DNA of 64,000 nucleotides from an uncultured Alphaproteobacteria bacterium (GTDB taxonomy: Bacteria > Pseudomonadota > Alphaproteobacteria > Rhizobiales > Xanthobacteraceae): the NCBI GenBank assembly GCA_963739385.1, contig CAVUAI010000013.1:30512-94511 (forward strand). Direction: 5' to 3'. Numbering within the stretch: position 1 is the first letter of the stretch; the number at the start of each line of letters is the position of its first letter. Below, in pieces: positions 1 to 64,000 of the stretch. The translations under genes were made by a program, and so were the position numbers. The notes below the pieces were generated by a model that made no database searches, was not told where the DNA came from, and saw nothing but the letters and a program-made list of their open reading frames with translations.

Positions 1-190
1 CCTGCTCGGCCGTGTTCCCTTGCAGCGACCAGCGGATCGCGGACGTGTCGAAGCTGCCGGAAACCGCCTGCGTGCCGTCGGGCGAGATCGCCAGCGCGCG
101 CACCGGGCCGCCATGGCCGCGCAATTGTGCCTGCGCCTGCCCGCACGCAACGACCAGAAGGAGAAGGACGCGAACAAGGACGCGGACCAT
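1..190 (-). CDS. WD40-repeat protein with N-terminal signal peptide; only the first 63 codons are present because the gene runs off the left edge
   Basis: Reverse complement of 1..190 starts at ATG (188-190) and reads MVRVLVRVLLLLVVACGQAQAQLRGHGGPVRALAISPDGTQAVSGSFDTSAIRWSL. That is a hydrophobic leader followed by a canonical WD40 blade. It is absent from the ORF track because there is no stop in the window. It starts 14 nt after the stop of the upstream MoeA-fusion gene on the same strand. Confidence 0.6.
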   Translation of the reverse strand, partial: MVRVLVRVLLLLVVACGQAQAQLRGHGGPVRALAISPDGTQAVSGSFDTSAIRWSLQGNTAEQ

Positions 191-204
191 CGTGACCAAT
201 CCAA

Positions 205-2202
205 TCAGGCGTCCGCGGGCTGCATGCCGAGCGCGCGGATTTTTTCGCGCACGGCCTCGTCGCGCAGCGCGGCAAGAAAAGCCTTGACCGCCGGCCGCGT
301 GCGACGGCTCTCGACCAAAAGAAAGTCGTAGTCCTCGGGCGCGATGGGAAGGAAACCCAGCCCGTATAGCCGGGCAACCAATTCGATGGCGATACCCCAG
401 TCGGCGCGGCCCTGCGCCACCGCGGCGGCGACCGCGTTATGCGAGCGCGGCTGGTTGCTGTAGCCCGCGGGCCGCGCTCCTTTGAGCAGCTGGTCGATCA
501 GCACCCGGGTCCCGGCGCCGGCATTGCGGTTGACCATGAGGCAGCGGGGATCCGCGAGCGCCTTTGCAATCGCCTCGGCCGCGCTGCCTCCGGCAAAGCG
601 GCGGTCGTCGGGGCGGTACACGAACCCCTGCATGCGCTGCCAGCCCTTCACCAGCGCGAGCCCGGGGCGCAGCAGATGCGCGTTGTAGACGCCGCTGGCG
701 GGATCGACGAGGTGCACCGGAGCGAGATCGCATTCGCCGCGCTCGGCCGCCGTCACGCCGCCCATGCTGCCGACCGCAATGGTGCGGGTGGCGAACGCCT
801 GTTCCGCCAAGGCGCCGAGCACCGCGTCGAGCGCGATGCAGTGGCTGCCCATGACCACAAGATCGGGCAGCGCCGCACTCTCACCGATCAAGGTCACGCG
901 CGCGCGGCTGCCGGCGTCGAGCGCGCCCGCGAGCGCCTCGATCTCGAGAAAGCCGTCGGCCTGGGAGAAGCTCGTCACCGCGCCGGAGCCCTTGGCGATC
1001 GGAAATGCCACTGGGCCCTCGTCGCCGGCCACCAGGGCCACCAGCGCGAATTCCTTGCGCCCGAGTTCGGAGGCGATGCGCACCGGGACATCGGCCTCGA
1101 TGCTGCGCGCGGCTTCCGGCGGCAGGCCGGCGCGGGCGCGGATCACCGGCGCGACGAAGGCATGGAAGGTGAAGATCGCGGAGGTGGGAAATCCTGGCAG
1201 CACCACAAGCGGCTTGCCGTCGACCACGGCAAGGCAAAGCGGCTTGCCCGGCTTGAGCGCGACGCCGTGCACCAGAATGTCACCGAGCTTCGAGACGATG
1301 CGGTGGGACAGATCGCCCGCGCCCTTGGAGGTGCCGCCGGAGAGCACCACCATGTCGCAGGCGGCGAGCGCCGCGCGCATCGCCGGCTCAAGCGCCGCTT
1401 CATCGTCTGCAAACGCGCCAAACGGGACCGGCTCGCCGCCCGCTTCCGCCACCGCGGCGGCGATGATCGCCCCGTTGCTGTCGTAGACCCGCGCCGGGGC
1501 GAGCGTGCCCCCCGGCGCCACCAGCTCATCGCCGGTGGAGAGCACGGCCACTTTGGGCCGCCGCACCACCTCGACTGCGGCGATGCCGCAGGCCGCCAGC
1601 ATGCCGATCTCGCGCGACGAGATGCGGGTGTTCCGCCGCAGCACGACCTCGCCGCGCGCAATGTCGGAGCCGGCATAGGAGACGAACTGCCCGGGCGCGA
1701 CGGCGCGCCGCAGGTCGATCGCCGGCGCGCCGGCGTCGTCGACGAGCTCGGTGTGCTCGATCATGACCACGGCGTCGGCGCCGCGCGGCACCACGCCACC
1801 GGTCGCGATGGTGGTGGCGGAGCCCGCGCTGACTTCGATCGCCGGGGCGTGCCCGCACACGATCACTTCGCCGTTGAGCGTAAAGCGGCGCGGCGCGGTA
1901 TCGCTCGCGCCCGTCGTGTCGGTGGAGCGCACCGCAAAGCCATCGACATTGGCGCGATCGAACGGCGGTACATCGATCGGCGCGGTGACATCACGCGCCA
2001 GCACGCGGCCGAGCGATGCGGCAAGGTCGACGGTCTCGGCCGGCAGCGGCGCGAGCTCGATGCGGCGGGTGAAGCGCGCGTGCGCCTCCTCGGCGGAGAC
2101 CACCTCGAGGAATTGCTCCTGCCGCGCAGCACGGCGTATGGCAGCGATGAGATCGGATGCGTGATCGCGCGCGGCCGATGCGGGTTCGAAACGGGCAGTC
2201 AT
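205..2202 (-). CDS. moeA: Molybdopterin molybdenumtransferase (MoeA) fused to a C-terminal periplasmic-binding-protein-like (PBP_like) domain, 665 aa
   Basis: From MTARFEP (ATG 2200-2202) the protein has MoeA hallmarks (PPFDRANVDGFAVRS, GDELV, LSGGTSKGAGD, PGKP, LPGFPTSA). A tail of about 230 aa follows (LPDLVVMGSHCIALD...NRNAGAGTRVL...DWGIAIE) typical of the PBP-like domain seen on MoeA fusions. The 901-aa track ORF upstream of 2202 is Arg/Gly-rich junk that overlaps the previous gene. Confidence 0.8.
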   Translation of the reverse strand: MTARFEPASAARDHASDLIAAIRRAARQEQFLEVVSAEEAHARFTRRIELAPLPAETVDLAASLGRVLARDVTAPIDVPPFDRANVDGFAVRSTDTTGASDTAPRRFTLNGEVIVCGHAPAIEVSAGSATTIATGGVVPRGADAVVMIEHTELVDDAGAPAIDLRRAVAPGQFVSYAGSDIARGEVVLRRNTRISSREIGMLAACGIAAVEVVRRPKVAVLSTGDELVAPGGTLAPARVYDSNGAIIAAAVAEAGGEPVPFGAFADDEAALEPAMRAALAACDMVVLSGGTSKGAGDLSHRIVSKLGDILVHGVALKPGKPLCLAVVDGKPLVVLPGFPTSAIFTFHAFVAPVIRARAGLPPEAARSIEADVPVRIASELGRKEFALVALVAGDEGPVAFPIAKGSGAVTSFSQADGFLEIEALAGALDAGSRARVTLIGESAALPDLVVMGSHCIALDAVLGALAEQAFATRTIAVGSMGGVTAAERGECDLAPVHLVDPASGVYNAHLLRPGLALVKGWQRMQGFVYRPDDRRFAGGSAAEAIAKALADPRCLMVNRNAGAGTRVLIDQLLKGARPAGYSNQPRSHNAVAAAVAQGRADWGIAIELVARLYGLGFLPIAPEDYDFLLVESRRTRPAVKAFLAALRDEAVREKIRALGMQPADA

Positions 2203-3323
2203 GGCCAGGGTCTTATCACGACCTCGCTGTGCGCCGGATAGCCCTCGCTTTCGGGCTTGATCAAAATCCATCCATCGGTCTGCGCCAGCGCGGAGAGCGG
2301 TACATAGCCCGAGGCTATGGGCGTGGCGGAGGCGCCATCGCTTCGCACCGGCACGAGCTCGGCGAGGCCAACCATGGACGTCACCTTGTGCGTGAGGACA
2401 GCCCGGCGCGTCCGCAATTCCTCCGTGCCGCCCGCGAGCCGCGCGAGCATGACTTGACCCAGCACGTGCCAGGCCGCCAGCGCCGCATCGAGTCGCCCCG
2501 CCACGGCCAACACCGGGCGGGCGCCCAGGGTTCCGAATGCCGTCGTCTCTGCGGGCAACAGCGCAACCCCGTGCACGTGCACCTGGCCCAGCGATGCGAG
2601 TGTACGCACCGTGGCGTCGCTGCCGCCGGTACCGGTCCCGCCCACGACAACGACCGCATCTGCCTCCGCTGATGCGTCTGCGAGCTCGCTCGAGGCGCTC
2701 ATGACGGGATCTCCGCCCCTGTGTTCGACCGCATCGGCGATGCATGCGACCGCGGCATCGATCACGGCGTCCCGGCCCGGCCGGGCGCGCACGATACGCA
2801 CGCGCGGCACGCGAATGCGCACCTCGCCGACCCCGATCGCCCCCAGCAGCGCGACCGCCACGGCGTCGAGGCGCCGACCCGCGCGCAGCAGCGTCGCGCC
2901 CGCGGCACAATCGGCGCCCGCGGGTAGCACGCCATCGCCGGGGCCGACCGTGGCCAGCGCGTAAGGCATGCCGGCGCGGATCATCATCGCATCGACGGGC
3001 GCGACTGCGTCGGCATCGGGCGGAAGCGGCTCCCCAACCCCGATGCGCATGGCGGTGGAGATGGGCGCCGGCGCATAGGCGCCGGCGTCGCTGGTCAACT
3101 CCGACCGCACAGCCCAGCCGTCGCGCAGGGCGCGCGCTACCGCCGGCACCGGAGTTTCGATGACGATGTCGTCCGCCAGGACGCGGCCAGTCGCGGCGTT
3201 GCGGTCGCTCGCGCGCGCCGCCACCGGCTTGACCAGCTCATCGATGCGGGCGAGCACCTCCGCGAGCGGCGTCAGCCGCGCGATTCGCTGCTCTGTGTCG
3301 GACTCCACGGCCATGGCTCGCAT
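2199..3323 (-). CDS. Second MoeA-family (molybdopterin-binding) protein, about 374 aa
   Basis: From MRAMAVESDTEQRIARLTPLAEVLARIDE the fold-level pattern matches MoeA (RDGWAVRS, VVVVGGTGTGGSD MoCF-type motif). Its TGA (2199-2201) overlaps the ATG of the next gene (ATGA), indicating translational coupling. The start could be 3323 or 3314. Confidence 0.7.
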   Translation of the reverse strand: MRAMAVESDTEQRIARLTPLAEVLARIDELVKPVAARASDRNAATGRVLADDIVIETPVPAVARALRDGWAVRSELTSDAGAYAPAPISTAMRIGVGEPLPPDADAVAPVDAMMIRAGMPYALATVGPGDGVLPAGADCAAGATLLRAGRRLDAVAVALLGAIGVGEVRIRVPRVRIVRARPGRDAVIDAAVACIADAVEHRGGDPVMSASSELADASAEADAVVVVGGTGTGGSDATVRTLASLGQVHVHGVALLPAETTAFGTLGARPVLAVAGRLDAALAAWHVLGQVMLARLAGGTEELRTRRAVLTHKVTSMVGLAELVPVRSDGASATPIASGYVPLSALAQTDGWILIKPESEGYPAHSEVVIRPWP

Positions 3324-3395
3324 GACTATTATATAGTGGCGTCGCACGGAACCCGCCCCCGGCAGCGCAGGCGGACCTAAAGGCGACGAGATCAC

Positions 3396-3620
3396 ATGGC
3401 CGAAAAGACCATCGATTTGCGCGGGCTCAAATGTCCCCTGCCGACCCTGCGCGTGCACAAGGCGCTGTCCGGTCTCACAGCGGGTGACGTGCTCGTCGCG
3501 GAATGCACGGATCCCCTGACGGCCATCGATATCCCGAACCTCATCAACCAGACCGGCCACAAGCTCGAGTCGAGCTCGCACGAGGGCGACGTCCTGGTGT
3601 TTCGAATCCGCAAGAGCTGA
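3396..3620 (+). CDS. TusA/SirA-like sulfur-carrier protein (74 aa)
   Basis: MAEKTIDLRGLKCPLPTLRV contains the conserved C-P-x-P motif at the expected position, and the size is typical. It is divergent from the MoeA pair. Confidence 0.85.
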   Translation: MAEKTIDLRGLKCPLPTLRVHKALSGLTAGDVLVAECTDPLTAIDIPNLINQTGHKLESSSHEGDVLVFRIRKS

Positions 3621-3668
3621 CGCTGCATCGGGTGAGGCAAAGCGAAGCGTGCCCACCACATATCTTGA

Positions 3669-4637
3669 CTACTTCTCCACCAGGCCCGCGCGTTCGATCA
3701 CCGGCCGGAAGCGCAGACCTTCATCCTCGATGAATTTGCGGAAGGCGGCCGCGTCCATGCTCCGGATCAGCATGCCGTCCTCGCGCATGCGCTGCTGGCT
3801 CTCCGGCCGTTCCATGGCGACGTTGATCTCGCGATTGACCTTACGCACGATGTCGGCGGGAAGCCCGGCCGGCCCGGCGAGCGCGAACCAGTTGGTGGCG
3901 ACCACGTCGTAACCGAGCTCGCGGAAGGTCGGAATGTCGGGATAGTCGGGCAGCCGCTGCTCGGTCGAAACCGCAAGGCCCGTCATTGCGCCGCCGCGCA
4001 ACTGTCCCGCCGCCGACGTCACCGTGGGCGTCGCGAAGTCGATGTGATTTGCCACGACGTCGATGATGCTCTGGGCGGCGCCCTTGTAGGGGATGATCTC
4101 GAACTTGAGGCCGGCCTGAGTCGCGAACGACGCGGCCACCACCTGCCCCGCGCTCGACAGGCCCGAGGAGCCGTAGCTCAGCGGTCTGGCGCTCGCCTTG
4201 GCCTTGGCGACGAAGTCTTTGAGCGTCTTGATGTCGCTCTTCGCACTCACGGCGAACAGGATCGGGGTGCCGGCGATGTAGCCGACATGGGTCAGATCCT
4301 TGATCGGATCATAGCCGATCTTGGGATTGATGAAGGGCGCGATGATGGTGAGCGAGAGCGTGGTGATGACGAAATTGTAACCGTCGGGCTCCGCGCTCGC
4401 CACCGTCTGCACGCCGATGACGCCGCCCGCGCCGGCGCGCGTCTCGACGAAGAACTGCTGCTTGAACGCGCTGGAGAGATGATCGGCGACGATGCGGGCC
4501 AGGATGTCGGCTGCCCCGCCGGGGGCGAAGGTGTTGACGATCCGCACCGGCCGCGAGGGCCAGTCCTGCGCTCCTGCCGGGACCGCGGCGAGCGCCGCGC
4601 TGGCAATTGCAAGGAGCACACTACAAAGACGGTTCAT
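3669..4637 (-). CDS. Bug/TctC-family tripartite tricarboxylate transporter substrate-binding protein
   Basis: Starts at MNRLCSVLLAIASAALAAVPAGAQDWPSRPVRIVNTFAPGGAADILAR (ATG 4635-4637). It has a signal peptide plus the family signature P-x-R-P-[VI]-x-x-[IV]-V-P-x-x-x-G-G, is about 322 aa, and has the motif YKG. Confidence 0.85.
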   Translation of the reverse strand: MNRLCSVLLAIASAALAAVPAGAQDWPSRPVRIVNTFAPGGAADILARIVADHLSSAFKQQFFVETRAGAGGVIGVQTVASAEPDGYNFVITTLSLTIIAPFINPKIGYDPIKDLTHVGYIAGTPILFAVSAKSDIKTLKDFVAKAKASARPLSYGSSGLSSAGQVVAASFATQAGLKFEIIPYKGAAQSIIDVVANHIDFATPTVTSAAGQLRGGAMTGLAVSTEQRLPDYPDIPTFRELGYDVVATNWFALAGPAGLPADIVRKVNREINVAMERPESQQRMREDGMLIRSMDAAAFRKFIEDEGLRFRPVIERAGLVEK

Positions 4638-4734
4638 GTGTCTTCCTCGACCTCGCATACGATAGTCGATCCTGGGGGCAGCACATCTCGGTTCGTAAAC
4701 CGGGCACATATTCCGGCTACCTCCACCAAATGCG

Positions 4735-4825
4735 GTCATTGCCGGGCTTGACCCGGCAATCCATCTCCTTCGCAAAGTCTTGCGAGGAGCGATGGACCCG
4801 CGGGTCAAGCCCCGCGGGAGACGCC
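4735..4825. repeat. REP-like palindromic intergenic element (family 1)
   Basis: gtcattgccgggcttgacccggcaatccat forms a hairpin, followed by cgatggacccgcgggtcaagccccgcggg as a second hairpin. A near-identical architecture recurs at 7086..7170. Confidence 0.7.
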
Positions 4826-4843
4826 GTCGACTCCGAATCCACT

Positions 4844-5830
4844 CTATATCCTGAACTCGTCGCGTTTGCGTCCCTCGGAAACGTCGAGAAACAATTCGTC
4901 GAGCGGGAGGCGGCGCTTGATCGCGCCCTGCTCGTGCGAATAGGCCACCAGCCGTTCGAAGTTTTTGCTGTTGCGTTCCCCCAGCCCATATTCCCAGGGG
5001 TCCTTGCCGAGAATCTGCTCCTGCTCCTCCCAGGTCTCGCGGTACCAGGCAAGCGGGACGATGCGTGGATTTTCCATGCGCTCCATGGCAAGGCTCTTCG
5101 CCTGCTCGAAAGCCTTGTACATGTTGGTGGCGACCCAGGGGTGGCGCTCGACGATCTCCTGCTTGATGCCGACCACGTGCATGATCGGGAAGATGCCGGT
5201 CTTGCGGTAGAACGCCATCTCCTCCGCCTTGTAGTTCGGGAACAGCCGCCCTACCCGCTTGTCGCCGGTGGTGAGCGGCCGGATCAGGTCGGGCGAGAGC
5301 AACGCGTCGATCTCGCCCGCGACCAGCATGTCCTCGAGCGATTTGTCCTGCGGCACCTGCGTGATGTTGAGGCCGGGCGGCGGCGTGAAATCGACGTCCT
5401 CGTCGAGCTCGCTCAGCCATTCGATCGACTTGTGCGGCACGCCGTAATCGTGCTCGAGGATGCCGCGCATCCACAGCCCGGCGGTGAACAGATAGCCCTT
5501 GGTGCCGACCTTGCGGCCGATCAGGTCGGTCGGCTTGGAGATGCCTTTCGACGTGTTGACGAAGATGAAGCCGTGACGGAAGCGGCGATGGGGAAAGACC
5601 GGGATCGCCCGGAACGGAAGGTCCTGGTCGCGCGCCGCGACGTAACCTGAGCCCGACACCTCGGCGATGTCGAACTCGCGCCCGCGCAGGAAACGCCAGT
5701 GCCGCGGCGACGGCGCCATGTCGGTCAGCACCGTGAGCTCGATCCCTTCCGGGCGGACGATGCCTTCCTTCAGGGCGCGCATGATCTCGTAATCGCCGCA
5801 CGCGAAGGTGAGCTCGAGCTTGCGGGACAT
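4844..5830 (-). CDS. NMT1/THI5-like protein of the PhtD (4,5-dihydroxyphthalate decarboxylase-annotated) family
   Basis: The 328-aa ORF is intact. MSRKLELTFACGDYEIMRALKEG...FPHRRFRHGFIFVN matches my recollection of this family. The assignment is family level only. Confidence 0.55.
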   Translation of the reverse strand: MSRKLELTFACGDYEIMRALKEGIVRPEGIELTVLTDMAPSPRHWRFLRGREFDIAEVSGSGYVAARDQDLPFRAIPVFPHRRFRHGFIFVNTSKGISKPTDLIGRKVGTKGYLFTAGLWMRGILEHDYGVPHKSIEWLSELDEDVDFTPPPGLNITQVPQDKSLEDMLVAGEIDALLSPDLIRPLTTGDKRVGRLFPNYKAEEMAFYRKTGIFPIMHVVGIKQEIVERHPWVATNMYKAFEQAKSLAMERMENPRIVPLAWYRETWEEQEQILGKDPWEYGLGERNSKNFERLVAYSHEQGAIKRRLPLDELFLDVSEGRKRDEFRI

Positions 5831-6002
5831 ATGAACCTTTCGGGGGGCAGAGAGGAATGTCCAGCTTGAAGAAGATTTGCCCCGGGATCAACTCGCGGCG
5901 GCGCGACGCACGCCCCTCGCCAAACGGTTGACAATTTTGGGTTGAAACGCTCCTTTGGCCGCGCTTCAACCGCGGCCTCGCCGGTGAAGTATCGAGGACG
6001 TC

Positions 6003-7016
6003 ATGGTCATGATCACGCGCCGCTCGCTGCTGATCGCCGGCAGCTCGCTGGTTCCGTTGGCGACGCCGCTCGTCGCCGCGCGGGTGGCGCATGCCCAGGG
6101 CGCCGCTGCGCCCGCCACGGCATGGCCGACGCGTCCGGTGGCGCTGATCATCCCGTTCCCCGCCGGCGGCGCGATGGACCTGCTGGGACGCGCGGTGGCA
6201 CAGGATCTGGGCGACAAGCTCGGCCAGCAATTCGTTGTCGACAACCGCGCCGGCGCCGCCGGCAATATCGGCGCCATGGCCGCCGCCAAGGCAGCGCCCG
6301 ACGGCTACACCATCCTGATGGCCGGCGCCGCCTCGCTTGCCCTCAACAAGTTCATGTTCGGCAACATGCAATACGATCCGGAGCAGGAGCTCACGCCGAT
6401 CGTGATCGTCTCCCGGCTGCCGCACATTTTCGTGGTGAACCCGAAAGTCGAAGCGACGACGCTCAAGCAACTCGTCGACAACGCCAGGGCCAATCCCGGC
6501 AAGCTCAATGCCGGCGTACCCGGCACCGGCACCACGGCCCACATCACGCTTGAGGCCTTCATGGCGGAGACCGGCGCCAGGATGACGGTGGTGACGTATC
6601 GCGCCGAGCCGCAGATGCTCACCGACCTCGTCGGCGGACAGCTCGACTTCGCCTGTACCCTGACCACGAGTCCGGGGCCGCACGTGCAGGCAGGCCGGTT
6701 GCGCGCGCTGGCCGTGACCAGCGCCACGCGCACCCAGCAATTGCCCGATGTCCCGACGGTGGAGCAGGCGGGCTTTCCCGGCTTCGAGGCGACCGCCTGG
6801 TTCGCTCTGGCCGCCCCCACCGGGACGCCCGTCGACATCATCGACCGGATCAACGCTGTCGCCAATGCCTTCATCCGCAGCGACAAGGGCAAGCAGGATC
6901 TCGCCAGGCTCGACTCGTTGCCGGCGGGCGGGACGCCGGAAGAGACCAGGGCGTTCATCGCTGCCGAGGTCCGCAAGTGGGGGCCCATCATCAAGGCGGC
7001 CAACATCAAGATGTGA
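6003..7016 (+). CDS. Bug/TctC-family substrate-binding protein (Tat-like leader)
   Basis: MVMITRRSLLIAGSS...AWPTRPVALIIPFPAGGAMDLLGR..NRAGAAGNIG. It has the family signature and is 337 aa. Confidence 0.85.
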   Translation: MVMITRRSLLIAGSSLVPLATPLVAARVAHAQGAAAPATAWPTRPVALIIPFPAGGAMDLLGRAVAQDLGDKLGQQFVVDNRAGAAGNIGAMAAAKAAPDGYTILMAGAASLALNKFMFGNMQYDPEQELTPIVIVSRLPHIFVVNPKVEATTLKQLVDNARANPGKLNAGVPGTGTTAHITLEAFMAETGARMTVVTYRAEPQMLTDLVGGQLDFACTLTTSPGPHVQAGRLRALAVTSATRTQQLPDVPTVEQAGFPGFEATAWFALAAPTGTPVDIIDRINAVANAFIRSDKGKQDLARLDSLPAGGTPEETRAFIAAEVRKWGPIIKAANIKM

Positions 7017-7085
7017 CTCGGCCGGCCTCATGCCGAGGTGCACTACAGCGTTCCGATACAGCGTCGTTGACAGCAACCATCCGTC

Positions 7086-7170
7086 GTCATTGCCGGGCGT
7101 GTCCCGGCAATCCATCCGCTTGCATCAAGCGTCCTTCGATGGATGCCCGGGTCAAGCCCGGGCATGACGA
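7086..7170. repeat. REP-like palindromic intergenic element (family 1, second copy)
   Basis: gtcattgccgggcgtgtcccggcaatccat ... cgatggatgcccgggtcaagcccgggcatgac. It has the same two-hairpin layout as 4735..4825. Confidence 0.7.
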
Positions 7171-7195
7171 GTCGAGAGTTCTGCGCCGCGTACGG

Positions 7196-8218
7196 TCACG
7201 GCGCGTTCAACTGCCGCAGCCGGTCGATGACAGCCGGCGGGCTTTGGTATGCGCGCTCGACCACGTCCCGGATTTGCTCTCCGCCGCGTGGCGCGTTGAT
7301 CTCGAGGCCCAGTTTTTCTCCCTCCGCCAGGAATGCCGGATCGGCGATGGTGGCGACGAACGCCTGGCGCAGCGCAGCCACGCGCTCGGCCGGAACACCC
7401 GGCGGCGCCACGAACGGCCGGCCGAGCGCGAGCGGCGCAAGCCCGGCCTGCATGACGAGTCGGTTCTCGTCGTCTGCCACGAGATCGAGAGCGAACGGAA
7501 CGTCGCCGAGCTCGGCAAGCCTGCCGGCGCCATATTGCACGATCGCCTTTGCGGTCTTGTCGCGCAGCCATGTCGGCCGCGTCGATCGCACCGAGCTGAC
7601 GAAGGCGCTGGGATGGCCGTCGACCTCGCCCCGTTCCATCGCCAGCAGCACGTCGTTCTGCCCGGGATAGCCGTTGATCGCTTTCATCTTCGTGCCCAGC
7701 GTCGCATTCAGGAGCCGGGCGAAGAACGCCGGCGTCGAATTGGCGCCGGAGACGCCAACCGCGACCTCGCGCGTTCTGAGCTCGGTGACGGAGTTGACGG
7801 GCACCGCGTGCCAGAGCAGCACCATGGCGGTCTCAGCACTCGGAGATCCCAGCCAGTTGAACCTGACTGGGTCGTAGCGCGCCTCCTTGGTGCCGAACAA
7901 CGGCTCGAACGGCGTGTTGTTCTGCACGAGCCCGATCACGCCGCCGTCCTTCTCGGCGTTGCTGTAGAGAAAGTTGGTGGCCGTCATGCCGCCGGCACCG
8001 GGCATGTTGCGCACGATGAAGCCCGGGTTGCCCGGCATGTGCTTGCCGATATGGCGCGCCACCGCGCGGGCCACGGTGTCGTAGCCGCCCGCCGCCGCCG
8101 AGCTCACCACGATCGTCACGGTCCGGCCGGCGTAGAAGTCGGTGACCGCGTCGGCCCTGGCCGCCGTCGCGTCGGCGAGAGCGCAAAGCGCCAGCACAAG
8201 CAGGCGTGGTAGCGTCAT
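7196..8218 (-). CDS. Bug/TctC-like periplasmic solute-binding protein (divergent subgroup)
   Basis: Signal peptide MTLPRLLVLALCALADATAARA, then FYAGRTVTIVVSSAAAGGYDTVARAV...NMPGAGG. The length (340 aa) and motif spacing resemble TctC, but the protein is more divergent. Confidence 0.6.
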   Translation of the reverse strand: MTLPRLLVLALCALADATAARADAVTDFYAGRTVTIVVSSAAAGGYDTVARAVARHIGKHMPGNPGFIVRNMPGAGGMTATNFLYSNAEKDGGVIGLVQNNTPFEPLFGTKEARYDPVRFNWLGSPSAETAMVLLWHAVPVNSVTELRTREVAVGVSGANSTPAFFARLLNATLGTKMKAINGYPGQNDVLLAMERGEVDGHPSAFVSSVRSTRPTWLRDKTAKAIVQYGAGRLAELGDVPFALDLVADDENRLVMQAGLAPLALGRPFVAPPGVPAERVAALRQAFVATIADPAFLAEGEKLGLEINAPRGGEQIRDVVERAYQSPPAVIDRLRQLNAP

Positions 8219-8338
8219 TTAGCAAGCCTCAGGTCGGACGCCGGAATGCAACGCTGGTATCCATGAGTCATCGCGCAAACCGCGATTGGCCGGCAAAGTG
8301 CGGCGGTATAGTCTGGAACCATATCAGCGGAGCTAGCG

Positions 8339-9424
8339 ATGGTCATGCCGCGCGTGCCGGCGGTGGTTGTGGCGCTCTGCGCCGTCGCGCTGGCGGCGCC
8401 GCCGGCGGCGGCGGACGAGCCGTACTACCGGGGCAAGCGACTCACGCTCATCATCAACTTTGCCGCCGGCGGCCCGACCGACATCGAAGGCCGGCTGCTC
8501 GCCAAGCACCTCGTCAAGCACGTCGCGGGCAATCCCGGGATCATCGTCCAGAACATGGACGGCGCGGGCGGAATGATCGGCGCCGGCTACCTCGGCGAGG
8601 TCGCCCCCAAGGACGGCACCACGCTCGGCTACTTCACCGGCTCGGCGTGGCGCTACGCCAGCAATCCCGAGCGTTTTCGCGTCGATTTCCGCAGCTACGA
8701 ATTCGTCGCCTACCAGCCCGGCACCAGCATCGCGTATATGCGCACCGACGTGCCGCCGGGCATCAAGGAGCCGGCCGACATCGTCCGCGCGAAGGGCGTG
8801 GTGGCGGGGGGACTGGGCGCCGAGAACTCCAAGGATCTCCTGCTACGGCTCGCGCTCGACATGCTCGGCGTGCCGTACAAATACGTCACCTCCTACCGCG
8901 GCAGCCAGGCGGCGCGGCTGGCCTTGCAGCAGAACGAGATCAACTTGTATGCGGAATCGCCGCCGAGCTATCGCGCCGTGGTCGAGCCGAGCCTGGTGAA
9001 GGAAGGCTCCGCCATCGGGCTGTGGTACGACGCCGATCCGGGCGCCGAGCTCGGGCGGCCGGCGCGCCAGGTCGAGGGGCTTCCGCTGGTCTCGTTCCCC
9101 GCGCTCTACCGCAGGATCAAGGGCGAGCCGCCGTCGGGACAGTTGTGGGACGCCTATCGCACCGTGCTGACCATCAACGGCGCGATGCAGCGGCAGATCG
9201 TGCTTCCGCCTGGTGCGCCGCCGCCGGCGCTCGCCGCCCTGCGGGCAGCCGTGCTCAGGCTCAACGACGACAGGGAGCATGCCGAGGAGACTGCGCGGAC
9301 CATCGGCTTCGTGCCGGAATGGGTTGCAGGCCCCGACACCAACAACGAGGTGCGGGCGGCGATCACCATCTTGCCGGAGATGCGCGCGTTCATCGCCGAC
9401 TATGTGCGGCGCGGGGTGAAGTGA
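8339..9424 (+). CDS. Bug/TctC-like periplasmic solute-binding protein (divergent subgroup, paralog of 7196..8218)
   Basis: Signal peptide, then YYRGKRLTLIINFAAGGPTDIEGRLLAKHL...NMDGAGG. It is clearly paralogous in pattern to the divergent neighbour. Confidence 0.6.
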   Translation: MVMPRVPAVVVALCAVALAAPPAAADEPYYRGKRLTLIINFAAGGPTDIEGRLLAKHLVKHVAGNPGIIVQNMDGAGGMIGAGYLGEVAPKDGTTLGYFTGSAWRYASNPERFRVDFRSYEFVAYQPGTSIAYMRTDVPPGIKEPADIVRAKGVVAGGLGAENSKDLLLRLALDMLGVPYKYVTSYRGSQAARLALQQNEINLYAESPPSYRAVVEPSLVKEGSAIGLWYDADPGAELGRPARQVEGLPLVSFPALYRRIKGEPPSGQLWDAYRTVLTINGAMQRQIVLPPGAPPPALAALRAAVLRLNDDREHAEETARTIGFVPEWVAGPDTNNEVRAAITILPEMRAFIADYVRRGVK

Positions 9425-9529
9425 TTGAGAGCGTTGCGGGCGCCTGTGCCGGCGCGCCGGTCGTCGACCGATCCCCCGACGTCTCGCGGTGCGATGCGCA
9501 ACTTTCACGCGCTTTGTCGCGTGGCGATC

Positions 9530-12500
9530 TCAGACGAACACGAAATCCCCGGCATGCACCACGGCGTGGTTCGAGAGCGTGATCGTCTCGTCCTGAAAAT
9601 CGAGGCCGGAATGGATCCGCCACTGGTCGGTGCTGCCGATCTGGGTGAAGGTCGCGCCCTGCGCCTCTGTACCGAAGCCGCTGAACACCAGGAAATCCCA
9701 CTCGTTCACCTGGTCGCGGTTGAAATCGGTAACGGTCGCGCCGTTGGCGCTGCCGGCGAAGAACACGAAGGTGTCGTTGCCGTCGTTGCCGGTGAGCGTG
9801 TTCGCGCCGACGGTGACCAGCGTGTTGGCGTCGCCGTTGCCGGCACCGGTCAGCCCGGAGCCCGTCAGGTACAACGCCTCGACATTGGCCGGCAGAGCGA
9901 AGCTCAACGAAGCCATCACCGAATCGAAACCGCCGTTCGCCGCTTCGACCACCACGTCGGCGGCATTGTTGACGTAATAGAGGTCATCGCCGCCGAGCCC
10001 TTCCAGCGTGTTGGGCCCGCCACTGCTCAGCAGACTGTCGGCATTGTTCGTGCCGGTGCCGGTCAGGCCGGAGCCCATCATGTAGAGCGCTTCGGCGTCG
10101 GCCGGCATCGTGTAGTCGACGCTCGCAAGCACGGTGTCGACGCCGCCGCCGGGCACCTCGATCACGACATCGGCGGCGTTGTTGACGTAATAGAGGTCGT
10201 CGCCGCCGAGCCCTTCCAGCGTGTTGGGTCCGCCGCTGCTGAGCAGCGTCTCGGCGCCATTCGAGCCGATGCCGGTCAGCCCGGAGCCGAGCATGTAAAG
10301 CGCCTCGACAGTGTTGCCGGCCGACAGCGTATAGCTGACGGTCGCCTGCACGGTGTCGATACCGCCGCTCGCATCTTCGATCACCACGTCGCCGGCGCTG
10401 TTGACGTAATAGACGTCGTTGCCGCCGAGTCCGATCAGCGTGTTGGGTCCACTGCTGCTGATCAGGGTCTCGGCGCCATTCGAGCCCGTGCCGGTCAACC
10501 CGGCGCCGAGCATGTTGATCACCTCGACGGTGTTGCTGGCCGGCAACATGTAGTCGACGCTCGCGGCCACCGTGTCGAAGCCGGCGCCCGCCGCCTCGGT
10601 CACCACGTCGCCGGTGTTGCTGACGTAGTAGACGTCATCGCCGATACCGCCCGTCAGGCTATCGATGCCGGCGCTGTCGTACAGCACGTCGTTGCTGTCG
10701 ACGCCGCCGACGGTCACCGTGACCGTCGCCGTATCCCCGCCCGTGATGGTGTAGCTGAAGGCATCGGTGATGGTCAGGTTGGACGCGCCGGAGCCGGGCG
10801 CCGGCAGGTAGTCGAACAGGTGGTTGGGGTCGTAGCTAAACGTGCCGTTGACGTTGACCGTCAGCAGCGCGCCCGACGGCAGCGCGAACTGCGTGCCGAG
10901 CGTGCCGCCCGCTACCGCAGTCACTAAGAAGAGCAGGCTGTCAGGATCGGCGTCGGCCCCCGAGCCGTTGTCGGTGAGCACGTTCCCGGTCGCGATCGCG
11001 CTGTTCTCGGTCGTGGTGACGGCATCGTCCTGCGCCACCGCCGGATCGTCGATGGCGCTGATGACGATCTCGGTCGCTTGCGGGGCGGCACTGTAGTTAT
11101 TGCCGTCAGACAAACCCCACCTCAGCGTGCGCGTCGGATTGGCGCCGAAGTTGGTCGGATTCTCGCTGGTTGACGAGAATTGGACCGCCTGCATGAAAGC
11201 CTGGTAATCCGCGACCGACGCCGGGCGAGTGAACAGAAGGGCGCGCAAGCTGGCATCGTAAGAAAAGTCGATGCCGGAGAAGGTGCCGCTCTGCAACCCA
11301 TTCACGGTCAGGACGTCGCCATCAAACCCGCCATCAGCGATTCTGACCAAGCCTGCGACCAGGTTGACGTCGTCGATGTCGCTCGCCGTAGCGCCCGGCG
11401 AGATCGTCACCGGCGGGTTGTTCTCGGTATACGCAGCGTTTGCGTCAGCCGTCTCCTGCGGGGCGTCGTTCACGGCGGCGATAACGACCGTCGTCGTCGC
11501 GGCCGTGGCGTCCGTGCCATCCGAGACGGTCCATGTCAGGGTCCGTTGCGGGCTTGTGCCGAAGTCCGTGGGATTGTCGCTCGTCGACTGGAATCCGACC
11601 GTCTGCAGCAGCGCCTGGTAGTTCGCGACCGAGCTCCCACCGTTGAAGACCAGCGCGTGCAGCGTCGCGTCCCAGGTGAACGTGATGCCGGTCACGGTGC
11701 CGCTGGTGAGGCCGCCGACGGTCAGGACGTCGCCGTCGCCGGAAAACGAGCCGTCCGTGATCTGCACGCTTGCGAACTCGAGGTCGGTATCGTCGAGGTC
11801 GGAGAGGTTCACCGACGGCGACAGCAGCACCGGGAGCGCGTTCTCGACGAAGCCGACGTTCGGCGCAACGATGACCGCCGGGGCGTCGTTCACCGGATTG
11901 ACGGTGATCGCGATCGTGTCGGTGTCGATGGCGGTCCCGTCGCTGGTCGCGACCGTGAGCGTGTCGGCGCCGTTGAAGTTGAGGTTTCCGGTATAGGCGA
12001 GGCCCCCCAGCGCCGCGTTGATCTGCGCGGCTGTGCCGATGATGGTTACGCTGCCGGTGCCGTTGCCGGCAATGCCGGCGCCGCCGCCGGCGATCACGTT
12101 GAGCGTGCCGCTCGACACGTTGAGCGTGGTGGTGAGCGCGCTGCTGTCGACGTCCGCCACCGACACGCCGGCGATCGGCAGGCTGATGTCCTCGGCGACG
12201 CTCTGCGCGCCCGGCACCGTATTGACCGGGGCGTCGTTCACCGGATTGACGGTGATCGCGATCGTGTCGGTGTCGATGGCGGTCCCGTCGCTGGTCGCGA
12301 CCGTGAGCGTGTCGGCGCCGTTGAAGTTGAGGTTTCCGGTATAGGCGAGGCCCCCCAGCGCCGCGTTGATCTGCGCGGCCGTGCCGGTGATGGTCACGCT
12401 GGCAGTGCCGTTGCCGCTGACGCCGGCACCGGCGATCACGGTGAGCGTACCGCTCGACACGTTGAGCGTGGTGGTGAGCGCGCTGCTGTCGCTGTCCGCC

Positions 12501-15500
12501 ACTGAGACGCCGGCGATCGGCAGGGCGGTGTCCTCGGCGACGCTCTGCGCGCCCGCCACGGTATTGATCGGGGCGTCGTTCTCGGCGGTGATATCGAGGA
12601 TCGTCGTTGTGGTCGTAAAGGCCGCGCCATCCGATATGGACCAGGTCAGTGTCCGTTGCGGACTCGCATTGAAGTCGGTGGGATTGTCGCTCGTCGATTG
12701 GAATGCGACGGTCTGCAGCAGCGCCTGATAGTTCGCGACCGAACTCGCACCTGTCAGGACCAACGCATGCAGCGTCGGGTTCCAGGTGAACGTGATGCCG
12801 TTCTCGGTGCCGCTGGTGGCGCCGTTGGCGGTCAGGGTATCGCCGTCGCCGGGAAACGAGCCGTCGGTGATCTGCACGGCAGCGAAGTTGAGCTCGGTGT
12901 CGTCCGCGTCGGTGAGGCTGGCTGATGGCGAAAGCAATACCGGGGCGGCATTCTCCTGGTAGGTGGCGTCTGTAACCACGAGCGCGGGCGCGTCGTTCAC
13001 TGCCGCGACGCCGATCACTGCCGCCGCCACGTTGCTGTCGTTCGCCCCGTCGTTGACTACGACCTCGATGAGGCGATCTTCCGTGGCGGGATCGTCGCCG
13101 CTGTTGCTGTAGAAAATCTGCTGCAGCGCGGCTTCGTATTCAGCCGGGGTGGCTGAACCGGTGAGCGTGAGGACGCCGGTAAGGGGATTGTAGGCACTCG
13201 CGGTGATCGCTCCCGGCAGGGCCCCGCTGACCGTGAGCAGATCGCCGGGGTGCGGGTTCGTCAGCGTGATCGTCGCGGAAGCGAGCGTGGGGCTGTCGGC
13301 ATCGGTGACGCTGACATCGGTATCGGCGATTGGCACAGCGGCGCCGTTCTCCGTGAATGCCGTCCGGAAAGTGCTGCGAACCGAGCCGCCCGAGTCGTCG
13401 GGGTCGAGGTCCACCACCGGCCCGTTGTTCACGACCGCGACCTGGACGAAGGCCTTTGCCGTGTTGCTGTTACCGGCGCCGTCGTTGACGACGACGTCGA
13501 TGACGCGGGTGGTGGTCGACGGGTTGACGCTGCCGTTGCTGAATTCGATCTGCTGCAGCGCCGCCTGATAGTCGGCCTGGGACGAGGCGCCCGTGAGGGT
13601 GATTGTGTTGGTCCCGGAGCCCGATACCACGATGCTGCCGGGGGCTGCGCCGTTGAACGTCAGAGTGTCGAGCGCCTGCGGGTTGGTCAGCGTGATCGTC
13701 GCCGAGGCGAGGTCAGGACTGTCGCTGTCGATGATCGAAGCATCGTTATCCGCGATGGCGACTGCCGGTCCGCCTTCCGTGAACTCGGTGAGATAGTTTG
13801 CGCCGGGCGTCGTCGAACTGTTCGCGTCGAGATCGAGCGCCGGGGCGTCGTTCACCGGATTGACGGTGACCGCGATCGTGTCGGTGTCGATGGCGGTCCC
13901 GTCGCTGGTCGCGACCGTGAGCGTGTCGGCGCCGTTGAAGTTGGGGTTGCCGGTATAGGCGAGGCCCGCCAGCGCCGCGTTGATCTGCGCGGCTGTGCCG
14001 GTGATGGTTACGCTGCCGGTGCCGTTGCCGGCAATGCCGGCGCCGCCGCCGGCGATCACGTTGAGCGTGCCGCTCGACACGTTGAGCGTGGTGGTGAGCG
14101 CGCTGCTGTCGATGTCCGCCACCGACACGCCGGCGATCGGCAGGGCGGTATCCTCGGCGACGCTCTGCGCGCCCGGCACGGTATTGACCGGGGCGTCGTT
14201 CACCGGATTGACGGTGATCGCGATCGTGTCGGTGTCGATGGCGGTCCCGTCGCTGGTCGCGACCGTGAGCGTGTCGGCGCCGTTGAAGTTGAGGTTTCCG
14301 GTATAGGCGAGGCCCCCCAGCGCCGCGTTGATCTGCGCGGCTGTGCCGGTGATGGTCACGCTGGCGGTGCCGTTGCCGGTGACGCCGGCACCGGCGATCA
14401 CGGTGAGCGTACCGCTCGACACGTTGAGCGTGGTGGTGAGCGCGCTGCTGTCGATGTCCGCCACCGAGACGCCGGCGATCGGCAGGGCGGTGTCCTCGGC
14501 GACGCTCTGCGCGCCCGGCACGGTATTGACCGGGGCGTCGTTCACCGGATTGACGGTGATCGCAATCGTGTCGGTGTCGATGGCGGTCCCGTCGCTGGTC
14601 GCGACCGTGAGCGTGTCGGCGCCGTTGAAGTTGAGGTTTCCGGTATAGGCGAGGCCCCCCAGCGCCGCGTTGATCTGCGCGGCCGTGCCGGTGATGGTCA
14701 CGCTGGCGCTGCCGTTGCCGGTGACGGCGGCGCCGCCCCCGGCGATCACGTTGAGCGTGCCGCTCGATACGTTGAGCGTGGTGGTGAGCGCGCTGCTGTC
14801 GCTGTCCGCCACCGAGACGCCGGCGATCGGCAGGGCGGTGTCCTCGGCGACGCTCTGCGCGCCCGGCACGGTATTGACCGGCGGGGCGTTCGGCGGCGGG
14901 GCAACGACGTGCATGTAGGTCGTCGCCGTGTTGCTGTTGAAGGTGCCGTCGTTGACCGTCACCGTGATGATGCGGTCGCCGGTGAACGGCGTCGTATCGG
15001 GGCTGCTGTAGACCACCTGGCGCAACGCGGTCTGATAGCTCGCGAGCGAGGCCGCACCGCTGAGCGTGATGACACCGGTGCTTGAATTGTAGCTCGAAGC
15101 CGTGATGCCGGACGGCAATGTGCCGGCGATGGAGAGCAGGTCGTCCGGCTGCCGGTTGATTCCGATCGTGATCCTGGCCGACTGGATCGTCGTGCTGTCG
15201 GCGTCGGTAATCGTAACGTCGGTGTCGGCAATCGGAATGCCCGGCCCGCCGCCGGTGGCTGTCGCCGTATAGTCCGCTCCGCCGCCGTTGGAGTTGTTGG
15301 CGTCCAGATCGAGGACCGGAGGAGCGGCAGCACTCGTTACCGTGATGATCGCGCTTGCTTCGTTGCTCCACTCCCGGCCGTCGAATACGTGGACGTCGAT
15401 CGTCTTCACGGTGCCGGCTGGCCGGGTCGTGCTGAACTCGACCTGCCGGATCGCGGCCTCATAGGCGGCATGCGAGGCCGACCCGAACAGCGTGAGGGTG

Positions 15501-15913
15501 CCGTCAAAGGAATTGAAAGACGTGGCGAAAATTCCAAACGGCAACGTGCCGTTGATCGCAAGCAGGTCGCCGGGATCCGTACCCCTGATGTCGATCTCCG
15601 CCTGGGAGATCAGGAAGTCGTCGATGTCGTCGATGTCGACGTCGGTATCGGCAATCCTCACGGCCGGACCGCCTGATGTGACCTCTGCCCGATAGTCGTC
15701 GCCAAAAGACGTCGAGTTGTTGCGGTCGAGATCGAGCTCCGGCCGGAAGTTAAAGGTGAAGAGCGTGGGCGACGCGACGCTGCTGATCCAGTTGGCCGAG
15801 TTGTTGATGGCGGCGAACACCTCGGTGGGGGATCCGCTGTTCGGTCCAGCATAGATCGCATTGTCGAAGGCGACCGCGGCCGCGTTGAGATCCAGCGTGA
15901 AGCCGGGCGGCAA
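9530..15913 (-). CDS. Giant repeat-rich RTX-type adhesin / presumptive type I secretion substrate, main body (at least 2127 aa; the frame stays open upstream to 16057)
   Basis: It contains tens of beta-sandwich modules of about 100-116 aa (LDLDANNS...ITLTN...; VNDAPVNTVPGAQSVAEDTALPIAGVSVAD...). The C-terminal part has Gly/Asp calcium-binding repeats (LTGGIGDDVYYV, LIGLGGNDVYYV, LEGLGGDDLYYV, LTGNDGNDTFVF). The tail is acidic and hydrophobic, ending ...HAGDFVFV. The track start at 15911-15913 is TTG. Confidence 0.9.
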   Translation of the reverse strand: MPPGFTLDLNAAAVAFDNAIYAGPNSGSPTEVFAAINNSANWISSVASPTLFTFNFRPELDLDRNNSTSFGDDYRAEVTSGGPAVRIADTDVDIDDIDDFLISQAEIDIRGTDPGDLLAINGTLPFGIFATSFNSFDGTLTLFGSASHAAYEAAIRQVEFSTTRPAGTVKTIDVHVFDGREWSNEASAIITVTSAAAPPVLDLDANNSNGGGADYTATATGGGPGIPIADTDVTITDADSTTIQSARITIGINRQPDDLLSIAGTLPSGITASSYNSSTGVITLSGAASLASYQTALRQVVYSSPDTTPFTGDRIITVTVNDGTFNSNTATTYMHVVAPPPNAPPVNTVPGAQSVAEDTALPIAGVSVADSDSSALTTTLNVSSGTLNVIAGGGAAVTGNGSASVTITGTAAQINAALGGLAYTGNLNFNGADTLTVATSDGTAIDTDTIAITVNPVNDAPVNTVPGAQSVAEDTALPIAGVSVADIDSSALTTTLNVSSGTLTVIAGAGVTGNGTASVTITGTAAQINAALGGLAYTGNLNFNGADTLTVATSDGTAIDTDTIAITVNPVNDAPVNTVPGAQSVAEDTALPIAGVSVADIDSSALTTTLNVSSGTLNVIAGGGAGIAGNGTGSVTITGTAAQINAALAGLAYTGNPNFNGADTLTVATSDGTAIDTDTIAVTVNPVNDAPALDLDANSSTTPGANYLTEFTEGGPAVAIADNDASIIDSDSPDLASATITLTNPQALDTLTFNGAAPGSIVVSGSGTNTITLTGASSQADYQAALQQIEFSNGSVNPSTTTRVIDVVVNDGAGNSNTAKAFVQVAVVNNGPVVDLDPDDSGGSVRSTFRTAFTENGAAVPIADTDVSVTDADSPTLASATITLTNPHPGDLLTVSGALPGAITASAYNPLTGVLTLTGSATPAEYEAALQQIFYSNSGDDPATEDRLIEVVVNDGANDSNVAAAVIGVAAVNDAPALVVTDATYQENAAPVLLSPSASLTDADDTELNFAAVQITDGSFPGDGDTLTANGATSGTENGITFTWNPTLHALVLTGASSVANYQALLQTVAFQSTSDNPTDFNASPQRTLTWSISDGAAFTTTTTILDITAENDAPINTVAGAQSVAEDTALPIAGVSVADSDSSALTTTLNVSSGTLTVIAGAGVSGNGTASVTITGTAAQINAALGGLAYTGNLNFNGADTLTVATSDGTAIDTDTIAITVNPVNDAPVNTVPGAQSVAEDISLPIAGVSVADVDSSALTTTLNVSSGTLNVIAGGGAGIAGNGTGSVTIIGTAAQINAALGGLAYTGNLNFNGADTLTVATSDGTAIDTDTIAITVNPVNDAPAVIVAPNVGFVENALPVLLSPSVNLSDLDDTDLEFASVQITDGSFSGDGDVLTVGGLTSGTVTGITFTWDATLHALVFNGGSSVANYQALLQTVGFQSTSDNPTDFGTSPQRTLTWTVSDGTDATAATTTVVIAAVNDAPQETADANAAYTENNPPVTISPGATASDIDDVNLVAGLVRIADGGFDGDVLTVNGLQSGTFSGIDFSYDASLRALLFTRPASVADYQAFMQAVQFSSTSENPTNFGANPTRTLRWGLSDGNNYSAAPQATEIVISAIDDPAVAQDDAVTTTENSAIATGNVLTDNGSGADADPDSLLFLVTAVAGGTLGTQFALPSGALLTVNVNGTFSYDPNHLFDYLPAPGSGASNLTITDAFSYTITGGDTATVTVTVGGVDSNDVLYDSAGIDSLTGGIGDDVYYVSNTGDVVTEAAGAGFDTVAASVDYMLPASNTVEVINMLGAGLTGTGSNGAETLISSSGPNTLIGLGGNDVYYVNSAGDVVIEDASGGIDTVQATVSYTLSAGNTVEALYMLGSGLTGIGSNGAETLLSSGGPNTLEGLGGDDLYYVNNAADVVIEVPGGGVDTVLASVDYTMPADAEALYMMGSGLTGTGTNNADSLLSSGGPNTLEGLGGDDLYYVNNAADVVVEAANGGFDSVMASLSFALPANVEALYLTGSGLTGAGNGDANTLVTVGANTLTGNDGNDTFVFFAGSANGATVTDFNRDQVNEWDFLVFSGFGTEAQGATFTQIGSTDQWRIHSGLDFQDETITLSNHAVVHAGDFVFV
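9770..10710 (-). repeat. RTX / hemolysin-type Ca-binding repeat block inside the adhesin gene
   Basis: Four to five units of about 60 aa with the pattern GxGGxDxxYV....DxVxE...GGxDTVxASVxYxL......ALxxxGSGLTGTG. Confidence 0.75.
11880..12575 (-). repeat. Two near-identical 348-bp tandem coding repeats (116-aa module) in the adhesin gene
   Basis: The string ggggcgtcgttcaccggattgacggtgatcgcgatcgtgtcggtgtcgatggcggtcccgtcgctggtcgcgaccgtgagcgtgtcggcgcc restarts at 11880 and 12228. The plus-strand shadow ORFs at 12018 and 12366 are also 348 nt apart. Confidence 0.85.
13842..14880 (-). repeat. Three near-identical 342-348-bp tandem coding repeats in the adhesin gene (same module as 11880..12575)
   Basis: The same string restarts at 13842, 14190 and 14532. 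The encoded module is VNPVNDAPVNTVPGAQSVAEDTALPIAGVSVADxDSSALTTTLNVSSGTL.VIAG...VTITGTAAQINAALGGLAYTGNLNFNGADTLTVATSDGTAIDTDTIAIT. Confidence 0.85.
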
Positions 15914-16057
15914 GGCGGTGGTGTTGTCATTGGTCGCGTCGCCGGCGACCGTGTTGTTGCCGTCCGCAAGATCGACGACGTGCAGGATGGTCGGGGTCGC
16001 CGGATCGCCCTGATAGGCGATGATCTGGTCGCCGGCGTCATCGAGATTGAGGCCGCG

Positions 16058-16276
16058 TCAGCGTGACGGTCGTGCCGGCGGTAATTGCGGCGCCGCCGTG
16101 TAGGTGACCGTGTCTTCGCCCGACCGGAAGCCGCCGGGGGCCTGCCAGCCGTTGTCGGTGAAATTGACGACGGTGCCCGCCTCGACGTCGCGCAGGAAGA
16201 CGAACGTGAACGAGTCAGTGGTGCCGCTGTTATATTGAACGATGGCGATGTCGCCGGCGGAGAGAACGGTGGCCAT
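16058..16276 (-). pseudogene. N-terminal 72-codon fragment of the adhesin gene, cut off from the main body by an in-frame TGA (16058-16060)
   Basis: ATG at 16274-16276 is preceded by AAGGAGG with a 5-nt spacer. MATVLSAGDIAIVQYNSGTTDSFTFVFLRDVEAGTVVNFTDNGWQAPGGFRSGEDTVTYTA has no signal peptide. It lies in the same reading frame as 9530..15913 (16276-15913 = 363 = 3x121). Confidence 0.75.
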
Positions 16277-16340
16277 GACGGCCTCCTTCCGGTCGGATCA
16301 AGTCGCCCGCAAGCGCCGCGCGGAAATCCGCGCAGGTTCG

Positions 16341-16466
16341 TCAGGAAGGCGCCGCGGTCTTCTCCGGTGATTTATCGAGCCCAGTACGCGACAGCGATTG
16401 CGCCATCGCTGGAATGGGCATCAAGCTCCCAAGAAGGCCAACGACGATGCGCACAACCAAGCGCAT
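16341..16466 (-). CDS. Possible 41-aa exported peptide upstream of the adhesin gene
   Basis: ATG 16464-16466 is preceded by GGAGG with a 6-nt spacer. MRLVVRIVVGLLGSLMPIPAMA|QSLSRTGLDKSPEKTAAPS looks like a signal peptide with an AxA site. It is too short for certainty. Confidence 0.3.
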   Translation of the reverse strand: MRLVVRIVVGLLGSLMPIPAMAQSLSRTGLDKSPEKTAAPS

Positions 16467-16599
16467 GGCTCGCCTCCAACTCGAACAAACCAGTGCCGAT
16501 GGTATCACACGCGGCAACGGTGTGAAATTGGCCGTGTGACAACCAGCTCGACGGTCATGCAAGAGCCGCGACGGCTGAGAGGAGGTACTGATGCCCCTC

Positions 16600-17571
16600 T
16601 CACATCGTCAGCACGATCTTCCCGAAATGCTTGTTGTCGCGCATGTGCGCCTGCGCCTCCACCGCCTGATCGAGCGGGAAGACACGGTCGATCGGCAGCG
16701 AAAGCTTGCCCGCCGTCACCGCGTCCCAGAGATCGGCGCGCATGCGGCGGCCGATCTCGCGCACCTCGTCGAGGGTGCGGGTGCGGAAGGTCACGCCGAT
16801 ATAGTCGATGCGGCGCAGCGCATGCAGGTCGAAATCGAATTCCGCTTTGGTGCCGGCGAGGCGGCCGACATTGACGATGCGGCCGAGCAGCGCCATCGCC
16901 TTCATCGTCTGCGCCACCACCGGCCCCGACAGCATGTCGACGACGAGATCAACGCCCTTGCCGTCCGTCGCCTTCATCACGGCTTCAGGCCAGGCGGGAT
17001 CGCGGGTGTCGATGGCAAGGTCGGCGCCGAATTCCTTCAGGCGCGGGCGGCGCGCGTCATTGGTCGAGGTGCCGATCACCAGCCTTGCGCCCTTGAGCTT
17101 GGCGATCTGCAGGCCCATCAGCCCGACCCCGGAGCTGGCGCCTTGGATCATCACGCTCTCGCCCGCCTTGAGGCGGCCGGCGGTGACGAGGGCATTGTGC
17201 AGGGTGAGGAGCGCGACCGGCAAGGTTGCCGCCTGCTCGAAGCTCATGCCACCTGGGATCGGATTGACGCGTCCCCAGTCGCTGACCGCGTATTCGGCGT
17301 AGCCGCCGTTGCCCGAGCACATCACGCGGTCGCCGGGCTTGAATCCACCCTCGACCTCGGCGCCGGTTTCGATCACCTCGCCCGCCCAGTCGATGCCGAC
17401 TGCCGCGCCGACGCCGCCGTGGCTGCCATGGGGCAGCCCGCGCGCGGTGGTGAGGTCGGCGCGATTGAGGCTCGCGGCCCGCACCTTGACCAGCACCTCG
17501 TTCGGCTTCGGGCGCGGCTGCGGGATGTCGCGCAGCACCAGTCCCTTTTCACTTGCAACCCCAGCCTTCAT
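16600..17571 (-). CDS. Zinc-type alcohol dehydrogenase / NADPH:quinone oxidoreductase family (MDR) protein
   Basis: 323 aa. It has the GroES-like N-terminus (VLVKVRAASLNRADL) and a Rossmann motif (VMIQGASSGVGLMGLQIAK). Confidence 0.85.
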   Translation of the reverse strand: MKAGVASEKGLVLRDIPQPRPKPNEVLVKVRAASLNRADLTTARGLPHGSHGGVGAAVGIDWAGEVIETGAEVEGGFKPGDRVMCSGNGGYAEYAVSDWGRVNPIPGGMSFEQAATLPVALLTLHNALVTAGRLKAGESVMIQGASSGVGLMGLQIAKLKGARLVIGTSTNDARRPRLKEFGADLAIDTRDPAWPEAVMKATDGKGVDLVVDMLSGPVVAQTMKAMALLGRIVNVGRLAGTKAEFDFDLHALRRIDYIGVTFRTRTLDEVREIGRRMRADLWDAVTAGKLSLPIDRVFPLDQAVEAQAHMRDNKHFGKIVLTM

Positions 17572-17604
17572 CTCGTTCTCCGTTGATTGCAGCGAGCTAA
17601 CCGT

Positions 17605-17662
17605 ATCCCGGACGCAGCGCAGTGTGAGCGAAGCGAGGGCTTCGCGCCGCGCCGCATCCGGA
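17605..17662. repeat. REP-like imperfect palindrome (cccggac...gcagcgcag family)
   Basis: atcccggacgcagcgcagtgtgagcgaagcgagggcttcgcgccgcgccgcatccggac. It is related to elements at 54790..54958 and 63706..63874. Confidence 0.55.
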
Positions 17663-17674
17663 CCTTGATTGCGT

Positions 17675-18658
17675 TTAGTCCAGCGCCACGCCCGCCTGCC
17701 TGGCGATGTTGGCCCATTTGCGCGTCTCGCCGGCCAGGAATACGCCGAACTCCTGCGGCGAGCCGATGCGCGCCTCGGAGCCGAAGCGCACCACCAGATC
17801 CTTCATGTCGGGAGCCTTGAGGCTTTCGTTGATCACGCTGTTGAGCTTGCCGACGATCGGCACGGGCGTGCCGGCCGGAGCCACGACGCCGGTCAGCAGC
17901 GTCGCCACGAAGCCGGTGATGCCGCCCTCGACCATGGTCGGGACATCGGCGATTTCCGCCTGACGCCTGGCGCTGGTAACGGCGAGCGCCCTGAGCTTTC
18001 CTTCCTTGATCAGCGGCAGCAGGATGACCGGGCTTTCAAGCGCGAAGTCGACCTGCTGGCCGAGCACGCCCTGCACGGACTCGTTGCCGCCCTTGTGCGG
18101 CACGTTGACGAAATCGATCCCCGCCAGCGTGCGGAACATCTCGCCGGTGAGATGGGTCACGTTACCCGCGCCGGCATGGGCGTAATTGAGCTTCCCCGGA
18201 TTCGCCTTCGCGTATGCCACGAATTCCTGCAGCGTCTGGGCCGGAAACGACGGATGCACGACCAGGATCATGTAGCTTTCCGACACGCTCGCCACCGGCG
18301 CGTAGTTCTTGACCGGATCGTAGCCGGGGTTTTTGGACACCGCGGGGATTACGGCGAGCGTGCTGGTGTTGCCGTAGAACAGCGTATAGCCGTCGGGATC
18401 CGCGGTCGCCGCGGCCCGTGCTCCGAGCGCGCCGCCGGCGCCGGCGCGGTTCTCGATGATCACGCTCTGGCCGAGCGATTGCTGCATCTTCTGCGTCATC
18501 AGCCGCGCCATCACGTCGGTCTGGCCGCCGGCCGGCGACGGCACGATCATCTTGATCACCCGTTCCGGATAGACGGTCTGCGCTTGCGCCGGCGGGGCGA
18601 TCATGGCTGCAAGACCGATGGCGGCCAGGGCCGGCCACAGGATTTGTCGCGTCGTCAT
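17675..18658 (-). CDS. Bug/TctC-family substrate-binding protein
   Basis: Starts at MTTRQILWPALAAIGLAAMIAPPAQAQTVYPERVIKMIVPSPAGGQTDVMAR (ATG 18656-18658). It has the family signature and is 327 aa. Confidence 0.85.
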   Translation of the reverse strand: MTTRQILWPALAAIGLAAMIAPPAQAQTVYPERVIKMIVPSPAGGQTDVMARLMTQKMQQSLGQSVIIENRAGAGGALGARAAATADPDGYTLFYGNTSTLAVIPAVSKNPGYDPVKNYAPVASVSESYMILVVHPSFPAQTLQEFVAYAKANPGKLNYAHAGAGNVTHLTGEMFRTLAGIDFVNVPHKGGNESVQGVLGQQVDFALESPVILLPLIKEGKLRALAVTSARRQAEIADVPTMVEGGITGFVATLLTGVVAPAGTPVPIVGKLNSVINESLKAPDMKDLVVRFGSEARIGSPQEFGVFLAGETRKWANIARQAGVALD

Positions 18659-18817
18659 CGTTCCCTCCCCGCCGGCCCGTGCAGCGCGGCGTGCGTTTGT
18701 CAGCACCCACATGCACGGCGGCGGCGCAGTGTACATGACATGGGACCGGCGCCGGAAGCCGTGTGTCGTGTGCTATCGTCAATCGCGACGCGTCAATGGG
18801 CCGCCGCCCCGGAGACA

Positions 18818-19948
18818 ATGATGCTGGAACGCACGACGCCCCCCTTCCGCGCCGACCATGTCGGCAGCCTGATCCGGCCGGCCGAACTCATCGCGGCACG
18901 CGAGCGGGCGGAAAAGAAAGAGATCGCGGATGCGGAGCTCAAGCGCGTGCAGCAGGCCGCGATCCGCGACGTGGTCCGCCTGCAGGAGGATCTCGGGCTC
19001 AAGCTCGTCACCGACGGCGAATACAACCGCCACTCCTGGCACCGCGACTTCATGCTGAAATTCAAGAACGTGCGGATGATCCCTTCCCGGCTCACCGTGC
19101 GCTTCCACTCCGCGGAAGGCGACCGCCTGCACAGCCCGCCGACCATGCAGGTGACCGGCAAGCTCGCGCGCCCGGACGGCGGCGGGATCTTCATCGACGA
19201 TTTCAAGTTCCTGGCCTCGATCGCGCGCGCGACGCCGAAGATCACGCTCCCTTCGCCGACGGTGATGCATTTCCGCGGCGGCCGCGAGGCCATCGACGAG
19301 GCGGCCTATCCCGACATCGCCGACTTCTACGACGATCTCGCCCGGCTCTACCGCGACGAAATCCGCGACCTCGCCGACGCCGGCTGCCGCTACCTGCAGA
19401 TCGACGAAGTCAACCTCGCCTATCTCTGCGACGCGGAGCTGCGCAAACAGGTGGCCAATATCGGCGAGGACCCCGCCACCTTGCCGCAAACATACGCCAG
19501 GCTGCTCAACGACACGATCAGGGATCGCCCCAGGGACATGACGGTCTGCATGCACCTGTGCCGCGGCAATTTCGCCGGCGCCTGGGTGGCGGAAGGCGGC
19601 TACGAGCCGATCGCCGAACTCATCTTCAATGCGGTCGACGTCGACGGCTATTTTCTCGAATACGACAGCGTACGCGCCGGCGGATTCGAGCCGCTGCGAT
19701 TCCTGCCCAAGGGCAAGGTTGCCGTGCTCGGGCTCGTCACCACCAAGAGCGGCGCGCTCGAGTCGAAGGACGACCTCAAGCGCCGCATCGACGCCGCCAG
19801 CAGGCATGTTCCGCTGGAGCAGCTCGCACTCAGCCCGCAATGCGGATTCTCCAGCGGCATCGGCGGCAACACCATGGATGTCGAGGGCGAGATCGCTAAG
19901 CTGCGCCTTGTGGTGGAGACTGCGCGCGAGGTGTGGGGCTCGGCGTGA
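18818..19948 (+). CDS. Cobalamin-independent methionine synthase (MetE) C-terminal-domain family protein, 376 aa
   Basis: Starts at MMLERTTPPFRADHVGSLIRP (ATG 18818). It contains DGEYNR, LQIDEVNL, CMHLCRGN and LSPQCGFSS, the Zn-ligand and fold motifs of the MetE-like (Meth_synt_2) family. Confidence 0.8.
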   Translation: MMLERTTPPFRADHVGSLIRPAELIAARERAEKKEIADAELKRVQQAAIRDVVRLQEDLGLKLVTDGEYNRHSWHRDFMLKFKNVRMIPSRLTVRFHSAEGDRLHSPPTMQVTGKLARPDGGGIFIDDFKFLASIARATPKITLPSPTVMHFRGGREAIDEAAYPDIADFYDDLARLYRDEIRDLADAGCRYLQIDEVNLAYLCDAELRKQVANIGEDPATLPQTYARLLNDTIRDRPRDMTVCMHLCRGNFAGAWVAEGGYEPIAELIFNAVDVDGYFLEYDSVRAGGFEPLRFLPKGKVAVLGLVTTKSGALESKDDLKRRIDAASRHVPLEQLALSPQCGFSSGIGGNTMDVEGEIAKLRLVVETAREVWGSA

Positions 19949-20022
19949 CAGCGCGCGCATAGCCGTGCGTCCCGCGCTCTGCTAGCCTTCGTCGTGGGAC
20001 GGAAACGCAGAGGCAAAGCCCG

Positions 20023-21006
20023 ATGAAACGCTTGCTGTTGGCAGCCGCGCTGCTGCTGGGCGCACATACGCTGGCGCAGGCCGCGGACTATCCGACGAAA
20101 CCGATCCGCATCGTGGTTCCCTACGGGCCAGGCGGCGCAACCGATATCGTCGCCCGCATCGTGGGCGAGCACCTGAAGGACAAATTCCACCAGCCGGTGG
20201 TGGTGGAAAACAAGCCCGGCGGCAACGGCGTGGTGGCGTTGCAGGAGACCGTGCGCGCAAAACCCGACGGCTACACTTTTCTGATCGGCAACATCACCAC
20301 CAACCTGCTCACGCCGCTGATCGGCGATCCGCCGATGGCGTTCGATCCGTTCAAGGATCTGGTTCCGGTGGCGCGGCTCGCCGATGTCCCCGGCGTGTTC
20401 CTCGCGACCAAGATCAATTTCCCGCCCAACACGGTGCAGGAGGTGGTCGACTACGCCAGGGCGCGGCCGGGCGAGGTCAATCACAACACCGCCGGCATCC
20501 TCGCCTATTCGCACATCGACTTCCTCATGCTGCAGAAGCGCACCGGCATCAAGCTGGTGGCGATTCCGCTACGCGCGGGCGCCGGCGGCGGACAGATCGA
20601 CCTCATGAACGGCGCGGTGCAGATCGCCTTGCAGAACGCCGCGACGGTGACGCCCCTGGTCAAGGCGGGGAAGCTCAAGGCGCTGGCGGTGACCAGCGAG
20701 CAGCGGCTGCCGGTTCTGCCCGATGTGCCCACCCTCAAGGAGGCCGGCTTCGACGGCATCGGCACCAACGCCTGGAACGCCATGTTCGCGCCGCGCGCGG
20801 TGCCCAAGGAGATCCTCGAAACCATGACGACGGCAATCGCCGGGATTCTCAGCTCCGGGCCGGCCGTGAAGCAGCTCGAAGACCTGCAGTTCACGGTGCA
20901 GCCGACGCGCTCGCTGGACGAGGCGCGGGCGTGGCTGCAGCACGACGTACAGCACTGGACGCCGATCGTCGCCGATGCCAAGTCGATGGTCGACAAGACG
21001 CAATAG
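20023..21006 (+). CDS. tctC: Tripartite tricarboxylate transporter substrate-binding protein TctC
   Basis: MKRLLLAAALLLGAHTLAQAADYPTKPIRIVVPYGPGGATDIVAR. It lies directly upstream of tctB and tctA. Confidence 0.9.
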   Translation: MKRLLLAAALLLGAHTLAQAADYPTKPIRIVVPYGPGGATDIVARIVGEHLKDKFHQPVVVENKPGGNGVVALQETVRAKPDGYTFLIGNITTNLLTPLIGDPPMAFDPFKDLVPVARLADVPGVFLATKINFPPNTVQEVVDYARARPGEVNHNTAGILAYSHIDFLMLQKRTGIKLVAIPLRAGAGGGQIDLMNGAVQIALQNAATVTPLVKAGKLKALAVTSEQRLPVLPDVPTLKEAGFDGIGTNAWNAMFAPRAVPKEILETMTTAIAGILSSGPAVKQLEDLQFTVQPTRSLDEARAWLQHDVQHWTPIVADAKSMVDKTQ

Positions 21007-21053
21007 CGAGCGGGGGCACGCCTATCACAGCGCGGCGCGGTCGGGGGATCAAC

Positions 21054-21500
21054 GTGCGCGTGCGCAATCCGCAGGATTTCGTCGCCGGACTGTTCTTTCT
21101 GGCGCTCGCCTGCGGCGCGCTGTGGGTAGCCTGGGACTATCCCACCGGCACCGCGGTGCGCATGAGCTCGGGCTATTTTCCCCGCCTGCTCTGCCTGCTG
21201 CTCGGCGTGATCGGGCTGTTCGTCGCATTGCGATCGCTCGCGGTCGACGGGCCCGCGCTCAGCGCCATCCGCCTTCGCGCGGTGCTGCTGGTGACCACCG
21301 CCGTCGTCGTCTTCGCCTATTCCGTTCACACGCTGGGGCTCGTGATCGCGGCCGCCCTCATCACGCTCATCGGCGGCCTGGCGAGCCCGCAGATGCGCCC
21401 ACTGGAAATGGTCGCGGCCGCCGTGGTGCTCGCCGGCATGACCACGGCGATCTTCGTCTGGGGCATCGGGCTGCCGATCCCGATCTGGCCGGAGTTCTGA
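21054..21500 (+). CDS. tctB: Tripartite tricarboxylate transporter small membrane subunit TctB
   Basis: The likely start is GTG at 21054 (M)RVRNPQDFVAGLFFLALACGALWVAWDY. The protein has four hydrophobic segments, is about 148 aa, and sits between tctC and tctA. Confidence 0.75.
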   Translation: MRVRNPQDFVAGLFFLALACGALWVAWDYPTGTAVRMSSGYFPRLLCLLLGVIGLFVALRSLAVDGPALSAIRLRAVLLVTTAVVVFAYSVHTLGLVIAAALITLIGGLASPQMRPLEMVAAAVVLAGMTTAIFVWGIGLPIPIWPEF

Positions 21501-21501
21501 G

Positions 21502-23010
21502 GTGGACATCTTCGCCAATCTGGCGCTCGGGATGGCGACCGCGCTCAAGCCGGCCAATCTCGCATTCGCGCTGATCGGAAGCCTGATCGGCACGCTCATC
21601 GGCGTGCTGCCCGGCATCGGGCCGCTGGCGACGCTCTCGATGCTGCTGCCGATCACGTTCTATCTCGAACCGATCACCGCGCTGATCATGCTCTCCGCCA
21701 TCTACTACGGCGCGCAATATGGCGGCTCGACCACGGCCATCCTGGTCAACCTGCCGGGTGAAAGCTCCTCCGTCGTCACCTGCATCGACGGCCACGAGAT
21801 GGCGCGCCAGGGACGTGCCGGATCGGCGCTGGCGGTGGCGGCGCTGTGCTCGTTCTTTGCCGGCACCGTCGCCACCCTGGTGATCGCCGTGCTGGTCACA
21901 CCGCTCACCGCCCTCGCCATCACCTTCACCGCCGCGGAATACTTCTCGCTGATGGTGCTCGGGCTGGTCGCGGCGGTGGTGATGGCGCGGGGATCGGTCG
22001 CCAAGGCCCTCGCCATGATCGTGATCGGATTGCTGCTCGGCCTCGTCGGCACCGACATCCATACGGGACTGCAGCGCTTCACTTTTGGCGCGGCCGACCT
22101 GTTCGACGGCATCGACTTCGTCGTCGTCGCCGTCGGCATATTCGGCTTCGGCAGCATCATCGCCAGTCTGGAGAAGCGCGAAGACGCGCAGACCGTGTCG
22201 GTTCTGCAGGAGAGAATCCAGCGCCTGTGGCCGACGCGCGAAGACTTCCGCCTCGCCTGGCCTGCATCGCTGCGCGGAACTCTGCTGGGCTGCGTCCTCG
22301 GCGTGCTGCCGGGCGGCGGCGCGGTGCTGAGCGCCTTTGCCGCCTATTCGCTCGAGCGCAAGCTGGCGAAGGATCCGACACGCTTCGGCAAGGGCGCGAT
22401 CGAAGGCGTCGCCGGACCGGAATCCGCGAACAATGCCGGAGCGCAAACCGCGTTCATTCCGATGCTGACGCTCGGTATTCCGCCCAATGCCGTCATGGCG
22501 GTCATGATCGGCGCCATGATGATTCACGGGATCCGGCCGGGCCCCGAGGTGCTGGATCAGCGGCCCGACCTGTTCTGGGGGCTCATCGCCAGCATGTGGC
22601 TCGGCAATGCCATGCTCGTCATCATCAACCTGCCGCTGATCGGCGTCTGGGTGCGGCTGCTGCGCGTGCCCTACCGCCTGCTGTTCCCAGCTATCCTCCT
22701 GTTCAGCAGCATCGGCATCTACAGCGTGCACAACAGCAGCTTCGAAGTGGTGCTGGCGGCAGGCTTCGGCGTATTCGGCTACGGGCTCTACAAGCTCGGC
22801 TGCGAGCCGGCGCCGCTCGCGCTCGGCTTCGTGCTGGGGCCGATGCTGGAGGAGAAGCTGCGCACCGCCATGCTGCTGGCGCGCGGCAATCCGCTGACCT
22901 TCCTGCAGCGGCCGATCAGCGCCGCCTTGCTGCTGACTGCCGCCGTCCTGCTCGCCGCCGTGCTGCTGCCGAAGATCCGCAAGGGCCGCGAAGAGGCGTT
23001 CCAGGATTAG
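21502..23010 (+). CDS. tctA: Tripartite tricarboxylate transporter large permease TctA
   Basis: 502 aa and polytopic. GVLPGIGP...[19 protein letters not shown] is the TctA signature. The GTG start lies 1 nt after the tctB stop. Confidence 0.9.
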
Positions 23011-23071
23011 GTTCGCTGCGTCGAATCCCAAGATCAGCTCGCCGTTTCCGGCAGAAACCGCACCCTCGGGT

Positions 23072-23200
23072 GTCATGCCCGCGAACGCGGGCATCCAGTA
23101 TTCACCAGCATCTCGTTGGACATGGCCCAATGCACACCGCCAAGCCGGCGCTTACTGGATTCCGGCTCTCACTCGCTGTGCTCGCTCGGCCGGAACGAAG
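23072..23200. repeat. Composite REP-like elements (families 2 and 3)
   Basis: gtcatgcccgcgaacgcgggcatccagtattcacc is a hairpin. cttactggattccggctctcactcgctgtgctcgctcggccggaacgaag is the reverse complement of the unit at 40293 and 40487. Confidence 0.7.
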
Positions 23201-23301
23201 TCGCGATGGTGGTGGCAATGCTGCACCGGGTTTCGCTCACAGCGAGACGATCGGGTTCCGCAGCGCACGCTACGCGCTGCGCCGCGCCCGGACACGGAGA
23301 C

Positions 23302-24321
23302 CTACTCCGCCTTGATTCCGGTGCGGGTCACCACGTCGACCCACTTGTCCCGTTCCCGGGCGAGAAAGGCGCCGAATTCCTCGGGCGATCCAGTTCGCAC
23401 CTCGGCGCCGAGCTTGCCAAGCGCTGCGACCACTTCCGGCGGCTTGAGCGCTTCGTTGATGGCGGCGTTGACCTTGTTGACGATGGCGGCCGGCGTGCCG
23501 GCCGGAGCCACCACGCCGGTGAAGGTCAGCGCGATGAAATCGGGCAGCCCGCCCTCGATCATGGTCGGGAGCTCGGGCGCGAGCGCATTGCGGGTCGCGC
23601 TCGAGACGCCGAGCGCGCGGATTTTTCCCTCGCGCACCAGCGGCAGCAGGCCCGCGACCTCCCCGAACAGGATATGCGTCTGGCCGGCGACGATCCCTGC
23701 AACCGCGTCGGGAGAACCTTTGTAGGGAACGTGGACGAAATCGGTCCCGGTCTGCAGCTTGAACAGCTCTCCGACCAGATGGGTGAGATTGCCGTAGCCC
23801 ATGGAGCCGAAGTTGAGCTTGCCCGGATGGGCCCTGGCATAGGCAATGAGCTCCTGGACGTTCCTGGCCGGGAAGTCGGGCGCGACCACCAGCACCTCGT
23901 AACCTTCCGTGACTTTCGCGATCGGGGTGAACTGCTTGACCGTGTCGTAGTCGCGGAAGCGATAGACCGCCGGGCCGACGACGAACGCGCTGGCGTTGCC
24001 GAACAGCAGCGTGTAGCCGTCGGGCTCGGCAGCCGCCACCGCCTTGGTGCCGAGCGCGCCGCCGGCGCCGCCGCGGTTCTCGACAATGACGGTCTGGCCG
24101 AGGATCGGCCCGAGGCGCTGCACGACGAGGCGCGCGGTGATGTCGATCGGCCCGCCGGCGGGATACGGCACCACCATCCTGATCAGCCGGTCGGGATATG
24201 TTTGCGCCTGCGCGCTGGCGATAAAGCCCGCAGCGGCGGCGAGCGCGGCCAGAGCGCACAGAACAACGCGGCAAGCGGCCACGGATGTCCTCCCGGTATT
24301 TTTTCTCGTTGCCGCTATCAT
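23302..24321 (-). CDS. Bug/TctC-family substrate-binding protein
   Basis: ...AQAQTYPDRLIRMVVPYPAGGPIDITARLV..NRGGAGGALG. 339 aa. The exact start is uncertain. Confidence 0.85.
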   Translation of the reverse strand: MIAATRKNTGRTSVAACRVVLCALAALAAAAGFIASAQAQTYPDRLIRMVVPYPAGGPIDITARLVVQRLGPILGQTVIVENRGGAGGALGTKAVAAAEPDGYTLLFGNASAFVVGPAVYRFRDYDTVKQFTPIAKVTEGYEVLVVAPDFPARNVQELIAYARAHPGKLNFGSMGYGNLTHLVGELFKLQTGTDFVHVPYKGSPDAVAGIVAGQTHILFGEVAGLLPLVREGKIRALGVSSATRNALAPELPTMIEGGLPDFIALTFTGVVAPAGTPAAIVNKVNAAINEALKPPEVVAALGKLGAEVRTGSPEEFGAFLARERDKWVDVVTRTGIKAE

Positions 24322-24422
24322 CGTCGCAAACTTTGCCCTTGGCTAGGTGGCCGACCGAGGGCCGCCTGCTATAACCGTCGCCACCGCAGCGGCGGCCAAA
24401 AAAGCAAGAGGACGTTTCGTTC

Positions 24423-25502
24423 ATGGTGAAATCGACCAAGCGGCGCAGGCAGCCGGCGCGCGCATCCAAGCGGCCCATCCGCGCCAAGTCGCGCAAGCCC
24501 GCGCGCCGCGCGGCCAAACCGGAGCGGACGCGAGGTCCCACGCCCAAGCCGACGGTGATCGACGTGCATGCGCACGTGCTGGTCCCCGAGGTGCTGGAGC
24601 GAACCTACCAGCAGTCGCAGTATTCGCGCGCGGTCGGCGGTCCCGGCGGCGTGCCCGAGCCGCTGCTCAAGCGCATGACCGAGGTGCCGCTGCGGCTCAA
24701 GGAGATGGACGCGACCGGCGTCGACATCCAGGTCATCAGCCCCAGCATCATGCAGCAATGCACCTATGGGATGGAGCCGGAGGACGCGCTCAAGACCGAT
24801 CGGCTGGGTAATGACCGCGTGGCGGAGGAGGTGGCGAGGCATCCCGACCGGCTGGTGGGGCTCGGCTCGCTGCCGCTGCACGACGTCGGGCTCTCGACCG
24901 GCGAGCTCGAGCGTTGCGTGCGCGACCTCAAACTGCGCGGCGTGATCGTCTCGTCGCATGTGAACGGGATCGAGCTCGGAGACGAACGCCTGCGGCCGTT
25001 CTGGGCCAAGGCGGAAGAGCTCGGCGCGGTCATCTTCATTCATCCCGCCGGCAGCACCGAGAAGCGCATGCTCCGCAACCGCCTGATGATCACCGTCGGG
25101 CAGCCGCTGGAGGAGGCCTATGCGCTGTCGTCGCTGATCTACGAAGGCGTGATGGACGAATTCCCCGCGCTCAAGATCATGGTCGCGCACGGCGGCGGAT
25201 ATCTGCCGTTCTATGCCGGCCGGCACGACAACGAGTACCGCTACGGCCGCACGCCCCATCTCAAGGGCGACTTGAGCAGCTACCTGCCGCGCTTCTTCTA
25301 CGATACCGTGCTGTTCAATCCCGACATGCTGGAGTTCCTGGTGACCAAGGTGCCGGCGAGCCATGTGATGCTCGCGTCCGACTATCCGTTCGCGGAGAAG
25401 CAGCCGGTCGACTATGTGCGCCGTGCCCGGCGCATCGGGAAGAAGGAGCAGGACGCGATCCTCGGCGCCAATGCCGCGCAGCTGTTCGGCATTTCCATCT
25501 GA
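24423..25502 (+). CDS. Amidohydrolase-2 family protein (ACMSD/LigW-like metal-dependent hydrolase or decarboxylase)
   Basis: VIDVHAHVLVPE (HxH metal motif), ...FIHP..., MVAHGGG, LASDYPF. An alternative GTG start at 24555 would remove a 44-aa Lys/Arg-rich N-terminal extension. Confidence 0.8.
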   Translation: MVKSTKRRRQPARASKRPIRAKSRKPARRAAKPERTRGPTPKPTVIDVHAHVLVPEVLERTYQQSQYSRAVGGPGGVPEPLLKRMTEVPLRLKEMDATGVDIQVISPSIMQQCTYGMEPEDALKTDRLGNDRVAEEVARHPDRLVGLGSLPLHDVGLSTGELERCVRDLKLRGVIVSSHVNGIELGDERLRPFWAKAEELGAVIFIHPAGSTEKRMLRNRLMITVGQPLEEAYALSSLIYEGVMDEFPALKIMVAHGGGYLPFYAGRHDNEYRYGRTPHLKGDLSSYLPRFFYDTVLFNPDMLEFLVTKVPASHVMLASDYPFAEKQPVDYVRRARRIGKKEQDAILGANAAQLFGISI

Positions 25503-25544
25503 GCGCGGACGGCCGCGATCCGATTGCACGGCGGAGACAACAGC

Positions 25545-26492
25545 ATGCCAGCCAATCCTGTAGCCTCGTCCCGGCACAAAGCGTCGGCGCACCCGGACGT
25601 CGAGATCGTACTGCATCCGATCCCGAGCCCGGACAGCAAGCCCTACATCATCGTGTTCGGGCCCGACCGGCGCCTCTGGTTCTGCGAAAGCGGCACGGGA
25701 AAGATCGGGCGTCTCGATCCTGCCGACGGCAGCTTCGTCGAGTTCGACACCCCGACGCGCGACAGCCGGCCGATCGGGATTACGCCCGCCGCCGACGGCG
25801 CGCTGTGGTTCTGCGAAAATGCCGGCAACAAAATCGGGCGAATCACGACGGCGGGCGCCATCGCGGAATTTCCCGTGCCGACCGCAGGCGCCGGGCCGGA
25901 TGGAATCGTGGCGGGCCCCGACGGCAATCTGTGGTTCTCGGAGGCGCATCTGAGCCGCGTCGGCCGCATCACGCCGCGCGGCGAGGTGACCGAATTCTCC
26001 GCGGGGCTCACCCCGGGCTGCCGGCCGCTCTCGCCGGTCGTGCGCGACGGCGACATCTGGTTCAGCGAATACGAAGCCGGGCAGATCGGCCGCATCACCA
26101 TGGACGGCCATGTCACCGAATATGCAATTCCAACGCCGAACTGCGAGCCGCGGGCAATGGTCGTGCATCCCGACGGCCATATCTGGTTCGTCGAGACCAA
26201 GGCCAACGCGCTCGGGCGCATCGACGCGCACGGCCGCATCACCGAGTGGCCGGTCGAGACGCCGGACGCTTCGCTGCGCGGCGTGACGGTGGCGCCCGAC
26301 GGCGACCTCTGGTTCACCGAGAATTTTTCCAACAAGATCGGCCGCATGGCGCCGGACGGCACCGTCATCGGCGAATATGCGATATCGGTGGCGGGTTGCG
26401 GCGCGCGCGCGATCATCGCCATCCCCGATGGCCGCCTGTTCTTCTCCGCTCACGACGCCGGCGCGATCGGCGAGGTCATTCCGCGGCGTTGA
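25545..26492 (+). CDS. Virginiamycin B lyase (Vgb)-like beta-propeller protein
   Basis: Seven-fold repeated motif (GPDxxLWFxExxxxxIGRIT..G...E(F/Y)) as in the Vgb/streptogramin lyase family. ATG at 25545 is preceded by GGAGAC. Confidence 0.7.
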   Translation: MPANPVASSRHKASAHPDVEIVLHPIPSPDSKPYIIVFGPDRRLWFCESGTGKIGRLDPADGSFVEFDTPTRDSRPIGITPAADGALWFCENAGNKIGRITTAGAIAEFPVPTAGAGPDGIVAGPDGNLWFSEAHLSRVGRITPRGEVTEFSAGLTPGCRPLSPVVRDGDIWFSEYEAGQIGRITMDGHVTEYAIPTPNCEPRAMVVHPDGHIWFVETKANALGRIDAHGRITEWPVETPDASLRGVTVAPDGDLWFTENFSNKIGRMAPDGTVIGEYAISVAGCGARAIIAIPDGRLFFSAHDAGAIGEVIPRR

Positions 26493-26597
26493 GACGCGCT
26501 TCCATCACCGACGCGAAGACATAAAGACATCAGCATGTCTTGAAGTGCCGGCCGCACCACGCCGCGGCCGGGACATGGCCACCCGGAGAGCTCCCGC

Positions 26598-27113
26598 ATG
26601 ACCACCACCGGCAGCCTCGAAGATCGCATCCGCGCGATCGAAGACCGCCTCGAAATCTACAATCTCATCGCCAGCCATCCGCCGAGCGCCGACACCGGGG
26701 GCAAGGATCATATCGCGGCGAGCTGGATCGAAGACGGCGTGTTCGATCGCGGCGAGCATCTCTCGAGCCCGCGCGGGCGCGATACCATCGCCGATCACGT
26801 GCTGACCGCCGAGCACCAGGCCGCGATCGCGGGCGGCCTCGCGCACTTCACCGGCCTCCCGCATGTGGCGATCGACGGCGATACCGCCGTCGTCACGTCC
26901 TATCTGCAGATCCTGGTGCCGCAGACCCAAGGCGATGCGGTCGAGGTCCCCAACCACGGCAGCTCCAAGGGCTTCCGCGTCCATCGCATGACGGCGAACC
27001 GCTGGGAGCTCGTGCGCACGCCGCAAGGCTGGAAGATCAAGCAGCGCACCCTGCGCCAGCTCGACGGCTCCGAAGGCGCGCGCAAGATCCTGCGGCAGGC
27101 GATCGCGCGATAG
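26598..27113 (+). CDS. SnoaL-like / NTF2-fold protein
   Basis: 171 aa. LEDRIRAIEDRLEIYNLIASH... resembles the N-terminal helix pattern of SnoaL_4-type proteins. The assignment is fold level only. Confidence 0.55.
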   Translation: MTTTGSLEDRIRAIEDRLEIYNLIASHPPSADTGGKDHIAASWIEDGVFDRGEHLSSPRGRDTIADHVLTAEHQAAIAGGLAHFTGLPHVAIDGDTAVVTSYLQILVPQTQGDAVEVPNHGSSKGFRVHRMTANRWELVRTPQGWKIKQRTLRQLDGSEGARKILRQAIAR

Positions 27114-27117
27114 CGTT

Positions 27118-28089
27118 TCACACCGGAATCGGCCGTCCCACGCCGGCCGCGAGCGCGCGCTGATAGACGACCTCGGCAAAGGCCACGTCCTCGAGCGCGA
27201 TGCCGAGCGATTTGAACAGCGTGAGGTCGGACGGCGAGGTGCGGCCTTTGGCCTTTCCGGTGACGAATTCGCCGAGCTCGCGGATATCGGACCAGGCGAG
27301 CTTGCCGGCCGCCACCAGATCGCGAAACTCGCCCGCCTCCACCTTGGCCTGCTCGACCTGGTCGGTCGCCTTCACAGCGGCGCGCAACACCGTTTCGGCG
27401 TCGACCTCGCGCCGGTCGCCGGAATTGGCGCCGGCGGCGTTGACATGCGCGCCCTTGGCGAGCCATTCGGCGCGGCACACCGGCTCGGCCGACTTGGTGA
27501 TGGTGACGACGACCTGGGCATCGCCGACACAGGCTTCCGCCGACGGCACCGGCCGCGCCTCGATCCCGAGCTCCTTTTCCAGCGCACGGGCATAGGTCTC
27601 GCGGTGCTCGGGCGTGCGTGCGAACACGTTGATGCGCTTGATCGGCCGCACCGCGCACACCGCCACGACCTGCGTGCGCGATTGCCGGCCGGTGCCGATC
27701 ACCCCAAGCGTGTGCGCATCCGGATTGGCCAACAGCTTGGTGGCGAGGCCGCTCGCCGCACCGGTGCGCGTCTGTCCGAACAGGTCAGCCTCGATCATGG
27801 CTTTGAGCCTGCCGTCGGATGAAGAATACAGCAGCGTGTGGTACTGGCCGCCCTTCAGCCCGGCATAGGCCTTGAGCCCGTGCACGCCCTTGGCGCCATA
27901 GGCCGCGCCCATCAGGTTGAACGCACCGCCCGCAAGACGTGCGCGTTGCCGCGGCAGATTGACGGTGGCGGGCTGGCCCCAGGTGGCAAACAGCTCCTCG
28001 AGCGTCGCAATGGCGTCCTTCACCGTGACCAGACGGGCGACGTCGGCTTCAGTGAGGTAGATGGGAGATGTGGTCATGGTGATGTCCAA
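27118..28089 (-). CDS. Ornithine cyclodeaminase / mu-crystallin family protein
   Basis: 323 aa. LTEADVARL..., TRTGAASGLATKLLA, LGVIGTGRQSRTQV (Rossmann), and GAHVNAAGAN are typical of the OCD_Mu_crystall family. Confidence 0.85.
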   Translation of the reverse strand: MDITMTTSPIYLTEADVARLVTVKDAIATLEELFATWGQPATVNLPRQRARLAGGAFNLMGAAYGAKGVHGLKAYAGLKGGQYHTLLYSSSDGRLKAMIEADLFGQTRTGAASGLATKLLANPDAHTLGVIGTGRQSRTQVVAVCAVRPIKRINVFARTPEHRETYARALEKELGIEARPVPSAEACVGDAQVVVTITKSAEPVCRAEWLAKGAHVNAAGANSGDRREVDAETVLRAAVKATDQVEQAKVEAGEFRDLVAAGKLAWSDIRELGEFVTGKAKGRTSPSDLTLFKSLGIALEDVAFAEVVYQRALAAGVGRPIPV

Positions 28090-28107
28090 TCGATATTCCG
28101 AGAGCGG

Positions 28108-29304
28108 TTACGTTCCAGGCTTCAGCACGTCCTCGATCCAGTCCCACATCGCGTGCAACCCGATGGTGACGTTGTCGACCTGGCAGTGGTGAAAGCCACC
28201 CTCCTCGCGCGTGAAGACCTTGAGCGTCTTCTGCTTCGAGCCGACGGCAGCAAAGCATTTTTCCGCAAGCGCGAGCGGAATCTGCTCGTCGCCGGCGCCA
28301 TGCAGCAGCAGGAACGGGCACCGCATCTTCTGCACGATGCCGTCGAGGCGGAAACCTTCGAGCTTCTTGAGCGCCTCGGCCTGGCTCGATACGCCGAGAA
28401 CCCATTGCAGATGCTCCGGCGGCACCGACAGCGACAACACCTTGCCGGAGGCAAGCTCGTCGAGCCGCTTCGCCCAGATCGCGTGATAATCCCATTGCGC
28501 GCCCCAGGCGACGCAGCAGGCGAAGCGCGGCTCGAGCGCCGCGGCGCGCGGCGCATAGTAGCCGCCCAGGCTGAGCGCCATCACGCCGATGCGACGCGGA
28601 TCGAATTCTCTCCGCCCGGCGAGATATTCATAGGCCGCGGTGCCGTAACGCTCGGTCTCGGCGATGAGGGGAAGATTGCGGAAGCGCACGCTTTCGCCGT
28701 TGCCGGGTCCGTCGACGATCAGGCAGCCGACGCCGCGCGCGGCGAGATCCGGCACGCCATAGCCGTATTGCAATTCCTTGGTGACGTCGAAACCGTCGAA
28801 GAACACCATGCACGGCGCAGGCTTCGATCCGGCCGCGGCCGGATCGGGATGCACCAGCAGCGCCGGCAGGCTCGTGCCGTCGTACGGCACCTCGACCGAT
28901 TCGATGCGGGGATGGCGGATGATGGCGGCCGCATCGCGGAAGGCTTTCACCGAATTGGCGTACACCTTCATGCTGTGCTCGGAACGCGGATGGATGAAGC
29001 GCTCGCCGGTCTGGTAGAAGCGGCTCGCGCGCATGTAGCAGGACGCCGCGGTGAGCCTGTGGCCGCTCTTCTCCGCCGCGCGGCCGCGCGCCTCGATCAA
29101 CTCGCCCATGCGGGTCCATTCGTCGAACCAGGCCTGGTCGTCGCCCACCCGGTCTTCGAGCGCACGCCCGACGCGATGCACTTCGTCGATCTCGATGCCG
29201 GTCCAGGGCGCCGCGCTCAGGCAAATGAGCAGTCCCATGGACCAGCGGTAGTTGGTGGGAAAGTAGAGGAAGGCGGGGTCGTCTTTACGGCCGATCACGT
29301 TCAT
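28108..29304 (-). CDS. Alpha/beta-hydrolase (DUF1100 / 2,6-dihydroxypseudooxynicotine-hydrolase-like family)
   Basis: Starts at MNVIGRKDDPAFLYFP (ATG 29302-29304). The nucleophile elbow is MALSLGGYY, and HGAGDEQIP and FHHC lie near the C-terminus. Confidence 0.7.
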   Translation of the reverse strand: MNVIGRKDDPAFLYFPTNYRWSMGLLICLSAAPWTGIEIDEVHRVGRALEDRVGDDQAWFDEWTRMGELIEARGRAAEKSGHRLTAASCYMRASRFYQTGERFIHPRSEHSMKVYANSVKAFRDAAAIIRHPRIESVEVPYDGTSLPALLVHPDPAAAGSKPAPCMVFFDGFDVTKELQYGYGVPDLAARGVGCLIVDGPGNGESVRFRNLPLIAETERYGTAAYEYLAGRREFDPRRIGVMALSLGGYYAPRAAALEPRFACCVAWGAQWDYHAIWAKRLDELASGKVLSLSVPPEHLQWVLGVSSQAEALKKLEGFRLDGIVQKMRCPFLLLHGAGDEQIPLALAEKCFAAVGSKQKTLKVFTREEGGFHHCQVDNVTIGLHAMWDWIEDVLKPGT

Positions 29305-29324
29305 GCTCCAGGTTGCTTGAGGTC

Positions 29325-29440
29325 GTCGTCCCCGCGAAAGCGGGGACCCCGGTATCCGCCGCTGTAACTTGGTCACACACAAGCGTGTCACCCGTTGCGC
29401 AGCGAGTACTGGATCATCCGCTTACGCGGATGATGACGGC
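29325..29440. repeat. REP-like hairpin pair
   Basis: gtccccgcgaaagcggggac (29328-29347) and ggatcatccgcttacgcggatgatgac (29411-29437). They have the same style as family 2. Confidence 0.6.
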
Positions 29441-29451
29441 GGAGAGTGCGG

Positions 29452-30322
29452 CTACACCGGCTTCTCGCCCAGTATGGTCACCCGGCGCATCAGGCGTCGC
29501 TCGTCGGGGCTGAAATCGGTGCGGGCATGCAAGGTGCAGCGGTTGTCCCACATCAGGAGATCGCCGGGACGCCAGACGTGCTCGTAGACGAACTCGCGGC
29601 GTTCCTGGTGCTCGAACAGCAGGTCCAGCAGTTCGTCGCTTTCGTCGGCCGGCAGCCCTTCGATCCGCACGGTCATCAGCCGGTTGACGTAGAGCGCCTT
29701 GCGGCCGGTCGCCGGATGGGTGCGCACGACCGGATGCACGCAGGAGGGCACGCCGTCCGCCAGCCGCGTGCCGCGCTTGGTCGATGCTGTGTCGTAGTCG
29801 TAGGCATTGAGCGCCTTACGCCCGTCGATGCGCCGCTTGATGGCATCCGGCAAGCGTCGCATAGGCCTTGTAGCCGTTGGCGAACAGCGTGTTGCCTCCC
29901 GCGCTCGGCACCTCGAGCGCGTAGAGCATGGAGGCCATGGCCGGCCGCTCCTGGTGACACTGGTCGGTATGGAAATGCATCTCGCCGTCGGGCAGGGCGC
30001 CGATCGGCTTGCCGTCCTCGCGGATGTTCGAGATCAGCATGACGGCGGGGTGATTGCGCACGAACTGCTTGGTATGGATCACCGCCGGCGGTCCGAACTT
30101 CTCGGCGAAGCGAACCTCGTCCTCCTCGCTCAGCTCCTGGTCGCGCAGCAGAATCACGAGATGGTCGTGCCAGGCGTCGCGGATTTGCGCGAAGGTGAGA
30201 TCGTCGATCTCCTTGCTGAGGTCGATCCCCACGATTTCGGCGCCCAACGCCGGCGACAACGGGCGCACCACGCATGCGGGGGGCCGATGCGCCGCCTCCG
30301 ATTGAGTATGTTTCGTTGCCAT
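29452..30322 (-). pseudogene. TauD/TfdA-family Fe(II)/2-oxoglutarate dioxygenase, split by a +1 frameshift near 29850
   Basis: The N-part (MATKHTQSE...HFHTDQCHQERPAMASMLYALEVPSAGGNTLFANGYKAYATL) and the C-part (LPDAIKRRIDG...HPVVRTHPATGRKALYVN...WDNRCTLHAR) lie in different frames. Total length is 871 nt = 3n+1. Confidence 0.8.
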
Positions 30323-30408
30323 CTCGGCCGCTCTCTTTGTTGCCGCGGCTGTCGGTGGGAGGCGCCGTGGCTCGTTGCTCGGATTATGGTCCGCGAGCGC
30401 GCCTGTGC

Positions 30409-30945
30409 TCAAGGCTCCTTCGAATCGATAAGCACGAAGGCGATGCGGCACGGCTCGCTGCCGCGATTGACCCAGGCATGATTGGTGCCCTGCTGCACCA
30501 GGACGTCGCCGGCCTTGAGATGGACCTCTGAATCGTCGAGCAGCATGTCGATCTCGCCGGACATGACGATGGCGTAGTCGACCGTGCGGGTGCGGTGCAT
30601 CGCCGGATGGCGCGGCGGCAGGCCGCGCTTGGGCGCGCTGTCGCCGAGGCTCTGGTGCATGGTGCTGGGATCGAGGTTGCGCATCTCGGCGGTCTCCGGG
30701 GGAAATTCCACGATGCGGAACACCGAGCCGTTGCGCGGCGGCTGGATGCCGATGTCGACCGCGGCGCGGTCGGCGGTGCCGGAGAGATCCGCCGGACTCT
30801 GATCCGTCACCCAGATCACGCGCGAGACCGTCTGGGCGTGCGGCCGCACTTTCTTGTGCGGGTTGGGGCCGTCGAACAGCACCACCGCCTTGTCCTTGTT
30901 GTCGACCGTCGTGACCACGCGACGAACGTCTGCACTCAAAGCCAT
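30409..30945 (-). CDS. Cupin-domain protein
   Basis: 178 aa. The C-terminal HRTRTVDYAIVMSGEIDMLLDD.EVHLKAGDVLVQQGTNHAW is a cupin beta-barrel motif pair. Confidence 0.75.
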   Translation of the reverse strand: MALSADVRRVVTTVDNKDKAVVLFDGPNPHKKVRPHAQTVSRVIWVTDQSPADLSGTADRAAVDIGIQPPRNGSVFRIVEFPPETAEMRNLDPSTMHQSLGDSAPKRGLPPRHPAMHRTRTVDYAIVMSGEIDMLLDDSEVHLKAGDVLVQQGTNHAWVNRGSEPCRIAFVLIDSKEP

Positions 30946-31136
30946 GATTGCGTTTCTCCCATACCTGGTTTGGCTGATGCGAAGGCGACCGGTCGCCGAT
31001 CATGCAACAGCGCGCGGTCGGTCTACCAGCCGGTGGCGGTCATGGCCGGCGTGCGCGGCGACCTAGTGTGGCTTTGGTTCAGAAGTCCCCATTTCGGACT
31101 TGCCGCGGGAATAACGCGGACTTCTGAACCGCCACA

Positions 31137-31973
31137 TTAGGGGTGCACGCTGCCGTCAGGCATGTGGGCCCCCCTGAAATTGGCGCCCGTGAGATTGGCC
31201 CCGGTCAGAACCGCGCGCGACAAGCGCGCCTCCGACAGGTCGGCGCCTGCGAGATCGGCGCCACTGAGGTCAGCGCCGAGCAGGTCGGCGCCGGAAAGAT
31301 TTGCGCCCGTGAGGTTGGCCTCGCGCAACGCGGCGTCCACCAGCCCGGCATTGCTGAGATCGGCGCCTGCGAGATTGGCCCGGCGCAGCGTCGCCTCCAC
31401 CAGGTTGGCGGCGCTGAGATTTGTCCCTCGCAGCGACGCCTCGTCGAGGCGGGCGCCGGTGAGGATGGCTTCCGACAGCCGCGCGCCGTCGAGGCGGGCG
31501 CGGACCAGGCGCGCCTTCTGCAGTTTGGCGTCGGAGAGGTCGGCGCCGGTGAGGTCCGCCGCGCTCAGATCGGATTCATAGAGCAATGCGCGAACAAGCT
31601 TGGCGCGCGCCAGCGAGGCGTTTTTCAGATCGGTCTTGTTGAGATTGGCGTCGCTCAGGTCGGCGCCGGTCAAGTTCGCACGCAGAAGGCGCGCCCGATG
31701 CAGCACCCCGCCCGCAAGATTGGCGCCCGACAGGTCGGCGTCTGCCAGATCGCGTCGCTTCAGCGCCGCCCGCTCGAGCGCGCAGTTCGGACAGACCTTG
31801 GTGTTGCCGGCGAGAAAGTCGCTCTCGCCCAACGCCCACGACCCCGAGCCGACCAGCCACAGGCTGAAAGCCAGCGCGGCCGAGATGGCCAACCAGCGAT
31901 GCCGGATCATTGCGCGCGCGTACCTCGTGCGCATCATGGCATGTTTCGCAAGCGACGCCAGAGACCGCTGCAT
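31137..31973 (-). CDS. Pentapeptide-repeat protein with N-terminal hydrophobic leader
   Basis: About 200 aa of uninterrupted A(D/N)LxG pentapeptides (ADLSGANLAGGVLHRARLLRANLTGADLSDANL...). The leader is MIRHRWLAISAALAFSLWLVGSGSWA. Possible starts are 31973 (abutting the lysR stop as TAGATG) or 31910. Confidence 0.8.
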   Translation of the reverse strand: MQRSLASLAKHAMMRTRYARAMIRHRWLAISAALAFSLWLVGSGSWALGESDFLAGNTKVCPNCALERAALKRRDLADADLSGANLAGGVLHRARLLRANLTGADLSDANLNKTDLKNASLARAKLVRALLYESDLSAADLTGADLSDAKLQKARLVRARLDGARLSEAILTGARLDEASLRGTNLSAANLVEATLRRANLAGADLSNAGLVDAALREANLTGANLSGADLLGADLSGADLAGADLSEARLSRAVLTGANLTGANFRGAHMPDGSVHP

Positions 31974-32915
31974 CTACCTCGCTCTCGCCAGCGGCTTCGC
32001 GACCTCGCGCGCGCAGTCGATGAAGAGCTGCGCCACGGGACTAAGCAGGCGCGTCTTCAAGGTGAAGACTCCGATCGGGCCGCTGCTGATCGGCAGATGC
32101 ACCGGCAGCATCTTGATCGACGGGTGCCTGGTGGGGAAACGGAGCAAGGAATTCGTGAGAATGGTCAGAAAGCGCCCGGTCGCCAACAGGCTATTACGCA
32201 CTTCAAACGGAAACGTGACCACGGTCGAGCGCGGAAGATCGAGTCCGCTGGCTCGAAAAGCCTTCACCGCGAACGATCCGACCAGGCTGTCCGGCGGCGG
32301 CAGCACCCAGGTTTCGTTCACCAAGTCGGCAAGCTCGACCCGCCGTCGTCGAGCCCATGGATTTTGCACGCCCGCCGCTACGACATAGGGGTCATCGTAA
32401 AGGGCTTCAAAGTTCAGCAGTTCGTCCGTGACGGGGCCAAATTTTCGCGCGATCAAGAGATCGACGTTGCGCGCGCTCAATTCGAGGTGCAGCGTTTCCG
32501 TCTGCGTGGCCACCACGTTGAAGGTGATGCGCGGATTACGTCTAGACAGCCGGTCGATCACGGCGGTGACGAAGCTCGCAGATATGGGGATCGTGCTTCC
32601 GACACGTACCTCCCCCGCCGTCGGATCGGCGAGGAACTCGATGTCTCTTACGCCTTGTCTCAACTCGTCGAAGGCGGCAAGGCTGCGGCCGAGAAGCGCA
32701 CGCCCATAGATCGTGGGCTCCACCCCTTGCGGATTCCGGTCGAGAAGGCGAACGCCGACTGCGCGCTCGAGGTCGGCGATGGCCTTGGACACCACTGGCA
32801 CCGAAACTGCCAGAGCGCCGGCCGCTTTCGTCATGCTCCCCGATTGGATGACGGCATGAAGCACGTGCAGATCCCGCAACTTGATGCGGCGCCCAATGCG
32901 GTCTGCCCACGTCAT
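31974..32915 (-). CDS. LysR-type transcriptional regulator
   Basis: Starts at MTWADRIGRRIKLRDLHVLHAVIQSGSMTKAAGALAVSVPVVSKAIADLE (ATG 32913-32915). It has a wHTH followed by a LysR substrate-binding domain. Confidence 0.85.
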   Translation of the reverse strand: MTWADRIGRRIKLRDLHVLHAVIQSGSMTKAAGALAVSVPVVSKAIADLERAVGVRLLDRNPQGVEPTIYGRALLGRSLAAFDELRQGVRDIEFLADPTAGEVRVGSTIPISASFVTAVIDRLSRRNPRITFNVVATQTETLHLELSARNVDLLIARKFGPVTDELLNFEALYDDPYVVAAGVQNPWARRRRVELADLVNETWVLPPPDSLVGSFAVKAFRASGLDLPRSTVVTFPFEVRNSLLATGRFLTILTNSLLRFPTRHPSIKMLPVHLPISSGPIGVFTLKTRLLSPVAQLFIDCAREVAKPLARAR

Positions 32916-33031
32916 GCCATGCCACTTAGCCAAACGGGTAAAGGGAATGCCAAAAATAGAGATTCCCAGAAATACCAAACAGGGGCAATGTTTCAAAGTC
33001 CATTTCGACGCCCGCCGGGAGAACAACCGTC

Positions 33032-34000
33032 ATGGTCAAGCGCCTGCTCTCAGTGATGGCCGGCGTGAGTTTGGTGATTAACGGTGTCGCTTCGGCAACA
33101 GCCCAGTTGTATCCGCAGCGGCCGATCAAGCTCATCGTGGCCTTCGTGCCGGGCAGCCCCGTCGATCTCGTTGCGCGCGCGGTCGTCGACAAATTATCGA
33201 CGGGCCTCAGGCAGACCATCGTCGTCGAGAACCGGCCCGGCGCCGCCGGCAATCTCGGCGCTGAAGTCGCCGCACGAGCGGCTCCCGATGGCTACACGTT
33301 GCTGGCGACGCTCGACACCACATTCACGGTGAACCCGAGCGTCTACAAGAAGCTGCCCTACGATCCGGAAACGGACTTGCGGCCCATTTCGATCATGGCG
33401 GCGACCAGCACCTTGCTGGTCGTGCACCCGTCCGTTCCAGTCAACTCGGCGCGCGAACTCGTGGCCTTCGCGCGGCACGAGCCCATGAGCTATGCCCATG
33501 GCGGACACGGCAGCCCCGGCCACCTGTCCATGGAGTATTTCCGCCTGCAGGCCGGTTTCCCCGCCACGCCCGTGCCGTACAAGGGCAACGCACCGCTGGT
33601 AACCGACTTGCTGGCGGGTCAGATCAAGCTGGGTTTCGTGGGAACCGGCGGCGTGATCCAGCACGTCGTCGCAGGACGGCTGAAAGGCCTCGCAATATCG
33701 ACCGGCAAACGCTCGCCGCTCGCGCCGGACGTGCCGACCGCGGCGGAGGCCGGCTTTCCCGATTTCAAGGTGGAGACCTACTACGTGATGTCGGCGCCCG
33801 CGGGCATTCCGGAGGAAATCGCCGCCCGATTGGAGAACGAGGTGCGCCGCGCACTGGCATCTCCCGATCTGCAGGAAAAGCTTCGTCTTCAAAATAGCGA
33901 GGTCGTCGCCATCACCGGCGCTGAAGCCAAAGCCAAGCTCAAGGCCCAACGTGATCTCTGGGCCAAGGTCGTCAAGGCGACCGACATGCGGGTCGATTGA
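33032..34000 (+). CDS. Bug/TctC-family substrate-binding protein
   Basis: Signal peptide, then AQLYPQRPIKLIVAFVPGSPVDLVAR..NRPGAAGNLG..PYKG. 322 aa. Confidence 0.85.
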   Translation: MVKRLLSVMAGVSLVINGVASATAQLYPQRPIKLIVAFVPGSPVDLVARAVVDKLSTGLRQTIVVENRPGAAGNLGAEVAARAAPDGYTLLATLDTTFTVNPSVYKKLPYDPETDLRPISIMAATSTLLVVHPSVPVNSARELVAFARHEPMSYAHGGHGSPGHLSMEYFRLQAGFPATPVPYKGNAPLVTDLLAGQIKLGFVGTGGVIQHVVAGRLKGLAISTGKRSPLAPDVPTAAEAGFPDFKVETYYVMSAPAGIPEEIAARLENEVRRALASPDLQEKLRLQNSEVVAITGAEAKAKLKAQRDLWAKVVKATDMRVD

Positions 34001-34070
34001 AAGCGCGCGGCGTCATGCGCAAGCCCCGTCGTCCGTAAGCACGACCCCTGTTCACAGGTAGCCCACCACC

Positions 34071-34961
34071 ATGTCAGCAACTCACGAAGCGATGGATTGG
34101 GATGGCTCGACGCACGTGATCATGCTCGGGACGGGCACCCCGCGGCCTGATCCCAGCCGCTCCGGACCGGCGACGGCGATCGTGGTCAACGGCACGCCGT
34201 ATCTTGTCGACTTCGGACCCGGGATCGTCCGTCAGGCGGCGGCGGCCTATCAGCGAGGCGTCAAGGCGTTCGGTCCCGGCGTGGTCAACATCGTGACGGC
34301 GTTTCTGACCCATCTGCACTCCGATCATACGACCGGCTATCCCGACCTCATCTTCACGCCATGGGTCATGGGCAGGAAGTTGCCGCTCGAGGTCTACGGT
34401 CCGAGGGGGATCAAGGCCATGACCGACCATATCCTCAAGGCGTGGCAGATCGACATCGACGCACGCGTCAACGGCTTGAACGGACACAATTCGACCGGCT
34501 GCAAGGTCCAGGCGCACGAAATCACGCCTGGCGTCGTCTACCGGGACCGCCATCTCACTGTCACGGCGTTTCCCGTCCGGCACGAGGAAATGGTCAATTC
34601 CTTCGGCTACCGGTTCGACACACCGGATCGCACCATCGTAATCTCAGGCGACACCGCGCCGACTCAGGCCATCATCGACAACAGCCGGGGCTGCGACGTG
34701 CTGATTCACGAAGCCTATTCCATGCAGACCTATCGAAAGGTCTCGCCGCGCTCGCAGGAGTTTCGCCGCACGCACCATACGTCGTCGGTCGAATTGGCCG
34801 AGATCGCAAACGCCGTGAAGCCGGACTTGCTCGTGCTCTATCACCGCTCGAATGCCGGCGGCTCGCTGTCGGTCCCGGATTCGGAAGAGGAATTGATTGC
34901 GGAGATACGGCAGACCTACAAGGGCAAGGTCGTGGCCGGCCACGATTTGGATATCTATTAG
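34071..34961 (+). CDS. MBL-fold metallo-hydrolase (RNase Z / arylsulfatase-like subgroup)
   Basis: VIMLGTGTPRPD, the THLHSDH motif, ISGDT and HEAY. 296 aa. Confidence 0.8.
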   Translation: MSATHEAMDWDGSTHVIMLGTGTPRPDPSRSGPATAIVVNGTPYLVDFGPGIVRQAAAAYQRGVKAFGPGVVNIVTAFLTHLHSDHTTGYPDLIFTPWVMGRKLPLEVYGPRGIKAMTDHILKAWQIDIDARVNGLNGHNSTGCKVQAHEITPGVVYRDRHLTVTAFPVRHEEMVNSFGYRFDTPDRTIVISGDTAPTQAIIDNSRGCDVLIHEAYSMQTYRKVSPRSQEFRRTHHTSSVELAEIANAVKPDLLVLYHRSNAGGSLSVPDSEEELIAEIRQTYKGKVVAGHDLDIY

Positions 34962-35017
34962 AGCTCAATCACGCGCCTGATCACCGGGCCGCCGGGAACG
35001 CGCGCGCGGAGCGGGCG

Positions 35018-35797
35018 TCACACCTGCCGCTCGACCATCATGCGCTTCACGCGGGCGATGGCCTCGGCCGGGTTGAGGCTCTTGGGACAGGCCTTGGCGC
35101 AGTTCATGATGGTGTGGCAGCGGTAGAGCCGGAACGGATCCTCGAGATTGTCGAGCCGGTGGCCGGCCGCCTCGTCGCGGCTGTCCTCCAGCCAGCGGTC
35201 GGCCTGCAGCAGCGCAGCCGGGCCGAGGAAGCGCTCGCTGTTCCACCAATAGCTCGGGCACGAGGTCGAGCAGCACGCGCACAGAATGCATTCGTAGAGC
35301 CCGTCGAGCTTCTGGCGATCCTCGTGGCTCTGCCGCCATTCCTTCTGCGGCGGCGGCGATATGGTCTGCAGCCACGGCTCGATGGAGGCATGCTGGGCGT
35401 AGAAGTTGGTGAGATCAGGCACCAGGTCCTTCACCACCGGCTCGTGCGGCAACGGATAGATCTTCACCACGCCCTTGATGTCCGACATCGCCTTGGTGCA
35501 GGCGAGCGTATTGGTGGCGTCGATGTTCATCGCGCACGACCCGCATACGCCCTCGCGGCACGACCGGCGGAAGGTCAGCGTCGGATCGACGTTGTTCTTG
35601 ATCCAGATCAGCGCGTCGAGCACCATCGGTCCGCAATCGCCGCAGTCGACGTAATAGGTATCCATGCGGGGATTCTTGCCCTCGTCCGGATCCCAGCGAT
35701 AGATCTTGTACTCGCGCACGTGATGCGCGCCGGTCGGGTACGCCCAGGTCTTGCCTTCGGTGACCTTGGAGTTCTTGGGCAGTGTGAGTTGGACCAT
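35018..35797 (-). CDS. sdhB: Succinate dehydrogenase iron-sulfur subunit
   Basis: [10 protein letters not shown]...YRWDPD..., [25 protein letters not shown] and [13 protein letters not shown] give three Fe-S cluster motifs. 259 aa. Confidence 0.95.
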
Positions 35798-35835
35798 GAG
35801 CCTGACTTGCCTTTGCGCGCCGTGTTTCGTGTCGC

Positions 35836-37659
35836 TCAGTAGACCCGCGGCCGGGGCTCGATATACGACACCTCGTTGGTGAGGGTGTAGGCGTGCACCG
35901 GCCGGTAGTCGATGGTGACGACGCCCTTGGGGTCGATCCACGCCAGCGTATGCTTCATCCAGTTCTTGTCGTCGCGCTCGGGGAAGTCCTCGCGCGCGTG
36001 CGCGCCGCGACTCTCGGTGCGATTGCGCGCCGAGTCCATGGTGACGATCGCCTGCACGATCAGATTGTCGAACTCGAGGGTCTCGATCAGGTCCGAATTC
36101 CAGATCAGCGACCGATCGGTGACCTTGATGTCGGCCACGCCGGAATAGACCTCGTGAATGAGCTTGTGGCCTTCCTCCAGGACCTCGGCGGTGCGGAACA
36201 CCGCGCAATTGTTCTGCATCACCTTCTGCATCTTGAGGCGCAGCTGCGCGGTCGGCGTCTTGCCGGCGGCATGACGGAACTTGTCGAGGCGCGCGAGCGC
36301 GCGGTCGGCGGAGTCCTTGGGCAGATCGGGATGACTGTCGCCGGGGTGCAGAATCTCGGCGCAGCGCCGCGCCGCGGCGCGTCCGAAGACCACCAGATCG
36401 ATCAGCGAGTTCGAGCCCAGGCGGTTGGCGCCGTGCACCGACACGCAGGCGGCCTCGCCGAGCGACATCAGGCCGGGCACCACGCAGTCGTCGTTGCCGT
36501 TCTTCTTGGTCAGCGCCTCGCCGTGATAGTTAGTCGGGATGCCCCCCATGTTGTAGTGCACGGTCGGCACGATCGGGATCGGGTCGCAGGTGAGATCGAC
36601 ACCGGCGAAAATGCGCGCGGATTCCGAAATCCCGGGCAGGCGCTCGTGCAGCACCGCCGGATCGAGATGATCGAGGTGCAGGTAGATGTGGTCCTTGAGC
36701 TTGCCGACCCCGCGACCCTCGCGGATCTCGATGGTCATCGCGCGCGAGACCACGTCGCGCGAGGCCAGATCCTTGGCCGAGGGCGCGTAGCGCTCCATGA
36801 AGCGCTCGCCTTCGGAATTGACGAGATAAGCGCCTTCCCCGCGCGCGCCCTCGGTGATCAGGCAGCCGGCGCCGTAGATGCCGGTCGGATGGAATTGCAC
36901 GAACTCCATGTCCTGCAGGGGTAGCCCGGCGCGCAGCAGCATGGCGTTGCCGTCGCCGGTGCAGGTATGCGCCGAGGTGCAGGAAAAATAGGCGCGCCCA
37001 TAACCGCCGGTGGCGAGGATGGTCATGTGGGCGCCGAAGCGATGAATCGAGCCGTCGTCGAGCTTGATGGCGACCACGCCGCGGCAGCGGCCTTCCTCGT
37101 CGACAATCAGGTCGATGGCGAAGAACTCGATGAAGAACTCGGAGCCGTGGCGCAGCGCCTGGCCATACATCGTGTGCAGCATGGCGTGGCCGGTGCGGTC
37201 GGCAGCGGCGCAGGTGCGCTGCGCGATTCCCTTGCCGTAATGGGTGGTCATGCCGCCGAACGGACGCTGATAGATCTTGCCGTCCTCCCGGCGCGAGAAC
37301 GGCAGGCCCCAGTGCTCGAGCTCGTAGACCGCATCGGGCGCGCTGCGGCACATGTACTCGATGGCGTCCTGGTCGCCGAGCCAGTCGGCACCCTTGACGG
37401 TATCGAACATGTGCCAGCGCCAGTTGTCCTCGCCCATATTGCCGAGCGCGGCGGCGATGCCGCCCTGCGCCGCGACCGTGTGCGAGCGGGTCGGAAACAC
37501 CTTGGTGATGCAGGCGGTCTTGAGTCCTGCCTCGCTGCAGCCGACGAGCGCGCGCAAGCCCGCGCCGCCAGCGCCGACCACGACCACGTCGTAGCTGTGA
37601 TCCTCGATCGGATAGGCACGGCCGTTGGTGGCGGGATTGGGTGTTCCGTTGGTGGCCAC
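35836..37659 (-). CDS. sdhA: Succinate dehydrogenase flavoprotein subunit
   Basis: [24 protein letters not shown] (FAD-linking His), HPTG and HGANRLG. 607 aa. Confidence 0.95.
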
Positions 37660-37664
37660 GGCAA

Positions 37665-38054
37665 TCAGACCTTGAAGCTGAGCATGAGGATGGCGAAAGC
37701 CGAAGCCAGCCCGACGGCGACGGCGAAGAAGGTGTTCGCCATCAGCATCGCCAGTTTCGCTTTCTCGTCGTGGACGTAGTCTTCGATGATGACCTGCATG
37801 CCGATGCGCATATGCGTGGTGATCGACAGGATGAACAGCAGCATGATCACGGCAACCAGTGGCGAGCCGAGAATCTGAACGACGGCGGCATGGTTGCGGC
37901 CGAGCAATCCCATCACGATGAAGATGAAGGCGATGGTCAGCGGCACATTCGCGACCGCGGTCAGGCGCTGGCGCCAGAATTGCTGGGTGCCGGATTTGGC
38001 AGGACCGAGGCCCAGCACACGCGCGAGCGGCGTACTCATCTTTCCCGCAACCAT
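37665..38054 (-). CDS. sdhD: Succinate dehydrogenase membrane anchor subunit
   Basis: Small protein with three TM segments between sdhC and sdhA. ATG 38052-38054 overlaps the sdhC stop (ATGA). An alternative start is 38039. Confidence 0.8.
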
Positions 38055-38464
38055 CAGCGCGGCCCTCCCATGAACAGGTAGCCCACGACCCAGATTATGA
38101 TGGTCAGGCTGATCGAACCGGCAAGGTTGGCAACCGTGAGCCATTCCCGCTCATGCGGACCGAAGCCGTGCCCGGTGTCCCAGATCAGGTGCTTGATGCC
38201 GCCGAGCATGTGGTGAATGAGCGCCCAGGTGTAGCCGAACAGGATGAGCCGGCCGAACAGCGAGCTCATGAACGCGCCGATGCCGGCATAGGCATTCGGG
38301 CTGGAGGCCGCCGCGATCAACCACCACACCACCAGCAGCGTGCCGAAATAGAGGCTGGCGCCGGTGATCCGATGGACGATGGACATCGTCATCGTCAGCG
38401 TCGGTTTGTAGATGAACAGGTGAGGCGAGAGCGGGCGCTCAACGGGCGCCTTGGTGTCCGCCAT
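38054..38464 (-). CDS. sdhC: Succinate dehydrogenase cytochrome b556 subunit
   Basis: [35 protein letters not shown] (ATG 38462-38464) carries the conserved SPHL..Y and SI.HR.TG motifs. 136 aa. Confidence 0.9.
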
Positions 38465-38686
38465 CGTTCCTCTCCGTTTCGCCCGCGCCCATTGGGCCAC
38501 CGTTCCTATCCAATGTTGCAATGCCGTGCAATGCGCCGGAACCGGCGCCAAACGCCGGGGCCGGCATTCGCAGGCTACGAATATGGCTCCCAAGGACTTG
38601 GCCGACAATAGGTATTTGGCGTAGTTTTCCTTCGTCAAATTCGAAGGCTGGTCCCGACCGAGAGCCACGCTCACATCAACCAACCC

Positions 38687-39574
38687 ATGCGTTTCGACCT
38701 CACCGATCTCAGCCTGTTTCGTCATGTCGTGGAGGCCGGCAGCATCACCGGCGGGGCCGAGCGCGCCCACCTCGCGCTCGCTGCCGCTTCCACGCGCATT
38801 CGTCACATGGAGGAGGCGCTGGGGGCCGCGCTGCTGGTGCGCCGGCGCCAGGGCGTGACGCCGACCCAGGCCGGCCGCACCCTGTTGCAGCATGCGCGCG
38901 CGATCCTGCGGCAGGCCGAGCGGCTGCGCGAGGATCTCGGTGCCTATGCCGGCGGGCTCGCCGGCCAGATCAGGGTGCTCTCCAACACCAATGCGCTGAC
39001 CGAGTTCCTGCCCGAGGCGCTGAGCTCGTTCCTGGCGACGCACCCGAATGTGAGCGTTGACCTCGAAGAGCGGCTAAGCGACGAGATCGTTGGTTTGATC
39101 GCAGAAGGCGTCGCCGATCTCGGCATCGTCGCCGCCACCGTCGATACGAGCGCACTCGAAACCTATCCCTTCCGCAAGGACCGCTTCGTGCTGGTGGTGG
39201 CGCGTAATCATCCCCTCGCCAAGCGTGCGAAGATCGCCTTCGCGGAGGTGCTGGACCACGATTTCGTCGGCCTCGATCGCGCCAGCGCACTGCAGCGCTT
39301 CCTCGCCGACAAGGCCTCGCGCATCGGCCAGCCGCTGCGGCTGCGCGTGCAATTGCGCAGCTTCGATGCCGTCTGCCGTATGGTCGAATGCAATGTCGGG
39401 ATCGGCATCGTGCCCGAGACCACCGCGCGCCGCGTGGCCACGGCCATGGCGATCGTGCCGGTGGCCCTGACCGATCCATGGGCGGTGCGCGAGCTCACGA
39501 TCTGCATCCGCAACTTCGACGAGCTGCCGCCGTACGCCCGCCAGCTGGTCGAGCATTTGCGGACGCCGGCATAG
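38687..39574 (+). CDS. LysR-type transcriptional regulator
   Basis: MRFDLTDLSLFRHVVEAGSITGGAERAHLALAAASTRIRHMEE (wHTH). 295 aa. Confidence 0.85.
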   Translation: MRFDLTDLSLFRHVVEAGSITGGAERAHLALAAASTRIRHMEEALGAALLVRRRQGVTPTQAGRTLLQHARAILRQAERLREDLGAYAGGLAGQIRVLSNTNALTEFLPEALSSFLATHPNVSVDLEERLSDEIVGLIAEGVADLGIVAATVDTSALETYPFRKDRFVLVVARNHPLAKRAKIAFAEVLDHDFVGLDRASALQRFLADKASRIGQPLRLRVQLRSFDAVCRMVECNVGIGIVPETTARRVATAMAIVPVALTDPWAVRELTICIRNFDELPPYARQLVEHLRTPA

Positions 39575-39684
39575 CCGCCTGACCGGCCACGGCGCGCGGT
39601 TTTCGCGCGGAACCGAACCGCGGCGTGGGCCGTTTCCCAAGGTGATGGCCTGCAATCGCCACGCGGGCTGGGAAACATGCAACG

Positions 39685-40263
39685 ATGCTACGGAGTTCAT
39701 TCATGACGATTTTGAAATCTATGGGAATGACTGGCATTGCCGCGCTGCTGACGGCCGGACTCTCGTTGCCGGCGGCAGCGCAATCGGCCAAGGCCGCGCT
39801 CAAGGACAAGAGCGGCAAGGATGTCGGCGTCGTCGATCTGACGCAAACTCCAGGCGGCGTCTTGATCAAACTCTCGCTCAAGGGCATGCCGAACGGCGAG
39901 CACGCTTTCCACATCCACAATGTCGGCAAGTGTGAAGCGCCGTCGTTCGAGTCGGCAGGGCCGCATTTCAACCCCGACAACAAGCACCATGGCATTCTGT
40001 CGGGCGAAGGGCATGCCGGCGACATGCCGAACCTGCACATCCCGTCGGACGGGACGCTGGAAGTCGAGGTGGTCAATACCGCCGTCACGCTCGACAAGGG
40101 CAAGCCGAATTCCGTCTTCCATCCCGGCGGCACGTCGGTCGTGATCCACGTCGGCAAGGACGATTACAAGAGCGATCCGGCCGGCAATGCCGGCGACCGC
40201 GTTGCCTGTGGCGTGATCAGCGAGGCGACGCCGACGACAGTCGGCGGCGCGCCCGCGCGTTAG
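39685..40263 (+). CDS. sodC: Periplasmic Cu/Zn superoxide dismutase
   Basis: Signal peptide, then HAFHIHNVGKC, GPHFNP, GHAGDMPNL and AGNAGDRVACGVI, which are the Cu/Zn ligand and disulfide motifs. An alternative start is 39703. Confidence 0.9.
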   Translation: MLRSSFMTILKSMGMTGIAALLTAGLSLPAAAQSAKAALKDKSGKDVGVVDLTQTPGGVLIKLSLKGMPNGEHAFHIHNVGKCEAPSFESAGPHFNPDNKHHGILSGEGHAGDMPNLHIPSDGTLEVEVVNTAVTLDKGKPNSVFHPGGTSVVIHVGKDDYKSDPAGNAGDRVACGVISEATPTTVGGAPAR

Positions 40264-40292
40264 TGCGACGCGACGCCACTTCTATCCGGGAC

Positions 40293-40612
40293 GTCATTCC
40301 GGCCGAGCGAGCGCAGCGAGCGAGAGCCGGAATCCAGTAAACACCGGACGTGGTTGTCTGACACAGTGCCCACAGGAGGGCTGGCGAGTACTGGATGCCC
40401 GCATGCGCGGGCATGACAGCGGAGGGTGCGGCTCTGCCGAAATCGCGACTAATGTTTGTGGCGCCTGCCGCCGCCTCCATGCGGATGTCATTCCGGCCGA
40501 GCAAGCGAAGCGAGCGAGAGCCGGAATCCAGTAAGCACCGACCTTCACCGTGTGTGCATTGGTCGATGCCCGAGGCTGGCGAGTACTGGATGCCCGCATG
40601 CGCGGGCATGAC
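40293..40612. repeat. Tandem duplication (period about 195 bp) of a composite REP unit (family 3 plus family 2)
   Basis: gtcattccggccgagc.agcg.agcgagcgagagccggaatccagtaa occurs at 40293 and 40487. ctggcgagtactggatgcccgcatgcgcgggcatgac occurs at 40381 and 40576. Confidence 0.8.
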
Positions 40613-40665
40613 CGGGTTTGCGGCTTCTGCAGGAATCATTCGCGGGCGGGCAGCCAGTGCGGATC

Positions 40666-41715
40666 TCAGCGCGGCATCAGCACCCAGTAGTCGAGATCGA
40701 GCAGGACCGACGGGTCGTCCTCGTCGCCGGCCTTGAGCGGGAAGTCGGCGCCGGGATGATCCTTGGTCGCGACAGTACGCAGCCGCAGCGCGCCGACATC
40801 GTCGCGTCCGGGAAGGTCCGCCTTTGCCAGCACCTCGGACCAGGCGAACACGGTCGCCCCGGCGAACAGCGGCGATACGTGCCGCCCGCCATTGATCGCG
40901 GCGATGTGGAAGGCGTTGGCCAGCCCGTTGAAAGACAATGCGCGAGCGAGCGAGATCACGTGTCCGCCGTAGATCAGGCGGCGCCCGAACCTGCCCTGTG
41001 CCGCCGAGTGCTGGTCGAAATGAATGCGGGCGGTGTTCTGATAGAGTCGCGTGGCGATCTGGTGCTCGGCCTCCTCCACCGTCACGCCGTCGACGTGATC
41101 GATCCGCTCGCCGACCGCATAGTCGCCAAGACGATACGGGCTGCCGGCGAGCGTGACGTCATAGGCGGCGACGTCGATGGGCGGGCAGGCGTCGCCGAGC
41201 GCACTGGGGAGCACCTCCTCGGGCAAGCGCGGTATGTGATCGGCGGGCGCCGGCGCCGCCGGGTCGCGCTTGAGCAGCATGACCCAACGGACATATTCGA
41301 GCACCTTGGCCCCGTCCTGCTTGAGGCCCGTGGTCCGGACGAACACGATGCCGGTCTTGCGGCTGGAGTTCTCCTTGAGCCCGATCACCTCGGAGACGGC
41401 ATTGAGCGTGTCGCCCGGATAGACCGGCGCGAGCATGCGGCACGCGGCATAGCCGAGATTGGCGACGGCGTTGAGCGAGATATCCGGCACCGTCTTGCCG
41501 AACACCACGTGGAACACGAGCAGGTCGTCGACCGGCGCGCGCGGATAACCGATCGCCTGCGCGAAAACGTCCGACGACTGCACGGCAAAGCGCGGACCGA
41601 ACAGGCCATTGTACAGCGCCACGTCGCCGACCGTGATGGTGCGCGGGGTGGCATGCTTGATCGTCTGGCCGAGGCGGAAGTCCTCGAAGAAATTGCCGGT
41701 GCCGGTCTTCGCCAT
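40666..41715 (-). CDS. Double MaoC/hot-dog hydratase, mesaconyl-CoA (2-methylfumaryl-CoA) hydratase-like
   Basis: MAKTGTGNFFEDFRLGQTIKHATPRTITVGDVALYNGLFGPRFAVQSSDVFAQAIGYPRAPVDDLLVFHVVFGKTVPDISLNAVANLGYA (ATG 41713-41715). 349 aa. It matches my recollection of Mch-type enzymes, but this is not verified by search. Confidence 0.65.
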   Translation of the reverse strand: MAKTGTGNFFEDFRLGQTIKHATPRTITVGDVALYNGLFGPRFAVQSSDVFAQAIGYPRAPVDDLLVFHVVFGKTVPDISLNAVANLGYAACRMLAPVYPGDTLNAVSEVIGLKENSSRKTGIVFVRTTGLKQDGAKVLEYVRWVMLLKRDPAAPAPADHIPRLPEEVLPSALGDACPPIDVAAYDVTLAGSPYRLGDYAVGERIDHVDGVTVEEAEHQIATRLYQNTARIHFDQHSAAQGRFGRRLIYGGHVISLARALSFNGLANAFHIAAINGGRHVSPLFAGATVFAWSEVLAKADLPGRDDVGALRLRTVATKDHPGADFPLKAGDEDDPSVLLDLDYWVLMPR

Positions 41716-41901
41716 GGTTGGTCCTGACTGCTGGCCCCGACCGCACCGGTGTGCGTCCAACGGCCGTTTCCTGTCGTAACTCAATTGCGCCATCGGCGGC
41801 ACGGGAACGTGAAGCCACCGTTCGGCCGAAGTTTGCTATAGATCACCCGTCGCCACTTGCAAAAGTGCACTCGCAAAAGTTGGACTTGCAAAAGCCGCGC
41901 C

Positions 41902-42537
41902 ATGTCGATCGAAGCCACCCATGATCATGCCCTGACCTCAGCTACGCCGGGGCGGGCCGTCATTCATCCGGTATGGGTGCGGGTCACGCATTGGATCAAT
42001 GTCGTGGCCATGGTGGTGATGATCGGCTCGGGATGGGAGATCTACAACGCCTCCCCGCTGTTCCCGTTCAGGTTTCCGCGCAGCATTACGCTCGGCGGCT
42101 GGCTCGCGGGCGCCCTGCTCTGGCACTTTGCGGCGATGTGGCTCCTGGCGGTGAACGGCCTCGTCTATGTCGTGCTCGGGATCGTGACCGGGCGTTTCCG
42201 GCGCAAGCTCGTTCCGATCCGCCCCGGCGACGTCCTGGCCGATGCCAGGGCCGCACTCACCGGCAAGCTCGCCCATGACGATCTCGCCGTCTACAACGCC
42301 GTGCAGAAGCTGCTCTATCTCGGCGTGATCCTGGCCGGCATCGTCATCGTCCTGTCGGGCGTCGCGATCTGGAAGCCGGTGCAACTGCAGGAATTGACCG
42401 CGCTGTTCGGCGGATACGACGCCGCGCGCTACGTCCACTTCTTCGCCATGGCGGCAATCGTCGGCTTTCTCGTCGTGCACGTGATCATGGCGGTGCTGGT
42501 GCCGAAATCGCTGCGCGCCATGATCAGCGGGCGCTAG
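41902..42537 (+). CDS. Cytochrome b (b561/PhsC-like) membrane subunit
   Basis: MSIEATHD...HPVWVRVTHWINVVAMVVMIGSGW. It has four TM helices with conserved His residues and lies directly upstream of the Mo-oxidoreductase. Confidence 0.75.
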   Translation: MSIEATHDHALTSATPGRAVIHPVWVRVTHWINVVAMVVMIGSGWEIYNASPLFPFRFPRSITLGGWLAGALLWHFAAMWLLAVNGLVYVVLGIVTGRFRRKLVPIRPGDVLADARAALTGKLAHDDLAVYNAVQKLLYLGVILAGIVIVLSGVAIWKPVQLQELTALFGGYDAARYVHFFAMAAIVGFLVVHVIMAVLVPKSLRAMISGR

Positions 42538-42580
42538 GTTTGCGCGCGATCGCGTGAGCGCAGCTTCAGGAGAGATCGAG

Positions 42581-43357
42581 ATGTCTCGCATTCGCAGGAA
42601 TCCACCGGGGGTCGATTCCAGGCTCCTGATCAAGGATGCGGCGAAGCTGATGCCGGAACCGACCCGGCGCCTGTTCCTGCGCGGCGGCGCCAGTCTCGGC
42701 GCGCTCGCCTTCCTCGCGGGCTGCGACATCGTCGACGGTCCGTCGGCGGAGCACGCTTTGACCAAGATCTCGTATTTCAACGACGGCGTGCAGGCGTGGC
42801 TGTTCAACCCCAACCGGCTCGCGCCGACCTATCCGGAAAGCGCGGTGACGCGTCCCTTCCCTTTCAACGGCTATTACCCCGAGGACGAGGCGCCCGAGGT
42901 CGACAAGGACGACTACAAGTTCGAGGTCGGCGGCATGGTCGACGACAAGAAATCGTGGACGCTCGATGAGCTCTACGCGCTGCCGCAGGAAACCCAGATC
43001 ACCCGCCATATCTGCGTGGAGGGCTGGAGCGCGATCGGCAAGTGGACCGGCACGCCGCTGCGCGAATTCCTGCGCCGCGTCGGCGCCGATACGCGGGCGA
43101 AATACGTCTGGTTCCGCTGCGCCGAGGGCTATTCCACCTCGATCGACATGCCGACGGCGCTGCACCCGCAGACCCAGATGACCTTCCAGTTCGACGGCGC
43201 GATCCTGCCGCGCAAGTACGGCTTCCCGATGAAGGTGCGCATCCCGACCAAGCTCGGCTTCAAGAATCCCAAATACGTGATGGAGATGGCCGTGACCGAC
43301 AAGTATCTCGGGGGCTACTGGGAGGACCAGGGATACAACTGGTTCAGCGGGAGTTGA
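42581..43357 (+). CDS. Molybdopterin-dependent oxidoreductase (MsrP/YedY-like, sulfite-oxidase fold) with Tat leader
   Basis: ATG 42581 follows AGGAGAG. The Tat leader is TRRLFLRGGASLGALAFLAGC. CVEGWS, KYGFPMKVRIP and KLGFKNPKYV are typical of the oxidoreductase molybdopterin-binding domain. Confidence 0.8.
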   Translation: MSRIRRNPPGVDSRLLIKDAAKLMPEPTRRLFLRGGASLGALAFLAGCDIVDGPSAEHALTKISYFNDGVQAWLFNPNRLAPTYPESAVTRPFPFNGYYPEDEAPEVDKDDYKFEVGGMVDDKKSWTLDELYALPQETQITRHICVEGWSAIGKWTGTPLREFLRRVGADTRAKYVWFRCAEGYSTSIDMPTALHPQTQMTFQFDGAILPRKYGFPMKVRIPTKLGFKNPKYVMEMAVTDKYLGGYWEDQGYNWFSGS

Positions 43358-43750
43358 GTACTACAAACTTGCCAAGCAATATTCATGAATGTGGTTCAAA
43401 CACATCATGGATGACACTAGACAGGGATCAGATTATCAATAGCGACTATGGCAACAGGCTGGCAACGAGCGTGCGGAGACGCAAGGTAGAAACAGCACGA
43501 CGTTCGAGTCGAGCCTAGCGCAGTGCCGCCACTCTAGCGCCGCCTCTTGTCGGGAACCGCACCCCGTCCGCATGAAGGACAAGGCGTGACCAAACCGGCC
43601 TGCCACGCGCGCTCGAACTGCTCGCCGCCAAAAGATCGCAGCTCAGCATCGCGCGGAACATAGCGATCCGCTATCGCACGATTATGTCGGCAGTCGACTG
43701 CGGCCAGCCATCCGTGGGCGCCGTTGGCTCACAGCACAACAAATAGTCTG

Positions 43751-43779
43751 CTGACACGTAGCATTAAATGATGTATTCT
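43751..43779 (+). promoter_or_regulatory. Putative sigma70-type promoter for the islet operon
   Basis: CTGACA (43751-56), 17 nt, TATTCT (43774-79), about 29 nt upstream of ATG 43808 in an AT-rich stretch. This is a pattern match only. Confidence 0.3.
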
Positions 43780-43807
43780 ATCTAGGGTTGTTGAGAGTAT
43801 TCGGACT

Positions 43808-44365
43808 ATGCACAGACATTTCTGGCCCGTTGTCGCACTCGTCCTCATTTGTCCCATCCTTTGCCGCGGCGCCGAACCTTCGTTTTCGGAAGCCGTAGGG
43901 CTGTTAAGCCAGGAGCGAAGCTACGCCGAATCGGGCGCGGCATTGGTTAAGCAGTACGCGCCGGGCGACATAGAAGCCCGGCGGCTCTATGCGGACGCCA
44001 AGGGCGCCTTTGACGGCTTGATCGAGCAGCTGCTGGCGGACCTCGCGCAAAACAACGATCCGGAACTCTCCGCGGCATTTCGCGAGCGGATCGACGCCGC
44101 GGCGATGAAGCGCGTTGCGTTCAGTAAGCGCGCAGACGAGGTCCTGAAAGCCAATGTGCCAGAGGGGGCCAAGAACGCCATTCTGGTTGCGATTGCAGAA
44201 TCGTTAGCAAAAACTCCCGTCGAGATAGTGAAAGAGCTGTTCGGGGGCGGAATGACCATCTGGAAAGAATGGCGGGGTGTTAGCACCGAACGCCGCAAGC
44301 AGATAACCACGCGGATTGAGGCACAGCGATGGAAACCTTTTGCCGAGATCCCTCCCGCGCTTTGA
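43808..44365 (+). CDS. Exported all-helical protein of unknown function (185 aa), first gene of the islet operon
   Basis: The signal peptide is MHRHFWPVVALVLICPILCRGA|EP. The mature part is Ala/Glu/Lys/Arg-rich with heptad-like helices, has no Cys, and shows no motif I recognise. Its 3-prime end overlaps the next gene by 37 nt. Confidence 0.7.
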   Translation: MHRHFWPVVALVLICPILCRGAEPSFSEAVGLLSQERSYAESGAALVKQYAPGDIEARRLYADAKGAFDGLIEQLLADLAQNNDPELSAAFRERIDAAAMKRVAFSKRADEVLKANVPEGAKNAILVAIAESLAKTPVEIVKELFGGGMTIWKEWRGVSTERRKQITTRIEAQRWKPFAEIPPAL

Positions 44366-47277
44366 ACGCGACCAGGATTGTTGCCCTGCTAATCGGGCTG
44401 CTTTTGCCCGCAGAAGTCCTCCGCGCGCAGGAAGTCGACAAGGACGGCCTCTACAGCCAGCCGTTTTTGGTCCTTGACCCTGAGATGCACGCCGACGCTA
44501 TCACGGCCACGGCTGTGGACGCAGGAGGCCGCTATATCGTAACCGGCTCATACGATAAGACGGTGCGCGTCTGGTCGGGCAACGATGGACGTCTCTTGCG
44601 CACCATCCGGATGCCGAGCGGTCCGGAGTACGCAGGCCAAGTTAATACGGTCGCGTTATCGCCTGATGGCAATACGATTGCAGCTGCCGGCGGGAGCCCG
44701 CACATCTTTCTATTTGACCGCGCCACGGGACGTCAAGTCTTGCGCATGGGACTCCCAACAAACGACTCCATCATTAATAAGCTGGCATTATCGCACGATG
44801 GCCGCAGGATTGCCGCGGGTATCCAAAATCCATTTAGCCTCCGTCTGTTTGACCTGGATGGCCCGAATGAAATTGCCTTCGATGACGAATATAAGGAGTC
44901 AATATACGGGATCTCCTTCGACGCCGCCGGGCGCATTGCGACCGCATCTGAAGACCACAAACTTCGGCTTTATGACCGTCATCTTAAGCTAATACGCAGC
45001 GCCCGTGCGCCGGGTCGCCCTCCGCTGCAGCCGTTCCAAATTGCCTTCTCGCCCGACGGCAAACGCCTCGCTGTTGGATATGGTCCCGAAACGTCCACAC
45101 CGCGTGTGGATGTTGTGGACGGCCGTACCCTAGCCGCGATTTTTGTGCCGCCCATGAAAGGTTACAGCAGCGGGCGGTTAACTCGCATTGCGTGGTCCAA
45201 GGATGGCAGCATCCTCTATGCCGGCGGAACTACTACGTCGCGGGACGGTGTCAGCAAGCTAGTTTTCGCGTGGAAAAACGGTGGTCGCGGTCCCGCTCAG
45301 GTTTTTCCAGCGGGATCAGAAACCATTTCAGAGATTCGGGAACTCTCCGGAGGCCGCATCGTCGTTGCGTCTATGCGTCCTAGCCTGTCCATTTTTGATC
45401 GGGGAGGCACGGTCCTACGGCAAATCGACCCGACGACTGGGGACTTCCGACAACAAGCAAAGGCCTTGAAAGTCAGTCCAGACGGAAACACAGTCCTGTT
45501 TAATTTCGCGGGTGCAGACGACAAGTCAATAGCTGCTTTCGACATAAGCAGGCGAGCACTTGACATCGCTCCAAACCCGCGTTCGGGGCTCGTGGCTCCC
45601 CGCATTGAGGGACTTCCAATCACTGACTGGGAGAATAAAACAAACCCAAAACTTGGAGGGCGCCCTCTCACAGATGATAATTTTACCTCCCGCAGCTTGG
45701 CCATTGCGCGTGACGCTAGCAGTTTCTGGCTCGCGAGGGATTGGGATCTTCGCCACCTCGACGCCGACGGCAATTTGATCCGGCAAATCAATGCCGTAAC
45801 CATTCCGTGGGCCGTGAACCTCGCGGCCGACGATCGGTTGGTGATCGCAGCGCATGGTGACGGCACGATCCGCTGGTATCGGAGCGCAGATGGCGTGGAA
45901 ATCCTGACGTTTTATCCTCACGCAGACCGCAAGCGATGGGTTGCGTGGACACCCCTCGGCCATTACGCGGCCTCGCCAGGAGCCGAGGATTTTATCCAAT
46001 GGCAGGTTAACCGCGGCCTCGATCAGGAACCTATTACATATTCTGCGTCGCGATTTCGCGATCAGTTCTACCGGCCGGACGTGATCGAGCGCGTGCTCGA
46101 AACGCTCGATCCTAAGGCGGCGCTCGAGGCGGCTGACGCCGCCGCGGGTCGCACACGCAGTATTGTCAAGTCAATCACCGAATACACCCCACCTCGTGTC
46201 GCCATTGTCGATCCAGCGGACGCAACATTCGTCCAACGGCCGGAACTCGTTGTGGCATATACGATTGAGGACCGTCCAGGCACTGCGATTAGACGGATCA
46301 GATTAATGCTCGATGGAAGCGTAGTCGCGGAAGAAAAAAATCGGACGGTTGCCCAAGATGGCCGGATGGCGGGTGAGTTCAAGGTTTCGCTTCAAAGCGA
46401 TCAATCTTTAGTAACATTGATATTGCTCGCCGAGAATGAACATGGCACCAGCGATCCGTCCAGTGTACGCCTCCGCCGCAATGTTACCACTGATGACCAC
46501 AAACCGACGCTCTATGTACTTGCGGTTGGCGTCGGGGAGTTCAAAAACCATCCACACCTCAAGCTCAATTTTGCCCACGCTGACGCGAACGCCTTTGTGG
46601 AGCGCGTTGTGAGACAGGAACATGGGCTTTACAGTCGGGTTTTGGCACAAACCCTAGTGAACGAGCAGGCGACGGCAGAGGCAATTCTGAAGGGCCTCGA
46701 ATGGTTGGAGCGAAGTATGAGCTCCCGTGACGTGGCGGCTGTGTTCTTCTCTAGTCATGGGGCGAATGACACAAACCGACAGTTCTACCTGCTGCCACAT
46801 GACGTGAACGTTCTAGACGAGATTACCCTCCGCCGCAGCGCCCTCAAATATGTAGACCTACGTGACACTCTGGTACGCCTCGCAGAACGAGGCAAAACTT
46901 TGCTCTTCCTCGATGCGTGCTATTCCGGCAACGTTCTCCCCGGTGCAAAACAAGTAGCGCCACCGGACATAGATATGGTGGCGGCTGATCTGGCGAGCAC
47001 CGAGGGCGGCGTGGTCGTCTTCAGCTCTTCTACAGGTAAACAGTTTTCAATGGAGTATCCGGAACTTGGCCACGGGGCATTCACGGCGGCACTCCTGGAG
47101 GCTTTCGACGGCAAGTCCGACCGGCCCCCACCCTGGCTCCGTGTCAGTGACCTTGAAATCTGGCTCACAACGCGTGTCAAGGAATTGACGAAGGGCGCGC
47201 AGACACCGCGGACAACAGTCCCCGGCGAGCGCTTCATTAACCCGCGCGTTTTCATGATGCAGCACCAGACACGCTGA
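44329..47277 (+). CDS. Exported WD40/beta-propeller array, Ig-like module and C-terminal caspase-like (peptidase C14) protease, 982 aa
   Basis: ATG 44329 lies 8 nt after TGAGG. The leader is TRIVALLIGLLLPAEVLRA|QE. WD40-type blades include GGRYIVTGSYDKTVRVWS, ALSPDGNTIAAAG, SHDGRRIAAG, GRIATASEDHKLRLYD, FSPDGKRLAVG, VSPDGNTVLF and AAHGDGTIRWYR. The caspase p20-like core is TLYVLAVGVGEF...DVAAVFFSSHG (His810, 46756-58) ...TLLFLDACYSG (Cys864, 46918-20). Confidence 0.85.
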   Translation: METFCRDPSRALNATRIVALLIGLLLPAEVLRAQEVDKDGLYSQPFLVLDPEMHADAITATAVDAGGRYIVTGSYDKTVRVWSGNDGRLLRTIRMPSGPEYAGQVNTVALSPDGNTIAAAGGSPHIFLFDRATGRQVLRMGLPTNDSIINKLALSHDGRRIAAGIQNPFSLRLFDLDGPNEIAFDDEYKESIYGISFDAAGRIATASEDHKLRLYDRHLKLIRSARAPGRPPLQPFQIAFSPDGKRLAVGYGPETSTPRVDVVDGRTLAAIFVPPMKGYSSGRLTRIAWSKDGSILYAGGTTTSRDGVSKLVFAWKNGGRGPAQVFPAGSETISEIRELSGGRIVVASMRPSLSIFDRGGTVLRQIDPTTGDFRQQAKALKVSPDGNTVLFNFAGADDKSIAAFDISRRALDIAPNPRSGLVAPRIEGLPITDWENKTNPKLGGRPLTDDNFTSRSLAIARDASSFWLARDWDLRHLDADGNLIRQINAVTIPWAVNLAADDRLVIAAHGDGTIRWYRSADGVEILTFYPHADRKRWVAWTPLGHYAASPGAEDFIQWQVNRGLDQEPITYSASRFRDQFYRPDVIERVLETLDPKAALEAADAAAGRTRSIVKSITEYTPPRVAIVDPADATFVQRPELVVAYTIEDRPGTAIRRIRLMLDGSVVAEEKNRTVAQDGRMAGEFKVSLQSDQSLVTLILLAENEHGTSDPSSVRLRRNVTTDDHKPTLYVLAVGVGEFKNHPHLKLNFAHADANAFVERVVRQEHGLYSRVLAQTLVNEQATAEAILKGLEWLERSMSSRDVAAVFFSSHGANDTNRQFYLLPHDVNVLDEITLRRSALKYVDLRDTLVRLAERGKTLLFLDACYSGNVLPGAKQVAPPDIDMVAADLASTEGGVVVFSSSTGKQFSMEYPELGHGAFTAALLEAFDGKSDRPPPWLRVSDLEIWLTTRVKELTKGAQTPRTTVPGERFINPRVFMMQHQTR

Positions 47278-47409
47278 GGAGACCATGAAGCCAAAGTGCC
47301 TCGCACTGGGCCGCTTGCAAGCTGGCAGCGGGGTCGCCTGCCGCGCACCGATGTGCCGCCACCGATCCTGACTGTCTGGCAATAAAGCCGCGCTCGCTCT
47401 TGGACCGTA

Positions 47410-48768
47410 CTAGGTCGGCTTTGCGGGGATGCCGTCGTCGCTCATCCGTTGTTCCACTCTTTCTGTTAGATGTGCATGGGAGCGGGAGTTGAGGGGAGGA
47501 TAAGAATTTTCCGCCGCCGGCGATGGGACTTCGGTAATAAGCCGCGCGCCGCGATGGAACGTGATGTAGTCCCACAGCCAGGTGAACGCCACGATGAAGC
47601 GGTTCTTGAGCCCGATCAGGAAATAGATGTGGGCCACGCTCCAGAACAGCCATCCCACGAAACCCTTGAGCTGCAGGCGGCCGAACTTCACCACGGCGGC
47701 GCGCCGTCCGATGGTCGCGAGATCTCCGAGATGGCGATAGCGAAACGGCGGCAACGATCGCTTTGAGACGCGTGCGGCAATGAGCCGCCCGACATAGTGG
47801 CCCATCTGCTTGGCGGCCGGCGCGACCCCGGGAACCGGCTGCCCCTTCGGATCGCGGACGGCAGCAACGTCGCCGATCACGAACACGTCGGGATGGCCCG
47901 GAACCGACAGGTCCGGACCCACGATCACGCGCCCGGCGCGATCGGGCTCCACCCCGAGCCAGCGCGCGACCGGCGAGGCGACGACGCCCGCGGCCCAGAT
48001 GACGGTGCTGGCGTCGATGCGGCCGGGATCGAGATCGACGCCGCGCGCGTCCACGCTCGTGACACGGGTGGAGGTCCGCACGTCGACGCCCATGCGCGTG
48101 AGCGCGCGCCGGGCATAGTCGGACAGATCGTCAGGCAGCGTGGGCAATATGCGCGGACCTGCTTCGAGCAGGATGATGCGCGAACTGCGGGGGTCGATGC
48201 GCCGGAAGTCCTTGGCGAGCGTCTGGCGCGCGATCTCGGCGATGGCTCCGGCCATTTCCACGCCGGTGGCGCCGCCACCCACGATAACGAAGGTGAGCAG
48301 GCGCTCACGCTCGGCCTGGTCGCGGGCAAGCTCGGCATGCTCGAACGCCAGCAGGATGCTGCGGCGGATGCGGGTGCCGTCCTCGATGCGCTTAAGTCCG
48401 GGTGCGAACTCAGCCCAGGCGTCATGTCCGAAATAGGAGTGCGTCGCTCCGGTGGCGATCACGAGATAATCGTAGGAGATCGGACCGGCACCGGTCAGAA
48501 CGCGCCGGCCCTCGGCGTCGACGCCGACGACCTCCGCCATCAGGACCGTGGCGTTCGACTGCCCGCGCAGGATGTGCCGGATCGGCCAGGCGATCTCGGC
48601 CGGCGAGAGCGCGGCGGTCGCGACCTGGTAGAGCAGCGGCTGAAAGCAATGATGGTTCTGGCGATCGATCACGGTGACGTCGACGGCGGCGCGGGCCAGC
48701 GCCCTCGTGGCTTCAAGCCCGCCGAAGCCGGCACCGACGATCACGACGTTGGGACGCTTCTGTGACAT
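47410..48768 (-). CDS. ndh: Type II NADH dehydrogenase (NDH-2)
   Basis: Starts at [19 protein letters not shown] (ATG 48766-68). It has a second dinucleotide motif ([15 protein letters not shown]) and the motif GDVA. 452 aa. Confidence 0.9.
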
Positions 48769-48974
48769 GCGCGTTCCTTTCGGGCCGACTTTACCCCGCG
48801 ATGAGCGATGCGACACCTGCGCTTGTGCCAAATCCGAGCCTGCAAGTTCCGCCGCTCGCGCGTTGCGGTCCGGTGGCGACGGCGGCGGAGCACCCGATCC
48901 GGCGGTCTCCTTGCCAAGCCCGGCGCGGGCCTTTAGCAATCCGCACGGAAACGCATCGAGCGAGGCACCGTGCA

Positions 48975-50087
48975 ATGGCGACCCACAAGCTCCTCCTTCT
49001 CGCCGGCGACGGCATCGGTCCCGAGGTGATGGCCGAAGTCAAAAAGCTCATCGCCTGGATGAATGCGCATGGGCTCGGCACCTTCGAGACCGAAGACGCG
49101 CTGGTCGGCGGCTCCTGCTACGACGCCCACAAGGTCGCGATCACCGACGAGACCATGGCCAAGGCGCATGCGGCCGACGCCGTCATCTTCGGCGCGGTCG
49201 GCGGACCGAAGTGGGATGCCGTGCCCTATGACGTGCGGCCGGAGGCGGGGCTGCTGCGCCTGCGCAAGGATCTCGGCCTGTTCGCCAACATCCGCCCCGC
49301 CATCTGCTATCCCGCGCTGGCGGAATCCTCGAGCCTCAAGCGCGAGGTGGTGGACGGGCTCGACATCATCATCCTGCGGGAACTGACCGGCGGGGTCTAT
49401 TTCGGCGAGCCGAAAACCATCACCGATCTCGGCAACGGGCAGAAGCGGGCGGTCGATACCCAGGTCTACGACACCTACGAGATCGAGCGCATCGCCCGCG
49501 TCGGCTTCGAGCTCGCGCGCAAGCGCCGCAAGAAGGTCACCTCGATGGAGAAGCGCAACGTCATGAAAACCGGCGTGCTCTGGCACGAGGTGGTGAACCA
49601 GGTGCACGCCCGCGAGTTCAAGGACGTGACGCTCGAGCACCAGCTCGCCGACGCCGGCGGCATGCAGCTCGTGCGCTGGCCCAAGCAGTTCGACGTGATC
49701 GTTACCGACAACCTGTTCGGCGACATGCTGTCCGACATCGCGGCCATGCTCACGGGGTCCCTCGGCATGCTGCCCTCGGCGTCGCTCGGCGAGGTCGATC
49801 CCAAAACCAAGAAGCGCAAGGCCATGTACGAACCGGTGCATGGCTCCGCGCCCGACATCGCCGGCAAGGGGGTGGCCAATCCGATCGCGATGATCGCGTC
49901 GTTCGCCATGGCGCTGCGCTACTCGCTGAATATGAGCAAGGAGGCCGACCGGATCGAGCAGGCGATCGCCGCCACGCTCGCCAAGGGGCTGCGCACGGCC
50001 GACATCAAGTCCGACGGCGCCAAGATCGTGACGACGACCCAGATGGGCGACGCCATCATTGGCGAGATGGAGACGCTCGCGGCATGA
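48975..50087 (+). CDS. leuB: 3-isopropylmalate dehydrogenase
   Basis: [19 protein letters not shown] (ATG 48975), [19 protein letters not shown] and [15 protein letters not shown]. 370 aa. Confidence 0.95.
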
Positions 50088-50164
50088 TGTGCATCTTGCC
50101 CAGCACCGCAGGCGGAGCGCAGCGTTGTCGGTTGCCACAACCGTCGCCGCGCACGCGGTGGACT

Positions 50165-50187
50165 CCCCTCCCCTTTGTGGGGAGGGG
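50165..50187. other. Perfect 9-bp GC stem-loop (CCCCTCCCC-tttgt-GGGGAGGGG) between leuB and the next gene
   Basis: Read directly from the sequence. There is no downstream T-run, so it is more likely a REP-type hairpin than a classical intrinsic terminator. Confidence 0.5.
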
Positions 50188-50209
50188 TCGGGTGCACCTC
50201 AGCCGCGCG

Positions 50210-51166
50210 ATGATCTTGCTATGCGCGCTCGTGCTGCTCTTCGCGGATGCCGCCGGCGCGCGCGCCGACACCTACCCCAGCCGGCCGGTTCGGCTGATCG
50301 TGCCGTTCGCAGCCGGCGGGCTGAACGACGTGGTGGCGCGGCTGGTGGCGCCCTATCTCGAAAAGGCGCTGGGGCAGCCCTTCATCGTCGACAACCGGCC
50401 GGCCGCGAGCGGGATCGTAGGCACCGACGCCACCGCCAAGGCAGCGCCCGACGGCTACACGCTGCTGATGGTGGCCTCGAGCTTCACGGTCATTCCGGCC
50501 ACCCGCCCCAGCGTGCCTTACGACAGCGAACGCGATCTCGCGCCCATCATCATGGTGGCGAAGAATTCGATGCTGTTCCTGGTCAATCCGAAGCTGCCGG
50601 CCAGGTCGCTCGCCGAGTTCGTGGCGCTCGCCAAGGCCGAGCCGGGCAAGCTCAACTACGCCTCGCCGGGCCCGGCCACGCAGACCCATCTCGTGGTCGA
50701 GCTGTTCAGCCAGAAGGCCGGCATCAAGCTGCAACACATTCCCTATCGGGGCGGCGCGCCGGCGATGACGGCGATGGTCGCAGGCGACACCCAGTTCACC
50801 GCAATCTCGACGCTGCTGTCGCTGCCGCAAATCCAGGCGGGCGCGCTACGCGCGATCGCCAACGGCAACGCGACGCGCGAGGCGCAGTTCCCCGAACTGC
50901 CGACGGTGGCGGAACAGGGCTATCCCGGCTTCGAAGCGATCCAGTGGATCGGGCTGCTGACCACGGCCGGCACGCCGAAAGACATCATCGAGCGCATCAA
51001 TGCCGAGCTCAACCGGGCACTGCGCGATCCCGATCTCATCGCCAAGTTCGCACAACAGGGAATCACGCCGGTGGGCGGCACGCCCGCGGACTTTCAGCGC
51101 GCCATCGCCGCCGATCTCAAGACCTGGACCGAGACGGCGCGCGCCGCCAACATCAAAGCGGAGTGA
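50210..51166 (+). CDS. Bug/TctC-family substrate-binding protein
   Basis: MILLCALVLLFADAAGARADTYPSRPVRLIVPFAAGGLNDVVAR (ATG 50210; an alternative GTG is at 50192). The upstream part of the track ORF runs through the hairpin and overlaps leuB. Confidence 0.85.
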   Translation: MILLCALVLLFADAAGARADTYPSRPVRLIVPFAAGGLNDVVARLVAPYLEKALGQPFIVDNRPAASGIVGTDATAKAAPDGYTLLMVASSFTVIPATRPSVPYDSERDLAPIIMVAKNSMLFLVNPKLPARSLAEFVALAKAEPGKLNYASPGPATQTHLVVELFSQKAGIKLQHIPYRGGAPAMTAMVAGDTQFTAISTLLSLPQIQAGALRAIANGNATREAQFPELPTVAEQGYPGFEAIQWIGLLTTAGTPKDIIERINAELNRALRDPDLIAKFAQQGITPVGGTPADFQRAIAADLKTWTETARAANIKAE

Positions 51167-51261
51167 GCCCGCCGTATCCGGGCTGCGAACCTAACGATCT
51201 CAAGCGCGCTCAGGGCCGCCAAATTCTTGTCCAAGCGCGCAAGCCGGTGGTGGCCGGGCAA

Positions 51262-51609
51262 CTACCAGGGGTTATAACCCGGCAGCTGGAACGGCTGCAT
51301 CATTGGCTCGCGATCCCAGCCGACCTTGCCGCCGGTATTGGTGACCGCATTGATCCCGATCCCGGCATTGCCGCTCGCCGGGAAGGCGTAGTCGGTGAAC
51401 TTGCGGTCGCCCGGGCGCACTTCGGTTCCGGCGTCGAGGAACGAGCGCGGCGCCACGGTGACGCGGGCGCGCGGCCGGTTCGCGGATGCGCTGCGCGCCT
51501 TGCTGGTGACGTACTGCCTCTGGGTCTGCGCCTCGACCGGGGCAACGGAAAGCGCCGTTGCCGCGATGACAGTAGCGCACAGCCCGGCCGCAAAAGCCTT
51601 CATACCCAT
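51262..51609 (-). CDS. Small exported protein of unknown function (115 aa)
   Basis: The signal peptide is MGMKAFAAGLCATVIAATALSVAPVEA|QT. The mature part is low in complexity (RPRARVTVAPRSFLDAGTEVRPG). I recognise no family. Confidence 0.55.
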   Translation of the reverse strand: MGMKAFAAGLCATVIAATALSVAPVEAQTQRQYVTSKARSASANRPRARVTVAPRSFLDAGTEVRPGDRKFTDYAFPASGNAGIGINAVTNTGGKVGWDREPMMQPFQLPGYNPW

Positions 51610-51833
51610 GGCGTCCTCATGCGATTCAGTTCAACCAACATCTTAGCTCGTTTTGCGCCGCAATGACAGCAGCGTGGCACGGCGGTCGTCGCTTCGTGAC
51701 CGGGTGTGGCAAAATTCCCTCTAACCGCGTGAAGGTAAATTCATTTAACAGCGTCCCGGATACCTGATGTAGACATTCCCCGGAAATCATCACCCAGAGA
51801 AAAATCCCCCAGAATCCCAGGAGAGAGGACGCC

Positions 51834-53192
51834 ATGCCGGGCAAAATCGAGCGCTCGATCGAAGAGCTTTACCGCGATGATCCCGAACGTGCCGACGCCG
51901 TCGCCTTCGGCCGCCGAGCGGGCGTCGACCGCCGCGGATTCCTGGGCGGCGCCGGACTGGCAGCCATGGGGGCCGCGGTCGGCGGCAGCATCCCGCTGGG
52001 CGAGACGATGCCGGGCGGCCTCATCCCGGCCGCGCTCTTTCCCCCCGCCAATGCGCAGGCCCAGACGCCGCCGGCCGGTGCGCCCAAAGGGCCGCAATAC
52101 CTCAATTTTCCCGGCAAGAACGACAAGCTCGTCGTGCTCGGGGAGCGCCCGCTGGTGGCGGAGACGCCGGAGAGCCTGCTCGATGACGACACCACCCCGA
52201 TCGACAAGTTCTTCATCCGCAACAATGGGCTCGTGCCGGACGCGCCCAAGGACCCCGACGCCTGGAAGATCGTGGTCGACGGCGAGGTTAACCAGAAGCT
52301 CGAGCTCACGCTCGGCGAGCTGAAGGCGAAGTTCAAGCCGGTGACCCGGCGCCTGGTGCTGGAATGCGGCGGCAACGGCCGCTCGTTCTTTTCGCCCCAG
52401 GCGCGCGGCAACCAGTGGACCAACGGCGGCATCGGCTGCGCCGAATGGACCGGGGTGCGGCTGATCGACGTGCTCAAGATGGCGGGCGTGAAGCCGTCCG
52501 CCGTCTTCACCGGCAATTACGGCGCCGACCGCAACCTCGCCGACGCCAGCAAGGACGCGCTTTCGCGCGGCGTCCCGATCAAGAAGGCGCTCGACGTGAA
52601 CAACCTCATCGTGTTCGGCATGGACGGGCAGCCGCTGCCGCACATCCACGGGGGACCGGTGCGGCTGATGATTCCGGGATGGCCCGGCTCGGTGTCGTCG
52701 AAATGGTTCACGCGCATCTGGCTGCGCGACAAGGTGCACGACGGCCAGGGCATGGGCGGCACCTCCTATCGGGTCGCGATCAATCCGATGATCCCCGGTG
52801 ACCGGCCGGACGAGAAGAATTTCAAGGACCTCGAATCGATGCCGGTGCGGTCGATCATCACCAATCCGGCGAACGGCACGACCTTCGGCAAGGACGTGCG
52901 CCAGGTGAACCTGCGCGGCGCGGCCTGGGCGGGCGACCTAACGGTGCGGCGCGTCGACGTCTCGATCGACTTCGGCGCCACCTGGCAGCAAGCCAAGCTC
53001 TCGGCACCGAAGAACCCGTATGACTGGCAGCGCTGGACCGCGACCTTGAAGCTGCCGAGCGAGGGTTATTACGAGATCTGGGCGCGCGCGACCGACTCGC
53101 GCGGCATGATGCAGCCGCACATCGCCGGCAACTGGAACCCGCAGGGATATGGCGCCAACCCGATCAACCGGATCGCCATCCGCGTCGCATGA
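51834..53192 (+). CDS. Sulfite-oxidase-family molybdoenzyme (SorA-like sulfite dehydrogenase) with Tat leader
   Basis: The Tat leader is VDRRGFLGGAGLAAMGA. FIRNNG, LECGGNGR (Mo-ligand Cys), GGPVRLMIPGW and a C-terminal dimerisation-domain pattern are present. 452 aa. Confidence 0.8.
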   Translation: MPGKIERSIEELYRDDPERADAVAFGRRAGVDRRGFLGGAGLAAMGAAVGGSIPLGETMPGGLIPAALFPPANAQAQTPPAGAPKGPQYLNFPGKNDKLVVLGERPLVAETPESLLDDDTTPIDKFFIRNNGLVPDAPKDPDAWKIVVDGEVNQKLELTLGELKAKFKPVTRRLVLECGGNGRSFFSPQARGNQWTNGGIGCAEWTGVRLIDVLKMAGVKPSAVFTGNYGADRNLADASKDALSRGVPIKKALDVNNLIVFGMDGQPLPHIHGGPVRLMIPGWPGSVSSKWFTRIWLRDKVHDGQGMGGTSYRVAINPMIPGDRPDEKNFKDLESMPVRSIITNPANGTTFGKDVRQVNLRGAAWAGDLTVRRVDVSIDFGATWQQAKLSAPKNPYDWQRWTATLKLPSEGYYEIWARATDSRGMMQPHIAGNWNPQGYGANPINRIAIRVA

Positions 53193-53611
53193 CGAGCAAA
53201 CCGGCATGCCCTGCCCGCGGTCGAAGGGACGGCGAATTCGAGATGACGCAAGGACTCACAATGGCAGCCGGCTTCTTCGGTCTATTGCTTCTGGCTCTCG
53301 TCGCGTCATCGCCGGCGGCGGCGCAGGCCCCGGCGCCGGACTACACCCCGCGCGACGAAAGCCCGGAGGAGTATCCGGCCGGCTCCGGACGCGACCAGAC
53401 CTTCTACGCCTGCACCCCCTGCCACGGCTTCAAGGTGATCGCGGCACAGGCGCAGACCCGCCAGCAGTGGGACGACACTCTCGACTGGATGACGCAGAAA
53501 CACAGCATGCCGAAGCCGAGCGACAACGACCGCAAGATCATGCTCGACTATCTCGCGCAGGCGTTTCCCGCCCGCGCGACGCGCGGATGGCAGAACCCAT
53601 TTCAGAAATGA
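53189..53611 (+). CDS. Monoheme c-type cytochrome (SorB-like electron acceptor)
   Basis: It has a single CxxCH site (YACTPCHG) and the hydrophobic leader MAAGFFGLLLLALVASSPAAAQA. ATG 53189 overlaps the sorA-like stop (ATGA). An alternative start is 53243. Confidence 0.7.
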   Translation: MTSKPACPARGRRDGEFEMTQGLTMAAGFFGLLLLALVASSPAAAQAPAPDYTPRDESPEEYPAGSGRDQTFYACTPCHGFKVIAAQAQTRQQWDDTLDWMTQKHSMPKPSDNDRKIMLDYLAQAFPARATRGWQNPFQK

Positions 53612-53746
53612 TCCGCCGAACGGGCGCAGCGCTGAACTGCGCCCGCTGCCCTTGAATCGGCGTTGTCAGCGGCCAGGTTCTCGCCTAGAAGCGCCCTGCG
53701 CCAGCGCGCGCAGACCGCGCCGCAGGGAACTTTCGGAGAGTCGACA

Positions 53747-54781
53747 ATGGGTTACCGGGTCGCGGTGGTCGGGGCCACCGGCAATGTGGGCCGCGAAATG
53801 CTCGGCATCCTGGCCGAGCGGTCGTTCCCCGCCGACGAAGTGGTCGCGCTCGCCTCGCGGCGCAGTCAGGGCAGCGAGGTCAGCTTCGGAGACGATACCC
53901 TCAAGGTCAAAGCGCTCGAGCATTACGATTTCTCCGACATCGACATCTGCCTGATGTCGGCGGGCTCCGCCGTGTCGAAGGAATGGTCGCCGAAGATCGC
54001 GGCCGCCGGCGCCGTCGTGATCGACAATTCCTCCTGCTGGCGCTACGACGCCGACGTTCCCCTGGTGGTACCGGAGGTCAATGCCGACGCGGTGGCGGGC
54101 TTCCGCAAGAAGGGCATCATCGCCAATCCGAACTGCTCGACCGCCCAGCTTGTGGTCGCGCTCAAGCCGCTGCACGACAAGGCCAAGATCACGCGCGTCG
54201 TGGTCGCCACCTATCAATCGGTGTCGGGCGCCGGCAAGGACGCGATGGACGAGCTGTTCTCCCAGACCAAGTCGATCTACGTGCTCGACGAGATCACGCC
54301 GAAACAGTTTCCCAAGCGCATCGCCTTCAACGTCATCCCGCACATCGACGTCTTTCAGGACGACGGCTTCACCCGGGAAGAATGGAAGATGGTGGTCGAG
54401 ACCAAGAAAATCCTCGACCCCAAGATCAAGGTCGTCGCCACCTGCGTGCGCGTGCCGGTGTTCGTCGGCCATTCCGAGGCGGTCAACATCGAGTTCGCCA
54501 ACCCGATCACGGCGGACGAGGCGCGCGAGGTGCTGCGCGATGCGCCCGGCGTCATCGTCATCGACAAGCGCGAGGCCGGCGGCTACGTCACGCCCCACGA
54601 GGCGGCGGGCGAGGACGCCACCTATGTCAGCCGCATCCGCGAGGATCCGACCGTGGAGAACGGCCTCGTGCTGTGGTGCGTGTCGGACAATCTGCGCAAG
54701 GGCGCGGCGCTCAACGCCATCCAGATCGCCGAGTGCCTGATCAACCGCAAGCTGATCGAGGCCAAGCGCAAGGCGGCGTGA
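53747..54781 (+). CDS. asd: Aspartate-semialdehyde dehydrogenase
   Basis: MGYRVAVVGATGNVGREML (ATG 53747), IIANPNCSTAQL (active-site Cys) and SDNLRKGAALNAIQIAE. 344 aa. Confidence 0.95.
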   Translation: MGYRVAVVGATGNVGREMLGILAERSFPADEVVALASRRSQGSEVSFGDDTLKVKALEHYDFSDIDICLMSAGSAVSKEWSPKIAAAGAVVIDNSSCWRYDADVPLVVPEVNADAVAGFRKKGIIANPNCSTAQLVVALKPLHDKAKITRVVVATYQSVSGAGKDAMDELFSQTKSIYVLDEITPKQFPKRIAFNVIPHIDVFQDDGFTREEWKMVVETKKILDPKIKVVATCVRVPVFVGHSEAVNIEFANPITADEAREVLRDAPGVIVIDKREAGGYVTPHEAAGEDATYVSRIREDPTVENGLVLWCVSDNLRKGAALNAIQIAECLINRKLIEAKRKAA

Positions 54782-54789
54782 CGCGGTGG

Positions 54790-54958
54790 CCTGTCCCGTG
54801 AGCGCAGCGAGGGCTTCTTCAGCCCGAGTGGAGCGAGACCCGGGACCTAGCGCGAGACTCGCCAAGCGCAGTATTCACTACGGTCAAGGGTTGTGCTTGT
54901 TGCCCTGGGTCCCGGATCTTCGCGCACTGACGCGCGCTCGTCCGGGAAACGGGAGCAT
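54790..54958. repeat. REP-like elements (cccggac / gcagcgcag family)
   Basis: gtcccgtgagcgcagcgagggc, gagacccgggacc and gggtcccggatcttcgcgcactgacgcgcgctcgtccggg. They are related to 17605..17662 and 63706..63874. Confidence 0.55.
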
Positions 54959-55724
54959 TCACGCCCAGATCGCCATCGGTAGGCCGAACGCGTCGCGCGC
55001 ATAAGGACTCGGGAAACGGCCGTGCGAGTCCCGCGTGCAGCCGCCGCGCGATCGCGGCGCAGGCGAGCGCGTCGAGAAGGTCGTCCGCACCGGCTCCTTT
55101 CGGAGGGTTGGCGTTGACGACCGCGGCGGGACAGCCCGCATCGATCAGCAGCCGCCGCCGCAAGGCGAGCCCCGGCTCGTAACAGCGCCCCTTCACTTTC
55201 TTCGGCTCGTCGAGCGCGCGATCGCCGTTGAGCCGCCAGAACGCAAGCTCGGGATGGACCTCGAACACGCGTGCGGCGAGCGACGGGTCCGCGCGCAGGC
55301 AGGCATCCACTTCGCGGATTCTGGGCGCGAGCATGAAGAGCTGCTTCGAGACCTTGCGCGGCGGCTGCGACGTCGCGAGCGCGATCCGGCAGGCCTCGCG
55401 ATACTCCTCCGCCGCCAGCGCCGCGCGCGACGGCACCGAGAACACCGAGGATTGCCGCGCCCCGAGGAGCGGCCGCACGGCATTTTCGGCTGCCCGCCCG
55501 CCGTAGCCGGCGCGATCCGGCAGCCCGATCGGAATGTCGACGGCGAGAACGGCGGGCGCCTGCGGCGCCGCCAGCAGATCGGCAAAGCGCGGCACGACGC
55601 GCACCGCGACCTCGCCGTCGCCCGAATGCGCGAAGACGGCGATCCAGCCCGCGCGACAACCGTCGACGCCGGCGAGCCAGGCGTTATCCAACCCTCGCAT
55701 CATGCTGCGGGAGAGTGGCATCAC
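54819..55724 (-). CDS. DUF429-family protein; the 3-prime end is probably corrupted by a +1 frameshift near 55000-55020 (likely authentic stop at 54959)
   Basis: WLAGVDGCRAGWIAV...AVDIPIGLP...VFEVHPELAFW...DDLLDALACAAIARR is the DUF429 pattern. The expected C-terminus (PYARDAFGLPMAIWA*) lies in another frame (ORF 54959..55141). The in-frame tail instead translates REP DNA. Confidence 0.7.
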   Translation of the reverse strand: MMPLSRSMMRGLDNAWLAGVDGCRAGWIAVFAHSGDGEVAVRVVPRFADLLAAPQAPAVLAVDIPIGLPDRAGYGGRAAENAVRPLLGARQSSVFSVPSRAALAAEEYREACRIALATSQPPRKVSKQLFMLAPRIREVDACLRADPSLAARVFEVHPELAFWRLNGDRALDEPKKVKGRCYEPGLALRRRLLIDAGCPAAVVNANPPKGAGADDLLDALACAAIARRLHAGLARPFPESLCARRVRPTDGDLGVNAPVSRTSARQCAKIRDPGQQAQPLTVVNTALGESRARSRVSLHSG

Positions 55725-55774
55725 CCCCAGTCGAGCGATAGGCTGGGGGCCAGGTCAAAACGGGGGCCGATGCC

Positions 55775-56672
55775 ATGACCAGCCGTCCGCGCCGGAGCGT
55801 GCTCTACATGCCGGGGTCGAACGCCCGCGCGCTCGAGAAGGCGCGCACCCTGCCGGCCGATGCCGTGATCCTCGACCTCGAAGATTCGGTTGCGCCGGAC
55901 GCCAAGGCGACGGCGCGCAAGCAGGTCGTCGAGGCGGTGACCGCCGGCGGATTCGGCGCGCGCGAGGTCATCGTGCGGGTCAACGGCCTCGACAGCCCGT
56001 GGCATGTCGACGACATCACCGCGGCCGCGCGCGCCGCGCCCGATGCGATTCTGGTCCCGAAGATGTCGACGCCCCAGCAGATTGAATCGATCGGCCAGCG
56101 GCTGTTCGATCTGCAGACCAACCACCGCACGCGGGTATGGGCGATGATCGAGACGCCGCTCGCCATTTTCAACATTCTCGCGCTCGCGGCAGAGGCGGAC
56201 GATTCCGAATCGCGGCTCGCCGCCTTCGTGATGGGCACCAACGATCTCGCCAAGGACACGCGCGCCCGCATCGTGCCCGGGCGCGCGCCAATGGTGCCCT
56301 GGCTCATGACCTGCGTGGCCGCCGCCCGCGTATACGGGATCGACATTCTCGACGGCGTCTACAACGATCTGGGCAATGCCGAAGGCTTTCGCGCGCGAAT
56401 GCGGCGAGGCACGCGACATGGGCTTCGACGGCAAGACGCTGATCCATCCGAACCAGATCGAACCCTGCAACGCCGCCTTCTCGCCCAGCGCCGACGAGGT
56501 CGCGCAGGCGAGGAAGATCATCGCGGCCTTCGATCTGCCGGAGAACAAGGACAAGGGCGTCGTCCAGCTCGACGGCCGCATGGTCGAGCGGCTGCATGCG
56601 GACATGGCGCGCCGCACGGTCGCGATCGCGCAGGCGATCGAGTCGCGCAGCCTCGAGGCGCAGCAAGCGTAA
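55775..56672 (+). pseudogene. HpcH/HpaI-CitE family (citrate-lyase beta / malyl-CoA lyase-like) gene with a +1 frameshift in the T-run 56387-56389
   Basis: The N-part is MTSRPRRSVLYMPGSNARALEKARTLPADAVILDLEDSV...MIETP...DGVYNDLGNAEGF. The C-part, ARECGEARDMGFDGKTLIHPNQIEPCN...LEAQQA*, continues in the ORF at 56376..56672. Length is 898 nt = 3n+1. The 763-aa track ORF is a read-through artefact. Confidence 0.8.
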
Positions 56673-56717
56673 CAAGGGACATTGCCAACACGTCGGTGGT
56701 CGTGGAGAGGATGCAAC

Positions 56718-57515
56718 ATGCGCCTGCTGTCCCCTGCTGTTTTGCTCTGCGCGCTGGCGTGGTGGTCGCCGGCCTCTGCCGACGACATCGCGCCCGGCGG
56801 CACGCTGCGCGCCGTCTATCTCGGCAGCAATCCGGCGCAGGCCGTGCAGGACCGCGCCACCGGCCAAATTCGCGGTGCGTCGGCCGACCTTGCGCGCGAG
56901 CTCGCCAAGCGCATCGCGCTGCCGCTCGACCTCAAGCCGGCCGCCAATCCGCAGGCAGTGATCGACGCGATCAGCAGCGGTGCGGCCGATATCGGCTTCG
57001 TCGCCTACGAGCCGTCGCGCGCCGGCACGGTGGAGTTCTCGCAGACCTACATGCTCGTGCGCCAAAGCTTTCTCGTGCTCGAAGCCTCGCCGATCCGCGT
57101 CGTCGCCGACATCGACCGCGCCGGGCAGAAGATCGCCGGCACCAGGAACAATTCCATCACGCTCTACATGAAGCGCAAACTGAAGCAGGCGACGCTGGTG
57201 GAGATCGAGAACAACCCGGCCGAGATCAAGCGCATGCTGACTGCGAAGGATATCGACGCCTTCGGCGCCAACCGCCAGCGCCTGACGACGCTGATGGCCG
57301 AGCTGCCGGGCTCGCGGCTGCTGCCCGACAGCCTGTTCGGCGTGCCGCAGACCATCATCGTCCCCAAGGGCAAGCCGGAGGTTCTGGCCGCCGTCAACCG
57401 CTTCATCGACGACGTCCGCGCCTCAGGCTTGCTGCAAGCAGCAATCGCCAGCAGCGGCGTGGTCGGCCTCGAGCCGGCGCCGGCGGGCTCCTGGCAGCCG
57501 TCGGTTCCCGATTGA
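56718..57515 (+). CDS. Family-3 (polar amino acid type) ABC-transporter substrate-binding protein, orphan
   Basis: ATG 56718 follows GGAGAGG. The leader is MRLLSPAVLLCALAWWSPASA. The mature protein has a SBP_bac_3-like pattern (IGFVAYEPSR...GTRNNS). No permease or ATPase gene is adjacent. Confidence 0.65.
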   Translation: MRLLSPAVLLCALAWWSPASADDIAPGGTLRAVYLGSNPAQAVQDRATGQIRGASADLARELAKRIALPLDLKPAANPQAVIDAISSGAADIGFVAYEPSRAGTVEFSQTYMLVRQSFLVLEASPIRVVADIDRAGQKIAGTRNNSITLYMKRKLKQATLVEIENNPAEIKRMLTAKDIDAFGANRQRLTTLMAELPGSRLLPDSLFGVPQTIIVPKGKPEVLAAVNRFIDDVRASGLLQAAIASSGVVGLEPAPAGSWQPSVPD

Positions 57516-57587
57516 CATTCGGGCGTTGCGCGCGCCGAACCTGCTCCCCGGCCTGTGCGTTGTCTTTCCGGACAACAGGAGGAGCAC

Positions 57588-57908
57588 ATGCCGGAAATCC
57601 GCGAAAACAACGACATCGTGACCCAGATCACGACCATCAAGGTGCCGCCGGACAACCAGGCCGAAGTGCTGAAGCTGATGACCGAGCGCGCCCGCTTCAT
57701 GGCAACCCAGCCCGGCTTCGTTTCGGTGAGCCTGCACCGCAGCGAGGACGGCGGCCACGTTGTCAATTACGTGCAGTGGACCAATCGCGACGAGCTCGCG
57801 GCGGCTCACAACTCGCCGGAATTTCGCAAGAAGTGGCCGCGCTTCGGCGAGCTCATCAAGGAAGCCGAGCCGTGCCTCTATCACGTGGCCCACGTGGAAG
57901 CGGCGTAA
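57588..57908 (+). CDS. Antibiotic-biosynthesis-monooxygenase (ABM, ferredoxin-like) domain protein
   Basis: ATG 57588 follows AGGAGG. ITTIKV.PDNQAEVLKLM......QPGFVSVSLHRS.DG..VVNYVQW. 106 aa. Confidence 0.7.
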   Translation: MPEIRENNDIVTQITTIKVPPDNQAEVLKLMTERARFMATQPGFVSVSLHRSEDGGHVVNYVQWTNRDELAAAHNSPEFRKKWPRFGELIKEAEPCLYHVAHVEAA

Positions 57909-58004
57909 GCAATATGACGTGTTGCGGAGGCAGGAGCCAGGATCGCGTATCAAGCAATTGGGCACGCGGCCCGGGTCTCGTTGCGGTCGCCCGGGCGGGC
58001 GGGC

Positions 58005-58610
58005 TTACGCCCAGGCGCGCGCGGCCTTCGATTTTTCCTCGAAGCGCTCGATCTTGTCCTTCTTGACCATGGTGAGCCCGATGTCGTCGAGCCCGTTGAG
58101 CAGGCAGTGCTTGCGATGGGGATCGATGTCGAACTTCACCATGCCGCCGTCAGGACCGCGGATCTCCTGCTTCTCCAGGTCGATCGAAAGCGTGGCATTG
58201 GCGCCGCGCTCGGCGTCGTCGAACAGCTTCTCGAGGTCTTCCGGCGAGACCTTGATGGGCAGCACGCCGTTCTTGAAGCAGTTGTTGTAGAAGATGTCGC
58301 CGAACGAGGTCGAGATCACGCAGCGAATTCCGAAGTCCATCAACGCCCATGGCGCGTGCTCGCGCGAGGAGCCGCAGCCGAAATTGTCGCCGGCGACCAG
58401 AATCCTGGCCTTGCGATAGGCCGGCTTGTTCAGCACGAAATCCGGATTCTCGCTGCCGTCATCGCGATAGCGCTTCTCCGAGAACAGGCCGCCGCCCAGC
58501 CCGGTGCGCTTGATGGTCTTGAGATACTGCTTCGGAATGATCATGTCGGTGTCGACGTTGATCATCTGAAGCGGCGCTGCGACGCCTTCGAGCGTGGTGA
58601 ACTTGTCCAT
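58005..58610 (-). CDS. leuD: 3-isopropylmalate dehydratase small subunit
   Basis: [31 protein letters not shown] and [17 protein letters not shown]. About 201 aa. An alternative start is 58619. Confidence 0.95.
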
Positions 58611-58706
58611 CGGCTTCACCCGTCAGATTGGAATAGTTCTGTCTTGTGACGGCGTCGGTGTTTTGTCAGGAGCAGGGCGTGTAGACAAGGGCCAGGACGG
58701 AAGAAG

Positions 58707-58976
58707 ATGCGCATATCGCTCAAAGCAGGCATGTTTGCCATTCTCGCCTTGGTGTGGGCACAGCCGGCATGGGCCGAAACCTGGTGCATCCGCGACGCCG
58801 GCAGCCCGCCGCCGGGCGCGTGCGTCTTCCCGTCCGCCCAGGACTGCTCCAGGGCCGCAATACTCAACCCTTTCGGCGGCATCTGCGAGCGCCAGCCCCT
58901 GGGTTTCAACGACCGGGCCGAGGACAGAAAGAGCTCTGGACGGCGCTCGACCCGGCGCAAACCCTCGCGCCAGTGA
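58707..58976 (+). CDS. Small Cys-containing exported protein (DUF3551-like)
   Basis: MRISLKAGMFAILALVWAQPAWA|ETWCIRDAGSPPPGACVFPSAQDCSRAAILNPFGGICERQP. The pattern of four Cys resembles the DUF3551 proteins common in Bradyrhizobiaceae, from memory. Confidence 0.55.
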   Translation: MRISLKAGMFAILALVWAQPAWAETWCIRDAGSPPPGACVFPSAQDCSRAAILNPFGGICERQPLGFNDRAEDRKSSGRRSTRRKPSRQ

Positions 58977-59024
58977 CGAACTGCGCGGCGCGCCGACCGC
59001 GGGTCGCGCGACAGCTTCGTGGTG

Positions 59025-59453
59025 TTAGCCCGCCTTCGCCTCGATCGAAGCCATGTCGTCGTCGGAGAGGCCGAAATGGTGGCCGATCTCGTGCACCAGC
59101 ACGTGGGTGATGATGGTGCCGAGCGCCTCGTCGTGCTCGGCCCAGTAGTCCAGGATCGGCCGTCGGTAGAGCCACACCATGTTGGGCATCTGTCCGGATA
59201 CGCCCTCGGACCGAAACGGCAGGCCGACGCCCTGAAACAGGCCGAGCAGGTCGAACTCGGTCTGCGCTCCCAGTTCGTCCAGCACCTCTTCGGTCGGAAA
59301 GTCCTCGACCCGGATGACGAGGCCTTCGCACAGCGCGCGGAACTTCTGCGGCAGCCGCTCAAACGCGCGCGCGGCGAGCACTTCGAGCTCCTCGAGCGAA
59401 GGCGCCTTGATCGTGCGCCACGCGAGCGGATCGGCAAATGCGGGATCGGCCAT
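59025..59453 (-). CDS. Zinicin-like metallopeptidase family protein (DUF1025)
   Basis: 142 aa with the HExxH motif in THVLVHEIGHHFGLSDDDM. Confidence 0.75.
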   Translation of the reverse strand: MADPAFADPLAWRTIKAPSLEELEVLAARAFERLPQKFRALCEGLVIRVEDFPTEEVLDELGAQTEFDLLGLFQGVGLPFRSEGVSGQMPNMVWLYRRPILDYWAEHDEALGTIITHVLVHEIGHHFGLSDDDMASIEAKAG

Positions 59454-59610
59454 GGCCCCAGTTCTAGGGCGAAATCACGGCCGATAGAATTGCGAATTCG
59501 CCCCGGACTGTCGTCCATCGGATGGATGTCGGGGGCGGCCGCACCGCCGCCGTTGACGACCGCGTCGTGATGGGCGAGCGTAGGGCCGGTTCGACAGCGC
59601 GAAAGCGGCG

Positions 59611-59943
59611 ATGACACGGAGCACGGCAATCCTCTTCGCGGCGATCGGCGCAGCGCTGCTCGGTGCGGCGCCCCCAACGGCTTCGGCACAGACTTCGCCC
59701 GCCGCGGCGGCCGGAAACCGCGACACCGAGTTTTCCTCGCAGGCGCGCGCCCGCACGCGCATCCGGGTGTCGCCCCAATATCCCTACCGGACCTATTCCA
59801 CGGACTATCCGGTTCAGAACAAGTACGACTATCCGGGTCCCGGCTACGTGCGCGAATGCTCGTCCTGGCTGGCGCCGGAGAACCGCCCGAGCGGCCCGGT
59901 CATTGTGCCGAAGATGCGCTGCTGGTGGCAGCCGGGGACCTGA
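59611..59943 (+). CDS. Small exported Pro/Tyr-rich protein of unknown function
   Basis: The signal peptide is MTRSTAILFAAIGAALLGAAPPTASA|QT. The mature part reads RIRVSPQYPYRTYSTDYPVQNKYDYPGPGYVRECSSW...MRCWW. Confidence 0.5.
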   Translation: MTRSTAILFAAIGAALLGAAPPTASAQTSPAAAAGNRDTEFSSQARARTRIRVSPQYPYRTYSTDYPVQNKYDYPGPGYVRECSSWLAPENRPSGPVIVPKMRCWWQPGT

Positions 59944-59946
59944 TTC

Positions 59947-61353
59947 TCAGTTCCACTCCCGCACATCGACGAAGTGCCCGGCGATCGCGGCCGCCGCGGC
60001 CATTGCCGGCGACACCAGGTGGGTACGTCCCTTGTAGCCCTGCCGGCCTTCGAAGTTGCGGTTCGAGGTGGACGCACATCGCTCGCCCGGAGCGAGCTTG
60101 TCGGGATTCATGGCAAGGCACATGGAGCAGCCCGGCTCGCGCCACTCGAAGCCGGCCTTGACGAAAATCCGGTCCAGCCCTTCCGCCTCGGCCTGCTCCT
60201 TCACCAGTCCGGAGCCCGGCACGATCATGGCCTTGACGCTGTCCTTGACGGTCTTGCCGTCGACCACTCGCGCCACCGCCCGCAGGTCTTCGATGCGGCC
60301 ATTGGTGCAGGAGCCGATGAAGACGCGGTCGAGCGCGATGTCGGTGACCTTCTCGCCGCCCTTGAGGCCCATATAGCCGAGCGAGGTCACCGCCGCGCGG
60401 CGCTTGTTCTCGTCGGCGATGTCCTGCGGCCTCGGCACGTGCCCGGTCACGGACACGACCTGTTCGGGACTGGTGCCCCAGGTGACAAGCGGCGGAAGTT
60501 TTGCGGCGTCGAGCCTGATCTCGCGGTCGAAATGCGCGCCGTCATCGGAGCGCAGCGTCTCCCAATAGCGCATGGCCTCGTCCCAGAGCCTGCCCTTCGG
60601 CGACTTGGGCCGGTCCTTGAGATAGGCGTAGGCCTTTTCGTCCGGCGCGATGAAGCCCGCCTTGGCGCCGCCCTCGACCGACATGTTGCAGATCGTCATG
60701 CGGCCTTCCATCGACAGCGCGCGGATGGCGTCGCCGGCATATTCCAGCGCGTAGCCGGTACCGCCGGCGGTGCCGATCTCGCCGATGATGGCGAGGATGA
60801 TGTCCTTGGCGGTGACGCCTGCCGGCAGCTTGCCGTCCACCACCGCGCGCATGTTTTTCGACTTGGTCTGGATCAGCGTCTGCGTCGCCAGCACGTGCTC
60901 GACCTCGGAGGTGCCGATGCCGTAGGCGAGCGCACCGAAGGCGCCATGGGTCGCGGTATGGCTGTCGCCGCAGACCAGCGTCGTGCCCGGCAGCGTGAAG
61001 CCCTGCTCGGGCCCGATGATGTGGACGATGCCCTGGCGCTTGTCGAACTCGTCGAAATATTCCAGCCCGAACAGCTTGGCGTTCTCGGCCAGATAGGCGA
61101 TCTGGGCCGCGCTTTCGGGATCGGGATTGGGCAGATTGCGGTCGGTGGTCGGCACGTTGTGATCGACGACGCACAGCGTCTTGTCCGGTGCGCGCACCTT
61201 GCGGCCGGACAGGCGCAGGCCCTCGAAGGCCTGCGGACTCGTGACCTCGTGCACGAGGTGGCGGTCGATGTAGATGAGGCAGGTGCCGTCCGGCTGCTCA
61301 TCCACCACGTGGTCGTCCCAGATCTTGTCGTAGAGGGTACGCGGCTTGGCCAT
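59947..61353 (-). CDS. leuC: 3-isopropylmalate dehydratase large subunit
   Basis: [36 protein letters not shown], and [12 protein letters not shown] plus GCSMCL (Fe-S ligands). 468 aa. Confidence 0.95.
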
Positions 61354-61474
61354 ACCTCGATGCTCCGGAAATCGCCGTTCCTGGTCAGCGATATATAAGG
61401 TGTCGCCGTCTTTTAGACGGGTCGCCGGCGCGGGGCGGTGTCGCTCTCAGCCCGCAGTCAGCGGCGGCCCGCCG

Positions 61475-61873
61475 TCATTCGGCGGCTTTGTCGACCGCCG
61501 CATCCGCGGAGCGGTGATCCTGCTTCTCCGAGATGCGCGCCGCCTTGCCGCGGCGGCCGCGCAGGTAATAGAGCTTCGCGCGGCGGACCTTGCCGCGGCG
61601 CACGACCTTGATCGAATCGATCATGGGCGAATAGAGCGGGAAAACGCGCTCGACGCCCTCGCCATACGAAATCTTGCGCACGGTGAAATTCTCGTTGAGG
61701 CCGGCGCCCGCGCGACCGATGCACACGCCCTCATAAGCCTGGATGCGGGTGCGGTCGCCCTCCACAACCTTGACGTTGACCAGCACCGTGTCGCCCGGTC
61801 CGAAGTCCGGAATTTCCTTGCCGGCGGAAAGCTTGGCGATCTGCTCTTTTTCGAGCTCTTGAATTAAATTCAT
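61475..61873 (-). CDS. rplS: 50S ribosomal protein L19
   Basis: [11 protein letters not shown]...[31 protein letters not shown]...[21 protein letters not shown]. Confidence 0.95.
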
Positions 61874-61966
61874 GGGAATTCTCCATCGGCAGCGCCAATA
61901 TCGAAAGAGCGCGCTCTTTTTGGTTGTTCGGGTCGGGCGAGCTTCTACGACACCGGGCGGCGTTTG

Positions 61967-62716
61967 TCACCCATCCGGGTCCGACTTCTTGCGGGGCGGC
62001 TGGGCAGGCCCCTTGGGCCTCCCGGAGCGCGCCAGATGGGCCGCGTAGAGGTCGGGCCGGCGCGCCCGCGTGAGCCGTTCGGCTTCGGCGCGGCGCCAGG
62101 CCGAGATCCGGGCATGGTCGCCGGAGGTGAGCACCTCCGGGATGGCACGGCCCTCCCAGAGTTGCGGCCGGGTGTATTGCGGATATTCGAGCAGGCCCTG
62201 CGTGAAGCTCTCCTCCGCGCCCGAGGCCTCCTTGCCCATGACCCCCGGCAACAGCCGGACGCAGGCGTCGAGCAGGGCGAAGGCCGCGATCTCGCCGCCC
62301 GAGAGCACGTAGTCGCCGACCGAGAGCTCCTCGAAGGTGCGGCCTTCGATCAGGCGCTCGTCGATGCCTTCAAAGCGGCCGCACAGGATGACGGCGCCCG
62401 GCCCGCGTGCCAGCGCCTCGACCCGCTCTTGCGTAAGCGGAACGCCGCGCGGGCTCATGGCGAGGCGTGGGCGCGGATCACCCGCGGGCGCGGCTGCATC
62501 GACGGCGCGGGCGAGCACGTCGGCACGCATGACCATGCCGGGCCCGCCGCCCGCCGGCGTGTCGTCGACCGAACGGTGGCGGTCGGTCGCATGGGCGCGA
62601 ATGTCGACGGCGTCGAGGGTCCAGACCCCCGCCGACAAGGCCTTGCCCGCGAGGCTTGCTGCGAGCGGTCCCGGAAACATCTCGGGGAAAATGGTGAGGA
62701 CGGTGGCGCGCCACAT
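61967..62716 (-). CDS. trmD: tRNA (guanine37-N1)-methyltransferase
   Basis: [16 protein letters not shown] (ATG 62714-16), [32 protein letters not shown] and YPQYTRP. 249 aa. Confidence 0.95.
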
Positions 62717-62732
62717 GCCGAGATCACACGAG

Positions 62733-63260
62733 CTATCCGGTCGCGCCTTCGCGCGATCCCGGCATCTGGTCGAGCGGCACGACCACGATCCGCCCGCCGG
62801 CGACGTCGAGGTGGGGCACGAAGGCATCATTGAACGGCAGCATGAAGGTCGTCCCGCCGGCCGGCGGGCGCAATTCGAGAATGTCGCCCGCACCGAAATC
62901 ATGAACAGCCACCACCGTGCCGACCGGAACCCCCTCCGCGGTCACGGCGGCGAGCCCGATGAGGTCAACATGGTAGAACTCGTCGGGTGCCGGCGGCGGC
63001 AAGCATGCCCGGGATACGAACAGCCGCTGATGGGTCAGCCGCTCGGCGGCGTTGCGATCGCCGACGCCGCGAAAGCGCGCGACGAGATGACCCCGGGCCG
63101 GGCGCACGGTCTCGATCTCGTAACTGGCCGTCCCGTCCTCGGTCTCGAGCGGCCCATAGGTCCCCACCGCCATCGGATCAGCGGTGAACGACTTGAGCTT
63201 GACCTCGCCGCGAATGCCGTGCGCTCCGCCGATCTGGGCCACGCAGATGCGCTCGGCCAC
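62733..63260 (-). CDS. rimM: 16S rRNA processing protein RimM
   Basis: [22 protein letters not shown]...[11 protein letters not shown]...[14 protein letters not shown]. The likely start is GTG 63258-63260, 14 nt after the rpsP stop. Position is conserved between rpsP and trmD. Confidence 0.85.
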
Positions 63261-63274
63261 GGCACGCGGTCCGA

Positions 63275-63661
63275 TCAGCTCGCCGGCGCGGCGGCCTTGG
63301 CCGCAGCAGCAGCTGCCTTGGCGGCGGCGGCGGCCTTCTCGGCCTCTTCCGCCTGCAGCTTGCGTTCCTTGCGCGGAATCGCGCGGGTGGGATTGTTGCG
63401 CTTCTCGCGCGTCATCACGCCCGCCTGGTCGAGAAACCGCAGCACCCGGTCGGTCGGCAGCGCGCCCTTGGCGAGCCACGCCTTCACCTTTTCCAGATCG
63501 AGCTTCAGGCGCTCGCTCTTGTCCTTCGGCAGCAGCGGATTGAAATAGCCCAGGCGCTCGATGAAGCGGCCATCGCGCGGCGAACGACTGTCCGCAATCA
63601 CGATGTGATAGACCGGCCGTTTCTTGGTGCCGGCGCGCGCGAGACGGATTTTCAGGGACAT
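63275..63661 (-). CDS. rpsP: 30S ribosomal protein S16 (with Ala/Lys-rich C-terminal extension)
   Basis: [43 protein letters not shown] (ATG 63659-61). 128 aa. Confidence 0.95.
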
Positions 63662-63705
63662 TCTTTCGTTCCTTTCGGTTTGAAATTCAATGCGGTCTGG
63701 AAGCC

Positions 63706-63874
63706 GTGTCCCGGATGCAGCGCAGCGTGAGCGCGCGCCGACACGCGCGCGTGGCGCAATCGCAGGAAGCGCGCGGAACGGTGCGCCGCTGATCCGGGAC
63801 CGTTCCGTGGTCGGTGTGCGTGACGCTCCCGGGTCTGCAGCGCAGCACTTCGCGCGGCGCCGCGCCCGGGACAC
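63706..63874. repeat. MITE-like element of about 170 bp with terminal inverted repeats in the ffh-rpsP spacer
   Basis: It begins GTGTCCCGGATGCAGCGCAGCG and ends CGCGCCCGGGACAC (GTGTCCCGG / CCGGGACAC are reverse complements). The internal gatccgggacc and ctcccgggtctgcagcgcagc belong to the same family as 17605 and 54790. Confidence 0.6.
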
Positions 63875-63899
63875 GAGAGCCGATTTCGCGGGGGCATCA

Positions 63900-64000
63900 T
63901 CACTTCTTCTTCCCCAATCCGGGAAACCCGCCCAATCCCGGCGGCTTGCCGCCGAGGCCGGGAAGCAGCGGGCCGCCGGGAAGTTTCGGCGGCAGACCGG
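63900..64000 (-). CDS. ffh: Signal recognition particle protein Ffh, C-terminal 33 codons only (gene runs off the right edge)
   Basis: The reverse complement reads ...[32 protein letters not shown] (stop 63900-63902). This is the Gly/Pro/Lys tail typical of alphaproteobacterial Ffh, in the conserved position upstream of rpsP. Confidence 0.7.

Follow-up and report, generated by a model that had tools for sequence, protein, structure and literature searches.

We have analyzed a 64,000-nucleotide stretch of DNA (the window) from a soil alphaproteobacterium. A low-GC islet between two housekeeping genes of this stretch is a recent horizontal insertion, and it carries a co-inherited unit of two genes, called A and B here, whose products are both predicted to leave the cytoplasm. 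The explanation that best accounts for the whole combines the insertion, the exported and co-inherited pair, and a role of A as regulator or substrate of B, exerted through a basic loop; we give this combination a probability of roughly 0.6. The features of the segment are summarized in Table 1.

Table 1. Features of the inserted segment, numbered from the first nucleotide of the window
Feature	Position	Strand	Description
Left 13-bp direct repeat copy, AGCGGGAGTTGAG	43346..43358		Includes the final codons and TGA of the msrP-like gene
Orphan non-coding leader	43359..43807	+	449 bp, 54.9% G+C
Gene A, predicted exported helical partner	43808..44365	+	185 aa; predicted signal peptide ~1-22, then six helices
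Gene B, predicted exported WD40-caspase protease	44329..47277	+	982 aa; predicted signal peptide 1-33
His810 codon, predicted catalytic, motif SSHG	46756..46758	+	Invariant in 31 family members
Asp862-Ala-Cys864 codons, motif DACYSG	46912..46920	+	D862 and C864 invariant; Cys864 predicted catalytic
Orphan tail of insert	47278..47480		Without match in other loci
Right 13-bp direct repeat copy, AGCGGGAGTTGAG	47481..47493		Minus strand reads L-N-S-R inside ndh; stop no longer follows

An inserted segment between the msrP-like gene and ndh

The segment from 43359 to 47493 has a G+C content of 57.5%, compared to 65.9% for the whole window, and the islet is the lowest among all 4-kb windows (background mean 0.657, sd 0.022). 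GC3, likewise at its lowest in the window, is 0.68 in A and 0.61 in B, about 0.2 lower than in every neighbouring gene (about 0.80-0.88 in nine flanking genes). Four codons are enriched in the islet, in occurrences per thousand: AAA (16.3 vs 4.5 in the flanks), ATT (23.1 vs 4.5), TTA (6.0 vs 0.5) and GAT (25.7 vs 15.2). These computed values agree with the initial annotation, which had described a low-GC islet with foreign codon usage. Its hand counts of single 60-nt lines had the minimum right (23/60) but overstated the contrast, the islet lines averaging 34.5/60 and the flanking ones 39.7/60.

In L009, the closest relative found (MsrP 91% identical), the msrP-like gene and ndh are convergent and overlap by 14 bp at exactly the insertion point. 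Homology of the window with this locus breaks at 43357 and restarts at 47517. The 13-bp sequence present at both ends of the insert is the sole perfect direct repeat of at least 13 nt within 43200-47650, with a spacing of 4135, and L009 has a single copy of it at an unoccupied site, as in a direct target-site duplication. On the minus strand the left copy reads L-N-S-R, followed by the ancestral ndh stop (TCA, 43344-43346). The left edge proposed earlier, directly 3' of the msrP-like TGA, is exact; the right edge lies at 47493 and not at 47409, homology to relatives restarting only at about 47494-47517, and the insert is about 85 bp longer on this side than first noted.

Neither A nor B is found at this site in any of 80 related Xanthobacteraceae loci with conserved msrQ-msrP-(ndh)-leuB synteny. 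The horizontal acquisition that had been suggested is thus borne out by the alignment of relatives, which revealed the empty site in L009 and the absence from all 80 loci, together with the 13-bp repeat and the shift in composition and codon usage; from these we conclude that the insertion was horizontal and recent. In another genome, of 59% G+C (locus L001), the composition of the A-B pair equals that of its host. The content of the msrP-leuB interval differs among relatives.

The insertion comprises 4,135 bp of foreign DNA (43359-47493, one repeat copy included), which entered at the 3' overlap of the two genes; the 13-bp target is duplicated. The msrP-like gene remained intact, and ndh acquired a tail: its last ~23 codons and its stop at 47410 are inserted DNA, the minus strand of 47410-47480 encoding a C-terminal extension of about 23 residues that is new with respect to the L009 ndh.

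The leader contains no other ORF longer than 56 aa, and it has no blastn or tblastx match across 175 loci compared, no plasmid match and no Rfam match. A sigma-70-like CTGACA-17-TATTCT element lies at 43751-43779, 29 nt 5' of the A start, in a leader where the number of such sites equals the chance expectation. The islet as a whole has no tRNA and no Rfam match, and Pfam searches of A and B detected no integrase, transposase, NTPase or nuclease domain. ORF, Pfam and tRNA searches accordingly agree with the earlier description of two ORFs unaccompanied by mobility genes. None of 12 inverted-repeat pairs sits at both insert ends (43359, 47480). An autonomous transposon or integrative element was considered and rejected: the target duplication is present, but transposase, integrase, terminal inverted repeats and tRNA/att sequences are absent. 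The content of the insert, with neither a recombinase nor terminal inverted repeats, leaves the mechanism of insertion unexplained.

The protease, its partner and their pairing

Gene B is preceded by a GAGG Shine-Dalgarno motif 7 nt 5' of its ATG. Two beta-propellers (residues ~45-565) are followed in its product by a helical linker (573-606), an Ig-like sandwich (623-717) and a Peptidase_C14 domain (727-976). The Pfam scores are 87 bits for WD40 and 55.5 bits for Peptidase_C14 (PF00656, residues 730-961, cut-off 21.4). The AF2 model (pLDDT 86, pTM 0.70) has tandem propellers as its best Foldseek matches and consists of propellers, linker, Ig-like domain and caspase only; no NTPase family occurs among the 28 Pfam hits. 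The B family has more than 3,300 matches, whose length and architecture are uniform in Proteobacteria, Acidobacteria and Desulfobacterota alike.

In the family alignment of B, H810, G811, D862, C864 and D752 are all invariant. H810 and C864 form the His-Cys dyad, while D752 (FAxxDA, after strand 1) and D862 (Cys minus 2) provide an acidic S1 pocket; their equivalence to TbMC2 D95/D211 is by motif position from PMC6426788 and not by structural superposition. In TbMC2 the S1-pocket residue Asp211 stands two before the catalytic Cys (PMC6426788), and the characterised non-caspase C14 members all cut after Arg or Lys, owing to an acidic S1 pocket (PMC5756287, PMC6426788). Because the dyad and both aspartates are present, B, a member of family C14, is predicted to be an active protease of the orthocaspase/metacaspase type that should cut after Arg or Lys. 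Residues 866-879, after Cys864, are disordered in the model (pLDDT below 50); basic residues are conserved after the catalytic Cys in 31/31 B sequences, as GAK in this clade and GRRG elsewhere.

The product of gene A is modelled as a six-helix bundle behind a signal peptide (AF2, pLDDT 88.9, pTM 0.81). It has no match in Pfam, NCBIfam, PADLOC or PHROG, and no structural neighbour was found by Foldseek (best E-value 0.38 in PDB, 0.22 in BFVD). The A family comprises 725 clusters at E<=1e-3. A flexible loop of lower confidence in the model (P-E-G-A-K, about residues 118-122) contains a basic residue that is kept in 33/33 A sequences. The general motif is P-E-G-A-K/R; the next residue is Pro in about two thirds of A sequences and Asn in the A of the window.

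The A-B pair is widespread, and A is almost always encoded beside a B-type gene. The two ORFs overlap by 37 nt, a start/stop overlap also kept in L001-L008 and L090. Homologues of A (30-82% identity) adjoin a WD40-caspase gene of about 980 aa in 72/85 loci, with A before B in 49 and B before A in 23, and A and B diverge in step, their identities correlating at r = 0.98 over 43 pairs. The pair recurs in five look-ups with unrelated neighbours, among them a Nitrosomonas MAG, and no third conserved gene was found beside it in the neighbourhood comparison. Thus, the self-contained two-gene module envisaged by the initial annotation is recovered as a pair in other genomes, and A and B are a co-inherited unit. 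A few A homologues have no nearby B despite contig room (L163, L167). Of five B homologues sampled at about 40% identity, four lack an A within 4-5 kb; proteases of the B type therefore do not depend on A in general.

Export signals had been proposed for both products. Across 31 B and 33 A homologues the N-termini differ in sequence but are conserved in signal-peptide character: most combine a basic n-region with a hydrophobic core (maximum Kyte-Doolittle value over 10 residues above 2) and a cleavage-type small-x-small motif, signal peptides being judged by rule of thumb. From these sequences we infer that both A and B leave the cytoplasm.

Possible functions of the pair

Our best guess is that B is an extracytoplasmic Arg/Lys-specific protease regulated by, or acting on, A. 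The catalytic domain of B is mounted on the two propellers and the Ig-like domain. A is the dedicated helical partner of B and would bind it in the periplasm or outside the cell. The flexible loop of A, with its invariant basic residue, may be offered to the active site of B, where it would act as a substrate-like brake or else be cleaved, altering the activity of A. The disordered basic loop of B might serve as an autoprocessing site, and the propellers would select the real targets. The basic residues conserved in every A loop and after the catalytic Cys of every B aligned are consistent with such a scheme. The Pro that follows the basic residue in most A sequences speaks against efficient cleavage and would favour a brake over a substrate. 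The link between the A loop and the active site of B is proposed from sequence conservation and single-protein models. The pair may act in envelope protein turnover, in competition or in defence; defence is neither supported nor excluded.

One alternative, which we consider unlikely, is an extracytoplasmic conflict system, in which the propellers would sense a periplasmic factor of an invader or competitor (phage protein, bacteriocin or secreted effector) and the caspase would cut A at its basic loop, releasing a fragment that damages the membrane or envelope and kills or protects the cell. The combination of a small 5' gene with a caspase-fusion gene parallels the EACC1-caspase pair (PMC7159879, PMC12642450), the module is horizontally mobile and sporadic, and within B it is the propellers that evolve fastest among close relatives, at 61-62% identity as against 83% for the caspase domain. 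BrnA and PIN genes are found near the pair in L001 and L089. However, toxin-antitoxin-type genes occur in only 2 of about 6 independent neighbourhoods, most of which consist of ordinary metabolic genes, and the many propeller residues that are invariant across phyla suggest that the ligand is conserved and that the propellers are not a diversifying sensor. Moreover, A matches the caspase domain in conservation and is not fast-evolving, it has no strongly hydrophobic hairpin and no Foldseek match to pore-formers, and PADLOC gives a weak single-domain match only. The connection to conflict or programmed cell death that the initial annotation drew is no more than an analogy. Somewhat less likely still is that the pair represents the first caspase-based surveillance outside the cytoplasm, with propellers that detect a foreign periplasmic protein and a caspase that cuts A into an envelope-active effector. 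If true, such a periplasmic surveillance pair would be a counterpart of EACC1 and gasdermin logic.

We give a similarly low weight to envelope housekeeping, in which B would degrade or process periplasmic or outer-membrane proteins and A would be a helical adaptor or folding chaperone and not a substrate, comparable to NlpI, a helical lipoprotein that steers the protease Prc in the periplasm. Both A and B appear to be exported, the uniformity of B across three phyla fits a conserved cellular target, and the translational coupling of the two genes suggests a stoichiometric complex. Other B homologues adjoin different periplasm-type genes, encoding DUF4384, a GNA1162-like lipoprotein and an LTXXQ protein. 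On the other hand, the module is missing at this locus in all 80 related genomes and is therefore dispensable, a pure adaptor role leaves the invariant basic residue in the exposed loop of A unexplained, and the fold of A shows no resemblance to TPR or LTXXQ proteins.

It is doubtful, and distinctly less probable than either of these functions, that the hydrophobic N-terminal segments stay uncleaved as membrane anchors, or result from mis-called starts, and that A and B act in the cytoplasm, like known caspase-WD40 defence proteins. The signal-peptide calls are of the rule-of-thumb kind, and transmembrane helices and signal peptides were not separable in the survey of Asplund-Samuelsson et al. 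(PMC3501461). A few members do lack a hydrophobic segment (P0021, P0028, P0058, P0161, P0166), but these are mostly truncated gene calls or the frameshifted pair in L089. In most of the 64 sequences the segment lies at the extreme N-terminus and spans 10-15 residues, with Arg or Lys before it and an Ala-x-Ala-type motif after it, and distant A homologues have twin-arginine motifs (RRxFL). Furthermore, the Ig-like sandwich is typical of exported proteins, and B has no NTPase, which cytoplasmic caspase-WD40 sensors usually have. Finally, the idea that the islet is no recent import, being either an ancestral locus lost from the relatives or an assembly or binning chimera, is largely refuted even though the window probably comes from a metagenome-assembled genome and the msrP-leuB interval is variable, since the target duplicated exactly at both junctions and the ndh stop preserved beside the left copy would not be created by a chimeric join, repeated loss would not leave relatives with overlapping msrP and ndh ends, and the GC3 of the islet is lower than that of every neighbouring gene.

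Comparison with known systems

Fusions of WD40 repeats to metacaspases, with candidate signal peptides, were already listed in a 2012 survey, in which WD40 was the commonest added Pfam domain type (10.9% of sequences) (Asplund-Samuelsson et al., PMC3501461). B resembles the prokaryotic orthocaspases (PMC3501461; Klemencic and Funk 2017, PMC5756287) in its p20-type C14 domain, His-Cys dyad and acidic S1 aspartates, and in the fusion of this domain to WD40 repeats with an N-terminal hydrophobic segment. The surveyed WD40 orthocaspases that are discussed, in contrast, are mostly caspase-NACHT-WD40 proteins or have an N-terminal caspase, and are assumed to be cytoplasmic, whereas the order in B is signal peptide, two propellers, Ig-like domain and C-terminal caspase, without an NTPase. 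A dedicated partner gene is unmentioned in those surveys.

In EACC1-caspase systems a small constant protein is encoded beside a caspase fusion, and in the characterised example the caspase cuts it, which releases a pore-former (Kaur et al. 2020, PMC7159879; Evans et al. 2025 preprint, PMC12642450). The A-B pair likewise joins a small protein gene to a caspase-fusion gene. The NCBIfam model for the EACC1-associated type of caspase (NF047832) is the best-scoring named model for the B caspase, but its 73.6 bits fall below the cut-off of 140. The EACC1 systems have an N-terminal caspase with variable C-terminal domains and B a C-terminal one; an assignment of B to this type was rejected on both grounds. 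EACC1 itself, a single transmembrane helix with alpha+beta extensions, acts from the cytoplasmic side, while A has a predicted cleavable signal peptide and forms a bundle of helices of about 160 residues. Its identification as an EACC1 domain was rejected on this model and on the lack of an NCBIfam, Pfam or PADLOC match.

A STAND/NLR-like caspase-NACHT-WD40 sensor was likewise discarded, B having neither a NACHT nor an NB-ARC NTPase. As for catalogued anti-phage systems, the protein models of PADLOC-DB v2 give no match for A and weak single-model ones only for B (caspase 2.8e-6, HEAT-ARM 2e-4). The pair matches no described defence system there; the initial annotation had found it at odds with known cytoplasmic defence systems.

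Gingipains (C25) and clostripain-like C11 enzymes are likewise exported; these cysteine proteases have the caspase-haemoglobinase fold and Arg/Lys specificity, and gingipains have an Ig-like domain beside the catalytic domain. They belong to other MEROPS families and lack both propellers and a conserved gene for a helical partner, whereas B matches only the C14 model. In staphopain-staphostatin and Prc-NlpI, a protease is blocked or steered by a small dedicated protein, and inhibitors commonly work by placing a substrate-like loop in the active site. A, a new helical bundle, has no sequence or fold relationship to staphostatins, which are beta-barrels of the cytoplasm, or to NlpI, a TPR lipoprotein, and resembles them by analogy only. 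The initial annotation had considered the islet the best candidate in the window for an undescribed system. This does not hold for B, whose architecture has been catalogued and whose family NCBI already names 'caspase family protein', but we found neither the A family nor the exported A-B pairing described. The novelty seems to lie with A, a partner family that is obligately paired, and not with the WD40-caspase protein.

A conserved gene pair in a low-G+C islet

The window has a G+C content of 65.9%, against 57.5% in the interval 43358-47409, and this islet is the minimum among all 4-kb sliding windows (background mean 0.657, sd 0.022). The fall in G+C starts directly past the TGA that closes the msrP-like gene, and composition recovers near 47500-47600. 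Third-position G+C (GC3) is 0.68 in gene A and 0.61 in gene B, compared with 0.80-0.88 in nine scored flanking genes, and four codons are more frequent in the islet than in the flanking genes (per thousand: AAA, 16.3 versus 4.5; ATT, 23.1 versus 4.5; TTA, 6.0 versus 0.5; GAT, 25.7 versus 15.2). The contrast is real but moderate: sixty-base lines hold 34.5 G+C on average inside the islet, compared with 39.7 outside it in the flanks. Its sole contents are two ORFs that overlap and a leader of 449 bp, whose ORFs do not exceed 56 aa. A tRNA scan and an Rfam search of the islet found no tRNA and no family, domain searches of the A and B proteins found no integrase, transposase, NTPase or nuclease, and promoter and terminator scans gave matches at chance level. 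Both the abrupt shift in composition and codon usage and the two-gene content described in the initial annotation are therefore borne out. Features are listed in the table.

Coordinates of the gene pair, the domains of B and the junction repeats
Feature	Position	Basis
Gene A (185 aa, predicted exported helical partner)	43808-44365 (+)	
Gene B (982 aa, WD40-caspase protein)	44329-47277 (+)	
13-bp perfect direct repeat AGCGGGAGTTGAG, left copy	43346-43358	repeat scan
13-bp perfect direct repeat AGCGGGAGTTGAG, right copy	47481-47493	repeat scan
B, N-terminal helix	residues 9-25	predicted model
B, two WD40 propellers	residues about 46-560	model; Foldseek matches are tandem 7-bladed propellers
B, helical linker	residues 573-606	model
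B, seven-strand Ig-like sandwich	residues 623-717	model
B, Peptidase_C14 domain	residues 727-976	Pfam, 55.5 bits (cut-off 21.4)

At E<=1e-10, homologues of B fall into over 3,300 sequence clusters. Most of these proteins have a length of 950-990 aa and share one architecture, and they are ~40% identical across Proteobacteria, Acidobacteria and Desulfobacterota. Named members carry only the labels 'caspase family protein' or 'WD40 repeat protein'. Homologues of A numbered 73 by word index and 286 by profile, the latter all 'hypothetical', without Pfam domains and nearly all metagenomic, and an exhaustive HMMER search gave 725 clusters at 50% identity. Next to A homologues of 81, 58, 52, 34 and 35% identity a WD40-caspase gene lies immediately downstream, in a different neighbourhood each time, and a B homologue in a Nitrosomonas MAG is preceded by an A-like gene that aligns from end to end. 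Among 85 loci with an A homologue the order is A then B in 49 and B then A in 23, on the same strand; the remaining 13 are mostly contig ends. Identities of A and of B to the window pair rise and fall together (r = 0.98, 43 pairs), and homology between the window and another pair-bearing locus (L001) spans exactly both ORFs and nothing beyond. No third gene common to the pair loci was found. With 72 of the 85 loci paired, the two genes do form a self-contained module, as had been proposed. A is missing within 4-5 kb of four of five sampled B homologues of ~40% identity, so that A marks a sub-branch of the B family.

A dCTP deaminase gene upstream in 7 loci was considered as a third component and rejected as lineage synteny within a single subclade. 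Two metagenomic fusions of A and caspase sequences were likewise rejected as 'Rosetta stone' evidence when the sequences were read, and count as evidence of adjacency only. P0278 (603 aa) couples an A domain (53-186) to the part of B from ~555 onward, which comprises the linker, the Ig-like domain and the caspase domain and leaves out both propellers. In P0300 (256 aa) the signal peptide of B and its first WD40 blades are fused to the second, C-terminal half of A. Both are natural deletions, rearrangements or assembly joins of adjoining A and B genes.

Several loci depart from the usual arrangement. Solo A-like genes (29% identity, hmmsearch E-value 1e-40) occur in L163 (3987-5568) and L167 (2015-3598), with no WD40-caspase gene within 3-5 kb and a PEBP-family (phosphatidylethanolamine-binding protein) gene as neighbour. 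In P0323 (289 aa) a single gene call runs from the C-terminal end of a CHAT domain through a lipoprotein-type signal (LLCLPAC) to an A-like domain; CHAT is another caspase-fold protease, and A-type partners may thus accompany CHAT proteases as well. A B homologue without A (L095, 1780-8480, MAG GCA_013285365.1) lies among envelope-type genes: those upstream encode a GNA1162-like/TPR protein and a DUF4384 protein, and the one downstream encodes an LTXXQ (CpxP/Spy-like) protein. Such neighbours may serve other B branches as alternative partners. The pair on one MAG contig (L089, 6001-9416) looks decayed: B homology falls in two frames (6341-7321 and 6726-9413), the called gene is only 756 aa, and its A lacks a hydrophobic N-terminus.

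Architecture and possible mode of action of the pair

The model of B (pLDDT 86, pTM 0.70) resolves the domains listed in the table. Its catalytic and S1 residues are intact: H810, C864, D752 and D862 are all invariant in the family alignment, and D752 and D862 correspond by motif position to the two S1-pocket aspartates in the metacaspase TbMC2. The loop at residues 866-879, right behind the catalytic Cys, is disordered in the model and always contains basic residues, GAK in the clade of the window and GRRG-like elsewhere. In caspase-type enzymes this loop is the usual site of autoprocessing. In close relatives the propellers are 61-62% identical, compared with 83% for the caspase domain. A search of the caspase domain against PDB chain sequences gave nothing at E<=1, and the full-length fold search, dominated by eukaryotic tandem propellers, was set aside as uninformative on the caspase domain. 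All characterised C14 members other than animal caspases cleave after Arg or Lys owing to this acidic S1 pocket (PMC5756287).

The model of A (pLDDT 88.9, pTM 0.81) consists of a signal helix with six helices behind it. Conservation is strongest in helix 2 (YAxAKAxFDGLIEQL), in a D-P-x-x-S turn, at two invariant tryptophans and in a loop of lower confidence, P-E-G-A-K/R, which has its basic residue in 33 of 33 aligned sequences and frequently a Pro after it. Fold searches with A gave no significant match (best E-values 0.38 in PDB and 0.22 among viral models, TM-scores below 0.5); weak matches to plant invertase/pectin-methylesterase inhibitors and to talin were discarded as generic helical bundles. 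Profile searches in Pfam, NCBIfam, PADLOC and PHROGs found no match, and a Pfam scan of 33 A sequences singly at E<=1 gave scattered chance matches only.

We tentatively propose a mechanism in which A, as the dedicated partner of B, would engage the B active site through its invariant basic loop, which would either restrain B in the manner of a substrate or be cut by it. B would cleave after Arg or Lys, its basic loop behind the catalytic Cys would be the autoprocessing site, and the propellers, which diverge more than the caspase domain among close relatives, would pick the targets. Cleavage of A could also have another meaning, namely that the pair is a periplasmic conflict system with cleaved A as its effector. 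We consider this unlikely. There is no sign so far of the pair as a defence system. Equally unlikely is that B is an envelope-turnover protease with A as adaptor or chaperone, a role that the predicted export fits and that, for a pure adaptor, would leave the invariant basic residue in the loop of A unexplained.

Loop engagement, as proposed, would take place outside the cytoplasm, where both proteins are expected to act. Export was judged by a rule-of-thumb reading of N-termini in both families. Their sequence is not conserved, but their character is: most combine at least one Arg or Lys with a hydrophobic segment 10-15 residues long and, immediately ahead of the conserved mature start, an Ala-x-Ala-type motif. 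The few members without a hydrophobic segment are mostly truncated calls, or the frameshifted pair of L089. The Ig-like domain of B fits an exported protein. The export signals first read on both products thus recur as a family trait, and it is very unlikely that the hydrophobic segments are anchors of proteins acting in the cytoplasm. Twin-arginine motifs of the RRxFL type (RRTFL, RRRFV) occur in distant A homologues (e.g. P0188-P0192, P0168 and P0182) and point to the Tat route, with the protein exported in folded form; the A clade of the window has R-H at this position and looks like a Sec-type substrate.

Junctions of the insert and the msrP-leuB interval

The empty site was surveyed with the MsrP-like protein as query and one genome per species, which gave 80 Xanthobacteraceae loci, including uncultured MAGs (<=91% identity), Pseudolabrys, Rhodoplanes, Bradyrhizobium, Rhodopseudomonas, Nitrobacter and Afipia. 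The order msrQ-msrP-(ndh)-leuB is kept in all 80, and A or B occurs in none. At L009, the closest locus, the convergent msrP-like and ndh genes share a 14-bp overlap; nucleotide homology with the window ends at 43357 and restarts at 47517. The region scanned contains no other perfect direct repeat as long as the 13-bp one in the table. On the minus strand its left copy reads L-N-S-R and then stop, the ancestral terminus of ndh, which overlaps that of msrP; the right copy reads L-N-S-R and is followed by 23 new codons before the stop at 47410. With copies at both junctions, and the ancestral ndh end beside the left one, 13 bp of target were duplicated. The msrP-like gene remained intact and ndh gained a new tail.

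The locus is thus a genuine, cleanly bounded horizontal insertion, as the unoccupied loci, the overlapping genes in L009 and the duplication bear out. The true insert is 43359-47493: the left edge of the initial annotation, after the msrP-like TGA, stands, and the right edge moves ~85 bp outward, from 47409 to 47493. For the insertion and for the two-gene module we estimate probabilities of roughly 0.85-0.95. An ancestral locus or an assembly artefact is extremely improbable, since the target duplication speaks strongly against both. No recombinase, terminal inverted repeats or att-like tRNA was found at the insert. Its leader and tail matched nothing among 175 loci, PLSDB plasmids and phage genomes, and the donor context was not recovered. 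The locus is a clean natural case of gene insertion without a recognisable recombinase, with exact junctions, target duplication and empty site all at hand for comparison.

The content of the msrP-leuB interval also differs in other relatives, e.g. L010 and L014, which indicates that this spot tolerates rearrangement; it appears to be a recurrent place of gene gain and loss. Between the msrP-like gene and ndh or leuB lie about 0.1 to 7 kb with differing genes. L010 (10780-15200) lacks ndh and has ~4.5 kb of other ORFs, L014 (10780-12880) has membrane-protein ORFs that are TctA/TctB-like by eye, and L064, L070, L072 and L078 are likewise variable. The mechanically called ndh ORF of the window (47410-48975, minus strand) is 521 aa, versus 435 aa in L009 and 419 aa in L014, where the orthologues begin M(S/A)Q(Q/A)RP. 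The true start is probably near 48770, and the upstream extension, which overlaps the ORF on the leuB side, is likely not translated.

Two other features of the window were recorded. Between sodC and a 378-aa minus-strand gene (40264-40665) there is a ~195 bp intergenic tandem duplication, with a 58-nt unit at 40289 and 40483 (copies 93% identical) and a 39-nt unit at 40379 and 40574 (copies 100% identical). The latter contains a GC-rich palindrome, GGATGCCCGCATGCGCGGGCATGAC, and the duplication looks like a repetitive extragenic element. A very long minus-strand ORF of about 2,127 aa (GC3 0.88) occupies 9530-15913.

Comparison with known systems

Discussion of caspase homologues in bacteria has mostly treated them as cytoplasmic proteases of cell death or defence. 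The very large B family is apparently exported, and within it a substantial sub-branch is linked to the uncatalogued A family, which numbers about 700 clusters at 50% identity. The insert carries an uncharacterised, widespread protease-partner pair with predicted export. It offers a simple two-gene handle on the roles of caspase-like proteases in the bacterial envelope, for which inhibitor-controlled proteolysis, effector processing and sensing are candidates; the anatomy of the pair is clear and its mechanism is open to test.

A PADLOC search with the pair matched no system, and full-text searches for exported or periplasmic WD40 caspases, in literature mostly outside subscription journals, turned up no account of it. 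Lacking an NTPase, the pair is no STAND-type sensor. Among described two-gene systems the closest is EACC1-caspase (PMC7159879; PMC12642450), from which the pair differs in that A is not an EACC1 domain and B has its caspase domain at the C-terminus; the EACC1-caspase NCBIfam model scores 73.6 on B, below its cut-off of 140. In a 2012 survey of prokaryotic metacaspases (PMC3501461), WD40 was the most frequent additional domain type and possible signal peptides were already recorded, so that B belongs to an already catalogued kind. The view of the islet as the best candidate for an undescribed system accordingly fails for the WD40-caspase: what appears to be new is the partner family and its obligate pairing with B, with predicted export.

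Follow-up and report, generated by a model that had tools for sequence, protein, structure and literature searches.

We describe a two-gene cassette in an uncultured alphaproteobacterium that encodes a small exported protein of an unannotated family and, directly downstream, a leader-bearing protein in which tandem WD40 propellers and a predicted Ig-like module precede a caspase-like domain. The co-encoded exported partner is a new observation and the most informative clue to function. In the reading that we favour, and consider probable though well short of certain, the cassette is a horizontally acquired operon for an exported, periplasmic, Arg/Lys-specific metacaspase-like protease whose propellers bind the co-encoded partner. 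Throughout, the window denotes the whole 64,000-nt stretch of DNA that was analysed, and coordinates count from its first nucleotide.

Domain architecture of the WD40-Ig-caspase

The downstream gene and its segments are as follows.

44329-47277, + strand: WD40-Ig-caspase gene, stop codon included; ATG start, 982 aa
44461-46044, + strand: residues 45-572, tandem WD40 beta-propellers (Pfam, PDB sequence match, Foldseek)
46045-46146, + strand: residues 573-606, three-helix linker (DSSP on the AlphaFold2 model)
46189-46479, + strand: residues 621-717, predicted seven-strand Ig-like beta-sandwich (model strands, weak Big_7 match)
46501-47262, + strand: residues 725-978, caspase/metacaspase-like C14 peptidase domain (PF00656, PDB profile search, Foldseek)

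AlphaFold2 modelled the full-length 982-aa protein with a mean pLDDT of 90.1 and a pTM of 0.89, and the model comprises, in order, a helix (residues 8-29), beta-strands (46-572), the linker helices, seven strands (623-716) and an alpha/beta domain (727-976). The four-segment anatomy given in a preliminary description of this DNA is correct, its boundaries agreeing within a few residues with those from AlphaFold2, Pfam and Foldseek. In the Pfam search of the whole protein, the WD40-repeat threshold was passed by PF00400 (87.2 bits vs a cut-off of 27), and the propeller region matched 2ymu among PDB sequences at E=2.6e-48. Foldseek matched the full-length model to the tandem, double seven-bladed propellers of 2ymu, Aip1 (1nr0) and Utp21 (4nsx); 13-14 blades are compatible with the strand count and with these double-propeller matches.

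DSSP places the linker helices at residues 573-580, 583-592 and 595-606; R582 is invariant in the family and P583 and D584 are nearly so; P621 and P622, in the next module, are invariant. The prediction that residues 621-717 are Ig-like rests on the strand topology of the model (623-628, 639-647, 653-661, 664-673, 679-687, 694-703 and 711-716) together with a weak Big_7 match (E=0.064), and PF17957 was found in some relatives. There was no NB-ARC, NACHT or AAA match among the best 25 of the 38 Pfam families that hit the protein at E<=1. An apoptosome-type STAND protein was rejected as a candidate, the STAND NTPase domain being absent from the model and from the Pfam matches listed.

Caspase domain and predicted catalysis

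The C-terminal domain belongs to peptidase family C14 and has the caspase-haemoglobinase alpha/beta fold. PF00656 (Peptidase_C14) covers residues 730-961 in the whole protein at 55.5 bits (gathering score 21.4; E=8e-15) and reaches 59.9 bits (E=3.9e-16) on the isolated C-terminal segment. The structural comparison proposed in the preliminary description recovered a caspase fold: the AlphaFold2 model of this domain (pLDDT 85.9) matched GSU0716 (3bij) in Foldseek at E=1e-11 with a TM of 0.67-0.69, and MALT1, the metacaspases Yca1 and AtMC9, and caspase-8 and -3 were also retrieved (probability 1.00). A PDB profile search returned 3bij at 3e-8, as well as Yca1, AtMC4 and TbMCA2. The residues relevant to catalysis are encoded here.

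46582-46584, + strand: Asp752 codon, predicted S1 pocket, first of its two acidic residues; invariant, 70/70
46756-46758, + strand: His810 codon (CAT), predicted catalytic His, SSHG motif; H and G invariant
46912-46920, + strand: Asp862-Ala-Cys864 (D-x-C), predicted catalytic Cys (TGC, 46918-46920) and second acidic pocket residue; D and C invariant
46948-46950, + strand: Lys874 codon, candidate site of autoprocessing in the flexible loop that follows the catalytic Cys; K/R conservation

The dyad is intact, with both codons where they had been placed before, and His810, Gly811, Asp752, Asp862 and Cys864 are each invariant in 70 aligned relatives whose mutual identity is only 36-77%. In the PDB profile search, Asp752 aligns with the Asp of C-x-x-D in Yca1 and AtMC4, and Asp862-Ala-Cys864 with the metacaspase DSCHSG; in published metacaspase structures, the equivalents of Asp752 and Asp862 form the acidic S1 pocket. 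Judged from its sequence, the 982-aa protein is apparently an active caspase-like protease, and because it is of the metacaspase-like type it would probably cleave after Arg or Lys, that is, with a basic P1 preference. A Lys or Arg is present in the loop after the Cys in 70/70 sequences (column 873 in 52, column 874 in 61), and this loop has the lowest pLDDT within the caspase domain (~59-62); we suggest that the Lys874 loop may be linked to autoprocessing. Beyond Cys864, the model continues with strands and helices to residue 976, and the profile search pairs an SSTGxQxSxE segment with the Yca1 motif on the p10 side, so that the domain looks closer to a full metacaspase-like than to a p20-only orthocaspase domain.

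Leader and predicted export

44329-44427, + strand: residues 1-33, predicted Sec-type signal peptide or signal anchor; n-region Arg6/10/16, h-region IVALLIGLLLPA, c-region EVLRA followed by QE (composition, model helix 8-29)

Composition, the AlphaFold2 model and family conservation were the basis for assessing the export signal. Export of the protein, as claimed earlier, is likely: the leader is tripartite, the model places a helix at residues 8-29, and a hydrophobic core is present in 90 of the 95 relatives whose leader is at least 15 aa, with lipobox-like motifs in a few. The METF... start is kept in close relatives, and the few relatives that lack a leader start at or within the first conserved motif and hence look like truncated gene calls. 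Position -3 is Leu, which makes a weaker signal-peptidase site, so the leader could remain uncleaved, as an anchor. Family members include fusions to PDZ domains (P0061) and to the peptidoglycan-binding domain PF01471 (P0062), all 80 listed genomes carrying a WD40-caspase belong to diderm phyla, and we infer a periplasmic location.

A widespread layout

The preliminary description had considered the architecture unusual, on the rule that such proteases are N-terminal and cytoplasmic. That rule fits the cyanobacterial orthocaspases, not bacteria generally. Nearly all of the top 120 database relatives have the order leader, WD40, middle domain, caspase at ~950-990 aa, and a scan of one genome per species found the same length and domain order in at least 526 loci. 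These are spread over Nitrospirota, Alpha-, Beta- and Gammaproteobacteria, Desulfobacterota, Acidobacteriota, Spirochaetota, Bacteroidota, Chlorobiota and Omnitrophota; NCBI names such proteins "caspase family protein", and a "WD40|Bac_PepC14" architecture was already in the 2012 catalogue (supplement, Asplund-Samuelsson et al.). The window protein is an ordinary member of this broad WD40-caspase family rather than a singular architecture. Our literature search found no published function for WD40-caspase proteins of this layout.

Comparison with known systems

In both structure and sequence, the C-terminal domain comes closest to the Geobacter sulfurreducens protein GSU0716 (PDB 3BIJ), a C14 protein from structural genomics that has the SGHG and DSCHSG motifs in common with the window protein; unlike the latter, it is a single domain of ~285 aa that lacks propellers, Ig module and leader, and its function is likewise unassigned. 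The type I metacaspases (Yca1, 4F6O; Trypanosoma MCA2, 4AF8; AtMC4/AtMC9) agree with the window protein in fold, in dyad, in the acidic pocket positions of C-x-x-D and D-x-C and in an alignable p10-like SxxxQxS segment, but they are eukaryotic and cytoplasmic, carry N-terminal prodomains in place of propellers, and are only 13-17% identical. MALT1 paracaspase, which is Arg-specific and whose structure matches the caspase domain strongly (E about 1e-10), also has an Ig-like domain adjoining the protease; there, however, the Ig follows the protease, death and Ig domains are additionally present, and the protein is cytoplasmic and metazoan.

The cyanobacterial WD40 orthocaspases (for example TeMC9 and the biochemically studied MaOC1) resemble the window protein in being C14 enzymes of prokaryotes, in their His-Cys dyad and acidic S1 pocket, and in carrying WD40 repeats, their commonest accessory domain (PMC3501461, PMC5756287). 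They have the protease N-terminal and WD40 C-terminal, whereas the order is reversed here; they are cytoplasmic, or place WD40 outside and the protease inside, whereas everything here lies behind the leader; and the Ig module and dedicated exported partner are found in the window protein and not in theirs.

At the level of the cassette, the EACC1-caspase systems (Kaur et al. 2020, PMC7159879) are similar in having two genes, the upstream one for a small component of the membrane or envelope and the downstream one for a caspase with variable extra domains. The best named NCBIfam match of the WD40-caspase is the EACC1-type caspase model NF047832, at 73.6 bits vs a cut-off of 140. EACC1 systems have the caspase at the N-terminus, and their single-TM EACC1 domain is encoded by the 5' gene (PMC7159879). 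We rejected an EACC1-associated caspase system for this locus: NF047832 is below its cut-off, the caspase is C-terminal, and the upstream protein has no Pfam match.

Propeller-gated peptidases (prolyl oligopeptidase/DPP-IV, tricorn protease) and the periplasmic PDZ proteases (DegS, DegP, Prc) use a non-catalytic beta-propeller or PDZ module to choose the ligand or to control entry to a peptidase domain, and for some of the PDZ enzymes the substrates include transmembrane regulators. The analogy is functional only and implies no homology, the catalytic folds of these serine peptidases being unrelated to the caspase fold.

The upstream partner gene and the cassette

43358-47409, unstranded: low-GC stretch of the two-gene cassette and a 450-nt upstream spacer; GC 0.53-0.60
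43808-44365, + strand: partner gene, 185-aa product predicted to be exported, family unannotated; WD40-C14 gene directly downstream in 7/7 places
43808-43873, + strand: signal-like leader of the partner (MHRHFWPVVALVLICPILCRGA); hydrophobic N-terminus in the sequence
44318-44321, + strand: GAGG, resembling a Shine-Dalgarno motif, 7 nt ahead of the caspase ATG and within the partner coding region; from the sequence

The partner gene, which the preliminary description had overlooked, overlaps the WD40-caspase gene by 37 nt, an overlap kept in two further loci (L001 and L002); in Nitrosomonas (L003) it is 4 nt. The partner protein had no match in Pfam, NCBIfam, PADLOC or PDB sequences. Its family, described as helical, has 73 close relatives and 737 representative clusters at E<=1e-3, and a WD40-C14 gene lies directly downstream in 7/7 places examined (the window, L001, L002, L003, L087, L089 and L090), a small part of the 737 clusters. 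The homologues have Sec- or Tat-type leaders, with RRxFL twin-arginine-type leaders in distant ones (e.g. MTVTGRRTFLL, MLRRTFLL). Residues G120 and K122 are nearly invariant, and in L002 the partner is fused behind a second, secreted C14 domain.

The GC content of the cassette is 0.53-0.60 vs 0.64-0.71 in both flanks, and the same gene pair in L001 and L002 (71-77% identical) has different flanking genes. The window cassette consists of two genes only, with unrelated metabolic genes on either side. No flanking repeats were found around it, the promoter-like site upstream of the partner gene does not exceed chance expectation, and the neighbourhood contains no secretion-system genes. The best reading of 43808-47277 is an operon of two genes that was acquired horizontally.

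Neighbours elsewhere in the family

Exported DUF4384 proteins adjoin the WD40-caspase gene in ~17 of 86 loci. The upstream gene in Saprospiraceae encodes an EAD11-TM-DUF4384-like protein: an N-terminal EAD11 domain is present in the upstream proteins of L073, L081 and L083, and the one that was read, from L073, continues with a TM helix and ends in a DUF4384-like domain. A CHASE2-adenylate/guanylate cyclase gene is immediately downstream in L004 and L005, with homologues near five further loci; FecR-domain genes occur near some loci and OmpA-domain neighbours at two. At some two thirds of the 86 loci no conserved neighbour can be recognised, so a dedicated partner is evidently not indispensable to the protease.

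Proposed mechanism and alternatives

We propose that the protease, exported by Sec and periplasmic, either soluble or N-terminally anchored, would act as a catalytically competent, metacaspase-like cysteine endopeptidase of clan CD, family C14. The two N-terminal propellers and the Ig-like module would form a target-binding platform whose cognate ligand is the small exported protein from the gene just upstream, made in step with the protease through translational coupling. The protease would bind the partner and most likely cleave it; candidate sites are an exposed, almost unvarying Lys of the partner and the basic loop in the protease itself. Cleavage of the partner, inferred here to be ligand or substrate, would act as an on or off switch for a process in the periplasm or envelope. 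The partner could equally be an inhibitor or adaptor.

Against this explanation, the association with EAD11 in one lineage and the EACC1-type match below its cut-off point to conflict systems rather than housekeeping proteolysis. A protease-inhibitor pair of the immunity type, with the exported caspase as a weapon or lytic factor acting on the envelope or other cells and the partner as a stoichiometric periplasmic inhibitor protecting the producer, would account for a small, exported partner that is encoded first, is translationally coupled to the protease and is strictly inherited together with it, and for a low-GC cassette whose contexts vary as in mobile conflict loci. The L002 partner domain behind a caspase domain resembles an intramolecular inhibitory module, and one lineage ties the protease to the conflict-system adaptor EAD11. 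Yet PADLOC gives only a weak generic caspase match (E=2.8e-6), secretion-system genes are missing from the vicinity, and many members of the family lack any partner, and we regard such a pair as unlikely. We are more sceptical of a transmembrane signalling or surveillance arm, in which the propellers sense an envelope ligand, the caspase cleaves the periplasmic domain of a transducer, and the helical partner is, in this clade, an adaptor to that transducer. The CHASE2 cyclases, the FecR- and OmpA-domain neighbours and the EAD11 proteins, including the membrane-spanning L073 protein with its DUF4384-like domain, would fit this scheme, but each association concerns a minority of loci, and the window has none of these transducers, its two genes standing among unrelated metabolic ones.

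Two further alternatives have little to recommend them. According to reviews, most WD40 proteins and most characterised caspase homologues reside in the cytoplasm, and a few database relatives have no leader, so the hydrophobic N-terminus could be an annotation artefact or a membrane-association helix of a protein resembling the classical cytoplasmic WD40 orthocaspases. The apparent truncation of the leaderless gene calls, the leader in 90/95 relatives in which it is long enough to judge, the retained METF... start, the Sec- or Tat-type leaders of the partner, and the PDZ and peptidoglycan-binding fusions make a cytoplasmic protein very improbable. Pseudo-orthocaspases are common in bacteria (PMC6426788), and the caspase domain might serve purely as a binding module; known pseudo-variants, however, replace His and Cys (e.g. 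by Tyr, Ser), whereas H, G, D-x-C and the pocket Asp are unchanged across the 70 sequences at 36-77% identity, and we give a non-catalytic pseudo-protease scarcely any credence.

Implications

A more speculative reading, which we regard as unlikely, is that the cassette belongs to an undescribed class of periplasmic caspase switches. The double propeller would capture an exported partner (the 185-aa helical family here, DUF4384 elsewhere), which the metacaspase-like domain would cleave; because in some lineages the partner spans the membrane with a cytoplasmic EAD11, or a CHASE2 cyclase is adjacent, cleavage would pass a signal of envelope damage or of an invader into the cell. If true, this class would give bacteria an envelope-side counterpart of apoptosome or death-domain signalling.

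To our knowledge, all caspase homologues studied to date act inside cells. The family described here is a large, phylogenetically broad set of apparently active caspase-like proteases that, from their sequences, are predicted to be exported to the bacterial envelope, and it has no assigned role. The strict linkage to an exported partner makes the substrate, inhibitor and adaptor hypotheses directly testable, and Azospirillum agricola CC-HIH038, Geobacter sp. OR-1, Solidesulfovibrio aerotolerans DSM 16695 and Desulfobacter curvatus are cultured hosts of WD40-caspase members that could serve for genetics.

Domain organization and catalytic residues of the WD40-caspase protein

The open reading frame at 44329-47277 (+) starts with ATG and comprises 982 codons. 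Pfam assigned WD40 repeats (PF00400) to its product at 87.2 bits against a cut-off of 27, with many propeller models matching residues about 52-400, and Peptidase_C14 (PF00656) at residues 730-961 (55.5 bits against 21.4, E=8e-15). A full-length AlphaFold2 model, calculated with 70 relatives as input, reached a mean pLDDT of 90.1 and a pTM of 0.89 and contained the following segments.

Segments of the window protein in the AlphaFold2 model
Residues 8-29, leader helix
Residues 46-572, unbroken run of four-stranded WD40 blades
Residues 573-606, three helices
Residues 623-716, seven-strand sandwich
Residues 727-976, alpha/beta domain

Foldseek matched the whole model to the tandem seven-bladed propellers 2ymu, Aip1 (1nr0) and Utp21 (4nsx), and returned WD40 proteins only; we therefore modelled residues 612-982 alone (pLDDT 85.9) to test for a caspase fold. 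The top match of this model was GSU0716 (3bij; E=1e-11, TM 0.67-0.69), followed by MALT1, the yeast and Candida metacaspases, AtMC9, and caspase-8 and -3. A profile search against PDB sequences gave the same ranking and aligned SSHG of the window protein with SGHG and LDACYSG with DSCHSG. The catalytic codons, CAT at 46756-58 for His810 and TGC at 46918-20 for Cys864, are those named in the preliminary description. Together, Pfam, the models, both structural searches and the codon check confirm the four segments and the dyad that had been read from the DNA.

His810, Gly811, Asp752, Ala753, Asp862 and Cys864 do not vary across an alignment of 70 sequences with 36-77% identity to the window protein. 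Asp752 lines up with the C-x-x-D Asp of Yca1 and AtMC4, and Asp862 is the D of D-x-C; from published metacaspase structures, we take these positions to make up the acidic S1 pocket responsible for selecting Arg or Lys. The orthocaspase literature likewise describes a pair of conserved Asp residues in the pocket (PMC6426788). The activity originally predicted from the dyad remains the prediction, now with both dyad and pocket Asp residues invariant in 70 relatives. All 70 sequences further carry Lys or Arg in a loop 9-10 residues past the catalytic Cys (Lys874 in the window protein), and this loop is the lowest-confidence part of the caspase domain model, which together make it a candidate site of autoprocessing.

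Predicted export signal

In the leader of the window protein, a basic n-region is followed by a hydrophobic core of 12 residues and the sequence LRA|QE; the leader is helical in the AlphaFold2 model. A hydrophobic core recurs in 90 of the 95 relatives that have at least 15 residues ahead of the first conserved motif, and several relatives (e.g. P0037, P0066, P0071 and P0076) show a lipobox-like L-x-x-C followed by a Pro-rich linker. Leaderless relatives begin at or within the first conserved motif, suggesting that they represent truncated gene calls. Modules typical of the periplasm occur in two family members, P0061 (PDZ domains) and P0062 (the peptidoglycan-binding domain PF01471), and the host genomes among the 80 loci listed all belong to diderm phyla. 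The leader may possibly serve as an uncleaved anchor. We consider the window enzyme, as predicted, very probably active and exported.

Distribution of the architecture

The preliminary description had regarded an exported WD40 array followed by a caspase domain as unusual. A protein search returned thousands of matches, the best 120 of which were nearly all 945-990 aa in length, and mapping of three query segments gave the same order of leader, WD40, middle region and caspase in nearly all of these 120. Named sources include Thiosymbion, Halobeggiatoa, Desulfobacter curvatus, Nitrosomonas, Syntrophorhabdus and Bryobacteraceae, and NCBI names members "caspase family protein". A scan of one genome per species found at least 526 encoding loci. 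The 80 listed span Nitrospirota, Alpha-, Beta- and Gammaproteobacteria, Desulfobacterota, Acidobacteriota, Spirochaetota, Bacteroidota, Chlorobiota and Omnitrophota, with Azospirillum agricola (two copies), Geobacter sp. OR-1 and Solidesulfovibrio aerotolerans as cultured hosts among the loci listed. Asplund-Samuelsson et al. (2012) already list "WD40[10-45]|Bac_PepC14[681-934]", with a positive Cys-His check, in their supplementary table of domains; they also described the N-terminal helices of many bacterial metacaspases as probable signal peptides and noted that some of the enzymes may work extracellularly.

The number of loci, the NCBI naming and the 2012 table show that the architecture is neither rare nor uncatalogued, so that the initial reading was right about the anatomy and wrong in its premise. 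The rule behind that premise, a cytoplasmic protein with its protease domain first, is what reviews state about cyanobacteria and does not describe bacteria in general. A literature search yielded catalogues and reviews only, with no study of the WD40-caspase architecture or of the partner protein described below. The window protein belongs, as a typical case, to a prokaryotic C14 family that is large, widespread and annotated in databases yet unstudied. Assignment to a catalogued defence system was ruled out, as PADLOC returned only a weak generic caspase match on the locus (E=2.8e-6), and membership of the EACC1-type caspases of conflict systems was rejected on an NCBIfam model score under threshold.

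A putative exported partner protein

Immediately upstream lies an open reading frame of 185 aa with its own hydrophobic leader (43808-44365, +), whose stop codon falls 37 nt inside the caspase gene; a GAGG motif is placed 7 nt ahead of the caspase ATG. This partner had no match in Pfam, NCBIfam or PADLOC, and its profile gave chance-level matches only against PDB sequences (E>=0.3). It has 73 close relatives, and searching 1.84 billion representative proteins with its profile recovered 737 clusters at E<=1e-3 (370 at E<=1e-10), with stand-alone proteins of 170-210 aa making up nearly all of the best 150 listed. Many aligned relatives start with RRxFL-type twin-arginine leaders. Gly120 and Lys122 (PEGAK) are nearly invariant and adjoin a stretch of variable length.

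The partner gene directly precedes a WD40-Peptidase_C14 gene in the window and in the relatives' loci L001, L003 (Nitrosomonas; 32% identity), L087, L089 and L090. At a sixth such locus, L002, the partner domain forms the C-terminal third of a 511-aa protein (1012-2547), preceded by a leader and a complete second C14 domain, and this protein is encoded directly upstream of a WD40-caspase gene whose product is 71% identical to the window protein. Two exported-type caspase domains are thus encoded back to back in L002. The position of the partner was constant at every place inspected, i.e. the window and these six loci. Strict pairing, translational coupling and shared export signals argue that the partner and the WD40-caspase would work together in the periplasm, where the partner may be a substrate, inhibitor or adaptor.

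Neighbouring genes across the wider family

Clustering of neighbouring open reading frames at 86 loci found no universal neighbour of the WD40-caspase gene, and the idea of a single fixed operon for all family members was therefore dropped. DUF4384 proteins adjoin the gene in about 17 of the 86 loci and account for 8 of 32 immediately upstream genes; some carry leaders (e.g. at L004) and some are fused to further C14 domains (e.g. at L051). Upstream proteins at three Saprospiraceae loci carry effector-associated domain 11 at the N-terminus (EAD11; L073 3046-3999, L081 3004-4017, L083 2400-3404). The L073 protein, the one of the three that was read through, continues with a single TM helix and a linker rich in Thr and Pro, and has a DUF4384-like domain at its C-terminus. 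The Saprospiraceae EAD11 protein links an exported-type caspase to a cytoplasmic conflict-system adaptor. A CHASE2 adenylate/guanylate cyclase gene follows the WD40-caspase gene in L004 and L005, with homologues in five more loci, and FecR and OmpA-domain genes also lie near some WD40-caspase loci. Such neighbours point to frequent cooperation of the family with signal transducers that span the envelope and, in some lineages, with adaptors of conflict systems. The window contains no DUF4384, EAD11, CHASE2, FecR or OmpA-domain gene of this kind.

L004 and L005 are compact same-strand clusters (450-10994 in L004) with several overlapping junctions, in the order FecR, HicA/HicB, a 977-aa TPR protein, exported DUF4384, WD40-caspase, CHASE2-cyclase and DUF4140/DUF4139. 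Cultured Azospirillum agricola (NZ_JAGINM010000010.1) encodes two WD40-caspase copies about 15 kb apart (L050, 104512-115238; L059, 89100-99886). In each case the preceding gene encodes a protein with a pair of DUF4384 domains, and additional caspase-domain open reading frames are found in the vicinity.

Genomic setting of the gene pair

The cassette, as we term the gene pair, is surrounded in the window by genes of ordinary metabolism and of the envelope, namely sdh genes, a LysR regulator, SodC, a MaoC-type hydratase, cytochrome b561, a molybdopterin oxidoreductase, NDH-2, leuB, a Bug-family binding protein, a sulfite-oxidase-like gene and asd. Gene neighbours and GC content point to a Bradyrhizobium-like alphaproteobacterial chromosome.

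Features upstream of the cassette
39685-40263, SodC
41857-42537, cytochrome b561-type membrane protein
42554-43357, molybdopterin oxidoreductase with a weak Tat-signal match
43358-43807, spacer between the molybdopterin oxidoreductase and partner genes, with no open reading frame of at least 80 aa

The GC content of the cassette and its 450-nt upstream spacer is 0.53-0.60, compared to 0.64-0.71 on each side, and that of the spacer (about 0.555) is the lowest among non-coding DNA in the neighbourhood. In the 71-77% identical relatives at L001 and L002, the gene pair has quite different surrounding genes. Both the low GC content and the differing flanks fit horizontal acquisition of the cassette. 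No repeats, direct or inverted, were found at the borders of the low-GC stretch. Scans for promoters and terminators stayed at chance level, including a sigma-70-like site at 43751-43779.

Several envelope and oxidative-stress genes (b561, molybdopterin oxidoreductase and SodC) lie just upstream of the cassette, the first two of which look like an MsrQ/MsrP-type periplasmic repair pair. The NDH-2 gene (47410-48975, -) and the caspase gene are convergent, and only about 130 nt separate NDH-2 from the caspase 3' end. The listed TTG start of NDH-2 lies about 70 codons ahead of the Rossmann motif (from near residue 75 on), and the long N-terminal extension is probably untranslated.

Implications for the function of the family

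We think it unlikely that the family is a genuinely novel kind of caspase-based switch for signalling or defence in the periplasm. The most valuable addition from this analysis is the dedicated exported partner family. Taken with the DUF4384, EAD11 and CHASE2 associations found elsewhere, it replaces "function unknown" by a few mechanisms that lend themselves to testing.

Follow-up and report, generated by a model that had tools for sequence, protein, structure and literature searches.

The small open reading frame that precedes a WD40-Ig-caspase gene in the window (the whole stretch of 64,000 nucleotides analysed here) encodes a protein that, judging from gene order, co-phylogeny and matched export signals, is very probably the dedicated partner of a clade of exported WD40-Ig-caspases. 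This partner is probably a substrate or a regulator of the caspase. Bacterial WD40-caspases are common, yet hardly any function has been assigned to those that are exported; for these, there is now a defined partner family of wide distribution (711 clusters at 50% identity) and a concrete hypothesis, by which one conserved loop would be cleaved or bound. The coordinates of the features discussed are collected in Table 1.

Table 1. Features of the partner-caspase cassette (nucleotide positions are those of the window; protein positions are residue numbers)
Feature	Position	Strand	Description
Low-GC inserted islet	43358..47501	.	4.1 kb, two-gene cassette only; GC ~0.57 against ~0.66 in the flanks
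Sigma-70-like promoter match	43751..43779	+	CTGACA-17-TATTCT, 5' of the partner gene
Partner gene	43808-44365	+	ATG-started ORF, 185 aa, predicted exported helical protein
Signal peptide of the partner	43808..43873	+	Residues 1-22, predicted cleavage between RGA and EP
G120-A121-K122 codons	44165..44173	+	G-x-K/R motif in the helix 3-4 loop; candidate protease recognition site
Shine-Dalgarno-like TGAGG	44317-44321	+	Within the partner gene, 7 nt 5' of the caspase ATG
WD40-Ig-caspase gene	44329..47277	+	982 aa; signal peptide ~1-33
Caspase protein domains			WD40 blades ~45-560; Ig-like ~620-720; Peptidase_C14 730-961
Caspase catalytic residues	46756-46758; 46918-46920	+	His810; Cys864

The preliminary description of this DNA had proposed an ORF of 185 residues with a clear signal peptide and a Cys-free mature part rich in A/E/K/R/L, all of which is borne out. 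The frame opens with ATG, and its N-terminus (MHRHFWPVVALVLICPILCRGA, followed by EP) reaches a best 10-residue Kyte-Doolittle mean of 3.19, a strong hydrophobic core; signal peptides were called from this hydrophobic-core score. The mature protein comprises 163 residues (17.9 kDa, pI 5.7), 50% of which are A/E/K/R/L and none Cys. The details noted at the junction of the two genes likewise stand: a 37-nt overlap with the caspase ORF, the TGAGG inside the first gene, and an alternative TTG start at 44362 that would form a TTGA overlap with the partner stop (44363-44365). So does the low GC common to both genes, which is 0.595 for the partner gene (GC3 0.68) and 0.571 for the caspase gene (GC3 0.61); the GC3 of the flanking genes is 0.80-0.93, and both cassette genes are compositionally foreign. 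The promoter match upstream belongs to a class of sites found at chance level (2 sigma-70-like sites against 1.8 expected in shuffles). The window partner lacks the Tat motif (S/T-R-R-x-F-L-K), having H-R-H-F instead, and Tat export as a general feature of the family was dropped, an RR pair being found in only ~30% of representatives and RRxFL in few. RRxFL-type, Tat-like N-termini do occur in a subset of homologues (P0068-P0072, P0075, P0078, P0090 and P0094). On the reading favoured below, the window partner would be exported by Sec.

A word-indexed search returns 73 homologues of the partner, down to 31% identity, all of them unnamed or annotated as 'hypothetical'. Profile search against 1.84 billion representatives extends the family to the 711 clusters at E<=1e-3, 362 being retained at E<=1e-10, and nearly all the matches are stand-alone proteins of 150-220 residues. 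The first inspection of the sequence had recognised no motif in the protein, and Pfam, NCBIfam and PADLOC indeed report no match for it and nothing consistent across 100 diverse members. The AF2 model, based on a 67-sequence alignment, has a pLDDT of 88.9 (below 50 at residues 1-20) and a pTM of 0.82, and exhibits six helices (residues 26-50, 55-80, 89-116, 124-133, 137-155 and 160-171) and no strands, followed by a conserved non-helical C-terminal tail. E41, Y61, A64 and W175 are near-invariant across the broad family, while close relatives share a conserved face of helix 2 (Y61, K65, D69, E73/Q74) as well as P85, S88, R102, F105 and W152. Because the homologues keep these columns and their length and the fold is predicted with confidence, the small ORF can be taken as a genuine gene. 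That it might be a chance ORF lying upstream of the caspase gene would agree with its lack of annotation, but hundreds of homologues with preserved columns and length, and the confident AF2 fold, reduce the likelihood of this to almost nothing, and conservation rules it out.

The fold has no evident counterpart among the structures searched. Foldseek reports no match below E=0.1 against the PDB and BFVD (viral proteins), and the profile search against PDB sequences nothing below E=0.3. The top Foldseek match is the pectin methylesterase inhibitor 1x8z, which is not significant (E=0.38, TM 0.36-0.40), and the TIGR01614 PME_inhib model is matched by one of 100 family members (E=4e-4); with these values and no Cys in its mature part, the partner does not fall into the PMEI/invertase-inhibitor family (TIGR01614, PF04043). 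Nor does it belong to the death folds, no CARD, DD or PYD entry being present in the top 50 PDB matches; its helices of 20-30 residues and its domain of ~160 residues differ from the short-helix death-fold bundle of ~90 residues. The family therefore appears to be large, not described in databases and without a structural relative found. A hydrophobic signal region is present in 87 of the 100 family representatives and missing from about ten; several representatives have lipoboxes. The family is rare in genome collections and its sources are mainly soil metagenomes and MAGs: apart from the window's own genome, it is carried by none of 300 genomes of the host's family and by none of 400 of its phylum. 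The host genome possesses a single copy.

The association with WD40-caspases is evident when the loci are examined from the side of the partner. A WD40-caspase gene is adjacent in 24 of the 26 close-family loci, which span several phyla and either gene order. It adjoins the partner in all five metagenome contexts and in 19 of the 21 loci from species-representative genomes, the two exceptions being an orphan copy beside PEP carboxylase (L011) and a locus that ends at a contig edge (L023). Among the hosts are members of several alphaproteobacterial families, along with Candidatus Entotheonella, a Terriglobia MAG and Desulfobacula. The caspase gene comes first in six loci (L006, L012, L013, L019, L021 and L022). 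Two loci (L005 and L010) have the same 37-nt overlap as the window, others have ATGA (4 nt) overlaps or gaps of 2-30 nt, and L006, in which the order is reversed, has an overlap of 26 nt. From the overlap we infer that the translation of the two genes is linked; relatives keep an overlap or a short gap. In seven loci the neighbours are metabolic or housekeeping genes, and no defence-island context was seen there.

A distant subfamily with lipoprotein signals (~30% identity) retains part of this arrangement. In L051, a locus of 42% GC, the gene of a signal-peptide-WD40-Big_7-C14 protein starts 14 nt downstream of the partner gene, and in L050 an inserted ORF separates the partner gene from a downstream WD40 gene. 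In L053, a lipoprotein-type partner is located directly downstream of a CHAT protease (positions 1-555 and 652-1227; E=2.9e-39), and the same holds for P0207; judging from these gene contexts, the partner association extends beyond Peptidase C14 to CHAT, another caspase-like family. No recognisable protease is found near the members of this subfamily in L052, L054/L055 and L056. The divergent member in L055 (5893-6498) has an N-terminal transmembrane anchor and lies beside a Ser/Thr kinase-FGE-sulfatase protein and an ECF-type sigma factor. One apparent Rosetta-stone fusion, P0152 (L060 1999-3810, Rhodospirillales MAG), is a protein of 603 residues in which most of the partner domain is joined to a linker, Ig and caspase part, without the WD40 region. 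It was set aside as probably a deletion relic, being a singleton with a degenerate N-terminus and no WD40 gene nearby. In two Nanopore-derived MAGs (L017 5842-8106 and L025), the partner and the caspase are in one frame or frameshifted, probably through sequencing errors; AF2 of the L017 read-through ORF (partner, caspase signal peptide and first propeller) returns a pTM of 0.46 with a poorly modelled propeller.

Seen from the caspase, the linkage is confined to a part of the tree. Five genomes of the host's family encode full-length WD40-caspases at 33-40% identity, the partner being found in 0 of the 300 family genomes, and in a class-level sample nine further genomes match the caspase strongly, of which one (G356) has the partner beside it. 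Among three named database homologues of the caspase, that of Candidatus Thiosymbion has a partner gene 1.4 kb downstream, while a Nitrospira genome and a Rhodospirillaceae contig have no partner within 3 kb. The former, Nitrospira sp. Kam-Ns4a, carries two WD40-caspase genes in tandem (L057 3001-8852), again with no partner within 3 kb. The caspase tree groups the partner-linked proteins in one clade (99/98 support), within which a single nested subclade lacks the partner, as do the outgroups; the partner label needs 2 changes on this tree against 7.8 for shuffled labels. Since a single nested loss and partnerless outgroups frame the linked clade, the partnership is old and specific to one clade, and not general to WD40-caspases. 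The preliminary description had regarded caspase homologues routinely found without the partner as an argument against a functional pair. Distant WD40-caspases (31-44% identity) are indeed usually without it, but within the partner-linked clade the association holds apart from the one nested loss. Some caspases of this partnerless nested subclade possess an N-terminal partial PG_binding_1 match (28.1, 22.9 and 22.3 bits, for a cut-off of 23). The idea that a PG-binding domain replaces the partner is weakened by Candidatus Thiosymbion, in which a caspase with PG_binding_1 is accompanied by a partner gene nearby.

The two genes also appear to have evolved together. Over 20 loci, the pairwise distances of the partners and of the caspases correlate with a Pearson and Mantel r of 0.94, a value as high being reached in none of 5000 permutations, from which it follows that the two genes are, as far as their phylogenies indicate, inherited and transferred as a unit. 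Signal peptides are called on both proteins in 17 loci and on neither in four (L001, L009, L024 and L028), two pairs being unassigned and none clearly discordant; the four pairs without signal peptides belong to at least two separate lineages on the caspase tree. It had been suggested at the outset that the two products are obligate companions in the same compartment and, on this ground, physical partners. The adjacency, the co-phylogeny and the matched signal peptides strongly support a dedicated partnership within one compartment, in which the two proteins may be in physical contact.

The caspase itself is readily assigned. Pfam reports WD40 repeats (E=5.5e-25) and a Peptidase_C14 domain (PF00656, E=8.2e-15) with an intact His-Cys dyad, which places it in Peptidase C14; the Ig-like (Big_7) stretch is weak. 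Among NCBIfam models, 'caspase, EACC1-associated type' scores best (73.6 bits, under the 140-bit cut-off), and PADLOC returns only weak matches for the caspase and none for the partner. Each of the 32 caspase relatives examined retains the xHG and D-x-C motifs. Arg/Lys specificity in metacaspases and orthocaspases is associated with an Asp at the second position ahead of the catalytic Cys, and since the window caspase has such an Asp, the same specificity is predicted for it. The host genome contains a second WD40-caspase-like gene on another contig (G000:C49:28955-31753, ~27% identity, an open frame of 1206 residues).

The partner offers a candidate target for such a protease in the loop that connects its helices 3 and 4, where confidence within the folded part is lowest in both AF2 models. 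A K or R occupies position 122 in 66 of the 67 close relatives and in 85 of the 100 broad-family members; for G120 the counts are 59 of 67 and 76 of 100, respectively. The residue that follows K/R122 is small (G/S/A) in the broad family, Pro in 46 of the 67 members of the window's clade, and Asn in the window. After the loop comes an apolar stretch of 9-14 residues with a mean hydropathy of about +1, as compared with -0.3 for the whole protein. Given the conserved G-x-K/R loop and the D-x-C motif of the caspases, this loop is a plausible recognition or cleavage site for the caspase.

What the partner does for the caspase can be read in several ways. The one that we favour, with a probability somewhat short of even, is that the partner would be a cleaved substrate or a latent effector of the caspase. 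The pair would be made together, through the overlap or short gap, and sent to the same compartment, where the WD40/Ig part of the caspase would recruit or sense and the D-x-C caspase would engage the flexible G-x-K/R loop between partner helices 3 and 4. A cut at this loop would separate helices 1-3 from the apolar C-terminal part and would thereby alter the activity of the partner, a logic that would be that of the bacterial protease-effector modules, placed in the periplasm. A more elaborate version is unlikely: in it, the exported sensor-caspase would detect an envelope signal (a phage part, a bacteriocin or wall damage) and cut the partner at G-x-K/R, and the apolar C-terminal fragment would act on the membrane from the periplasmic side. 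That the catalytic His and D-x-C are conserved in 32 of 32 relatives speaks for an active protease. Several observations point the other way. A Pro after the cut site disfavours cleavage by many proteases, and the Pro next to K122 in 46 of the 67 close relatives therefore counts against a cleaved substrate; so do the apolar stretch, perhaps just a buried short helix, the export of both proteins among housekeeping and metabolic neighbours, unlike the known cytoplasmic defence modules, and the many related WD40-caspases that do without a partner.

This same Pro in the close clade would suit an uncut bait loop, as expected if the helical protein were an inhibitor, a chaperone or a pro-domain in trans that binds the exported caspase and silences or folds it until a signal arrives. 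We regard this as possible, if somewhat unlikely. The partner gene usually precedes that of the caspase and is translationally coupled to it, as would suit a protein required in no smaller amount than the caspase; the two are co-inherited and have their compartment in common, and the catalytic dyad is always intact, so that the activity needs control; two weak hints lead to plant enzyme inhibitors (1x8z, E=0.38, TM 0.36-0.40, and TIGR01614 in 1/100 members). However, the gene order is reversed in six loci, many related WD40-caspases, including a nested subclade, lack the partner, neither the fold hint nor the family hint reaches significance, and the mature partner has no Cys, in contrast with the disulfide-stabilised PMEI-type inhibitors. 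A localisation adaptor or anchor, by which the partner would tether a soluble caspase at the membrane or the cell wall, seems quite improbable. A whole subfamily with lipoprotein signals, a variant with a transmembrane anchor and the gain of a partial PG_binding_1 by some caspases of the partnerless nested subclade would all fit it, but most members, including the window protein, are predicted to be soluble once the signal peptide is removed, four pairs without signal peptides are cytoplasmic, and the co-occurrence of PG_binding_1 and a nearby partner in Candidatus Thiosymbion means that one does not simply replace the other. It is equally doubtful that the small protein is a functionally independent passenger, one that has a periplasmic role unrelated to the caspase and shares no more than a transcript with it. 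The conservation of the pair in 24 of 26 loci, across phyla and in two gene orders, the Mantel r of 0.94 and the joint absence of signal peptides from both proteins speak against such independence, although the orphan copy in L011 beside PEP carboxylase and the divergent copies in L054/L055, beside the Ser/Thr kinase-FGE protein and the ECF sigma factor, would accord with it, and no motif links the partner to proteolysis.

The substrate or latent-effector reading has precedents. Small non-enzymatic proteins encoded beside caspase-like proteases have been described as latent effectors that are freed by site-specific cleavage, the proteases being fused to sensors or repeats including beta-transducin (WD40), and the effector and protease phylogenies being congruent (bioRxiv 10.1101/2025.11.14.688446). 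The effectors tested there were EACC1, Pepco, an MBL-fold hydrolase and an alpha/beta-hydrolase, and the modules compared comprise EACC1, Pepco/Trypco, MBL, alpha/beta-hydrolase, bacterial gasdermin, CATASP, CalpT and Csx30 (bioRxiv 10.1101/2025.11.14.688446). The window pair resembles these modules in that the small gene adjoins the protease gene across taxa (24 of 26 loci, with distant members beside WD40-Ig-C14 or CHAT), in the congruence of partner and protease (Mantel r=0.94; 2 label changes against 7.8 when shuffled) and in the fusion of the protease to a sensor, WD40 and Ig-like domains being N-terminal to Peptidase_C14. The likeness to the EACC1 modules extends to the caspase, whose best NCBIfam match is the EACC1-associated type. 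In contrast, the window partner matches none of the described effector families by sequence and, with its six helices, is all-alpha in the AF2 model, unlike EACC1, Pepco and gasdermin, which have beta structure, and unlike the other described effectors, which are enzymes. Regarding EACC1, no Pfam, NCBIfam or PADLOC match was obtained for the window partner or 100 relatives, in libraries that may lack an EACC1 model; EACC1 is a protein of ~12.8 kDa that contains beta strands and has an autoinhibitory fragment at its N-terminus, as compared with an all-alpha partner of 17.9 kDa. Pepco/Trypco and bacterial gasdermin, characterised by a beta-barrel or beta-sheet pore-forming fold, are likewise not recovered, the AF2 model containing six helices and no strands and no family match being reported. 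The known modules are moreover cytoplasmic and found in defence contexts, whereas both proteins have signal peptides in most of the loci and their neighbours are metabolic or housekeeping genes. On this analysis the pair is filed as one that would work like a protease-effector module without being a member of any named effector family. If this is true, the module logic extends to the periplasm.

The inhibitor or chaperone reading also has its precedents. Staphostatins are operon-encoded inhibitors of cysteine proteases that fold into cytoplasmic beta-barrels, and the lipase-specific foldase Lif is a periplasmic steric chaperone with a membrane-anchored helical scaffold. As in these systems, the window cassette combines, in an operon, a small or helical partner with an exported hydrolase whose activity or folding it might control there. 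Unlike them, the partner is neither a cytoplasmic beta-barrel nor, as Lif is, much larger and membrane-anchored, and no sequence or fold match to either was found. The plant pectin methylesterase and invertase inhibitors (1x8z, 1rj1; TIGR01614) are, like the partner, exported helical bundles. The PMEI-type family, however, relies on conserved disulfides and the mature partner has no Cys; a Foldseek E of 0.38, TM scores of at most 0.40 and one of 100 members matching the model set it further apart. Should the partner be an inhibitor, it would represent a new class of caspase-family regulator, and under either reading a mobile cassette of this small size can easily be reconstituted. In the available part of a survey of prokaryotic metacaspases, WD40 is reported as their commonest accessory domain (10.9%), N-terminal hydrophobic helices are suspected signal peptides, and about half of the genes are in operons (Asplund-Samuelsson et al. 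2012, PMC3501461). The partner family is not described in that part of the survey, and the best-known architecture given there, metacaspase-NACHT-WD40, differs from that of the window protein, which comprises a signal peptide, WD40, Ig and a C-terminal caspase (PMC3501461).

The cassette lies in a low-GC islet between msrP-like and ndh genes. These flanks are 9-100 bp apart in at least 13 same-genus genomes, five of which lose homology to the window at 43357/43358 and regain it at 47502-47531. With the flanks closed up and homology broken in this way, the cassette is an insertion of 4.1 kb that at least 13 genomes of the genus lack, and its comparison with them suggests a compact and horizontally mobile unit. 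The last ~30 codons of ndh (NDH-2, 47410-47501) are inside the islet. As same-genus homology begins only at 47502-47531, the insertion seems to have exchanged the native 3' end of ndh for a new C-terminal tail. The same msrP-ndh site contains other inserts of ~4.6, 2.1 and 1.8 kb in other genomes of the genus (G014, G118 and G1097), and the 43357/47502 junction may be a recurrent integration spot. Lastly, another genome of the genus (L067, G1092:C40) contains a truncated partner relic of 82 residues (1429-1677, minus strand), 77% identical over the first ~60 residues. It is located ~390 bp from a divergently oriented signal-peptide-caspase-TPR gene (2068-3177, plus strand), with no WD40-caspase present.
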